Notes under the pieces: generated by a model
The model's input: the letters and a program-made list of their open reading frames with translations, nothing else
Told to the model about the DNA's origin: nothing
The model's database searches: none
Translations under genes and position numbers: made by a program
Assembly: GCF_000007145.1 (NCBI RefSeq)
Contig: NC_003902.1
Coordinates: 1,537,436-1,569,435 of the forward strand
Direction: 5' to 3'
Source of the DNA: Xanthomonas campestris pv. campestris str. ATCC 33913
GTDB taxonomy: Bacteria > Pseudomonadota > Gammaproteobacteria > Xanthomonadales > Xanthomonadaceae
Length of the DNA stretch: 32,000 bases
Shown here: positions 1 to 32,000 of the stretch, one piece after another
Layout of the letters: every line of letters starts with the position of its first letter
Position numbering within the stretch: position 1 is the first letter of the stretch

Positions 1-141
1 CAACGACGACCGCAGTCACCCAGCATCAGCGCTGTCATTAGCAAGCACCAACACGCCCTGTGTTCTGCAGCGTGAGCGGTTCTGCTAGTATCCGCCGCCC
101 TTGTTCAGGCAGGCCGGCGTCCGCGGTCGTGGATTGATCCC

Positions 142-744
142 ATGCAGCAGCAGTTCCTGTACCTGTCCTCCGCCGAAGCGCAGCTGTCGCTGGGCCTGGG
201 CGAAGAGAAGACCACCGAGCGCCTGTTTTTTGCGGTGATGGCCGATGCCGCCACTGCCACGCATGCCGCACAGATCGGCAGTGCGCTGCTTCAGGCCGGG
301 CTGGTCGAAGGCAAGCCGCTGGCGCCGGAGCGCTTGCATGTCACCTTGCATCATCTGGGCGATTACGCCGGCGGCCTGCCACCATCGCTGGTGGCGCGTG
401 CCAGCCAGGCGGCCGAACGCGTGGCGCAGCAACCGTTCGAGGTGGAGTTCGACCGCGTGGGCACATTCGGTGGGCGCCGCTCGCAACTGCCGTGCGTGTT
501 GCGTGGCGAAGAGCAGGTACGCGGGCTGTACGACCTGCAAGGCGCGCTGGGCCGGCAACTGGCGCACGTGGGCATTGCCGGCGATGCGCAATACACCCCG
601 CACATGACCTTGCTCTACTGCAATCAGTCCCTGCCGCAACGCCGCTGCGACCCGTTGCTCTGGACCGTCACCAACTTCGCCCTGGTGCGCAGCTTTCTTG
701 GCCAGTCGCGTTATCAGATCGAAGGGCGCTGGTTACTGCGCTGA
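142..744 (+). CDS. 2H phosphoesterase superfamily protein (2'-5' RNA ligase / LigT-ThpR-like)
   Basis: 200-aa ORF starting at ATG 142. It has two H-x-T-x motifs with typical 2H-fold spacing: HVTL at aa 66-69 and HMTL at aa 154-157. The conserved N-terminal strand ERLFFAV is present. The true start could lie downstream of 142. Confidence 0.8.
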   Translation: MQQQFLYLSSAEAQLSLGLGEEKTTERLFFAVMADAATATHAAQIGSALLQAGLVEGKPLAPERLHVTLHHLGDYAGGLPPSLVARASQAAERVAQQPFEVEFDRVGTFGGRRSQLPCVLRGEEQVRGLYDLQGALGRQLAHVGIAGDAQYTPHMTLLYCNQSLPQRRCDPLLWTVTNFALVRSFLGQSRYQIEGRWLLR

Positions 745-779
745 TGTGCACGCCGGCATCAACGCGTTAGCCTGCGCGC

Positions 780-1382
780 ATGGACTCCACACCGCTTCCG
801 TTATCGCCTGACCATCTGGCCGCGCTGGAACAGGCCTATGCCACGCCGCCGCGCGCCTACCACCACTTCGGCCACGTGAGGGCCGTGCTGCAGCATTACG
901 CCGAGGTTGCGGCGGGGCCAGGCTGGCAGCAGCCGGTGGAAGTCTGGCTGGCGGTGCTGTTCCACGATGCGGTGTACGTGCCCGGCCGCCGCGACAACGA
1001 AGCCCGCTCGGCCGACTGGGCGGTGGCCTGTATTCCGCAATGGTGGCCGCAGGCGCCGGTGGACCTGGCCCGGGTCCAGGCGCTGATCCTGCTCACCGCC
1101 CGGCATGGCCAGCTGCAGCCGCAGGACGTGGATGCCGACGCGGCGCTGTTCCTGGATTGCGATATGGCCATTCTTGCTGCGCCGGCCGAGGTTTTCGACG
1201 CCTACGACCGCGGAATTGCCGAGGAATACCGTGGGGTGGTGCCCAGCCTGCTGTTCCGGCTCAACCGCGGCCGTTTCCTGGTCGGGCTGCTCAAGCGCCC
1301 GCGCATCTTCCTCAGCGATGACTTTCACGCGCGCTGCGATGCCGCCGCGCGGGCCAACCTGCGCCGACGGCTGGGCCGCTAG
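780..1382 (+). CDS. HD-superfamily metal-dependent phosphohydrolase-like protein (COG4339-type)
   Basis: 200-aa ORF starting at ATG 780. It carries YHHFGHV followed by LFHDAVY, the H...HD metal-binding pattern. Third-position GC looks coding-like by eye. It follows the 2H phosphoesterase gene on the same strand after a 35-nt gap. Confidence 0.65.
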   Translation: MDSTPLPLSPDHLAALEQAYATPPRAYHHFGHVRAVLQHYAEVAAGPGWQQPVEVWLAVLFHDAVYVPGRRDNEARSADWAVACIPQWWPQAPVDLARVQALILLTARHGQLQPQDVDADAALFLDCDMAILAAPAEVFDAYDRGIAEEYRGVVPSLLFRLNRGRFLVGLLKRPRIFLSDDFHARCDAAARANLRRRLGR

Positions 1383-1561
1383 GCCACGCGCAGCGATCAA
1401 CACGATTGCGCAGCCCCCGGGCGGGCGCGGCCTGCGTTCGAAATCCTCACTCATCCCCACACGCTTGGCTTCCGCCGCGCTGTCCGCACCCGCCTGACGA
1501 TTGCTCGCTCCATTGAGTGAGCGTTCCAAGGCCCAGTCAGCCTGCGCGGTACACTTGCCAC

Positions 1562-1744
1562 ATGCACGACGGCGCTTCTTCTCACCACGATCCACGCCCG
1601 CAGCCGCCGCAACCGCCGGGCCCCAACGAGTGCTGCGAGAGCGGTTGCCCCTTATGCGTGCATGACCTGTACGCCGAGGAGCTGGCGCGTTACCGCGCCG
1701 CGTTGGCCGCCTGGCAAGCACGCCAGCCTGCGGCTGCGCCGTGA
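1562..1744 (+). CDS. Small oxidoreductase-like-domain protein with a CCxxGCxxC motif
   Basis: The motif NECCESGCPLCVHDLYAEE matches my recollection of the Oxidored-like (PF09791-type) domain. The ORF track starts at GTG 1517. The first ATG is at 1562 (MHDGASS...), giving 60 aa. Start choice is uncertain. Confidence 0.5.
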   Translation: MHDGASSHHDPRPQPPQPPGPNECCESGCPLCVHDLYAEELARYRAALAAWQARQPAAAP

Positions 1745-1813
1745 GCGAAGCAATGCGCTTCGCGGCAGCACGTGGAACGATTATCTTTGGCCCACTCTTC
1801 CCGATGGTGCGAC

Positions 1814-3187
1814 ATGCGACGACTTGAGATGTGGAGCGCGCTTTGCGGCGCGGCGGCAGTGGCGCTCTCCGGCATGGCCGCTGCACAGGCGCCGCAGGCG
1901 GTCAGCCACGGGCGTTTCGAGCAGATTCCGGTGCTGATGCCCAAGGGCGAGCCACAACGCGTGGTGATCTGGCTGGCCGGCGACGGCAATACGGCCACCC
2001 GTAAGGCCCAGGCCGAGGCGCTGCGTGCCGACGGTGCAATGGTGGCGCTGGTGGATACCGCGCATCTGTATGGCGTGGTGCGCAAGGATGGCGGCACCTG
2101 CGCGTTCTCGGTGGGCGATGTGGAGAACTTCTCGCGCTACCTGCAGGCCTTCTATCACATCCCCACCTATCGGCTGCCGCTGCTGGTGGGCGATGGCGAA
2201 GGCGCCGCACTGGCCTACGCGATCGCCGCGCAGGCCAAGCCGCACACGCTCGCCGGCGTGCTGACCGACGGCCTGTGCCCGGCGGCGGTGTCGGATCAGG
2301 CGATCTGCCAGCCGGGCGTGCGCCCGGGCAGCAACAGCCTGGTGCCGGCGCCGTTGCAGATTCCGTGGGTGCTTGCCAGCAGCCAGGGCACCCGCTGCCC
2401 GTCCGCTGCCGAAGACGCCTTCCTCAAGCAGATTCCGCAGGCCCGGACATTCCGGCGCTCCAGGCAGGGCGATATTTTGCCAGGGCTACGCGCAGCGGCG
2501 CGCTCGCTGGGCGAGCAGAAAGGCGTGGCCTTGCCGCCACCGCCGGGTGGCCTGGAAGACCTGCCCGTGGTCGAATTGCCGGCCAGGGGTGATGGCGACA
2601 ACGACGACGACACCTTCGCCATCTTCGTCTCCGGTGACGGCGGCTGGGCGGGGCTGGACGAGGAGGTTGCCGATGCGCTGGTGGCGCAGGGCATTCCGGT
2701 GGTCGGACTGGATTCGCTGCGCTACTTCTGGAGCGAACGCACGCCGCAAGGATTCGCCACCGACCTGGACCGCATCGCGCGGTTCTATGCGCAGCGTTGG
2801 CAGCGCCGGCGGGTGGTGCTGATCGGCTTCTCGCAAGGTGCCGACGTGCTGCCGGCGGCCATCAACAAGCTGCCCGCACCCACCAAGCAAAACCTGCGCA
2901 TGACCGCGCTGTTGTCGGTTGGCAAGCTGGCCGACTACGAGTTCCATGTCAGCAACTGGCTGGGGTCGGACGACGACGGCTTGCCGATCGCCCCGGAAGT
3001 GCAGCGCCTGCCGCCTGGCATCACCGTGTGCATTTACGGCCAGGACGATGAAGACGCGCTGTGCCCAAGCCTGCCGGCGGAGACGGCCAAGCGCGTCGTG
3101 CTGCCGGGCGATCATCACTTCAAGGGCGATTACGCGACTTTGGCGAAGGTGATCATGGAACAGCTGCACGCGCTGTCGAAACCGTAA
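1814..3187 (+). CDS. acvB: AcvB/VirJ-family virulence-factor-like protein (probable aminoacyl-phosphatidylglycerol hydrolase)
   Basis: The track ORF begins at GTG 1772, but ATG 1814 gives a signal-peptide-like N-terminus (MRRLEMWSALCGAAAVALSGMAAAQA). The C-terminal alpha/beta-hydrolase VirJ-type domain has FVSGDGGW and the nucleophile elbow GFSQG. The gene lies next to mprF, as in the Agrobacterium lpiA-acvB pair. Confidence 0.8.
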   Translation: MRRLEMWSALCGAAAVALSGMAAAQAPQAVSHGRFEQIPVLMPKGEPQRVVIWLAGDGNTATRKAQAEALRADGAMVALVDTAHLYGVVRKDGGTCAFSVGDVENFSRYLQAFYHIPTYRLPLLVGDGEGAALAYAIAAQAKPHTLAGVLTDGLCPAAVSDQAICQPGVRPGSNSLVPAPLQIPWVLASSQGTRCPSAAEDAFLKQIPQARTFRRSRQGDILPGLRAAARSLGEQKGVALPPPPGGLEDLPVVELPARGDGDNDDDTFAIFVSGDGGWAGLDEEVADALVAQGIPVVGLDSLRYFWSERTPQGFATDLDRIARFYAQRWQRRRVVLIGFSQGADVLPAAINKLPAPTKQNLRMTALLSVGKLADYEFHVSNWLGSDDDGLPIAPEVQRLPPGITVCIYGQDDEDALCPSLPAETAKRVVLPGDHHFKGDYATLAKVIMEQLHALSKP

Positions 3188-3198
3188 CGAGCAGGGCA

Positions 3199-3226
3199 GC
3201 GCACCGCGTGATCGCACGCGGTGCGC
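3199..3226. terminator. Hairpin between the convergent acvB and mprF genes (possible bidirectional terminator)
   Basis: GCGCACCGCG (3199-3208), an 8-nt loop tgatcgca, then CGCGGTGCGC (3217-3226). This is a perfect 10-bp GC-rich stem inside the 54-nt gap between the two stop codons. There is no clear U-tract. Confidence 0.5.
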
Positions 3227-3241
3227 GGGTCAGTTATCGCG

Positions 3242-5806
3242 TCAGTCCTGCCGGCCCGGGTCTACCGAGATCAGCCGAGTGACATCCAGCAGCGCGGCGG
3301 GCAGATGCATGCCGCCGGGCGCGACCAGATAGCGTGGGCGCCAGGTCGGTGCGAACTTGGATTTGAAGCGGCGCAGCCCGCTGAAGCCATAGAAGCGTTC
3401 GCCATGCCGCGCCACCAAGCTGGCGAAGCGATTCCAGCGGCCAGCCAGCCGATGCTCGGCCAGGCCCGACAGCGGTGCCATGCCCAGCGAGAAGCGCGTG
3501 TAGCCGTTGGCATGGCCCCACAGGAACAGCTCGATAAACAGGAAATCCATGGTGCCCTTGGGTGCCTGCGCGCTGTGCCGCATCAGGTCCACCGACAACT
3601 CGCCGCCGGCAGGCGCGCACCACACATTGGCGAACGCCACGATCTTGCCCTCCGCCTCGGCAACCGCCATCGGAAACCGGCGCAGGTAGTCCGGGTCGAA
3701 ACTACCCAGCGAGAAGCCTTTCTCTTCGCCGGCCTTTTCGTCCAGCCATTGCTCGGAGACCTCGCCCAGCTCTGCCATCACCGCATCCACCTGCTCGGGC
3801 TGCAGCATGCGGAAGCTCAGGCCGCCGCGCTTGCCGCGGTTCCAGGCCTGGCGCAGGTCGGCGCGGTCGCGGCCTTCCAGGGTGAAGCCCTCCAGCGGCA
3901 CGATCGCTTCTTCGCCCAGCTTGACCAGGGTCAGGCCCATGTCCAGATAGGTCTGCCAGTATTTCTCGCCCACCTGGTAGAACACCGGGCGCAGGCCCAT
4001 GTGGTCGGCTTCCTCGCGGAAGCGCCAGATCAGCGCACGCGCCACCTCCGGCGGCCCGACCGGGTCGCCCATCGAGATCAGCGAGCCGCCGTAGCGCTGC
4101 ATCATCACAAAGCCCAGGCCCTTCTCATCACGCAGGAACGCCTTGTCGCCGGTGAGCGCCAGGCAGGCCTGGGTGTCGGCGCTGCTGGCCAGCACCGGTG
4201 CCAGGGCCTGCAAGGCTTGCGCATCGGCTGGCGGCATTGGCCGGCGACCGCCGCGCAATAGGCGTGCGGTGCCGAACAGGATCACGCCCACGCACAGGAT
4301 CAGCAGCGCACGCAGCGCACGCGGCGCATTGGCCGAGGTGGCGAACTGCCACCACAGGTCGTTGCTGTATTCGACATGGCTGTAGACGAAGAACAACAGC
4401 CAGAACGTGGCCACCAGCACCAGCCCCAGATTGCTCAGCCAGCGCCACGACCAGGCTTCGTCCAGCAGCGCGCCCTGGCGATAGAACTCCCGGCGTGCCG
4501 CCCACAAGGCCACTGCGGCCAGTGCGGCCGACAGCGACACCGAGATATGGCTGCCGCGCAGCAGCGACAGCGGCGGCAGCAACACGCACACGCCCAGTGC
4601 CAGCACCCAGGCCGAATGGCTGCGGCGTTGCAGGCCCTGGCCGATTAGCAACAGCAGCATGCCGCCCAGGCTGACCAGCAGGTGCGAGGTCTCGATCAGC
4701 GGCAGCGGCGCCACCTCCTGACGTGCGCGTGGCGTGGGCAGGGTGCCGTCGATCACCAGCGCCGCACCTACCGCAAACACCGCCAAGGCCAGGATCTGCG
4801 GCAGCCACGGCCGCAAGGTCTTCCACACCGTGCGCGCGGTGCTGGCACTGGCGCGCACCGGTGCGCGCAGGCCGGTGGCCGCGGCCATGGCCACCGAAAT
4901 CAGCAACGGCACGATGTAATACGTGACCCGGTACGCCAGCGCGGCCGCCAGCACCGCCGCCGGGGTGACATGCGGCAGCAGCTTGAGCAGGCTCCACTCG
5001 AACACGCCCAGGCCGGCCGGCACGGTGGAGATCAGCCCGGCCACCACCGCCACCAGCCAGATGCCGATGAAGCCGAAATAGCCGGTGCCCGGATCGGGCG
5101 GCAGCAGCACGTAGAACGCCGCCGCGGCCAGGCCCAGTTCGACCACGCTGAGCGCAGTCACGCCCAGCACGGTGGTGCGGTCGGGCAGCCAGAAGCGATG
5201 GCTGCGGATGCCGAATTCGCGTCCGTGCCGGCCCACCAGCACCAGCATCGCCAGGTAACCGGCCAGCAGCGCGATGCCGGCGATGCGAATGCCTTCGGCG
5301 GCGATCGGCAGTGCACGTGCGGCCGCTTCGGGTTCGAGCATCAGCGCAATGCCGAGCAGCACCCAGGCGCCGAAGATGAAGCCCAGCGTGCTCATCAGCA
5401 CCACTTGGCCGATCTCGGCCAGGGTCAGCCCCACGCTGCCGTAGCCGCGCAAGCGCACCGCGCCGCCGGTGAGCGCCGCAAAGCCCAGTGTCTGCCCCAC
5501 CGCGTGCGCCATGAAGGCGGTGATGCCCACCCGCGCCGGATGCAGGCGCTTGCCGGTGCGCTTGAGGCCCACCCAGTCGAAGCCCACCAGGCACGCATAG
5601 CTGCTCAGGCCAAGCAGCAAGGTGAGTGCGATCTGGCCGGCGCCGAGTGCGCGGAACGCCTGCCGGATCTGGCGGTAGCCGTGATCGGTGAATTGCGAGG
5701 ACAGCGCGTGCAGCGCCATGGCCAGGATCGCCAGGCTGATGATCACGGGCAGCGCACGGCGCCAGCCGCTGGCGGTCGCTTCGGAAGGCACGGGGGTATC
5801 CGTCAT
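3242..5806 (-). CDS. mprF: Bifunctional aminoacyl(lysyl/alanyl)-phosphatidylglycerol synthase/flippase MprF
   Basis: The track ORF of 1031 aa is an upstream read-through. The ATG at 5806..5804 (MTDTPVPSEATASGWRRALPVIISLAILA) gives 854 aa. The N-terminal half is polytopic membrane and the C-terminal half is a DUF2156/LPG-synthase-type cytoplasmic domain (GFVMMQRYGGSLISMGDP..., FYQVGEKYWQTYLDMGL...). Confidence 0.85.
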   Translation of the reverse strand: MTDTPVPSEATASGWRRALPVIISLAILAMALHALSSQFTDHGYRQIRQAFRALGAGQIALTLLLGLSSYACLVGFDWVGLKRTGKRLHPARVGITAFMAHAVGQTLGFAALTGGAVRLRGYGSVGLTLAEIGQVVLMSTLGFIFGAWVLLGIALMLEPEAAARALPIAAEGIRIAGIALLAGYLAMLVLVGRHGREFGIRSHRFWLPDRTTVLGVTALSVVELGLAAAAFYVLLPPDPGTGYFGFIGIWLVAVVAGLISTVPAGLGVFEWSLLKLLPHVTPAAVLAAALAYRVTYYIVPLLISVAMAAATGLRAPVRASASTARTVWKTLRPWLPQILALAVFAVGAALVIDGTLPTPRARQEVAPLPLIETSHLLVSLGGMLLLLIGQGLQRRSHSAWVLALGVCVLLPPLSLLRGSHISVSLSAALAAVALWAARREFYRQGALLDEAWSWRWLSNLGLVLVATFWLLFFVYSHVEYSNDLWWQFATSANAPRALRALLILCVGVILFGTARLLRGGRRPMPPADAQALQALAPVLASSADTQACLALTGDKAFLRDEKGLGFVMMQRYGGSLISMGDPVGPPEVARALIWRFREEADHMGLRPVFYQVGEKYWQTYLDMGLTLVKLGEEAIVPLEGFTLEGRDRADLRQAWNRGKRGGLSFRMLQPEQVDAVMAELGEVSEQWLDEKAGEEKGFSLGSFDPDYLRRFPMAVAEAEGKIVAFANVWCAPAGGELSVDLMRHSAQAPKGTMDFLFIELFLWGHANGYTRFSLGMAPLSGLAEHRLAGRWNRFASLVARHGERFYGFSGLRRFKSKFAPTWRPRYLVAPGGMHLPAALLDVTRLISVDPGRQD

Positions 5807-6064
5807 GGGGGCAACGGGATCTGCTGAAAGGAGGGGAGTGCGCACGCGCCGCGGAGGCAGCAAGTGCGAAGGATCTGCATGGGCCGGACAACGTGGGAGT
5901 GCATGCAGCGTGGTCGCGTGGGCGCCGGTGGAGGGTGAACACAGGGTTCGATCGGGCCGACACATTGTCGGCCCTGGACGGCCGCGCGCATCATAGGCCA
6001 AACGGGCGCATGCGTGCGGTTGGAACGAAACGATGCAAAGCGATGCAGTGAAGGTGCAGACAGG

Positions 6065-6766
6065 ATGTTGAAGCGTGAGATGGCGCAAGGCAGGGGAGCT
6101 GATGCACAGGCCGTGCCAGGCGCGCCGCCGCGCTGGAGCGCGCATGCCGGCAGCACCGCCGCCGTGGTTGGCGTGGCATTCGTCGTGCTGGTGCTGACCC
6201 TGCAACTGATGCGTGCCGACCTGGACTGGGTGGGCGCGCAACTGAGCCTGTATCTGCACGGGCCCTACGGGTTGGTACTGCGCACCGCTTATTGCGTGCT
6301 GGCCGCGAGCATGGCGTGGTTGGCGCTGGGCCTGCATGCCGCGCTGATGCCAACCGCGCGCAGCCGCACCGTGCTGGGCTTGTTCTGGGCCGCGGCACTA
6401 GGCCTGAGCGCAGTCTCGATCGGCGACAGCTGGATGCCGACGCTAGCGCCGAACGCGGCGTTGATGGTGCATCTGTTGTCCGCGCAGGCCGCGTTTCTAT
6501 GCGTGATTGCCGGGCTGCTGCTGCAGTCGTGGTATTTCCGCAACGACCCACGCTGGCGCAGCCGCTTCGTGCCGGCCTTCGGCCTGGGCCTGGTTGCGTT
6601 TGCGGTCTTGCTGTTCAACGTGAGCGTGCACACCGCGCCACGCGGCATCAGCCAGAAGACCGCCATCGTGCTGATCGTGATCTGGTTGACGCTGGTGGGC
6701 AGTTGGCTGGCACGCGCTGCACGTTCATCGCATTCGCGTGACAATGCCCGGGTCAACCAACCGTAG
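6065..6766 (+). CDS. Polytopic membrane protein, resembles the DUF998 family
   Basis: The ORF contains 5-6 hydrophobic helices. The track start 6014 is an alternative codon, and ATG 6065 (MLKREMAQG...) is the first ATG. Family assignment is from memory only. Confidence 0.55.
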   Translation: MLKREMAQGRGADAQAVPGAPPRWSAHAGSTAAVVGVAFVVLVLTLQLMRADLDWVGAQLSLYLHGPYGLVLRTAYCVLAASMAWLALGLHAALMPTARSRTVLGLFWAAALGLSAVSIGDSWMPTLAPNAALMVHLLSAQAAFLCVIAGLLLQSWYFRNDPRWRSRFVPAFGLGLVAFAVLLFNVSVHTAPRGISQKTAIVLIVIWLTLVGSWLARAARSSHSRDNARVNQP

Positions 6767-6777
6767 GAAGCCTGAAG

Positions 6778-7125
6778 ATGCTGCAGCGATTCGATACCGG
6801 CCCGCGTATGTCCGAAATGACCGTCCATGGCGGCGTGTGCTACCTCGCCGGGCAGATTGCCGACGACACCAGCGAAGACATCACCGGGCAGACCCGTCAG
6901 GTGCTGGCCGAGATCGACAAGCTGCTGGCGATGGCCGCCAGCGACAAGACCAAGATTCTGCGTGCGGAAATCTTTCTTGCCGACATCGCCGATTTCGACG
7001 GGATGAACAAGGCCTGGGACGAGTGGGTGCCGCATGGCTTCACCCCGGCACGCGCCACCGTGGAAGCCAAGCTGGCGCGCCCGGAGTGGAAGGTGGAGAT
7101 CGTGATCACCGCAGCAACGAGCTGA
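6778..7125 (+). CDS. RidA/YjgF/L-PSP family reactive-intermediate deaminase
   Basis: 115-aa ORF with an AGGAAG ribosome-binding site 7 nt upstream of ATG 6778. Typical family layout: GGVCYLAGQIA, ITGQTRQVLAEID, ILRAEIFLADI, ARATVEAKLARPEWKVEI. Confidence 0.8.
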   Translation: MLQRFDTGPRMSEMTVHGGVCYLAGQIADDTSEDITGQTRQVLAEIDKLLAMAASDKTKILRAEIFLADIADFDGMNKAWDEWVPHGFTPARATVEAKLARPEWKVEIVITAATS

Positions 7126-7175
7126 TTGGCTGATCAATCACTGCGCGCGGTGCTGCGGCATCGCGCTGCGGGCCG

Positions 7176-7196
7176 GTCGGCAGCATGGCTGCCGAC
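7176..7196. terminator. Hairpin between convergent ridA-like gene and the last gene of the lipid operon
   Basis: GTCGGCAGC, loop atg, GCTGCCGAC. This is a perfect 9-bp stem with a 3-nt loop in the 97-nt convergent spacer. There is no U-tract. Confidence 0.4.
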
Positions 7197-7222
7197 TGAC
7201 CGAGCTGGTCAATCGGCGCAGG

Positions 7223-8293
7223 TCAGCGCTTGGCGAAGCGGTAATGCGCCACGCCCCATTCGCGGCCTTCGTCGTAGCCGAACAGCTCCGCGCAGGCCAG
7301 CCAGAACATGCGCCAGCGCTGCCACCAGCGCTGTGCATCCTCGCCGTAGGTCTGCCGCAGCAGCGGCATGATCTGTTCGCGGTGCCGGTCCTGGTTTTCC
7401 AGCCAGGCATTGGCGGTCTTTTCGTAATGCTCGCCGGACAACACCCAGCGCTGTTCGATCACCACATCCTGCTGAAACTGCAGCAGCGTATCGGCCGCCG
7501 GCATCAGCCCGCCGGTGAAGAAGTGCCGCCCCATCCAGTTGTCTTCGCCGGCCACTTCGAACGGGTAGGCCAGGTCGCGGTGGCAGAAGATATGCACGAA
7601 CAGCTTGCCGCCCGGCGCCAGCCAGCTGCCGATCCGCGACAGCAGCTCGCGGTAGTTGCGCATGTGCTCGAACATTTCCACCGAGACCACGCGATCGAAG
7701 CTGTCAGTGGGCAGTGCCAGCGCATTGACGTCGGCGGTGATGACCTGCACGTTGCTCAGCCCGCGCACGCGGCACTGTTCCAGGATGTGCGCGCGCTGCG
7801 GCCGCGAATTGGACACCGCGGTGATGCTGGCATTCGGATAGCGCTCGGCCATCCACAAGGTGAGCGAGCCCCAGCCGCAGCCCAGCTCCAGGATGCGCTG
7901 GCCATCGGCCAGTTCGGCGCGCTCGCCGTACAACGCCAGCATGCGCAGTTCGGCCGCGTCCAGGTCCGGCGTGGTCGCGTCCCAGTAACAGCTGCTGTAT
8001 TTCAGGCGCCGCCCCAGGCATAGGGTGAAGAACTGCGGGGGCAGCTCGTAATGCTGGCGATTGGCGGCATCGGTTTCGATCGCGATGGCGCTGCCGCGCA
8101 GGCTGTCGATGAAGGTGCGTTGGCGCTCGCCGCTGGCATCGGCGCCATCGCGGCGTTCGTCCAGCAGGCGCTGCGCGCATAGACGGCGGATGCCGTAACG
8201 CAACGCGGCATCGGGCAGCACGCCGGATTCGGCCAGGCGGGTGGCAAAGCCTTCTTCGGGATGCGCGGAGGGCGGGATGGTGACAGTGGACAT
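7223..8293 (-). CDS. SAM-dependent methyltransferase of the cyclopropane/mycolic-acid synthase (CMAS) family, second paralog in the operon
   Basis: The track ORF of 490 aa is over-extended. The ATG at 8293..8291 (MSTVTIPPSAHPEEGF) gives 356 aa. SAM-binding motif ILELGCGWGSLTLWMAERYP is present, and DRVVSVEMFEHM plus the C-terminal WRMFWLACAELF are typical of the CMAS fold. It lies 17 nt downstream of the DUF1295 gene. Confidence 0.85.
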   Translation of the reverse strand: MSTVTIPPSAHPEEGFATRLAESGVLPDAALRYGIRRLCAQRLLDERRDGADASGERQRTFIDSLRGSAIAIETDAANRQHYELPPQFFTLCLGRRLKYSSCYWDATTPDLDAAELRMLALYGERAELADGQRILELGCGWGSLTLWMAERYPNASITAVSNSRPQRAHILEQCRVRGLSNVQVITADVNALALPTDSFDRVVSVEMFEHMRNYRELLSRIGSWLAPGGKLFVHIFCHRDLAYPFEVAGEDNWMGRHFFTGGLMPAADTLLQFQQDVVIEQRWVLSGEHYEKTANAWLENQDRHREQIMPLLRQTYGEDAQRWWQRWRMFWLACAELFGYDEGREWGVAHYRFAKR

Positions 8294-8310
8294 GCGACTC
8301 TCCAGGCGAA

Positions 8311-9093
8311 TCAGGACGAAGGGGGAAGCGGGAAAAATGCGCTGGTGCTGCGTTGATACTGGGCGTAGTCCTCGCCACGCGAGCGCAGTGCCTGCTGCTC
8401 GGTATAGGGGATGCCGGTAAAGCGATACAGGAACACGAACATCACCACCGGGCCCAGCGCACACAGCGCCAGCAGCCACGGCCCCGCACCGACCGCCAGG
8501 GCCAGGTACGCAAACCAATGCACGAATTCGAAGAAGTAATTGGGATGCCGCGAATAGCGCCAGAGCCCGGTGCGACACGTCTTGCCGCGGTTGGCCGGGT
8601 TGGCCTTGTGCGCAGACAACTGCCGGTCGGCCAGCGCCTCGCCGCCGACGGCGATCAACCACACCACAATCGCCAGGCTGCTCCACACGCTCCATGCCGG
8701 GTTCGGGTTGCTGGCCGCGGCTAGGAACGGCACCGAGAACAGCACCACCACCATCGCCTGGGCCAGGAAAAAGCCCAGGAACTTGCGCTGATCGCCGTTC
8801 CAGTGCTCACGCAGGGCGCGGTAGCGGCCATCCTCGTGGGGGTCGCCGAACACGCGCACGCCCAGGTGCCAGGCAAGCCGTGCGCCCCACACGCCGCCGA
8901 GCACCGCCACCAGCACGCGTGGCAGCAGCGCACCCTCGGACATCCACGCGCAGTAAGGCGCAGCAACCGCCAGGCAGCCTGCCCATAACACGTCCACCGG
9001 GCCGGCGTTGCCACTGCGGCGTTGCCACAGCCAACCCAACACCATCACCACGGCGGCGAACACGCCGACATGCAGCAGCGGCCAGACAGTCAT
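8311..9093 (-). CDS. DUF1295 / steroid-5-alpha-reductase-like membrane protein
   Basis: 260-aa polytopic ORF with the C-terminal signature GLWRYSRHPNYFFEFVHWFAY, typical of the DUF1295/ICMT-like superfamily. Its ATG overlaps the upstream stop codon (ATGA at 9090-9093). Confidence 0.8.
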   Translation of the reverse strand: MTVWPLLHVGVFAAVVMVLGWLWQRRSGNAGPVDVLWAGCLAVAAPYCAWMSEGALLPRVLVAVLGGVWGARLAWHLGVRVFGDPHEDGRYRALREHWNGDQRKFLGFFLAQAMVVVLFSVPFLAAASNPNPAWSVWSSLAIVVWLIAVGGEALADRQLSAHKANPANRGKTCRTGLWRYSRHPNYFFEFVHWFAYLALAVGAGPWLLALCALGPVVMFVFLYRFTGIPYTEQQALRSRGEDYAQYQRSTSAFFPLPPSS

Positions 9094-9635
9094 TGCGGGT
9101 CTCCAGTGATGGGCTCAAACGCGGGGCGTGCCAGGCGCCGGGCATACAGCGAGAGCAGGCCGCAGGCCGCGCCCCAGCCAATCGCCAGCGCCAGCACCGC
9201 ACTGCGCTGCGGTGCCAGCAATTCGATGGCCTGCCAGCTGCGCTCGGCCAGCCAGTACGACAGCGGCCCGAAGACCGCGCCCAGCACAACCGCCAGCCAC
9301 GGGCGCTGCATCACCGTTGCCAGTGAATGATTGAGCGTGAGCGCAAATCCCAGCCAGAGCGCCAGGATCCACGCCGGCGCGAGCACGCTGCCCGGCCACG
9401 GCGCGGCGTAGCGCACCCAGTCGCCTGCGGCCAGTGTGGTGTCCAGCAACAGCCCCAGTGCGACGGCGGCCAGCAGCAACTGCCAGTCGCCGCGCGCGCG
9501 CCGCGTGGGCCACAGTTGGTAGAGCGCAAACAGCGCCAACGCCAGCAGCGTGGGCCACACGCGCCCACGCGCGGCTGAGCTGACCGCCACCAGCCACAGC
9601 ACCTGCAAGCCGACGTAGTTGCCCAGCTGCTTCAT
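9090..9635 (-). CDS. Small polytopic membrane protein, resembles DUF2878
   Basis: This is the C-terminal 181 aa of the 523-aa track ORF, beginning at ATG 9635..9633 (MKQLGNYVGLQVLWLVAV). It has about 5 hydrophobic helices. Both ends overlap neighbouring genes by ATGA (9632-9635 and 9090-9093). Family name is from memory of similar cfa clusters. Confidence 0.6.
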   Translation of the reverse strand: MKQLGNYVGLQVLWLVAVSSAARGRVWPTLLALALFALYQLWPTRRARGDWQLLLAAVALGLLLDTTLAAGDWVRYAAPWPGSVLAPAWILALWLGFALTLNHSLATVMQRPWLAVVLGAVFGPLSYWLAERSWQAIELLAPQRSAVLALAIGWGAACGLLSLYARRLARPAFEPITGDPQ

Positions 9636-10927
9636 GCGGCGCTGCTCAACCCGGGCACGAACTGCGGCGGACGTGCGCCCGGCTTGCTCAACCACAGATG
9701 CACATCGCCGATCGAGCGTTCCAGGAAACCGGCTTCGCAATAGGCCAGATAAAATTCCCACATGCGGATGAAGCGCTCGTCGTAGCCCAGTGCGCGCACC
9801 TGCGGCAGTTGCGCCATGAAGCGCTGCCGCCACGCACGCAGGGTCAGTGCATAGCTGGGGCCGATGTCTTCCAGATTGAACAGGCGCAGATCGCTGGCGC
9901 GGCCGATGGCGCCGGTCATCGCCGCCACCGAGGGAATGAAGCTGCCCGGGAAGATGTGCCGCTTGATGAAGTCCACCGAGCGCAACGCCTGCGCATAGCG
10001 ATGGTCTTCGATGGTGATCGCCTGGATCAGCGCCTCGCCCTCGTCGGTCAGCAGGCTGCCGACCTTGGCGAAGTAGGTGTCCAGGTATTGGTGCCCGATG
10101 GCCTCGATCATCTCGATCGACACCACGCGGTCGTAGTGGCCTTCCAGGTCGCGGTAGTCGCGCAGCAGCACCGTCACGCGCTCGCTCAAGCCGGCTGCAG
10201 CGATGCGCTGGGTGGCCAGTTCGAACTGTTCGCGCGAGATGGTCGTGGTGGTGACGCGGCAGCCATGTTCGCGTGCGGCATGCAGTGCAAACCCGCCCCA
10301 GCCGGTGCCGATTTCCACCACATGGTGCTGCGGGCCAAGGCGCAGTTTTTCGCAGATGCGTTCCAGCTTGCGGGTGGCTGCGCGCTCTAGCGCCGCCTCG
10401 CCCTGCGCTTCTTCGCCGTCGACGAAGATGGCCGAGGAGTACATCAGGTTGGCATCCAGGAACAACCGGAACAGCGGGTTGCCCAGGTCGTAATGCGCCG
10501 CGATGTTGCGCCGGCTGCCGCTGCGCGTATTGCGTGCCAGCGTATGCAGGCTGCGCATGGCCCAGCCGCCCAGGCGGGCGGTGCCGGTCTCCATCGCGTC
10601 CAGTCGGTCGCGGTTGCGCAGCAGCAGGCGCATCAGCGTCACCAGATCGTCGCACTGCCAATCGCCATCCATGTAGGCCTCGCCGGCGCCGACACTGCCG
10701 TTGAGCGCGGCCTGCCGATAGAAGCGCGGGTCGGTCACCCGCAACTGGGTCTGCAGCGCCTGCGTGCCGCTGGCATTGCCGAGGGTGGTGACGCGATCGG
10801 CTTCATGCAGCTGCAGCTGCCCATCGCGCAGGTCGCCCAGTGTGGCCAGCAGCCGCTTGCGCAACAGACGATCGGTCCACGAGGCCGCGCGCGGCGCGGC
10901 AGTGTCGGGCAGGGAGGTGGCACTCAT
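9632..10927 (-). CDS. cfa: Cyclopropane-fatty-acyl-phospholipid synthase family methyltransferase
   Basis: ATG at 10927..10925 (MSATSLPDTAAP...) gives 431 aa. SAM motif VVEIGTGWGGFALHAAREHG is present. Other matches are NIAAHYDLGNPLFRLFLD, DRVVSIEMIEAIG and WEFYLAYCEAGF, all classic for CFA synthases. The start overlaps the DUF1365 stop (ATGA at 10924-10927). Confidence 0.9.
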   Translation of the reverse strand: MSATSLPDTAAPRAASWTDRLLRKRLLATLGDLRDGQLQLHEADRVTTLGNASGTQALQTQLRVTDPRFYRQAALNGSVGAGEAYMDGDWQCDDLVTLMRLLLRNRDRLDAMETGTARLGGWAMRSLHTLARNTRSGSRRNIAAHYDLGNPLFRLFLDANLMYSSAIFVDGEEAQGEAALERAATRKLERICEKLRLGPQHHVVEIGTGWGGFALHAAREHGCRVTTTTISREQFELATQRIAAAGLSERVTVLLRDYRDLEGHYDRVVSIEMIEAIGHQYLDTYFAKVGSLLTDEGEALIQAITIEDHRYAQALRSVDFIKRHIFPGSFIPSVAAMTGAIGRASDLRLFNLEDIGPSYALTLRAWRQRFMAQLPQVRALGYDERFIRMWEFYLAYCEAGFLERSIGDVHLWLSKPGARPPQFVPGLSSAA

Positions 10928-11805
10928 GAGCGTTCTCGCACAGGCGGAGTGGGGTGATCGTGGACGGGGTTGCCGCGCAGCCACAGGCGCAGTGCCTGCC
11001 AATGGATGGCCAGCACCACCTGCACGGTCATCAAGGGGTAGCCAAGCAGCGTGCGCGCCAGCGTGCCTGCGGTCAGCGGCTGGCGCTGCAGCACCAGCGT
11101 GGCGTCGAAGCGGCGCGCCTGCTGCGCAGGGGGTTGCGGCGTGGCGTCGATGGCATCCAGCACATCCATGTGCACGCGCAGGTGTTCGGTGGGCACGCTG
11201 AAGCGCCAGTCGTAGTGGTGCTGCATGCCCATGAACGGCGACACGTGGAAGCGTTTATCGAAGCGCCAGGCATGCACATCCCGATGGCTGCGCGCCTGCG
11301 CCACCGGCAGCACATAGGTGTGGCGCTGCTGCCAGGGCGTGTTGGTGATTTCGGCCACAATCCAGCGCAGCCCGTCGTGGCGGTCGAAGCAGTAGTAGAA
11401 GCTGACCGGATTGAATACATGGCCGAAGTAACGCAGGTGCGTGAGCAGGCGGATCGCACCGTCCGGGCGGTCGCCGGTGTGGGCCTGCACGCAGTCGCGC
11501 ACGGCCTGGTCCAGCGGCACCTGCGGGTCGCCCAGGTAGTCGCTGCGGCGGAACTGCGCCAGATTCGCGCGGCCCACCGACCACAGCCAGCGGCGCGCAA
11601 AGACGTGCTCCAGCTCGGCCAGATCCAGATACATCAGGAACAGGCGGTAGCGGAATTGCAGCGGCTTGGGGGCGTAGCGGCGGTGCCGCACCCAGCCGGT
11701 ATAGATGGCGCTGCGCAACGGGCCGTGCAGCCGTCCGGTACCACCGCCCTCGGTGGGCGGCAGTGGAACGGCATCGGTGATCGCTTCGCGCAGCAGCTGG
11801 GTCAC
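10924..11805 (-). CDS. DUF1365 family protein
   Basis: SAIYTGWVRHRRYAPKPLQFRYRLFLMYLDLAEL and THLRYFGHVFNPVSFYYCF are characteristic DUF1365 blocks. There is no in-frame ATG near the N-terminus. A GTG at 11805..11803 overlaps the upstream TGA (GTGA), and a second GTG lies at 11808. Start confidence is low but gene confidence is high. Confidence 0.8.
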   Translation of the reverse strand: MTQLLREAITDAVPLPPTEGGGTGRLHGPLRSAIYTGWVRHRRYAPKPLQFRYRLFLMYLDLAELEHVFARRWLWSVGRANLAQFRRSDYLGDPQVPLDQAVRDCVQAHTGDRPDGAIRLLTHLRYFGHVFNPVSFYYCFDRHDGLRWIVAEITNTPWQQRHTYVLPVAQARSHRDVHAWRFDKRFHVSPFMGMQHHYDWRFSVPTEHLRVHMDVLDAIDATPQPPAQQARRFDATLVLQRQPLTAGTLARTLLGYPLMTVQVVLAIHWQALRLWLRGNPVHDHPTPPVRERS

Positions 11806-13052
11806 CACGGCACTCCCAGTGCATGCGCCACGTCCACGCCGCTGCGCAGGCCATCTTCGTGGAAGCCGAAGCCCCACGCCGCGCCGGCAAACCAGGTGTG
11901 CCGCTGGCCCTGGATCTGCGCCTTGCGCGCCTGCGCATCGAGTGCGGCGGCGTTCTGCACCGGGTGGCGGTAGCGCATGCGGCGCAGCACTTTCTCCGGT
12001 GCGATGTCCTGGTCGCGATTGAGGCTGACGATGAACGGCTGCGGTGCGTTGATCGACTGCAGCGCGTTCATCCAGTAGCTCACCGTGCACGGCGCCTGCG
12101 GGTCGGCCGGCACATGCGCATTCCAGGCCGCCCAGGCGCGGCGGTCGCGCGGCAGCACGCTGGCATCGGTGTGCAGCACGGTGTCGTTGTTCTGGTAGGT
12201 GATGGCGCCCAGGATCTGCTGCTCGGCAGGCGTGGCATCGCTGAGCAAGGCCAATGCATCGTCGGCATGGCAGGCGAGTACCACCTCGTCGAAATGCTCG
12301 TCGCCGCGCAACGAGGTCACGACCACGCCGTTGCCAGCCCGGCGGACGGCGTGCACCGGCGTGGACAGGCGTTCCTGCACCTGCCAACGCCGCCGCAACG
12401 CGCGCACATAGCTCGACGAACCACCGCGCACCACCTGCCACTGCGGCCGTCCGCTGATCTGCAGCATGTGGTGATTGGCCATGAAGCCGATCAACTGGCC
12501 CATCGGAAATTCGAGAATGCGTTGCGAGGGCGAGGACCACAGCGCCGAGGCCATCGGCACCAGGTGCTGGTCGCGAAAGGTGTCCGAATAGCCGTGCCGG
12601 TGCAGGTACTCGCCCAACGTGCTGAAACGCTCGTCGCTGGTCAGTACCGCAGGCGCCTGCCGGTAAAAACGCCGCAGATTGGCCAGCATGCCCCAGAAGC
12701 GTGGGCTGAGCAGGTTGCGGCGCTGGCAGAACAGCCCTCCGAGCGAGCCGGCGTTGTATTCGAGCCCGCTGCGCGCGTCGTGCACCGAAAAACTCATGGT
12801 GGTGGACTGCGACGCCACGTCGATTTCGGCAAACAACCGGGTGAGTAAGGGGTAGTGCTGCGGGTTGAACACGATGAAGCCGCTGTCCACCGCGTAACGC
12901 TGGCCCTCCAGCTGGATGTCATGCGTGTGCGTGTGGCCGCCGAGATAATCGGCGGCCTCGAACAGCGTCACTTCGTAACGCCGCGACAGCAGCCATGCGG
13001 CGCCCAGGCCAGCGATTCCACTGCCGACCACCGCGATCCTGCCACCGCTCAT
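11802..13052 (-). CDS. FAD-dependent amine-oxidase/phytoene-desaturase-like oxidoreductase
   Basis: ATG at 13052..13050 (MSGGRIAVVGSGIAGLGAAWLL) gives a Rossmann GxGxxG dinucleotide-binding N-terminus and 416 aa. The start overlaps the desaturase stop (ATGA at 13049-13052). The rest of the 591-aa track ORF is read-through. Confidence 0.85.
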   Translation of the reverse strand: MSGGRIAVVGSGIAGLGAAWLLSRRYEVTLFEAADYLGGHTHTHDIQLEGQRYAVDSGFIVFNPQHYPLLTRLFAEIDVASQSTTMSFSVHDARSGLEYNAGSLGGLFCQRRNLLSPRFWGMLANLRRFYRQAPAVLTSDERFSTLGEYLHRHGYSDTFRDQHLVPMASALWSSPSQRILEFPMGQLIGFMANHHMLQISGRPQWQVVRGGSSSYVRALRRRWQVQERLSTPVHAVRRAGNGVVVTSLRGDEHFDEVVLACHADDALALLSDATPAEQQILGAITYQNNDTVLHTDASVLPRDRRAWAAWNAHVPADPQAPCTVSYWMNALQSINAPQPFIVSLNRDQDIAPEKVLRRMRYRHPVQNAAALDAQARKAQIQGQRHTWFAGAAWGFGFHEDGLRSGVDVAHALGVPW

Positions 13053-14050
13053 CGCGCCACCCGTCCGGCGCGTCGCGTCAGCATGGCGGGCATCGGTTTG
13101 AGATCCCACACCAGGCCCACCCACGACATCACCGTGAGCCCGTACCAGGTCATGTCGTATTCCCACCAACGCACGCCCTGGCGCGCCGAGCCGGGAAAGA
13201 AATGATGGTTGTTGTGCCAGCCCTCGCCGAAGGTGAGCAGCGCCAGCAACCAGTTGTTGCGGCTGTCGTCGCGGGTGTCGAAGCGCCGGCTGCCGAAGCG
13301 GTGCGCCAGCGAATTGATGGTGAAGGTGGCATGGAACAACGCCACCGTGGACAGCACGAAGCCCCACACCAGCAACTGCGCGCCACTGGTGTGCAGGCCA
13401 GGCGCTGCAGCCGCCAGCCAGTCGCCCAGCAGGTACAGGCCCAGTGCCAGCAGCACCGGCATCACGATGTCGAAGCGGTCCAGAAATCGCAGCTCGGTGA
13501 AGCGGCGCAGATCCGGAATCACTTCCCAATCGGTGCGGAAATTGCGCGGGGTCAGGAACCAGCCGGTATGGCTCCACCAGAAGCCGTGCTGTGCCGGCGA
13601 ATGCGGGTCACGGCCGGTGTCGGTATGCCGGTGATGGTTGCGATGGTGTGCGGCCCACCACAGCGGCCCACGTTGCACGCAGGTGGCGGCGATCGCGGCG
13701 AACACGAACTGCACCACGCGCGAGGTCTTGAATGCGCGGTGCGAGAAATAGCGGTGATAGAACCCGGTCAGCGCGAACATGCGCAGCGCGTACAGCGCCA
13801 CGGCCATGCTCACTGCGAACCACGACACACCGACCCAGAACACCGCAAAGCAGGCCAGGTGCAAGGCGATGAACGGCAGCGCACGCAGCCAGTCGATGCG
13901 GTCCGCGCGGGCTTCGTCCAGCGGTTCGTCGGTTTGCGAATCCACCCAGCGACGCAGGCTGCCGAACCGCCGGGCCTTGCCCGCGCGCTGTGGCGGGGTG
14001 GCGGGGTGGGGCGTGGGTGCGACGCGGGGGTCGAGTCCAGAGCTCGGCAC
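13049..14050 (-). CDS. Membrane fatty-acid (acyl-CoA/acyl-lipid delta-9 type) desaturase
   Basis: Three histidine boxes are present: HRYFSH, HHRNHHRH and HNNHH, with hydrophobic segments between them. The track start at 14098 is a TTG. I prefer GTG 14050..14048 because GGAGAA sits 6 nt upstream, giving 333 aa. The start is uncertain within about 50 nt. Confidence 0.85.
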   Translation of the reverse strand: MPSSGLDPRVAPTPHPATPPQRAGKARRFGSLRRWVDSQTDEPLDEARADRIDWLRALPFIALHLACFAVFWVGVSWFAVSMAVALYALRMFALTGFYHRYFSHRAFKTSRVVQFVFAAIAATCVQRGPLWWAAHHRNHHRHTDTGRDPHSPAQHGFWWSHTGWFLTPRNFRTDWEVIPDLRRFTELRFLDRFDIVMPVLLALGLYLLGDWLAAAAPGLHTSGAQLLVWGFVLSTVALFHATFTINSLAHRFGSRRFDTRDDSRNNWLLALLTFGEGWHNNHHFFPGSARQGVRWWEYDMTWYGLTVMSWVGLVWDLKPMPAMLTRRAGRVAR

Positions 14051-14078
14051 GCATGGTTCTCCGTGGTGGATGGGACCC

Positions 14079-14107
14079 TTTACGGATGCTGCCGACAAAC
14101 AGATGCA
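14079..14107 (-). promoter_or_regulatory. Candidate ECF-type promoter P1 of the lipid-modification operon (TGCATC-N17-CGTAAA)
   Basis: The minus strand reads gTGCATC tgtttgtcggcagcatc CGTAAA. The -10-like element ends 28 nt upstream of GTG 14050. The same GCATC-N17-CGTA core recurs at 17123-17150 with the same geometry. Confidence 0.45.
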
Positions 14108-14181
14108 CCAGTCCGCTTGATCGTCGCACGCATCCGGCGTCTACGGTTGGGAACGCAAGCGATTCGCGTGGCGGCGCACAC

Positions 14182-14212
14182 AAAAACATCCGCGCAAAGC
14201 GCGTGCGCGCGG
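14182..14212 (-). terminator. Rho-independent-terminator-like hairpin with a T5 run, downstream of the anti-sigma gene
   Basis: The minus strand reads CCGCGC gcacgcgcttt GCGCGG atg TTTTT gtgtg. This is a GC-only 6-bp stem (an alternative is CGCGC-ttt-GCGCG) followed by a T-run that is rare in this GC-rich DNA. It lies between the sigma/anti-sigma unit and promoter P1. Confidence 0.45.
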
Positions 14213-14367
14213 ACGAGTCTGCTTTGCCAGAAGAAGAAAACGGCTGCACGGCTGCGCGGCAGGCGCTGACGGTGCGCAGGTGCAGCAGCTCGCTCGAACG
14301 ATGCCGTGCGTGCGCATGGTCCGTGCTGCTGGACGACGGCGCGCGAGGTGTTTGCCAATGACGCTGC

Positions 14368-14395
14368 CAGCGGCATCCTTTGACGGATGCCGCTG
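14368..14395 (-). other. Perfect 11-bp stem-loop 11 nt downstream of the anti-sigma stop codon
   Basis: CAGCGGCATCC (14368-14378), loop tttgac, GGATGCCGCTG (14385-14395). No U-tract follows on the minus strand. It could be a terminator, an RNA-stability element or a processing element. Confidence 0.35.
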
Positions 14396-14406
14396 CACTC
14401 AGGCGA

Positions 14407-15246
14407 TCAAGGCGCCATGGCCAACGTGCTGATGCCGCCCTTGGCCACCACGGTGCCGGTGGCCACGCCGCCCGGCGCACCACCCGGTGGTTCCAGGGTG
14501 ACGGCCAGGATCGCCTCGTTGCTGAGCATCGGCATCAACGGCGCCGGGATCGACGCGCGCCGCGCACGCTGGTCGTCGAACACGCCCATCGAGTGCGCCT
14601 TGCCATCGGGGGTGATCAGCCACAGTTCCGGCACCTTGCCGGCGGTGGCGGTGCGATCCAGCGGCGTCACGGTGATGACCTGCTTGTCGGCATCCATCAA
14701 CGCCACATAGCCTGGGCGCCCATCGGCGGTGGCCAGTGTGGAGGTCATCGCAATGCCGGTTGCCGGTGGCTTGGCCGGCGGTGTCTGCACGATCGGCGTG
14801 TTCTGCACCGGGCCAGATGGCGGCGCGGTCGGCGGGGCGCGCACGCTCAGCAAGGCCAGCACGCAGACCGCTGCAGTGGCCAGGCCACCGGCACTGGCCC
14901 AGCGCCAGAAGCGCACGCTGTTCCATAGCGGAACCGCCGCCGGTGGCGCCGGGCTCTGCACGCCGGATGCGGGCACCGCATGCAACGGTGTATCGAAGCC
15001 CAGTGCCTGGCGCACACGCGTCCAGACCTGGTCGGCCGGTGTCACCGCGGCGATTTCTTCCAGCAGCGGCGCCAGATGTTCTTGCCATTGCGCCACTGCC
15101 TGCGCGAACTGCGCATCGGTGGCGATGCGCTGCTCCACGGCCAGACGGTCGTCGGCGCTGAGCAGGCCCAGCACATACTCGCCGGCCAGCACGTCGCGGG
15201 GTGGTTCCTGGTCGATGGGGAAGGGCGTGCTCATCGTTCCAGACAT
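14407..15246 (-). CDS. Anti-sigma factor, RskA (anti-sigma-K) type, single-pass membrane protein
   Basis: N-terminal anti-sigma domain (LAGEYVLGLLSADDRLAVEQRIATDAQFAQAVAQWQEHL) without an HxxxCxxC zinc motif. One TM helix (WRWASAGGLATAAVCVLALLSV) follows. The C-terminal RskA-like domain has PELWLITPDGKAHSMGVF and ILAVTLEPPGG. Two candidate ATGs exist: 15246, and 15234 which overlaps the sigma stop (ATGA at 15231-15234). Confidence 0.8.
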   Translation of the reverse strand: MSGTMSTPFPIDQEPPRDVLAGEYVLGLLSADDRLAVEQRIATDAQFAQAVAQWQEHLAPLLEEIAAVTPADQVWTRVRQALGFDTPLHAVPASGVQSPAPPAAVPLWNSVRFWRWASAGGLATAAVCVLALLSVRAPPTAPPSGPVQNTPIVQTPPAKPPATGIAMTSTLATADGRPGYVALMDADKQVITVTPLDRTATAGKVPELWLITPDGKAHSMGVFDDQRARRASIPAPLMPMLSNEAILAVTLEPPGGAPGGVATGTVVAKGGISTLAMAP

Positions 15247-15794
15247 GCCTTGAGTTTGGCCAGACCCCGGCGGATCCAGCTTTTGACCGTGCCAATCGGC
15301 GTATCGGTGCGCTCGGCCAGTTCTTCGTAGGTGATGCCTTCGAAGAACGCGGTGCGGATCAGCTCGCTGCGCGGCGGTTCCAGTTCGGCCAGGCAGTGAT
15401 CGATGCGGCGGCGCGTGGTGAGGCGTTCGGCGCGCTCCAACGGCGAGGCATCGGCCGAGCGCAGTTCGCCGGCATCGTCCAACGCCACGTTACGGCGCTG
15501 CGGCGCGGTGGCGCGCAGATGGTCGATGGCCTTGTTGCGCGCAATCATCGCCAGCCAGGTCAGCCCGCGCGCACGGCTCGGGTCGAACTGCCCGGCCTTG
15601 TGCCAGATCAGCGTAAACACGTCCTGCAGCACTTCTTCGGCTTCGGCGCGCTGCGGGATCATGCGCAGGCATACCCCGAACAGCTTGGGCGAGGTTTGCC
15701 GGTACAACGCTTCGAAGGCGTGGCGGTCGCCGCCCGCCGTTGCGGTGAGCAGGCGTCCGGTCTCATCGTCGTCGTGGCCAGGAATGGCACTCAT
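15231..15794 (-). CDS. ECF (group IV) sigma-70 family RNA polymerase sigma factor
   Basis: ATG at 15794..15792 (MSAIPGHDDDETGRLL) gives 187 aa. Region 2 is DVFTLIWHKAGQFDPSRARGLTWLAMIARNKAIDHLR and region 4 is ELIRTAFFEGITYEELAERTDTPIGTVKSWIRRGLAKLKACL. The remainder of the 362-aa track ORF is read-through into the upstream gene. Confidence 0.9.
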   Translation of the reverse strand: MSAIPGHDDDETGRLLTATAGGDRHAFEALYRQTSPKLFGVCLRMIPQRAEAEEVLQDVFTLIWHKAGQFDPSRARGLTWLAMIARNKAIDHLRATAPQRRNVALDDAGELRSADASPLERAERLTTRRRIDHCLAELEPPRSELIRTAFFEGITYEELAERTDTPIGTVKSWIRRGLAKLKACLER

Positions 15795-15852
15795 GCGGTC
15801 GGGCGTTGGCGGAGGTGGCGCCGATCGTACCGGACTGAGCCGAAAGAGTCTT

Positions 15853-16221
15853 TCATCGGTGCTTGAACCACAGCAGCACGGCGGCGAGCAGCAGCAGGAT
15901 TTCCACACCCGCCAGTGCCACCGTTGGCGCGGAGACCGGCCACAGGCGCGAGAGCGAGACGGTGCGGAACAGCACGATGGGCACGTAGAACGCCAGTGCG
16001 ACCAGCAGGCCGGTGCGCGGTTGATCGATCCAGGCGAAATAGCCGAACAGGAAGGCCATGCCCAACTGCAGCCCGCCATAGATGACCAGGTATTCGGACT
16101 GGCCAGCCGGCGACAGCTGCGTGTAGCCCACCGCCGTGGCGGTCTTGCTTGGCGAGAGGGTGCACCAGATCGCCAGGACGACATAGAGCACTGCGTTGAT
16201 CCAGAGATAGGCCTTGGCCAT
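15853..16221 (-). CDS. Small 4-TM membrane protein, resembles DUF4345
   Basis: ATG at 16221..16219 (MAKAYLWINAVLYVVLAIW) gives 122 aa with four hydrophobic helices. An AGGAG ribosome-binding site lies 8 nt upstream. It sits 58 nt upstream of the sigma gene on the same strand. Confidence 0.6.
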   Translation of the reverse strand: MAKAYLWINAVLYVVLAIWCTLSPSKTATAVGYTQLSPAGQSEYLVIYGGLQLGMAFLFGYFAWIDQPRTGLLVALAFYVPIVLFRTVSLSRLWPVSAPTVALAGVEILLLLAAVLLWFKHR

Positions 16222-16303
16222 GACGATGCTCCTGCAGGGGAAAGGGCTGCCCGGGCCGTTGTACGCAAGCGCGTGTGGGCGGGTGTGAAGAGCGCGGCGG
16301 TGC

Positions 16304-17092
16304 TCACGGCACGTCGCATCGCGCAACCAGCGGTTGCTCGCGGGCCTGGCGCAGCGACTCGGCGTTGGCTGGCTGCGCCGGTGTGTCGGGAAACACGATG
16401 CGCACGCGCGGATAGCGGCCATTGGCATCGCGCAGATTGCCCACGCCACGGAATTCCAGTAGGCGCTTGTCGGCGATGGCATAGGTGACTTCCAGGGCCG
16501 GCAGCGCCGCGCCATACCAGGCATCCAGGCTGACCTTGTAGCGGCGCTGCCCGGCGGTTTCGCCGATGCGTTGCACGCGGAACGTCAGTTGCCGCTGCAG
16601 GCTGGGCAACACGAATTCCACCTGCTGCGCAGCGCTGCCAAGGGCGGCCCAGTGCGTGCGCAGATACGCATCGAAGCCGGCATCGATGACGCGTGGCGTC
16701 TCGGTCGCCGGCAGTGCGGTGCGGCGTTCCGGCTTGCCCGGGAGCTGCTGGTACATCTCGCGCACACCGTCGCGCTGCCGCACGCCTTCGCGATAACCAT
16801 CGCGGCCATCGACCAGGCTGAAATTGGGCGCACTGCCGCCGCCATCGACCTGTTTGCGCGCGAACGGCTGCCCGTCCTTGCAGCGGTACAGCACCAACCG
16901 CCCGCCGTCATCGAGCAGCCAATGCGACTCGCGGTAGCGCAGCGCACCGCTGTCGCCATCGAAGGCATCGCCGTCGACGCGGGTGACCGCGGCGGCAGCG
17001 CCCAACGGCAGGCAGGCCAGCACCAATAGCAGCAACGGCGGTTTGGGGCGGCAAAGCGTGGCGAGCTTGGTAACGGCGGCGGGCAGGCGCAT
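16304..17092 (-). CDS. Exported protein of unknown function, with a signal peptide and possible lipobox LVLAC
   Basis: 262-aa ORF starting at ATG 17092, with GAGGAA 8 nt upstream. Hydrophobic N-terminus PPLLLLVLACLPLGAAAAV. The remainder is hydrophilic with no motif I recognise. Third-position GC is high, consistent with real coding sequence. Confidence 0.6.
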   Translation of the reverse strand: MRLPAAVTKLATLCRPKPPLLLLVLACLPLGAAAAVTRVDGDAFDGDSGALRYRESHWLLDDGGRLVLYRCKDGQPFARKQVDGGGSAPNFSLVDGRDGYREGVRQRDGVREMYQQLPGKPERRTALPATETPRVIDAGFDAYLRTHWAALGSAAQQVEFVLPSLQRQLTFRVQRIGETAGQRRYKVSLDAWYGAALPALEVTYAIADKRLLEFRGVGNLRDANGRYPRVRIVFPDTPAQPANAESLRQAREQPLVARCDVP

Positions 17093-17122
17093 CGGCGCGT
17101 TCCTCGATGACAGTCCTGACCT

Positions 17123-17150
17123 GATACGAGCGCGTCCGCAGCACGGATGC
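17123..17150 (-). promoter_or_regulatory. Candidate ECF-type promoter P2 of the exported-protein / membrane-protein / sigma / anti-sigma unit (GCATCC-N16-CGTATC)
   Basis: The minus strand reads cCGCATC cgtgctgcggacgcgct CGTATC. The -10-like element ends 30 nt upstream of ATG 17092. The core GCATC-N17-CGTA is identical to P1 at 14079-14107. Confidence 0.45.
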
Positions 17151-17540
17151 GGCGGGAGGCGTCAGGGGGTTCCTGAGGTTGGAGGATGGGCGGGCGGCGA
17201 GCGTCTGTGACAGTAATCGGCGCACGTGGCCAGGTGCGGGGTGCCGGTCGGGGTGATGCGGCTGGCTGGCGGGGGTGGGGAGCTGGTGCTGATACTGATG
17301 CCTGGAGCGGGCGAACAACCGCGCTCAACGATGTGCGCCTCGCCACCCCCTGCTTCACTCAGTGCCCTTCGGCATTCGGGGATCTGACGACGTGTCGCCA
17401 TGTAGAGGCGAAGGCGCAGAGGGCCCTGGGGCGCGTGGTTCATGCGCTTGGGCGATGCCATCATTCCGTCTGCTCGGCATCGCCGTTGGCGGCCAGGGCG
17501 CGGACACCGTCGAATAGGCGCGGACTATGCCTGCGGACCT

Positions 17541-17565
17541 GCGCAGCCGTTTTCGACCGCTGCGC
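17541..17565 (-). terminator. Hairpin immediately after the ferredoxin gene stop codon
   Basis: GCGCAGC (17541-17547) pairs with GCTGCGC (17559-17565) across an 11-nt loop. The structure abuts the TAA at 17566-17568. It is a weak terminator candidate without a U-tract. Confidence 0.3.
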
Positions 17566-17985
17566 TTAACCGACTACACGCAGCTCGATGCAATCCACCG
17601 GGCAGGCCGGCACGCATAGCTCGCAACCGGTGCACAGTGGGGCGATCACCGTGTGCATATGCTTGGCTCCACCTACGATGGCATCCACCGGGCAGGCCTG
17701 GATGCACTTGGTGCAGCCGATGCAATCGGCTTCCACGATCCAGGCCACCTGCGGGGGCAGATGGGTGCCGCGGCTGCGGTCATATGGGCGCGCCGGCACC
17801 TGCAGCACCTGTGCCAGCGCCCGCGCGCCCGCATCGCCGCCGGGCGGGCAGTGGTCGATCGTGGCCTTGCCCTCGGCCATCGCCTGCGCATAGGGGCGAC
17901 AGCCGTCGAACCCGCACTGGCCGCATTGGGTCTGCGGCAACAGGCGGTCCAGACGTTCGACCAGCGTGGGGAGCGAGGTGGGCAT
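17566..17985 (-). CDS. RnfB/RsxB-like iron-sulfur ferredoxin (orphan, with no other rnf genes in the window)
   Basis: ATG at 17985..17983 ([13 protein letters not shown]) gives 139 aa. The N-terminal Fe-S motif is [13 protein letters not shown]...HCPPGG. Two 4Fe-4S ferredoxin motifs follow: [12 protein letters not shown] and [12 protein letters not shown]. Confidence 0.8.
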
Positions 17986-17996
17986 TACGCGGCGTG

Positions 17997-18587
17997 TCAG
18001 TGCAGTTGCTGGCCGCGGTACCAGCGCTGCTGCGCCAGTGCGAGCATGGGCCGGTCTTCGCGGCTGTCGCCATAGGCATGCACGCAGTCGTACTGCGCCA
18101 GTGTGTAGCGCAGGCGAATCTGCGCAGCCTTGTGCGGGCCGCAATCGCCATCGGCGTAGCGGCCGGTGAGCCGGCCGGCCGCGTGCTCCAGCTGGTTGCA
18201 GATCAGCGAGAGGCCATGCTGCGTGCACCACGGCTGCAGGTACAGGTCCAGCGATCCCGAGACCAGCACCACCTCATGGCCTTGGGCCTGGTGCCAGTCG
18301 ATGCGTCGCATCACCTCCGGGCGCAACACGCCCGGCAGGTCGGTGCGTGCATAGCTGGCGCCGTGCGTCTGCATCTCGTCCAGGGCGCGGCCCGTGAACA
18401 CCAGCCGCGTCACCCGCGCGCGCAGGCGCGGCGCCGACACCAGCCCGAGCCGATAACCCGCCACCCACGGACCCACCTGCCACCGTGCCGCCGCCCGCTG
18501 TTCCGGGCTGGCCACCTGGCGCAGGAACCGCGCGTAGGTGTCGCAGGTGGTCACGGTGTGATCGAAATCGAACAGGGCGAGTTGCAT
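17997..18587 (-). CDS. HAD-superfamily subfamily IB hydrolase (phosphoserine-phosphatase-like)
   Basis: 196-aa ORF. The N-terminal catalytic motif is [11 protein letters not shown] (DxDxT). VLVSGS forms motif II and [11 protein letters not shown] forms motif IV. Confidence 0.8.
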
Positions 18588-18593
18588 TGGGGC

Positions 18594-18741
18594 GGGGAAT
18601 CGGGAATCGGGAGTTGGGAATGGGAACTGCGTCGTCTGCTGTCAGAGTGTCGTTCGCGCTGCGTTGCCCTGTGGAAGCCGAGCAGGCGTGAAGGACAGGG
18701 CCGCGTGCGTTGCGATTCCCGATTCCCCACTCCCGATTCCC
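18594..18741. repeat. Intergenic palindromic element built from inverted arrays of GGGAATC heptamers
   Basis: The left arm (18594-18626) is ggGGAATC GGGAATC GGGAGTT GGGAATG GGAA. The right arm (18713-18741) is cGATTCCC GATTCCC CACTCCC GATTCCC, the reverse complement of the same heptamer series. The outermost 11 bp pair perfectly (18595-18605 with 18731-18741). An 86-bp unique core separates the arms. The element fills almost the whole metG-HAD spacer. Confidence 0.75.
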
Positions 18742-18745
18742 TGCT

Positions 18746-20836
18746 TCACCGTACCGGCATCCCCGGCTGTGCGCCCGCATCGGCGTCCAGCAGCGCGAGG
18801 GCGCCGCCGTCGAAGCCGGCCGAGAGGATCATGCCTTCGCTGATGCCGAAGCGCATCTTGCGCGGGGCCAGGTTGGCGATGAACACCACGCTGCGGCCGA
18901 CCAGCGTTTCCGGCTCGCCGTAGCTGGCGCGGATGCCCGAGAAGATCTGGCGCTTGCCCAGCTCGCCGGCATCCAGTTCGAAGCGCAGCAGCTTGTCCGA
19001 GCCTTCCACCGCTTCGCACACCAGCACCTTGCCGATGCGCAGATCGAGCTTGGCGAAATCGTCCATGCCAATAAGACCTGGATTCGCGACGGAGGCGGGG
19101 GGATTGGCCGGCGTAGCCGCTTTTGCATCGATTTTGGCCACCTTTTCAGCGCTGGCGGTGGTTGCAGCCGGTGCCGCAGGTGCGGCCATCGTGTCTTTGG
19201 AAGCGTCGGTCATGGCGTCGATCAATTTGGGGTCAATGCGGGTGAACAGGGCGGTGTAGGGCTGGATGACATGGCAAGTGAGCGGGCGGCTCACGTCCTC
19301 CCAACTGGTCATCGGTGCCGACAGGAAGGCCTCGGCCTCGGCGGCGGTACGCGGCAGGATCGGCTTGAGCGCGGCCACCAGCAGGCGGAACAGGTTCAGG
19401 CCCTGCGTGCACACCGATTGCAGTTGCGCGTCGGCGCCTTCCTGCTTGGCGATCACCCACGGCTTGGTGTCGTCGATGTACTTGTTGGCCTCGTCGGCCA
19501 GCGCCATGGTCTGGCGGATTGCACTGGCCGGGTCGTTGCGCTCGTAGGCTTCGCGAATCGGCGCCAGTGCCTCGACAAAGCGCGCGTACTGCGCCGGATC
19601 GGGCAGCGCGTCGGCCAGCTTGCCGTCGAAGCGCTTGCCGATGAAGCCGGCGCAGCGGCTGGCCAGGTTGACGAATTTGCCGACCAGGTCCGCGTTCACC
19701 CGCGCAACGAAATCGCCCAGGTTGAGGTCCAGGTCGTCGACGCCACCGGAGGATTTAGCCGCGAAGTAATAGCGCAGCGCCTCCGGCTCCAGGCCGACAT
19801 CCAGGAACGTCCGCGCCATCACGAAGGTGCCGCGCGACTTGGACATCTTGGCGCCGTCCACCATCAGGTAGCCGTTGACGTGCAGCCGGGTTGGCGCGCG
19901 GTGGCCGGTGCCATGCAGCACCGCCGGCCAGAACAGGCCGTGGAAATTGACGATGTCCTTGCCGATGAAGTGGTGCAGTTCGGTCTGCGTGCCGGCCGCC
20001 AGATGCGCCTGGAAGTCTTCGCCCATCTGCGCGCACAGGGTCTTGAAGCTGCACAGGTAGCCGATCGGCGCGTCCAGCCAGACGTAGAAATACTTGCCGG
20101 GCTGGCCGGGAATCTGGAAACCGAAATACGGCGCGTCGCGCGAGATGTCCCACGCGCGCAGGCCGCCTTCGGCATCCAGCCATTCCTTGAGCTTGGCCTT
20201 GACGCCCGGCAATGCCACGTCGCCATCCAGCCACTCCCGCAGGAAGCCGTCGAAATGGCCGACTTCGAAGAAAAAGTGCTCCGAATCGCGCAGCTCGGGC
20301 GTGGCGCCGGAGATCACCGACTTGGGCTCTTTCAGCTCGGTCGGCGCATAGGTCGCGCCACAGACTTCGCAGTTGTCGCCGTACTGGTCGGCGCTGCCGC
20401 AGTTGGGACAGATGCCCTTGATGTAGCGGTCCGGCAGGAACATGCCCTTGGCCGGATCGTAGAACTGCGCCACCGAGCGGCGGCTGATATGGCCGGCGGC
20501 CTCGAGCTTGGTGTAGAAGGCTTCGGTGAGTTCGCGATTGACCGGCGAATTGGTCGAATCGTAGTGATCGAAGGTCACCCCGAACGCGGCGAAATCGCGC
20601 TCATGGCTGGCCTGGATGTTGGCGATGAAGGCCTCTGGCGTGACGCCCGCCTTTTCGGCCGCAAGCATGATCGGCGTGCCATGGGTGTCATCGGCGCAGA
20701 CGAACCAGGTCTTGTCGCCGCGCAACCGGCGCGCGCGCACCCAGATGTCGGCCTGGATATAACCGACCAGATGGCCAAGATGCAGCGGCCCATTGGCATA
20801 GGGCAGGGCGGTAGTGACGAGTGCGGTGCGGGTCAT
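18746..20836 (-). CDS. metG: Methionine--tRNA ligase
   Basis: 696-aa ORF with the class I signatures ALPYANGPLHLGHL (HIGH) and KMSKSRG (KMSKS). A zinc knuckle CPNCGSADQYGDNCEVCG is present. The C-terminal tRNA-binding (EMAP/Trbp111-like) domain ends in GMPVR. Confidence 0.95.
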   Translation of the reverse strand: MTRTALVTTALPYANGPLHLGHLVGYIQADIWVRARRLRGDKTWFVCADDTHGTPIMLAAEKAGVTPEAFIANIQASHERDFAAFGVTFDHYDSTNSPVNRELTEAFYTKLEAAGHISRRSVAQFYDPAKGMFLPDRYIKGICPNCGSADQYGDNCEVCGATYAPTELKEPKSVISGATPELRDSEHFFFEVGHFDGFLREWLDGDVALPGVKAKLKEWLDAEGGLRAWDISRDAPYFGFQIPGQPGKYFYVWLDAPIGYLCSFKTLCAQMGEDFQAHLAAGTQTELHHFIGKDIVNFHGLFWPAVLHGTGHRAPTRLHVNGYLMVDGAKMSKSRGTFVMARTFLDVGLEPEALRYYFAAKSSGGVDDLDLNLGDFVARVNADLVGKFVNLASRCAGFIGKRFDGKLADALPDPAQYARFVEALAPIREAYERNDPASAIRQTMALADEANKYIDDTKPWVIAKQEGADAQLQSVCTQGLNLFRLLVAALKPILPRTAAEAEAFLSAPMTSWEDVSRPLTCHVIQPYTALFTRIDPKLIDAMTDASKDTMAAPAAPAATTASAEKVAKIDAKAATPANPPASVANPGLIGMDDFAKLDLRIGKVLVCEAVEGSDKLLRFELDAGELGKRQIFSGIRASYGEPETLVGRSVVFIANLAPRKMRFGISEGMILSAGFDGGALALLDADAGAQPGMPVR

Positions 20837-20930
20837 GGCGGGCGTAATGCGGGGGACACGTGATTATCGCACGGCTGCGCACGGGTCCAGGCGCAGTTGC
20901 CCACTGCCGGGAGCAGCAGCCCCGACCGCC

Positions 20931-20960
20931 AGCCACCCGGGCGTTATTCCCCGGGTGGCT
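20931..20960 (-). terminator. Strong hairpin downstream of the TonB-dependent receptor gene
   Basis: AGCCACCCGGG (20931-20941), loop cgttattc, CCCGGGTGGCT (20950-20960). This is a perfect 11-bp stem lying 16 nt after the TAG at 20976-20978. No U-tract. Confidence 0.5.
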
Positions 20961-20975
20961 GGGGCCTCCCTACTG

Positions 20976-23900
20976 CTAGAAACGATGATTCAGCGTGAAC
21001 ATGTAGCGCCGGCCCAGGCCGTCGTAGACGTTGGGGAAGGCGACCAGCTTGTCGGTCACGTTCAGCGCTGCGAGATTGACGCTGGTGTTCGTATCGAAGG
21101 CGTAGCCCACGTTTGCGTCGTAGGACGTATAGCTCGGGACGCCCAGTGGGGCGCGTGTCTCAACGGTATCGGTGAGGTCATACACCACGCTGCTGGAGTA
21201 ATTGGCACTGAGGCCGAGATTCCAGTGGCTCGTCATGTAACGCGCGTTCCATTGGAACTGACGCTTGGGATTATCGATCTCGCCAACCGCTTCGTCCGGC
21301 GGGATCCCGGGCGCAGCGGCACTTTCCAGGGTCTTGGGGAAGTAGCCGTAGAAGCTCAGGTCAACGATGCCCTTGCCCCAGTCCACATCGGCCAGATCGA
21401 AGCGATAGTTCACTTCGGCGGTCCAGCCGCGGAAATTGGTGTATGGGCCATTGGTGTACTCGGTCCGGATACTGTTGGCGACCCCGGTCTGTGGATTGCG
21501 CGTGATCAGGCTGCAGAAATTGTTCGCGTTGGGCACGTCATTGGCATTGAAGGTGTCGCTATCGAAGCAGCCTGAGGTGATGTCCTCCTCCGACAGGGTG
21601 GTGACCGAGTTGGTGATCTGGATGTCGTACCAGTCCGCCGCGATCCGCAGGCCCTTGACCCATTCCGGCTGCAGCACGATACCGGCGGTCCACGATTCTG
21701 CTTGCTCGTTCTGCAAGCGTGTATTGCCGCTGACCGAACCAAGCTGGCTGCTCGGCGCCTCTTCGAACGAGGCAGGATCGGCATTGGTGTAGAAATCGAA
21801 GAACGCTTGGCAGTTGCGCGCGCGTACGCCTGGGCGAGGGCCACTGCCAATCTGTGCAGCACTGCAGGGCTCGGGGATGAAGTAATACGCAGGCTGCTGG
21901 CTGGTATAGAGCTCGGCGATGGATGGCGCCCGGAACGAACGTGTCTTGTTGCCGCGCAACTGGACGCCCTGGAAAGGCTCGTACTGCAGCCCATAGGTGT
22001 AGGCGCTGAACCAGCCGTTGACCGTGTTTTCGACCCGGCGAATCTTGCCGGTCAGGTCCAGCCGGTGCAGGCCGGGAATGCCGGCGTCCGGATTCACCAG
22101 CGGCGCGAGGATCTCGCCGAAGTATTCATTGGTGGTGAACTCACCCGATGCGGCCGCGATGGGAACCGAGCGGCCCTGGCCCAGTCGTTCGAAGGTGCTG
22201 GGCGTAAAGCTGCCTTCTTCCTTGCGGCGCTCGTACCCTGCATTGAAGCGCAACTCGCCGCCGGGCAGGTCGATGATTGCACCAGTGATGTTGGCATTGA
22301 AGACCGTTTGCTTCATCTGTGCTTCGGCGTGGGTCGGGGCAATCACATAGTTGCGTGCGGCACGTGAGGCCACGCCTTCGCCGAACAAATTCAAGGGGGC
22401 GCAATTCGGATCGACGGTTGTGCCTGCGGCGCTGCTGTCGCAGACAATCTGCCCGGCGCTATTGCGGGTGACATTGATCGCGTTGATGAAGTTCTGCTGG
22501 ATCAGGTTGTCGTTGTAGTAGTCGAAGTTGCCTTCGCCGTGGTTGACACTGGCTTCCCAGTTGAACCCGCGGCCTGCTGCATCGAAGCTGCCCTGCAAGC
22601 CAACCACAGCGCGCCAGAGGTTGGTGTCGGTGCTGGACTGGTTTTGCACCAGGTCGCGCGAGGAGCGCGACAAAACGAAGTCCTCCACGCCCAGGTTTTG
22701 CAGCGTCTGGCGATTCTGTTCGGTGAGGAACGGGTTGTTGATGTTGAAGTTGAGCGAGCCGCTTTGATCGCCGCTGCCATCCACGGAGCCAACGCCGAAT
22801 CCAGTGGCGTTGTAAACGTTCTGGTCCACCAGTTCGCGTGCGGTGGAGGTATAGAACGAGGCCTCGAAGAAACCGGAGACCTGGTCAGTGAAATCATAGT
22901 TGCCGAGTGCAAATACCGTCTTGCGATCCAGATCGGAAATGATCTGCGTAGTTTCCTGCAGGTTCACGCCGTCGCCGCCTGACGCATCACTGATGCCGAA
23001 GTTGGTGCCAGGGTTGTAGTTGACCAGGTCTCCGTTGCGATCGAACTGCACGAATTGATCTTCATTGGCGCCAAACCCGCGTAGCTGACCACTGGCGTCG
23101 CGCACGGTGCCCGCATCGGACGGGAACAACAGTCCACCCCACGTCATGTCGCTGATCCGGCGATTGCGGATCAACACGCGTCCGGGGATGCCATCGTTGG
23201 GGCCGGTGTTGAAGCCAATGCCAGGATTCACGCGGCCGTCGTTAGCCGGCGTGCGGCCGGGCTGGAAATTGGCGATCGCGCTGGCGGACGGGTTTGCGCG
23301 GGTCGAGTAGGCATCACGGTAGAAACGGCGTGCGGTACCGAGCACGCCCTGGCTGTTGTCGGCATCCAGCGCAATGGTGATGTTGCCGCGGCCCCCGCCA
23401 AAATTGCTGCCAAGCAGGGCGGAATAATTGAAGCGCTCGTTGTCGCCACGGTCGGTCAGCCCATAGCCCATACGGACTTCGGCGCCGTCAAAATTTTTGC
23501 GCAAGATCAGATTACTGACGCCGGAAATTGCATCCGAGCCGTAGGTGGGTGCACCGCCAACACCGATCGTCTCGACCTGGTCGATGAGGATGGTCGGGAT
23601 GACATTCAGGTCCACCTGCGTGCCGCCGCCAGATGGACCGAACACGGTTGGCGGGTTGGAGGTCACAAAGCGCCTGCCGTTGACCAACGTTAGCTGGCGG
23701 TTGGAGCCCAGCCCGAAGCGCCCGATGAAATTGACACCTGCGCCGTAGCCTGACTGGTCGCCGCGGGAGGTTGCGCCAGCCCCGAAGCTGGGCTGGATGA
23801 ACAGTGCGTCGGCAATATTGGTAAAGCCGTACCCCTGGATATATTCGGCGCCCACCACGGTGGCCGGTTCCAGCGAATCAAACCCAACCCGGCCGATGCG

Positions 23901-24092
23901 CGAGCCAGTCACCATGACGCTGTCGAGCCGCTTGGCGTCCGGCGCGTCGCCAGCCTGATCTGGGGCGGTTTGGTCGGCGGTGGTCTGTGGATCGGGCGAA
24001 GACGCAGTTGCCGTGGCTGCAAACGCGGACAGCACGGCAGCCAGGGCCAGGCTCAGCGGCGCCGGCGTCAGCCGCCGGGTGTGATGGGTCAT
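20976..24092 (-). CDS. TonB-dependent outer-membrane receptor
   Basis: 1038-aa ORF with a signal peptide (LSLALAAVLSAFAATATA). The plug region has LDSVMVTGSRIG and TLVNGRRF. A long beta-barrel region follows, ending in the terminal aromatic residue (...FTLNHRF). GGAGAG lies upstream of ATG 24092. Confidence 0.9.
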   Translation of the reverse strand: MTHHTRRLTPAPLSLALAAVLSAFAATATASSPDPQTTADQTAPDQAGDAPDAKRLDSVMVTGSRIGRVGFDSLEPATVVGAEYIQGYGFTNIADALFIQPSFGAGATSRGDQSGYGAGVNFIGRFGLGSNRQLTLVNGRRFVTSNPPTVFGPSGGGTQVDLNVIPTILIDQVETIGVGGAPTYGSDAISGVSNLILRKNFDGAEVRMGYGLTDRGDNERFNYSALLGSNFGGGRGNITIALDADNSQGVLGTARRFYRDAYSTRANPSASAIANFQPGRTPANDGRVNPGIGFNTGPNDGIPGRVLIRNRRISDMTWGGLLFPSDAGTVRDASGQLRGFGANEDQFVQFDRNGDLVNYNPGTNFGISDASGGDGVNLQETTQIISDLDRKTVFALGNYDFTDQVSGFFEASFYTSTARELVDQNVYNATGFGVGSVDGSGDQSGSLNFNINNPFLTEQNRQTLQNLGVEDFVLSRSSRDLVQNQSSTDTNLWRAVVGLQGSFDAAGRGFNWEASVNHGEGNFDYYNDNLIQQNFINAINVTRNSAGQIVCDSSAAGTTVDPNCAPLNLFGEGVASRAARNYVIAPTHAEAQMKQTVFNANITGAIIDLPGGELRFNAGYERRKEEGSFTPSTFERLGQGRSVPIAAASGEFTTNEYFGEILAPLVNPDAGIPGLHRLDLTGKIRRVENTVNGWFSAYTYGLQYEPFQGVQLRGNKTRSFRAPSIAELYTSQQPAYYFIPEPCSAAQIGSGPRPGVRARNCQAFFDFYTNADPASFEEAPSSQLGSVSGNTRLQNEQAESWTAGIVLQPEWVKGLRIAADWYDIQITNSVTTLSEEDITSGCFDSDTFNANDVPNANNFCSLITRNPQTGVANSIRTEYTNGPYTNFRGWTAEVNYRFDLADVDWGKGIVDLSFYGYFPKTLESAAAPGIPPDEAVGEIDNPKRQFQWNARYMTSHWNLGLSANYSSSVVYDLTDTVETRAPLGVPSYTSYDANVGYAFDTNTSVNLAALNVTDKLVAFPNVYDGLGRRYMFTLNHRF

Positions 24093-24164
24093 GCTCTCTC
24101 TCTCCGAAGTGACAAAGTGATGCGGGAGCGCTTTGCGCCACCGCGATGAATCCTCAGTGGTTGG

Positions 24165-24179
24165 TTAACCCACGGTTAA
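24165..24179. promoter_or_regulatory. AT-rich 6-3-6 palindrome TTAACC-cac-GGTTAA upstream of the receptor gene (candidate operator or promoter element)
   Basis: A perfect inverted repeat located 73-87 nt upstream of ATG 24092, in an otherwise GC-rich leader. I cannot name a matching regulator consensus. Confidence 0.25.
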
Positions 24180-24520
24180 TTCATCTCACTGTTGCGCTCG
24201 CTTGGCAAGCGCGCATCACGCGGTTGCTTCGGATATCGGGCTGCTGCTTCGTTCCTTCTGCGCGACATAAAGCAGGGGCTAAGCGTGGCGCGCGAAGGAT
24301 TGGCAGGCGAACAACTGCGGAGGTCTTGCGTCCGAGCGGTTCAGTCCCAAGCGATTGGGTGCCAAGCAGTTGGAGTCATCTGCAGTGACACGCCGATGGC
24401 GGATCGCCAGATATGCGGGTGGCAGAAGATAGGCGTACTTCGCGCTCGCGGGAGTCTACTGGAGGGCTGCCGGTCTTCAGGCTCAGCACCGCTTCCGGCT
24501 GTTGGATCGCATTGCGATTC

Positions 24521-24545
24521 AAACGGTGGCGCCTTGCGCGCCACC
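24521..24545 (-). terminator. Terminator-like hairpin after the DUF2147 gene
   Basis: The minus strand reads GGTGGCGC gcaag GCGCCACC GTTTG. This is a perfect 8-bp GC-rich stem plus a short T-run, 21 nt after the TAA at 24567-24569. Confidence 0.5.
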
Positions 24546-24566
24546 GGGATTCATAGGTCCGCTGGC

Positions 24567-25016
24567 TTACTCGCGCACCCAGGTCTGCGTGCGGCCCAGG
24601 GCTTCGATGCCGACATAGCCGCGCATCTGCAGCTTCTTGCCGCCTTCGGTCAGGGTGATCTTGGCCTTGTAGGTCTTGCCCTTGGCCGGGTCGAGCACCG
24701 AGCCGCCGCCCCACACGGCGGTGCCGTCGGGCTTGAGGCCCCACAGGATGGTCATGCCCTTGATCGGCTTGCCTTTGAGCGCACCGTCGCACTTGTCGCA
24801 GGTGGGGTTGGGCCCATGGTTGGATTGCAGGATCTCGACCACCTTGCCGCTCAACGTGCCGTTGGCGAGCTGTTCGATCTGCACCACCGACTTGGGCTTG
24901 CCGGTTTCGTCGTCGATGGTCTTCCAGTGGCCCACCGGCGAGTCGGCGGCTTGGGCCAGCAGCGAGGCGGCGGCCAGCGGCAGGGCCATGATCAGGGTCT
25001 TGAAGGTCTTGCGCAT
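24567..25016 (-). CDS. DUF2147 domain-containing periplasmic protein
   Basis: ATG at 25016..25014 (MRKTFKTLIMALPLAAASLLAQA, a signal peptide) gives 149 aa. The pattern GHWKTIDDETGKPKSVV...CDKCDG...KGKPIKGMTILWGL...GGSVLDPAKGKTYKAKITL...KLQMRGYVG is the DUF2147 pattern. GGGAGG lies upstream. Confidence 0.75.
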   Translation of the reverse strand: MRKTFKTLIMALPLAAASLLAQAADSPVGHWKTIDDETGKPKSVVQIEQLANGTLSGKVVEILQSNHGPNPTCDKCDGALKGKPIKGMTILWGLKPDGTAVWGGGSVLDPAKGKTYKAKITLTEGGKKLQMRGYVGIEALGRTQTWVRE

Positions 25017-25209
25017 GTGTCCCCTCCCAGGGAGTGCAGTGGCCACCGTCGGCGGCCTGATCGCGAATGTATACCGTGGAGTATGGAGGCGGAAAGCCGC
25101 GCTGCGGCATGCATTCATCCAAGTCGGTGCGCCTGGCGGGCGCGACCGTACTCGGCCGGCGGGGCTCACAACCTTCCGTGTTCTGCTTCAGCAGCGATCG
25201 GCACTCGCC

Positions 25210-25599
25210 TCACGCCATTTCATACAACTCCAGCGGCAAGTCGTCCGGGTCGGCAAAGAAGGTGAAGCGACGGCCGGTGTATTCGTCCACGCGGACCGCC
25301 TCGGTGTCCACGCCGTGGACGGTGAGATGGGCGACGGCCGCATCCAGATCCTGCACGCGGAAGGCCAGGTGGCGCAGGCCACGCGCCTCCGGGCGGCTGG
25401 GGCGCAGGGGGGCGCCCGGAAAGGAGAACAGCTCGATCTGGCCGCCATCCGGCAGCGCCAGGTCCAGCTTCCAGGAGTCGCGCGCCTGCCGGTAATGCTC
25501 ATCGAGCACCCGCAGGCCCAGGATCTCGCAATAGAACTGCTTGGAACGTGCGTAATCGCCGGCAATGATCGCGACGTGGTGGATCCCGGCGAGCATCAT
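25210..25599 (-). CDS. VOC (glyoxalase / bleomycin-resistance / dioxygenase) family protein
   Basis: 129-aa ORF. GIHHVAIIAGDYARSKQFYCEILG is the typical first beta-alpha-beta-beta-beta module. LRHLAFRV and FFADPDDLPLEL are typical of the second module. Confidence 0.8.
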   Translation of the reverse strand: MMLAGIHHVAIIAGDYARSKQFYCEILGLRVLDEHYRQARDSWKLDLALPDGGQIELFSFPGAPLRPSRPEARGLRHLAFRVQDLDAAVAHLTVHGVDTEAVRVDEYTGRRFTFFADPDDLPLELYEMA

Positions 25600-25811
25600 G
25601 CGGCGCTCCTGGCGGTGGCCTGCGGCGCGATAACCAGTGGCGACAGAATCGACAGGCCGCAGCGTTCAGTGCGCAGGCGTTTGCGCTCGATGGAGCGCGC
25701 GGCAGCGGCAGCACGGAGCGCGCCGATCTTGAGAGATTCAACTGCGCGCGGCAGCTGCAGGGCATCGATGATGCGGGAGCCCGCGTGGTAAGTGCGATCA
25801 CAGGATGGCAT
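25596..25811 (-). CDS. Hypothetical 71-aa protein (weakly supported)
   Basis: ATG at 25811 and a stop that overlaps the VOC gene start (ATGA at 25596-25599). Third-position GC is moderately high at about 70%. No recognisable motif. It could be non-coding leader sequence. Confidence 0.25.
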   Translation of the reverse strand: MPSCDRTYHAGSRIIDALQLPRAVESLKIGALRAAAAARSIERKRLRTERCGLSILSPLVIAPQATARSAA

Positions 25812-25950
25812 GGCGGCAAGCTGGCAAAAACGAGTCGTCAGGATACCCGCATGCCGCTGAGCGGCAGGGCCACGTCACAGCTCACCATCGCATGGCTGTG
25901 CTCGCCTGCACGTGCGTGGCAGGATGGGGCGCCACCGATCAGGACCACGC

Positions 25951-27348
25951 ATGTCCGAGCCCTCGTCCACCGACGCACCGCAGTTCCAGCGCAGCATGCA
26001 GGTGCGCCATCTGGTGATGCTGTCCCTGGGCGGCGTGATCGGCACGGGATTGTTCTTCAACACCGGCTACATCATCGCCAGCACCGGTGCGCTGGGTACG
26101 GTGCTGGCGTACCTGATCGGCGCGCTGGTGGTGTATCTGGTGATGCAATGCCTGGGCGAGCTGGCGGTGGCGATGCCGCAGACCGGCGCGTTTCATGTGT
26201 ATGCGGCGCGCTATCTGGGGCCTGCCACCGGCTACGTGGTGGCCTGGTTGTACTGGCTCACCTGGACGGTGGCGTTGGGGTCGAGCCTCACCGCTGCCGC
26301 GTTCTGCATGCAGTACTGGTTTCCGCACAGCCCGGCGTGGCCGTGGTGCCTGCTGTTCTGCGTGCTGATTTTCAGTTTGAACATGGTGTCGGCACGCTGG
26401 TTTGCCGAAGGCGAATTCTGGTTTTCGCTGATCAATGTAGTGACCATTGTGGTGTTCATCGTGCTGGGCGGCGCGGCGGTGGTCGGCTGGCTGCCGCTGG
26501 CCGACGGCAGCCCGGCGCCGGGAGTGCGCCATCTGCGCGCCGATGGCTGGTTTGCGCACGGCACCGTGCCGATCCTGATGACAATGGTGGCGGTGAATTT
26601 CGCTTTCTCCGGGACCGAGCTGATCGGCATCGCAGCCGGCGAAACTGCACAGCCTGCACGCGCAATCCCGCTGGCGATCCGCACCACGTTGATCCGTCTG
26701 GTGGTGCTGTTCGTCGGCACCGTGCTGGTGCTGGCCGCGTTGCTGCCGGCGCACGCGGCGGCGGTGGAGACCAGCCCGTTCGTGCGCGCCTTCGAGCTGC
26801 TGGGCATTCCGTATGCCGCAGGTCTGCTCAACGCGGTGATCCTTACCGCGATCCTGTCGGCGGCCAACTCCGGGTTGTATGCGGCGGCCCGCATGCTGTG
26901 GTCGTTGGCCAACGAGGGCACCTTGCCTGCCCGCTTTGCGCGGCTGACCCGGCGTGGCATCCCGCTGCCTGCGCTGGTGCTGAGCATGCTTGGCGGGCTG
27001 CTGGCGCTGCTGACCGGTGTGTACGCGGCCGACACCGTGTTCGTGGCGATTTCTGCAGTCTCCGGGTTTGCGGTGGTGGTGGTGTGGCTGAGCATCTGTG
27101 CCTCGCACTATTGTTTCCGCCGCCAGCTGCTGCGTGACGGCATCGCACTGGACAGCCTGGCCTACCGCGCGCCGTGGTATCCGTGGACGCCGCTGATTGG
27201 TGGCGCGCTGTGCGTGCTGGCCTGCGCTGGGCTGGCGTTTGACCCGCAGCAGCGCATCGCGCTGTGGTGCGGGATTCCGTTCGTGGCGCTGTGCTACGGC
27301 GCCCATGCAGTGACCCAAAGGCTTGCAGCCCGGAGAGTGCGTCCATGA
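25951..27348 (+). CDS. mmuP: APC-superfamily amino-acid permease, probable S-methylmethionine permease
   Basis: ATG 25951 ([36 protein letters not shown]) gives 465 aa and about 12 TM helices. The AAT-family signature is present. The stop overlaps the mmuM start (ATGA at 27345-27348), matching the E. coli mmuP-mmuM arrangement. Confidence 0.8.
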
Positions 27349-28307
27349 CTATTGTTCCCCGCCAACCGCGCGTCGGTGCGCCCTTCAGTGATGTCTTGCA
27401 GCGCGACGCTGAGGTGGTGCTGGACGGCGCGCTGGCCACCGAGCTGGAACAGCGTGGCTGTGATCTCAACGACGCCTTGTGGTCGGCACGGGTGTTGATG
27501 GAGCAGCCGGAACTGATCTACCAGGTGCACCGCGACTACTTCGCCGCCGGTGCGCAATGCGCGATCACCGCCAGCTACCAGGCCACGCCGCAGGGCTTTG
27601 CCGCGCGCGGGCTGGGCCTGGCGCAGTCGCAGGCGTTGATCGCACGCAGCGTGGCGCTGGCGGCGCAGGCGCGCGCGGACCACCTGGCCGCGCATCCGCA
27701 GGCGGCGCCGCTGTGGGTGGCCGGCTCGGTGGGGCCGTATGGCGCCTATCTGGCGGATGGTTCCGAATACCGCGGCGACTACGCGCTGCCGGTGGCGCAG
27801 ATGCTCGACTTCCATCGCCCGCGCATCGCGGCGCTGGTGGATGCCGGCGTGGACCTATTGGCCTGCGAAACCTTGCCCTCGGCCAGTGAGATCACCGCGC
27901 TGCGCCTGTTGCTGGAGGAGTTCCCGCAGGTGCATGCGTGGTTTTCGTTCACCCTGCGCGATGCCGCGCATCTGAGCGATGGCACGCCACTGGCGCAAGT
28001 GATTCCGGCTCTGGACGCGTGCCCGCAGGTGGTCGCGGTGGGCATCAATTGCATTGCGATCGAGCAGGTCACCGCCGCGCTGCAGTCGCTGGCCGCGCTC
28101 ACCAGCTTGCCGCTGGTGGTGTATCCCAATTCCGGTGAGCACTACGACGCCAGCGACAAGCGCTGGCATGCGGGAACCACAGTGGCGTGTTCACTGGCGA
28201 CGCAACGCGCGCAATGGCATGCGGCCGGTGCGCGTTTGATTGGTGGCTGCTGCCGCACCACGCCGGCCGACATCGCCGCACTGGTGGCGGCGCGTACGGC
28301 TGGCTGA
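27345..28307 (+). CDS. mmuM: Homocysteine S-methyltransferase
   Basis: ATG 27345 ([10 protein letters not shown]...) gives 320 aa. The Pfam S-methyl_trans layout is present: [32 protein letters not shown] and the zinc-ligand motif [12 protein letters not shown]. Confidence 0.85.
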
Positions 28308-28322
28308 GCGTGCTCAGCCTTT
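28302..28322. terminator. Palindrome spanning both stop codons of convergent mmuM and DUF885 genes, followed by TTT
   Basis: GGCTGAGC gt GCTCAGCC (28302-28319), then tttctg. The TGA of mmuM (28305-28307) and the TCA (TGA on the minus strand) of DUF885 (28314-28316) sit in the two arms. Confidence 0.45.
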
Positions 28323-30230
28323 CTGCGTGGCGATCCAGCGTTGCACTTTGTCCTGCAGGATCTCCAGCGGCACCGAACCGTCCTTGAGCACTTCGGTGTG
28401 GAAGGCACGCACATCGAAGCGCGGCCCCAGCTCGCGTTGCGCCTGTTCGCGCAACTGGCTGATCTTCATCTCGCCGACCTTGTAGGCCAGCGCCTGGCCG
28501 GGAATGGCCAGGTAGCGGTCCACCTCAGCCTCGGCGTCTTCGCGGGTGACGGCCGAGTTCTGCAACATGTAGTCGATGGCCTGCGCGCGGGTCCAGCCCT
28601 GGCTATGCAGGCCGGTGTCCACCACCAGCCGGATCGAGCGCAGCAGCGCGTTCTGCAGGTAGCCGTAGTAGTTGTACGGGTCCTGGTACAGCCCCAGTTC
28701 GCGGCCCAGCGATTCGGCATACAGGCCCCAGCCTTCGATGAAGGCGGTCTCGCCACCGAAGCGGCGGAACTTGGGCAGGTCGGTCAATTGCTGCTGAAGG
28801 CCGAGTTGGTAGTGATGGCCCGGCACGCCTTCGTGCAGGAACAGGCTTTCGCCCTCCCAGCGCGGGCGCGCGGGCAGGTTGGAGGTATTGACGTAGAAGA
28901 TGCCCGGCGTGTTGTCGTGCGGGTTGGGGCGCATGTACGAGCCGCTGGCCGCCGCTTGCGCGCGCTGTGGCTCCACCGGGCGCACGTCCAGGGCCGGGAT
29001 GCCCTGGGTGGCGAACAGGCGGGGGACCGCGGCCTGCACGCGGCTCTGCAGGCCGCGGTAAGCGTCCAGCAGTTCGGACTCGCTGCGGAACACGAAGCGC
29101 TTGTCGGTCTGCATGAACTTGTAGAACTTGGGCAGGTTGCCGCGGAACTTGACCTGCTTGGCCACGTTCTGGATCTCGCCCTGCAGGCGCGCCACCTCGT
29201 CCAGGCCGGTCTGGTGGATCTGTGCCGGGGTCAGGTCGGAGGTGGTGCTCTGGCGCACGTCGTAGGCGTACCAGGCGGCGCCGTTGGGCAGCGCGGCCAG
29301 CCCCGCGGTGTCGCGGCAGGCCGGCAGGTATTCGGTGGCGATGAAGCCGCGCAGTGCGCGGTAGGCCGGCATGATGCGGAACTCGATCATCCGCTTGTAC
29401 TCGGCGGTGATGCGTTGTTTGTCGGCCTCGGGCATGTCGGCGGGCAGGTTGCGGATCGGCCCCCAGAACAGGCTTTCTTCAGCACTGCGCGCAATGATGG
29501 CGTCCAGCTGCGGCAGCACTTTTTCCATCAAGGCCTTGGGCTGCACCACCCCGGCCTGCATGCCCGCACGCATGTTAGTGATGGCCTGGTCGAACAGGTC
29601 CGGGATGCCGAGCGCGCGGCGCGACCAGTTGTCGTAGTCCTTGACGGTGTTGAACGGCTGCGCGCCGGTGCCCGAGCCCATGACCACCGCAATGCTGGCG
29701 ATGTTGTAGAACTGGTTGATCGGCAACATCCAGCTCGGGAATTGCTCGGCCGCCAGGGCGCTGCGCGCATCGCGCACGAAGATCTGGTAGCTGAGCAGGT
29801 CCTGCCCGCTGAGCCCATCCGGGCCGATCGCCTCCACCTTGGCCAGCCACAGCGTGGTGAAGTCGTGCGACTGCTGGCGGAACGCAGGCGACAGGAAGTT
29901 GGGCAGCTGGTCGTTGTAGCGGCTCTCGCCCTGGAAGGTGGCCTGCAACGGGTTGAGCTTCAGCGAGGCATCCCAGTACTGGTCGTACAGCAGCGTGAGT
30001 TGCTGTGCCTTGCTCTGCACCACCGGTGCCACCACCGCGCGTGGCTTGGCCTTGGCCTTGGTGCTCCTGGCCGGCTTGGTGGACTTCTTGGCCTTGCCCG
30101 CCTTCGCGCGCGTTTGCGAGGTCTGTGCCTTGCCGGTCTTCTTCTTGGCTGCATCGGCCGGTGCGGCCAGCGACAGGTTCAACACGGCGGCCATGGCCAG
30201 GGACAGCAGGCGGGAAAAGCTAAGCGGCAT
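28314..30230 (-). CDS. DUF885 family secreted protein (putative metallopeptidase-like) with an N-terminal Lys/Ala-rich linker
   Basis: The track start 30248 is a TTG. ATG 30230 (MPLSFSRLLSLAMAAVLNLSLAAPADA, a signal peptide) has GGAG 8 nt upstream and gives 638 aa. HEGVPGHHYQ and FIEGWGLYAE are typical DUF885 blocks. Confidence 0.8.
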   Translation of the reverse strand: MPLSFSRLLSLAMAAVLNLSLAAPADAAKKKTGKAQTSQTRAKAGKAKKSTKPARSTKAKAKPRAVVAPVVQSKAQQLTLLYDQYWDASLKLNPLQATFQGESRYNDQLPNFLSPAFRQQSHDFTTLWLAKVEAIGPDGLSGQDLLSYQIFVRDARSALAAEQFPSWMLPINQFYNIASIAVVMGSGTGAQPFNTVKDYDNWSRRALGIPDLFDQAITNMRAGMQAGVVQPKALMEKVLPQLDAIIARSAEESLFWGPIRNLPADMPEADKQRITAEYKRMIEFRIMPAYRALRGFIATEYLPACRDTAGLAALPNGAAWYAYDVRQSTTSDLTPAQIHQTGLDEVARLQGEIQNVAKQVKFRGNLPKFYKFMQTDKRFVFRSESELLDAYRGLQSRVQAAVPRLFATQGIPALDVRPVEPQRAQAAASGSYMRPNPHDNTPGIFYVNTSNLPARPRWEGESLFLHEGVPGHHYQLGLQQQLTDLPKFRRFGGETAFIEGWGLYAESLGRELGLYQDPYNYYGYLQNALLRSIRLVVDTGLHSQGWTRAQAIDYMLQNSAVTREDAEAEVDRYLAIPGQALAYKVGEMKISQLREQAQRELGPRFDVRAFHTEVLKDGSVPLEILQDKVQRWIATQKG

Positions 30231-30440
30231 TACCGGCTCCGGAAACAAGCGAGCGGGGAGCTTGCCCGATCCGCACCGTTACGGCCAGCCACCAGGGTCA
30301 TGGCCCGCGCGTGCAATTCATGCACGGCACGGGCAGGGCGCCGCGTGAGGAATAAATGCTGCGGTGCGATAACGTGCCGCACGGCTTGTGCTGCAAGCGT
30401 TGACGGCACCAGGTTCGGTCGCTCGTCGCGGCCGCCTGGC

Positions 30441-31217
30441 TCAATCGGCGGCAGCTTCTTCGCGCAATTGTTCGGCGCGTTCGGCGCCGAGATACGCGCC
30501 GATGGCGCGGCGCGCCAGATACAGCAACGGAATCAGCGCGATCGCAAAGCCCATCTTGTAGAGGTAGTTGAGCGTGCTCACGGCCAGGAACTGGTCGATG
30601 GACCAATGCTGTGGGCCCAGCACGAAGGCGATATAGATCACCACGAAGCTGTCCACCAGCTGCGACACCGCCGTGGAGCCGGTGGCGCGCAACCACACGT
30701 GTTTTTCGCCGGTGGCGCGGCGGATGCGGTGGAACACCGACACATCGATCAACTGCCCGAACAGAAACGCCACCAGCGAGCCGCCGATGGTCCACAGGCC
30801 TTGCCCGAACACCGCCGCAAAGGCGGCCTGGTAGTCCGGCACGCCCTGGCTCTGCGCGGCGGTGACCCACCAGCCGGCCGGTGCCAGCGCGATAGCCGCA
30901 AACGCGAACACGAAGCCGTAGCCGATCAGGCCCACCGCCACCCAAGAGATGAAACGCACCCCGCGGCTGCCGAAGAACTCGTTGATGGTGTCGGTCATGA
31001 TGAACACCACCGGCCACAGCAAGGTGCCGGCGGTGAAGCTGAGCGAGCCGGTTTGCCCGAACAGGTTCCAGTTCAACGGCGCGATGCCGAGGGTGTCTTC
31101 CAGCGCAAAGATCTTGACGCCGATGAACTCCGCCAGCGCGGCGTTGACGCAAAAGAACGCCGCCAGCGCGATGAACAGCCGTACCGCACGATCGTCGAGG
31201 GTACGCACGTGTGTCAT
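30441..31217 (-). CDS. yhhQ: Queuosine-precursor transporter YhhQ (VUT/DUF165 family)
   Basis: ATG 31217 (MTHVRTLDDRAVRLFIALAAFF) gives 258 aa of polytopic membrane protein. Typical YhhQ blocks are GTLLWPVVFIMTDTINEFFG, GSLVAFLFGQLIDVSVF and STAVSQLVDSFVVIYIAF. Confidence 0.8.
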   Translation of the reverse strand: MTHVRTLDDRAVRLFIALAAFFCVNAALAEFIGVKIFALEDTLGIAPLNWNLFGQTGSLSFTAGTLLWPVVFIMTDTINEFFGSRGVRFISWVAVGLIGYGFVFAFAAIALAPAGWWVTAAQSQGVPDYQAAFAAVFGQGLWTIGGSLVAFLFGQLIDVSVFHRIRRATGEKHVWLRATGSTAVSQLVDSFVVIYIAFVLGPQHWSIDQFLAVSTLNYLYKMGFAIALIPLLYLARRAIGAYLGAERAEQLREEAAAD

Positions 31218-31221
31218 GGCG

Positions 31222-31893
31222 TCAGCGGTCCGCAGTCCGGGTAAATGGAACGGTCTCCGGCGACACGGCACCGCCGGAAATGATGAAGCTCATCGCCTGG
31301 TCCACGGTCCAGTCGGTGGGCGTGAGCAGCTCCACCGGCACGATCTCCAGATAGCCGGAGGTGGGGTTCGGCGTGGTCGGCACATACACCGCTGCCAGCT
31401 CGCGGCCGGTGCCCTGTTCCTTGATCACGCGGGTGACCAGACCAACCGATTTCATATCGCGATGCGGGAAGTCGATCAGTACCACGCGTTGCGTGCTACC
31501 AGGCTGCGTCTGCAGGATGTCCAGCAACTTGCGCGCGCTGTCGTAGACCACGCTGGCCAACGGAATGCGCCGCATGATCGCTTCGAACCAGCGCAGCAGC
31601 CGCTGGCCGATCACGCGTCGGCTCAGGACACCCACGAACAGGATCACCGCTACCGTTGCGATCAGCGCGATGGTGTTCTGCACCCACAGCGCCGTGATCC
31701 AGCCCAGGTAATGCGGGAACGAGGCCGCGATGCGTCCGGACAAGGGCACCACCCACGGGCTGCTGATGCCCGACAGCAGCGAGAACACGAACTTCACCAC
31801 CACCCAGGTCAGCCAGACCGGCAGCAAGGTGAGCAGGCCGGTCAGGAAGACCCGTTGCACGGAGGGACGATGCGGAGCAGAGGATTCAGACAT
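31222..31893 (-). CDS. DUF502 domain-containing membrane protein
   Basis: ATG 31893 (MSESSAPHRPSVQRVFLTGLLTLLPVWLTWVVV) gives 223 aa. Two N-terminal TM helices are followed by RIPLASVVYDSARKLLD and PTTPNPTSGYL, conserved DUF502 blocks. The stop is only 4 nt from the yhhQ start. Confidence 0.75.
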   Translation of the reverse strand: MSESSAPHRPSVQRVFLTGLLTLLPVWLTWVVVKFVFSLLSGISSPWVVPLSGRIAASFPHYLGWITALWVQNTIALIATVAVILFVGVLSRRVIGQRLLRWFEAIMRRIPLASVVYDSARKLLDILQTQPGSTQRVVLIDFPHRDMKSVGLVTRVIKEQGTGRELAAVYVPTTPNPTSGYLEIVPVELLTPTDWTVDQAMSFIISGGAVSPETVPFTRTADR

Positions 31894-32000
31894 GCGCGCA
31901 TTGTAGGCATTCGCTTGCGGCCGGTGGGCCTGTGGTTCGGCCAGCGCGTGGCGTGTTCGCGTCGGCAGCGTGGTGCGGTACAGCCGCCATTCGGGCAATC

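Follow-up and report, generated by a model that had tools for sequence, protein, structure and literature searches.

For furan fatty acid synthesis, as known from Rhodobacter sphaeroides and Rhodopseudomonas palustris, the functions of UfaM, UfaD, UfaO, and FufM are established, and every step takes place on phospholipid-bound chains (Lemke et al. 2020, PMC7380195). The R. palustris genes RPA2571-2570-2569 are ufaD-ufaO-ufaM (PMC7380195), and the published identity between FufM and UfaM is 26%. Stenotrophomonas maltophilia, of the same bacterial order as Xanthomonas, carries the cluster smlt2375-smlt2367 in its sigmaEc-ChrR regulon (PMC11832516), annotated as a desaturase, an FAD oxidoreductase, a hypothetical protein (DUF1365), a CFA synthase, two hypothetical membrane proteins, and another CFA synthase. 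In a chrR mutant, expression of all of smlt2374-2368 rises 165-700-fold, and this induction depends on the sigma (PMC11832516, 2025); the ECF regulon status of this cluster was thus already shown before the present analysis. In Pseudomonas syringae, the PSPTO_1121-1114 operon of the PSPTO_1043/ChrR regulon has the ECF promoter aGATCC-N16-CGTA, and is induced by singlet oxygen and tBOOH; within it, PSPTO_1118-1116 are a flavoprotein gene of amine oxidase type, a hypothetical gene given as the ortholog of RSP_1090/UfaO, and cfa (PMC5507510).

The Xanthomonas campestris locus consists of seven minus-strand genes, here called A to G, at 7223-14050 of the window (the whole 32-kb stretch of DNA analyzed). 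B-C-D matches both R. palustris ufaD-ufaO-ufaM and P. syringae PSPTO_1118-1116 in order and families. Further likenesses to the R. sphaeroides/R. palustris pathway are a second, distant (about 27%) short methylase following a translationally coupled gene, and ECF sigma control with an almost identical promoter class. In contrast to that pathway, the Xanthomonas locus adds a stearoyl-CoA desaturase (SCD)-like enzyme, a DUF2878 protein, and a DUF1295 protein in the same operon, has no counterpart of the MFS, 185-aa, and SDR genes found in the R. sphaeroides operon, and has an anti-sigma of RskA type rather than ChrR. Since R. sphaeroides makes furan fatty acids without needing a desaturase, DUF1295, or DUF2878, the extra genes here could change the product. 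The P. syringae operon differs in beginning with photolyase and SDR genes, in having no reported desaturase, and in its ChrR-type anti-sigma. Judged by annotation, the smlt cluster is apparently colinear with and orthologous to A-G, and in Stenotrophomonas loci A-G are 57-69% identical to the Xanthomonas proteins, with GCATCC-N16-CGTA present in loci L075 and L078; however, the smlt cluster is divergent from rpoEc-chrR-chrA and closes with a lipocalin gene, which Xanthomonas lacks.

The SigK-RskA locus of Mycobacterium tuberculosis (Rv0449c-Rv0444c) presumably has the FAD oxidoreductase, DUF1365, CFA, and DUF1295 families in Rv0446c-Rv0449c; there, sigK is under autoregulation through the Rv0449c promoter, and SigK controls rv0445c-0449c. 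On a Streptomyces plasmid, a SigK-type sigma and an RskA-type anti-sigma stand beside FAD oxidoreductase, DUF1365, CFA-family, and DUF1295 genes, as in Xanthomonas. These actinobacterial loci are without the desaturase, DUF2878, and second methylase, all three of which Xanthomonas has, and a BLAST comparison of the anti-sigma N-terminal domains of Xanthomonas and the actinobacterial RskA-type proteins gave no detectable similarity. A prior sequence-only reading had described the wiring as RskA-type rather than ChrR, which the RskA_C match bears out, but it is not unusual, as SigK/RskA-type pairs stand beside the module in Streptomyces and, according to the literature, in M. tuberculosis.

Architecture and conservation of the operon

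The genes are joined by five 4-nt start/stop overlaps and separated once, by 17 nt. As read from the sequence and checked by translation, the overlaps are ATGA at 13049-13052 (A stop/B start), GTGA at 11802-11805 (B/C), and ATGA at 10924-10927 (C/D), 9632-9635 (D/E), and 9090-9093 (E/F); the F/G spacer (8294-8310) contains GGAG ahead of the G start at 8293. All six junctions were as the sequence-only reading had given them, but its upper end at 14107 needs correction, because 14081-14107 is a non-coding promoter motif and A most likely starts from the GTG at 14050, which is preceded by GGAG in an arrangement kept in X. nasturtii. No internal terminator-like site was seen on the coding strand within A-G. 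A minus-strand 9-bp G+C hairpin (7176..7196; fold z-score -2.9) lies 27 nt past the G stop and is likely the operon end, and beyond it a convergent plus-strand RidA gene (6778-7125) was recognized by a Ribonuc_L-PSP match.

Of 58 related loci with enough flank, all have B, 57 have D, 55 G, 54 A, 52 F, and 43 E, and the order of A-G was nearly always kept, across dozens of genera. Colinearity of the block extends throughout Lysobacterales, and the block is seen again in Acinetobacter, Burkholderiales, and Rhizobium. FAD, DUF1365, and CMAS genes also adjoin one another in Rhizobium, Aeromonas, Ralstonia, Acinetobacter, Streptomyces, and P. syringae. Given this retention of presence and order, the arrangement is far beyond chance expectation. 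That the genes are just neighbors, used or transcribed as separate units with incidental packing, is very improbable: some relatives do lack E and F, and some Burkholderiales have G-E-F apart from A-B-C-D, but the overlaps, the single conserved promoter, the lack of an internal terminator-like site, the gene order kept across genera, and the uniform induction of the S. maltophilia cluster (PMC11832516) all argue otherwise. We conclude that A-G are a genuine, coherent operon, which is confirmed.

The encoded proteins and the nature of the product

A Pfam search returned the same families for A-G as had been proposed from the sequence. Gene A (13049..14050; 333 aa) encodes an integral-membrane di-iron desaturase of the stearoyl-CoA (delta-9) type (FA_desaturase, 93.6 bits; at least 3 hydrophobic segments). 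It aligns with mouse SCD1 (4YMK) over residues 54-321 (E 1.3e-27), including all three His boxes (HRYFSH, HRNHH, and HNNHH), and is 59% identical to an "acyl-CoA desaturase" heading the same operon on an Acinetobacter plasmid. Gene B (11802..13052; 416 aa), in the UfaD position, encodes an FAD-dependent oxidoreductase of amine-oxidase/phytoene-desaturase type (Amino_oxidase, NAD_binding_8, and DAO matches; N-terminal GSGIAG motif) that is 41-50% identical to the FAD protein preceding DUF1365 in Paracoccus, Rhizobium, Aeromonas, Ralstonia, Acinetobacter, and Streptomyces. Gene C (10924..11805; 293 aa), in the UfaO position, matches DUF1365 over its full length (287 bits) and is 98% identical to an X. 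campestris protein; its AF2 model (pLDDT 82.8) is a beta-barrel for which no significant solved structural neighbor was found.

The two methylases differ in type. Gene D (9632..10927; 431 aa), in the UfaM position, encodes a long CMAS-family SAM methyltransferase (251 bits) that matches E. coli Cfa (6BQC; E 6e-56) and scores under the NCBIfam cut-offs for true CFA synthases. The position of Cfa His266 is Gln in 80 of 80 methylases of this context. At this position D is unlike all solved CMAS enzymes, which was counted against a furan product. Gene G (7223..8293; 356 aa) encodes a short CMAS-family methyltransferase (124.5 bits; 27.6% identical to D) of the coclaurine-N-methyltransferase-like (FufM) type, matching 6GKV over its full length (E 2e-73) and Cfa at 1.8e-26; its identity is 43-57% with relatives carried on plasmids in Acinetobacter, Burkholderia, Ralstonia, and Rhizobium. 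Its nearest solved proteins are N-methyltransferases and not C-methyltransferases, again counted against a furan. The C-terminal motif EWGVAHYRF of G fits the DEWGV and RLKPA* peptides from published fufM primers, and in G-type proteins the matches are spaced as expected, about 1030 nt; judging from these primer-encoded peptides, G appears to be the same short methylase type as FufM. A Paracoccus pair arranged like the R. sphaeroides operon served as a proxy for the characterized Ufa proteins, with identities of 41% and 32%. From synteny and such proxies, B, C, D, and G are putative orthologs of UfaD, UfaO, UfaM, and FufM. The proposal of a single fatty-acyl modification operon with a UfaD/UfaO/UfaM-like core, a FufM-like methylase, and three additional membrane proteins is thus supported by the order and families of B-C-D, the type of G, and the promoter.

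The remaining genes encode membrane proteins. Gene E (9090..9635; 181 aa; DUF2878, 137 bits) has at least 3 hydrophobic segments, and a DUF2878 gene comes after the methylase gene in Aeromonas and is close by in Ralstonia and Cupriavidus. Gene F (8311..9093; 260 aa) is a DUF1295 protein (281 bits) of the steroid-5-alpha-reductase/ICMT/PEMT superfamily, with weaker Steroid_dh (E 6.6e-7), ICMT, and PEMT matches and a weak match to ICMT 4A2N. It is directly upstream of a G-type methylase in Ralstonia, Acinetobacter, and Rhizobium, and one protein (P0300) is F fused to a G-type methylase; given this constant coupling to G, a role for F in the second methylation, or in handling the lipid substrate of that reaction, is probable.

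The Steroid_dh match of F, and the CMAS membership of D, would also suit a non-furan end product, in which phospholipid chains become methyl-branched or methylene (tuberculostearic-like), cyclopropane, or methylated diene forms, with F as a C=C reductase and A placing its double bond at a different position. M. tuberculosis UfaA1 (Rv0447c), of an analogous SigK-controlled cluster, was reportedly once described as a tuberculostearic acid methyltransferase, which favors such a product. The S. maltophilia authors, too, interpreted their cluster as cyclopropane-type lipid modification, calling both methylases CFA synthases and never mentioning furan fatty acids, and found singlet-oxygen tolerance unchanged, with only menadione tolerance and ceftazidime susceptibility altered (PMC11832516). 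However, the sequence of F fits NADPH or SAM as cofactor alike, D falls below the CFA-synthase cut-offs and is without a His266 equivalent, a DUF1365 gene is present and tightly coupled, furan ring formation being the sole known DUF1365 function, and proven furan fatty acid genes share the FAD-DUF1365-CMAS order. We regard a non-furan product as rather unlikely.

Promoters and the sigma unit

Just upstream of A lies an ECF-type promoter, TGCATCT-N16-CGTA (14081..14107, minus strand), nearly identical to the experimentally defined ChrR-sigmaE motif TGATCC-N16-CGTA (PMC5507510). The predicted transcript start is ~7 nt downstream of the motif, giving a leader of ~25 nt with GGAG and then GTG. An exact match to TGCATC-N16-18-CGTA occurs in the window once, at this site. 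Of 61 related loci, 45 have the motif no more than 200 nt ahead of the desaturase gene (background 0.04 per kb), and in 42 of these 45 the spacer is 16 nt.

The neighboring minus-strand sigma unit is ordered orf262-DUF4345-sigma-antisigma, and at its head, 33 nt upstream of orf262, is a second copy of the motif (GCATCC-N16-CGTA, 17125..17150, minus strand), a probable autoregulatory promoter; in the other RskA-type loci, too, the motif precedes orf262, DUF4345, or the sigma gene. The SigK-like ECF sigma (15231..15794; 187 aa; regions 2 and 4) scores over the cut-off for NCBIfam PRK12534 (414.9 bits), and among solved structures its best matches are SigK of M. tuberculosis (4NQW, 7.5e-24) and RpoE of R. 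sphaeroides (2Q1Z, 1e-23); identity is 33% with Streptomyces SigK and 29% with the sigma that partners ChrR in S. maltophilia. The anti-sigma gene (14407..15234), whose start is joined to the sigma stop by an ATGA overlap, encodes an RskA_C periplasmic domain (77.9 bits; NCBIfam antisigma 96.7, slightly below the cut-off of 100) and, by hydropathy, one transmembrane segment (residues 113-131). The DUF4345 protein (15853..16221; 27.0 bits against a cut-off of 26.5) is small, with 3 hydrophobic segments. In the spacer between the two units (14182..14397, minus strand) are two hairpins (z-scores -3.9 and -2.6), a strong one at 14365-14397 directly after the anti-sigma stop and a terminator-like one with a U-run at about 14182-14222.

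The first gene of the sigma unit, orf262 (16304..17092), encodes an exported protein that matched no Pfam or NCBIfam family but has 819 homologues and a confident model (AF2 pLDDT 90.4) with Foldseek matches to LolA (2W7Q, E 1.3e-4) and RseB (2V43, 7.5e-4). Its predicted RseB/LolA-like lipid-binding fold, its place at the head of the sigma unit, and its travelling with the operon in ChrR-type loci would fit a mainly regulatory purpose, in which a modified lipid or intermediate signals back to the anti-sigma with orf262 as a periplasmic lipid sensor. Such feedback is suggested by R. sphaeroides, in which full activation of sigmaE and degradation of ChrR require RSP2144 and RSP1091 (PMC3546557), and fast turnover of ChrR requires UfaM and UfaD. 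Nothing, however, speaks for contact between orf262 and the anti-sigma; TM-scores to RseB are low (0.27-0.31), and the anti-sigma of ChrR-type loci is annotated as cytoplasmic or inner-membrane, but orf262 is exported. A regulatory purpose, which is compatible with the biosynthetic reading and not exclusive of it, seems improbable as the main one.

A proposed route to furan fatty acids

We favor, with a little better than even confidence, the interpretation that A-G form one ECF-sigma-driven unit converting membrane phospholipid acyl chains to methylated furan fatty acids. The membrane anti-sigma would keep the SigK-like sigma inactive pending an envelope or oxidative signal, upon which the sigma would read the promoter at 14081-14107. 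The induced enzymes would act on chains already esterified in membrane phospholipids: A may introduce a cis double bond into a saturated chain in an O2-dependent step, D would convert the cis-monoene to a methyl-branched trans-alkene, B would add a second, conjugated double bond, C would close the diene to a methyl-furan ring with O2, and G would methylate the ring once more, yielding a dimethyl furan fatty acid, with E and F possibly serving as membrane accessory proteins. The steps after the first were shown for alpha-proteobacterial homologues only, and their transfer here would follow from synteny and family membership.

In sister genera, a ChrR-type anti-sigma takes the place of the RskA type with the same operon and promoter, and neighbors include photolyase, TspO, and ChrR, which ties the module to a photo-oxidative stress regulon. 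Relatives of this operon are already known in other bacteria, and the Xanthomonas locus adds another member to that kind.

Operon anatomy and conservation of the gene block

The seven genes, named A to G from the promoter-proximal end, follow one another head to tail along the minus strand, in a window of about 67% G+C, and encode a membrane desaturase (A, 13049-14050), an FAD oxidoreductase (B, 11802-13052), a DUF1365 protein (C, 10924-11805), a long CMAS methylase (D, 9632-10927), a DUF2878 protein (E, 9090-9635), a DUF1295 protein (F, 8311-9093), and a short CMAS methylase (G, 7223-8293). Pfam assigned each product to the family that the sequence-only reading had named for it, and every junction quoted there was confirmed: four ATGA overlaps and one GTGA overlap, followed by a 17-nt spacer bearing GGAG before G. 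Of the operon extent given in that reading (7223-14107), the upper limit alone needed correction: A most likely starts at GTG 14050, and 14081-14107 is a promoter. In both Xanthomonas loci GGAG stands just ahead of this GTG. TTG 14098, the start of a longer open reading frame for A, was rejected since it falls within the promoter motif. Several hydrophobic segments are found in each of A, E, and F, and none in B, C, D, or G.

Downstream of G, folding identified a 9-bp G+C hairpin (7176-7196), beyond which a RidA-family gene (6778-7125, plus strand) converges with the operon; the unit thus probably terminates with G. On the other side, the 356 nt between the stop codon of the anti-sigma gene and gene A hold two hairpins, one strong and one terminator-like with a U-run, and A to G therefore form a separate unit. 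The downstream neighbors (1772-6766) include three further lipid-related genes: two on the plus strand, for a VirJ/AcvB-like protein (1772-3187) and a membrane protein of the DUF998 family (6014-6766), and one for an MprF-like lysyl-phosphatidylglycerol synthase (open reading frame 3242-6337, true start probably near 5800; C-terminal domain, 330 bits).

A genome scan with a diverse DUF1365 alignment returned a closest set of 80 loci from Lysobacterales and some Burkholderiales, and gene content was counted in the 58 with sufficient flank. Gene B was present in all 58, D in 57, G in 55, A in 54, F in 52, and E in 43, and the order A-B-C-D-(E)-(F)-G was kept in almost all loci, which came from Xanthomonas, Pseudoxanthomonas, Lysobacter, Thermomonas, Luteimonas, Stenotrophomonas, Rhodanobacter, Rudaea, Aquimonas, and other genera. 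In some Burkholderiales, G-E-F adjoins A-B-C-D, and in Rhodanobacter a photolyase gene and TspO adjoin the operon. Related arrangements occur farther afield: desaturase-FAD-DUF1365-CFA-DUF1295-methyltransferase on an Acinetobacter plasmid; MerR-GTP cyclohydrolase-FAD-DUF1365-CFA-DUF1295-short CFA in Ralstonia, with DUF2878, lipocalins, and photolyases close by; DUF1295-short CFA divergent from FAD-DUF1365-CFA, plus a ChrR pair, in Rhizobium tropici; MerR-photolyase-SDR-FAD-DUF1365-CFA-DUF2878 in Aeromonas; and, on a Streptomyces plasmid, sigK and an anti-sigma gene divergent from FAD-DUF1365-CFA-DUF1295. The SAK1-dependent genes induced by singlet oxygen in Chlamydomonas include CFA1, CFA2 (annotated as coclaurine N-methyltransferase-like), DUF1365, DUF1295, and DUF2177, a set drawn from the same families as the bacterial loci (PMC4067076).

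A conserved promoter beside two alternating regulator types

Alignment of the 18 loci with an adjacent RskA-type pair revealed a conserved TGCATCC-N16-CGTA(T) upstream of the desaturase gene, and the copy that would serve the operon in the window, TGCATCT-N16-CGTA at 14081-14107, is the sole exact match within the 32 kb. Over the fetched loci as a whole, the motif stood no more than 200 nt upstream of the desaturase gene in 45 of 61 cases, with a 16-nt spacer in 42 of these 45, against a background of 0.04 sites per kb. The motif is nearly identical to the promoter that experiments have defined for the sigma factor partnered with ChrR in P. syringae, TGATCC-N16-CGTA (PMC5507510). A sigma-70 promoter scan of the region found none, and GCATCC at 14083-14088 was rejected as a -35 element because it sits in the spacer of the conserved motif. 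The sequence GCATCCGT(C)AAAGG occurs twice, in the hairpin that follows the anti-sigma stop (14365-14397) and across the -10 region of the operon promoter (14083-14094), a repeat that may be coincidental.

With a relaxed pattern, a second copy of the motif was found at 17125-17150, 33 nt upstream of orf262 (16304-17092), the exported-protein gene that heads the sigma unit. It is followed on the same minus strand by genes for a small DUF4345 membrane protein (15853-16221; 27.0 bits in Pfam, barely over the cut-off), the ECF sigma factor (15231-15794), and the anti-sigma factor (14407-15234). Since the sigma stop codon overlaps the anti-sigma start, and since the ECF motif stands upstream of this unit in other RskA-type loci as well as in the window, the sigma and anti-sigma genes are predicted to be co-transcribed and autoregulated. 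DUF4345 matches were also obtained by tblastn in Xanthomonas, Pseudoxanthomonas, and Rudaea loci (L001, L003, and L014).

The product of orf262, an exported protein, matched no Pfam or NCBIfam family. It has 819 homologues; of the best 120, those that carry an organism name are nearly all from Lysobacterales. Its AlphaFold2 model is confident (pLDDT 90.4) and shows a LolA/LolB/RseB-like lipid-binding fold. In ChrR-type loci, orf262 lies immediately upstream of the desaturase gene.

The anti-sigma factor has a single hydrophobic, transmembrane segment (residues 113-131) and a C-terminal RskA_C domain (PF10099, 77.9 bits versus a cut-off of 29.4), and Pfam found no match in it to Cupin_7, the cupin domain of ChrR. 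In contrast, the anti-sigma factor adjoining the same operon in S. maltophilia STE2 (locus L075) does carry Cupin_7. The sigma factor scored 142.9 bits against the NCBIfam SigK subfamily model PRK09646, under its cut-off of 226, shared 33% identity with Streptomyces SigK, and matched the solved structures of M. tuberculosis SigK (4NQW, 7.5e-24) and R. sphaeroides RpoE (2Q1Z, 1e-23) equally well; a paper on ECF classification (PMC7671368) held no information on its group. In M. tuberculosis, the Rv0449c promoter drives sigK autoregulation and rv0445c-0449c are under SigK control, and RskA wiring of this kind thus has precedents.

Counted over the 58 loci, the operon's neighbor is an RskA-type pair in 18 and a ChrR-type pair in 15, with neither within reach in the remaining 25, and the motif is common to all three groups. 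Both regulator types are found within one bacterial order, even within Stenotrophomonas. Operon and motif are alike in the ChrR-type loci L075, L078, L020, L023, L026, and L047 and in the RskA-type loci L064, L068, L070, and the window. It looks as though the regulator has been exchanged while the promoter class was kept.

Candidate furan fatty acid enzymes

To our knowledge, the bacterial biosynthesis of furan fatty acids, which scavenge radicals potently, has been described in two alpha-proteobacteria only. In R. sphaeroides, the CFA-like methylase UfaM converts phospholipid cis-vaccenate to 11-methyl-12-trans-18:1, the flavoprotein UfaD (RSP1091) forms the 10,12-diene, and the DUF1365 protein UfaO (RSP1090) uses O2 to yield the methyl-furan fatty acid. 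R. palustris has ufaD, ufaO, and ufaM in this order as RPA2571-2570-2569, and FufM (RPA0924), which shares 26% identity with UfaM, introduces another methyl group (Lemke et al. 2020, PMC7380195).

Genes B, C, and D match this core in family and order. Gene B, whose stop codon overlaps the start of C, encodes a protein with Amino_oxidase and NAD_binding_8 domains; this pairing, with a UfaD-type FAD gene directly upstream of DUF1365, was present in every related locus examined. Protein C shares 98% identity with a protein cluster of Xanthomonas campestris and aligns with PF07103 over all of positions 1-235 of 235 (287 bits), as would be expected of a UfaO family member. In a proxy comparison, an FAD-DUF1365-MFS-SDR locus of Paracoccus, standing in for the characterized Ufa proteins, gave 41% and 32% identity. 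No solved sequence relative of C was found; its AlphaFold2 model is a beta-barrel (pLDDT 82.8), for which a fold search returned weak beta-barrel resemblances and no significant solved neighbor, so that neither sequence relatives nor fold search yielded a ring-closure mechanism for DUF1365.

Protein D (CMAS, 251 bits), whose start codon overlaps the stop of C in a linkage of the UfaM type, shares 39-53% identity with the methylases that take its place in the loci of Rhizobium, Aeromonas, Acinetobacter, Ralstonia, and Streptomyces. Although it aligns with E. coli Cfa at an E value of 6e-56, it scored 262.6 and 282.8 against canonical CFA synthase models with cut-offs of 400 (PRK11705) and 600, respectively, and G scored 142.6 against a cut-off of 400; by comparison with the E. 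coli Cfa equivalogs, neither appears to be a canonical cyclopropane fatty acid synthase. At the position of E. coli Cfa His266, which we take to be among the bicarbonate ligand residues, D has Gln, as do all 80 CMAS methylases found beside FAD-DUF1365 (Lysobacterales, Burkholderiales, Rhizobium, Aeromonas, Acinetobacter, Ralstonia, and Streptomyces), while five solved CMAS enzymes (the Cfa proteins of E. coli, L. acidophilus, and A. aeolicus, MmaA1, and CmaA1) keep His. Gln at this position may be diagnostic of enzymes of the UfaM type that do not form cyclopropanes.

The second methylase, G, is 27.6% identical to D, and the solved structures closest to it are those of the coclaurine and pavine N-methyltransferases of plants (coclaurine N-methyltransferase 6GKV, E 2e-73 over the full length); it is far closer to these benzylisoquinoline enzymes than to cyclopropane synthases. 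The published fufM primers encode an N-terminal MSGLASL, a DEWGV that lies some 1030 nt from the gene start, and a C-terminal RLKPA*. G-type proteins, the short and putatively FufM-like methylases, end in E-W-x-V-x-H-Y-[RL]-F, after which come Pro or basic residues, and the window's version, EWGVAHYRFAKR, agrees with these peptides, through which FufM is known here. The exact WG[VI]xHY form is limited to the two Xanthomonas loci and two others, and W-G-[VI] occurred in the last 60 residues of none of 76 D-type proteins (the long methylases beside FAD-DUF1365). In R. palustris, RPA0923 overlaps fufM by ATGA, and a DUF1295 gene likewise precedes the G-type gene in other loci. A literature search found no further paper mentioning RPA0923 or RPA0924; a primer-derived 21-mer covering the start of fufM matched 13 unrelated metagenome contigs, and the homologues of the short methylase of Rhizobium tropici were, among the matches listed, from Rhizobiaceae only (at least 73% identity).

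Protein A aligned over residues 54-321 with mouse SCD1 (4YMK, E 1.3e-27), and all three His boxes are present in that alignment (HRYFSH, HRNHH, and HNNHH, for HxxxxH, HxxHH, and HxxHH); it is probably an integral-membrane desaturase of the stearoyl-CoA-desaturase-like, delta-9 type. Pfam and PDB matches place F in the steroid-reductase/ICMT/PEMT superfamily, and these matches do not separate a reductase from a methyltransferase, or their cofactors; SRD5A, ICMT, and sterol reductases have one fold in common. A protein of 587 amino acids (P0300, 54 member sequences) in which DUF1295 is fused to a short CMAS methylase hints that F and G act together, but the fusion could be an assembly or read-through artefact.

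Proposed pathway and significance

Our best reading is that this ECF-controlled operon would rework existing phospholipid acyl chains toward methylated furan fatty acids. Protein A would provide the cis-monoene, D, B, and C would construct the methyl-furan, and G would attach the second methyl, with E and F as putative accessory membrane proteins. The main alternative, a product other than a furan, such as a methyl-branched or reduced chain, we consider improbable. The enzymology of the alpha-proteobacterial homologues is established, and we infer that their chemistry carries over to Xanthomonas and that the desaturase, E, and F have these roles.

Systems of this kind are already known, and a regulon has been described for a colinear cluster that is apparently orthologous. 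S. maltophilia smlt2375-2367 encode a periplasmic hypothetical protein, an acyl-CoA desaturase, an FAD oxidoreductase, a hypothetical protein, CfaS2, two membrane hypothetical proteins, CfaS1, and a lipocalin, and their co-induction is established: all were induced 165-700-fold, in a sigma-dependent manner, on deletion of chrR, and deletion of the cluster reverted menadione tolerance and ceftazidime susceptibility (2025, PMC11832516). Furan fatty acids are never mentioned in that paper (PMC11832516).

We offer a broader reading tentatively, as possible though doubtful: that the locus is a self-contained line from saturated phospholipid chains to dimethyl furan fatty acids, with DUF1295 and DUF2878 as unrecognised components and the H266Q methylases as a distinct, non-cyclopropanating clade, and that the same module is both the lipid half of the actinobacterial SigK regulon (including M. 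tuberculosis Rv0446c-Rv0449c) and the S. maltophilia 'Cfa9' cluster. The parallel with the SigK regulon turns on the families to which we take Rv0446c-Rv0449c to belong. If this is true, the making of furan-type lipids would be a widespread response to envelope stress, under ECF control and with an effect on antibiotic susceptibility.

The locus joins three literatures that do not cite one another. One concerns the Ufa/FufM pathway, another the S. maltophilia sigmaEc regulon, with its effects on menadione tolerance and ceftazidime susceptibility, and the third the SigK-RskA regulon; no paper found in our literature searches links the three. It is a compact, testable system for the functions of DUF1295, DUF2878, and the LolA/RseB-like exported protein, and it allows one to ask why one operon and promoter is coupled to ChrR in some genera and to RskA in others. 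Our analysis suggests that plant-pathogenic Xanthomonas, together with many other Lysobacterales, Acinetobacter plasmids, and Burkholderiales, carries an extended version of the pathway under a stress sigma factor.

Follow-up and report, generated by a model that had tools for sequence, protein, structure and literature searches.

Which promoters does the ECF sigma factor encoded in this part of the Xanthomonas campestris genome recognise, and which genes would it control? Within the window—the whole 32,000-nt stretch of DNA analysed—the motif GCATC-N17-CGTA precedes both the transcription unit containing the sigma factor gene and a neighbouring lipid operon. We consider it highly likely that the locus is an ECF18-type sigma/RskA module with two cognate promoters, P1 for the autoregulated sigma operon and P2 for a seven-gene lipid operon; from comparative sequence evidence, both motifs are very probably the adjacent sigma factor's own predicted promoters. 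Directly observed are the motif with its geometry and conservation, the fact that it co-occurs with the sigma family, and that it is identical to the group consensus.

Two motif sites in the window

The candidate promoter elements are the following:

17125..17151, minus strand: promoter P1 of the sigma unit (–35 cGCATCC, –10 CGTAt; conserved in syntenic loci, fits the ECF18 consensus)
14081..14107, minus strand: promoter P2 of the lipid operon (–35 tGCATCt, –10 CGTAa; conserved in syntenic loci)
17161..17177, minus strand: degenerate palindrome copy CTCAGGAACCCCCTGAC, recognised by alignment with other Xanthomonas

Searching both strands of the 32-kb window, we found two exact matches to GCATC-N17-CGTA, both on the minus strand. 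The count covers 32 kb of the X. campestris genome, for which dinucleotide shuffles give a chance expectation of 0.21, with at least two matches in 1 of 100 shuffles. On the desaturase side, GCATC (14106..14102) and CGTA (14084..14081) enclose the 17-nt spacer tgtttgtcggcagcatc; on the side of the exported protein, GCATC (17150..17146) and CGTA (17128..17125) enclose cgtgctgcggacgcgct. Written with a six-base –35 element, P1 reads cGCATCC-N16-CGTAt, and the general form of the promoter pair is T/cGCATCC-N16-CGTAt. Transcription is predicted to start at about 17119–17117 for P1 and 14075–14073 for P2.

The initial annotation, which first pointed out the pair, had placed the blocks TGCATC and CGTAAA at 14107..14079 on the minus strand, and re-reading that strand returns the same coordinates. 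Its blocks CGCATC and CGTATC at the second site are likewise present, but the 5′ end given for them (17150) is one off, the true span being 17151..17123. The distances that it had reported are correct, the desaturase GTG (14050) following its motif after 28 nt and the exported-protein ATG (17092) after 30 nt, as are the ribosome-binding sites GGAGAA (desaturase) and GAGGAA (exported protein) between motif and start codon. Its statement that the motif is missing from the other intergenic regions agrees with the exact N17 search, which yields the two sites only. The broader N16–18 search that it had proposed, carried out in the window, returned these two and one further match, at 27804..27780 on the minus strand. 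This we attribute to chance, as its spacer is 16 nt long and it lies antisense within a homocysteine S-methyltransferase gene. One-mismatch variants were not enriched in the window (11 found versus 8.4 expected).

Just upstream of the –35 element, other Xanthomonas species carry an intact 17-bp palindrome, GTCAGGAACGTCCTGAC, which is exact and in the same position in 11 Xanthomonas loci. It may be an operator.

A SigK-like sigma factor paired with an RskA-type anti-sigma factor

Two adjacent genes encode the presumptive regulators:

15231..15794, minus strand: ECF sigma factor, 187 aa, SigK-like (Pfam, PDB relatives, alignment)
14407..15234, minus strand: RskA-type anti-sigma factor, 275 aa (RskA_C, 1.1e-21; its ATG overlaps the sigma stop codon as ATGA)

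The sigma factor comprises regions 2 and 4 only (Pfam Sigma70_r2, 6.8e-16; Sigma70_r4_2, 5.2e-13). Among relatives of solved structure, M. tuberculosis SigK scores best (7.5e-24) and R. sphaeroides RpoE (ECF11) almost as well. The conserved cysteine pair of SigK, Cys133/Cys183 (PMC7509140, PMC7826278), aligns in structure 4nqw with Cys134 (IDHCLAEL) and Cys184 (LKACLE), both of which are also kept in a Paraburkholderia relative. The NCBIfam equivalog PRK12534 scores 415 bits against the protein, and the SigK subfamily model 143 bits, under its cutoff of 226. The anti-sigma factor has one hydrophobic, presumably transmembrane segment (about residues 112–134) and a periplasmic RskA_C domain; its N-terminal 90 residues contain no His/Cys zinc motif.

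We rejected an identity as ECF11 RpoE–ChrR because the anti-sigma factor has RskA_C and a transmembrane segment and lacks the N-terminal zinc motif. The ECF11 promoter, TGATCC-N16–18-CGTA (PMC5507510), was rejected as well, the –35 element being GCATC instead at both sites and in all orthologous loci. The ECF18 consensus of the ECF Hub is –35 xGCATCC and –10 xxCGTATx (PMC13492112, Table 4), and the motif upstream of the sigma factor's own operon is identical to it. Taken with the RskA partner, these comparisons make it highly probable that the sigma factor is ECF18-type (SigK-like; RpoT/SigK-like clade ECF18–ECF19).

The motif is conserved and tracks the sigma/RskA pair

In all syntenic Lysobacteraceae loci examined (the 23 loci L007–L029; L086, from the Stenotrophomonas rhizophila group; and L089–L091), the motif occurs at both positions. 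Conservation at orthologous loci was a check suggested by the initial annotation. The spacer is always 17 nt long, even as its sequence diverges completely over the set. Alignments show the promoter as a conserved island amid otherwise unalignable spacer DNA.

In a wider set of 79 loci encoding relatives of the sigma factor, exact N17 sites number 86 on the sigma strand and nine on the opposite one; with any other spacer between 12 and 23 nt, the sigma strand has 1–7 sites. In 46 of the 79 loci an N17 site precedes the sigma gene by at most 1.7 kb, and in 34 of 75 one follows rskA by at most 400 nt, positions at which spacers of 15, 16, 18 or 19 nt occur 0–1 times. Unbiased enumeration of 5-mer-N13..21-4-mer dyads ranked GCATC-17-CGTA first, in both promoter regions of 11 of 11 loci, and 43 non-redundant sites gave the extended consensus T/cGCATCC..CGTAt/a. 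Across Gamma-, Beta- and Alphaproteobacteria, the motif goes with the sigma/RskA pair irrespective of the adjacent target, be it a fasciclin, MsrB, DUF4331 or lipid gene; in Novosphingobium (L048), it stands ahead of a UfaD-like/DUF1365/CFAS cluster that is 5 kb away from the sigma gene. Roughly one in three of the distant sigma relatives lacks the exact motif, and most of these are Rhodobacteraceae. Footprinting, sigma co-occurrence, dyad enumeration and the ECF18 consensus thus support the initial annotation's central proposal, that the adjacent ECF sigma factor drives both the lipid operon and the four-gene unit to which it belongs.

Both sites might nonetheless be real ECF-type promoters read mainly by another ECF sigma factor encoded elsewhere (ECF11/ChrR-type or of another CGTA-recognising group), with the adjacent sigma factor a target and not the driver. 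The –10 element CGTA is common to ECF11, ECF18, ECF26 and ECF37, among which cross-talk is expected by the authors of the consensus table (PMC13492112), and in both S. maltophilia and R. sphaeroides homologous lipid clusters answer to sigma factors of the ChrR type. However, the –35 element is GCATCC, unlike the (G)TGATCC of ECF11, and the motif follows the sigma/RskA pair across three proteobacterial classes regardless of the target gene, so that we regard control by a foreign sigma factor as very improbable.

Two predicted transcription units and the hairpins between them

If the adjacent sigma factor reads both promoters, P1 would transcribe four genes—those for the sigma and anti-sigma factors and two preceding ones—and P2 the seven tightly packed genes of the lipid operon; all eleven are co-oriented. 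The remaining features are:

16304..17092, minus strand: exported 262-aa protein, first gene of the sigma unit (signal peptide; invariant Cys71/Cys259; no Pfam family)
15853..16221, minus strand: DUF4345 small multi-pass membrane protein, 122 aa (PF14248, 27 bits versus a cutoff of 26.5; hydrophobic segments)
14365..14397, minus strand: strong stem-loop directly 3′ of the anti-sigma stop codon (–28.7 kcal/mol, z –3.9)
14181..14209, minus strand: second terminator-like hairpin followed by a T-run, weak alone (z –1.3)
13049..14050, minus strand: membrane fatty acid desaturase (PF00487; GTG start invariant across species)
11802..13052, minus strand: FAD amine-oxidase-family protein, UfaD family (Amino_oxidase, 8.2e-19)
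10924..11808, minus strand: DUF1365 protein, UfaO family (DUF1365, 7.2e-85)
9632..10927, minus strand: CFA-synthase-like SAM methyltransferase (CMAS), UfaM/Cfa family (CMAS, 2.3e-74)
9090..9635, minus strand: DUF2878 membrane protein (ATG overlaps the preceding stop codon)
8311..9093, minus strand: DUF1295 membrane protein (profile match)
7223..8293, minus strand: second CMAS-family methyltransferase, last gene of the lipid operon (profile match)

The stem-loop at 14365..14397 is likely the terminator of the sigma unit; hairpins of other sequence occupy the equivalent position in loci L007 (z –4.2) and L016 (z –5.1). Given this strong hairpin after the anti-sigma gene, the lipid operon would need a second promoter. 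One could instead suppose that P1 alone is functional and that the lipid operon is reached by read-through from the sigma unit, the second motif being weak or vestigial. The common orientation of the eleven genes would allow this, and termination after rskA may be partial because the hairpin lacks a canonical U-tract. Against it, the motif at P2 is conserved no less strictly than that at P1 throughout the loci, even where the gap between rskA and the desaturase gene is only about 90 nt; distant loci carry the motif after rskA before unrelated target genes; and the hairpins are kept by position, not by sequence. Read-through as the main route therefore appears decidedly improbable. That the pair is a coincidence, or is conserved for a reason other than initiation such as binding of a non-sigma regulator, is hardly credible: the motif specifies only nine bases and two matches did arise in one of the 100 shuffles, but sigma-strand N17 sites exceed those of any other spacer more than tenfold (86 versus 1–7 in 79 loci), strand, position and start-codon distance are all fixed, a rigid spacer length with free spacer sequence is the shape of a –35/–10 promoter, and an ECF group consensus published independently is the same as the motif.

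The exported protein is conserved, and its gene invariably opens the autoregulated operon. Its AF2 model (pLDDT 89.8) has RseB (2v43) as the top Foldseek match, a weak one (E 7e-4, TM 0.32), along with many LolA structures (TM 0.35–0.42, normalised by target). One of 32 homologues matched Pfam LolA_3 (E 0.012), and no sequence-profile match was found in the PDB. From the model, the fold may be LolA/RseB-like, an open beta-barrel.

Comparison with known ECF systems

The closest counterparts are ECF18/ECF19 sigma factors with RskA, namely M. tuberculosis SigK–RskA, P. putida RpoT and C. metallidurans RpoP. Shared with these are the two-domain sigma factor with its cysteine pair, the single-pass RskA_C anti-sigma gene directly downstream, the consensus GCATCC/CGTAT and an autoregulatory promoter with a second copy after the anti-sigma gene for an adjacent target. 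In Xanthomonas, however, the autoregulated operon opens with two extra genes (exported protein and DUF4345), and the target is a seven-gene lipid operon, whereas a fasciclin-domain protein takes that place in the Paraburkholderia, Novosphingobium and Lysobacter loci examined. The fasciclin-domain target resembles M. tuberculosis mpt70/mpt83 (general background together with PMC7509140).

The lipid genes themselves have counterparts under other sigma factors. In the S. maltophilia rpoEc-chrR-chrA system, the ECF sigma factor autoregulates and induces the smlt2375–smlt2367 cluster 165- to 700-fold, and MEME identified a shared 'sigma box' upstream of both units (PMC11832516). That cluster adjoins the sigma/anti-sigma pair and likewise encodes a periplasmic hypothetical protein, a desaturase, an FAD oxidoreductase, a hypothetical protein, a CFA synthase, two membrane proteins and a second CFA synthase. 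Unlike in Xanthomonas, the anti-sigma factor is described as ChrR-type (PMC11832516; the sigma pairs are compared by description), the units are divergent where Xanthomonas has them in tandem, and the system depends on a third gene, chrA. The homologues that are at least 75% identical to the S. rhizophila-type desaturase do not include the one from S. maltophilia, suggesting that the latter is of a separate lineage. Loci of the S. rhizophila group are arranged in tandem with an RskA-type anti-sigma gene and carry GCATC-N17-CGTA sites.

In R. sphaeroides, equivalents of the lipid genes belong to the RpoE regulon, which responds to singlet oxygen (PMC7380195, PMC5507510), and the furan fatty acid pathway UfaM/UfaD/UfaO has been described (PMC7380195). 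As in R. sphaeroides RpoE–ChrR (ECF11) and P. syringae PSPTO_1043, an ECF sigma factor would preside over members of the families of UfaD, UfaO (DUF1365) and the CFA-synthase-like methylase, the enzymes that jointly make furan fatty acids in the known system. The –10 element CGTA is shared with RpoE–ChrR, and all three core-regulon families, UfaD, UfaO and UfaM, stand together downstream of P2, matched at the family level. By contrast, ChrR is a soluble zinc/cupin protein and RskA a membrane protein, and the R. sphaeroides operon as described is without the desaturase, DUF2878 and DUF1295.

E. coli RpoE–RseA–RseB similarly combines a membrane anti-sigma factor with a co-transcribed periplasmic protein; RseB has a LolA-like fold, which the exported protein may have as well. 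The fold match is weak (TM 0.32) and comes with no sequence similarity, gene order and sigma group differ, and no RseC or DegS logic is evident.

A model for the regulatory circuit

We envisage that membrane-anchored RskA keeps the sigma factor silent and that a signal of envelope, lipid or oxidative origin sets it free. The freed sigma holoenzyme would then initiate about 6–8 nt downstream of CGTA. From P1 it would transcribe the genes for the exported protein, DUF4345, sigma and anti-sigma, amounting to positive autoregulation; the anti-sigma factor would be made from the same transcript, which the hairpin after its gene would end. A sigma-70-type promoter able to prime this loop was looked for and none was found. 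From P2 would come the desaturase, UfaD-like oxidase, UfaO-like DUF1365 protein, CFA-synthase-like methylase, DUF2878 and DUF1295 proteins and second methylase. The induced operon would remodel membrane acyl chains, probably to methylated, furan or cyclopropane fatty acids.

A bolder and rather doubtful extension is that in Lysobacteraceae a furan/cyclopropane-lipid operon, once under a soluble sensor of the ChrR type, was rewired to an ECF18 module with membrane-bound RskA. The exported protein, possibly LolA/RseB-like, might then be a periplasmic lipid-binding partner, either gating RskA on damaged or altered envelope lipids or shuttling modified lipids, which would create lipid-sensing feedback on acyl-chain chemistry, with the palindrome upstream of P1 adding a second regulator. 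Such a loop, if true, would act in a leaf-surface pathogen.

The architecture is conventional for ECF sigma factors and follows a well-known regulatory design. For Xanthomonas, an uncharacterised ECF sigma factor gains a precise predicted promoter, two predicted transcription units and a candidate minimal regulon. The comparisons suggest that related genera have one and the same lipid operon under ECF sigma factors of different types; if true, this would be a clean case for regulatory-module exchange. The locus also couples a module for envelope signalling of the RskA type to genes with relatives that produce furan fatty acids; these protect membranes from reactive oxygen, and could matter to a plant pathogen under light and oxidative bursts.

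Two motif copies in the window

Direct reading of the minus strand over 13900-17400 confirmed that GCATC-N17-CGTA occurs twice, ahead of two transcription units: a four-gene sigma unit and a seven-gene lipid operon whose genes have overlapping or almost abutting ends. The features of the locus are as follows.

17150..17125, minus: motif of P1, the predicted sigma-unit promoter; 30 nt from the end of CGTATC to the ATG (17092) of a 262-aa signal-peptide protein
16304-17092, minus: exported protein without Pfam family (sigma unit)
15853-16221, minus: DUF4345 membrane protein (sigma unit)
15231-15794, minus: ECF sigma factor with regions 2 and 4 only (sigma unit)
14407-15234, minus: RskA_C anti-sigma factor, its ATG overlapping the sigma stop codon (sigma unit)
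14397..14365, minus: hairpin 1, very stable, after the anti-sigma stop codon (-28.7 kcal/mol, z -3.9)
14209..14181, minus: hairpin 2 with a T-run, further along the same gap before P2
14106..14081, minus: motif of P2, the predicted lipid-operon promoter; 28 nt from the end of CGTAAA to the in-frame desaturase GTG (14050)
Lipid operon, minus: FA_desaturase, FAD amine-oxidase-family protein, DUF1365, CFA-synthase-like methyltransferase, DUF2878, DUF1295 and a second CMAS methyltransferase

The motif coordinates of the initial annotation were correct overall, with a one-base slip at P1, where CGCATC begins at 17151. With both strands searched, these are the only exact N17 sites in the window (0.21 expected from dinucleotide shuffles). 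Relaxing the spacer to N16-18 regained the same pair and added a single N16 match (27804..27780, minus), which falls on the antisense strand within a homocysteine S-methyltransferase gene (27264-28307, plus) and was dismissed as chance. One-mismatch variants occur at chance level only, and therefore no further regulon member can be claimed in the window. We also rejected as functional a second GCATC in the P2 spacer (14090..14086, minus; agcatcCGTA, abutting CGTA), which is specific to X. campestris and reads GCGTC in other species. A consensus scan of 13900-17700 returned no sigma-70 promoter, and an Rfam scan of the whole window matched no family, so that a riboswitch or sRNA does not explain the conserved blocks.

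The position of hairpin 1 is occupied in other species by hairpins of differing sequence (z -4.2 and -5.1). The gap from the anti-sigma gene to P2 measures ~300 nt in X. campestris vs ~170 nt in most other Xanthomonas species. Just past the lipid operon (1772..6766) lies a second membrane-lipid function, with no motif upstream: a VirJ-domain protein (1772-3187, plus), an MprF-like lysyl-phosphatidylglycerol synthase (within 3242-6337, minus) and a DUF998 protein (6014-6766, plus).

Conservation of both sites across species

The sigma protein is found unchanged in several complete genomes; searching it against one genome per species yielded 79 loci. Twenty-three of these (L007-L029; Xanthomonas species, Lysobacter, Luteimonas, Dokdonella and other Lysobacteraceae) share the order sigma, RskA, desaturase and further lipid genes, with the exported protein upstream in most. 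All 23 syntenic loci carry GCATC-N17-CGTA at both positions, as do a Stenotrophomonas rhizophila-group locus and three loci found via exported-protein homologues. The spacer sequence is kept only between close Xanthomonas species and is unrelated elsewhere. Counts by spacer length are given below.

Exact GCATC-CGTA sites by spacer length in the comparison loci
All sites on the sigma strand, 79 loci: N17, 86; other spacers from 12 to 23, 1-7 each; N17 on the opposite strand, 9
Loci with a site <=1.7 kb upstream of sigma: N17, 46/79; spacers 15, 16, 18 and 19, 0-1
Loci with a site <=400 nt after rskA: N17, 34/75; spacers 15, 16, 18 and 19, 0

As a guard against circularity, we listed every 5-mer-N13..21-4-mer dyad found in eleven divergent loci. 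The top dyad was GCATC-17-CGTA, both in the 2.9-kb interval from rskA to the desaturase (11/11 loci) and in the 1.7 kb preceding the sigma gene (11/11). The control strand reached 10/11 in the larger second set through coding-sequence patterns, which makes the first set the decisive one. In alignments, both promoters stand out as conserved islands: the 474-nt spacer between a ferredoxin-like gene and P1 (17152..17565) is very variable in length and unalignable across Xanthomonas species, and conservation in the Xanthomonas alignment resumes only ~35 nt before the P1 -35 element. Forty-three non-redundant sites gave the extended consensus T/c-GCATC-C ... CGTA-t/a. Strong comparative evidence supports reading the two sites as promoters of the cognate sigma factor, which, as initially proposed, would drive both its own unit and the lipid operon.

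Probable assignment to the ECF18 group

A 2026 Cupriavidus metallidurans study lists, as ECF Hub predictions, xGCATCC (-35) and xxCGTATx (-10) for ECF18 promoters, and xGTGATC and xxCGTATA for ECF11 (PMC13492112 Table 4). At the level of sequence, the motif described here is the already published ECF group 18 consensus. The best solved relative of the sigma factor is M. tuberculosis SigK (7.5e-24), with R. sphaeroides RpoE scoring nearly as well (1e-23). Two cysteines characterise ECF18/19 sigma factors (PMC7509140, PMC7826278), and both are aligned in the protein studied here, whose anti-sigma partner is RskA-type. Taking together promoter motif, SigK match, cysteine pair and RskA-type anti-sigma—and bearing in mind the almost equal RpoE score—the sigma factor fits the ECF18 clade.

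Motif targets in distant sigma/RskA loci

In distant sigma/RskA loci the motif lies directly upstream of the sigma gene and again directly after rskA. Where the lipid operon is absent, the latter copy lies ahead of a gene for a secreted fasciclin-domain protein (Paraburkholderia, Novosphingobium and one Lysobacter genome) or of MsrB (Sphingomicrobium).

Post-rskA motif targets (fasciclin or MsrB): L039 7303-7959, L035 7216-7848, L030 4686-5340; L043 5508-6030
Divergent motif, Marinobacter: L065 5858-5883(-), L075 4614-4639(-), L079 4617-4642(-), L054 828-853(-)

A fasciclin target is reminiscent of the SigK regulon of mycobacteria. For this parallel, mpt70p figures in PMC7509140. In Marinobacter a copy also points away from the sigma gene, ahead of a large exported DUF4331 protein, which suggests a different conserved target there. 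A Novosphingobium metagenome-assembled genome (L048) holds back-to-back copies in a divergent intergenic region (11998-12059), 5 kb from a sigma/RskA pair; one would drive a UfaD-like amine-oxidase/DUF1365/CFAS cluster and its partner, in the opposite direction, a DUF1295 gene. By motif and gene order, this is an independent association of the promoter type with lipid genes. A third L048 copy points away from the sigma gene and lies ahead of an esterase.

The exported protein and a palindrome upstream of P1

The 262-aa exported protein (16304..17092, minus) has 819 homologues at E <= 1e-5, the nearest of them annotated as Xanthomonas campestris. It has two invariant cysteines, and neither Pfam nor NCBIfam has a model for it. 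In four additional loci (L086, L089-L091) it heads the same gene arrangement. Its AlphaFold model is confident (pLDDT 89.8), and the best structural matches were RseB and many LolA structures, although TM scores reached only 0.3-0.4. A single homologue matches LolA_3 of Pfam (E 0.012), and a profile search against the PDB gave no match. We regard a LolA/RseB-like periplasmic lipid-binding role as a lead rather than an established finding.

Eleven Xanthomonas loci (4618-4634 in L007 and the same place in the 10 others) carry a perfect palindrome of 17 bp, GTCAGGAACGTCCTGAC, whose end lies 9 nt upstream of the P1 -35 element. The copy in the window is degenerate (CTCAGGAACCCCCTGAC; 17177..17161, minus). 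Neither the desaturase promoter nor the non-Xanthomonas loci have the palindrome, which may serve as the operator of a dimeric regulator.

Comparison with known ECF-controlled lipid systems

Our literature searches turned up no account of the locus in Xanthomonas. Of the systems studied experimentally, that of S. maltophilia comes closest. Anti-sigma deletion there induces, in a sigma-dependent manner and by 165- to 700-fold, a cluster of nine genes with matching composition; the sigma operon autoregulates, MEME identified a shared box upstream of both units, and the phenotype comprises menadione tolerance and beta-lactam susceptibility (PMC11832516). However, that pair is described as ChrR-type and divergently arranged (PMC11832516), whereas the X. 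campestris anti-sigma is RskA-type. Close homologues of the S. rhizophila-type desaturase did not include the S. maltophilia enzyme, and homologue searches with the exported protein and the desaturase, seeking S. maltophilia K279a, reached the S. rhizophila group only. Judging by its published description (ChrR type, divergent arrangement) and by this desaturase result, S. maltophilia probably has a distinct regulatory module attached to a related lipid cluster. The ChrR systems of R. sphaeroides and P. syringae use TGATCC-N-CGTA, sharing the -10 but differing in the -35. The S. rhizophila-type operon ends in a lipocalin gene (L086 18012-18548), as does the published S. maltophilia cluster; no such gene was detected in the X. 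campestris window past its final methyltransferase (6767..7222).

Proposed mechanism and significance

Starting from sequence features and conservation read directly, and by analogy with ECF sigma factors and SigK-RskA, we infer the following sequence of events. RskA, a single-pass membrane protein, would sequester the sigma factor until an envelope signal, or a redox change at the cysteine pair, releases it. Holoenzyme at P1 would then amplify sigma and anti-sigma, and at P2 express the lipid operon, with transcription predicted to start ~6-8 nt after CGTA and to leave leaders of ~25 nt. In R. sphaeroides, UfaM (CFA-synthase-like), UfaD (amine-oxidase family) and UfaO (DUF1365) turn vaccenate into methylated furan fatty acid (PMC7380195). 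The same three families are present in the lipid operon, and its likely output, at family level, is therefore remodelled acyl chains—methylated, furan-containing or cyclopropanated.

Judged from its sequence, the system is an ECF18-type sigma/RskA module that carries the promoter motif known for this group. In this locus it is joined to a probable furan/cyclopropane lipid operon, and two additional genes stand ahead of it. To a specialist this is expected rather than surprising; its value lies in a minimal regulon ready for testing and in a possible example of sigma-module exchange on one lipid operon.
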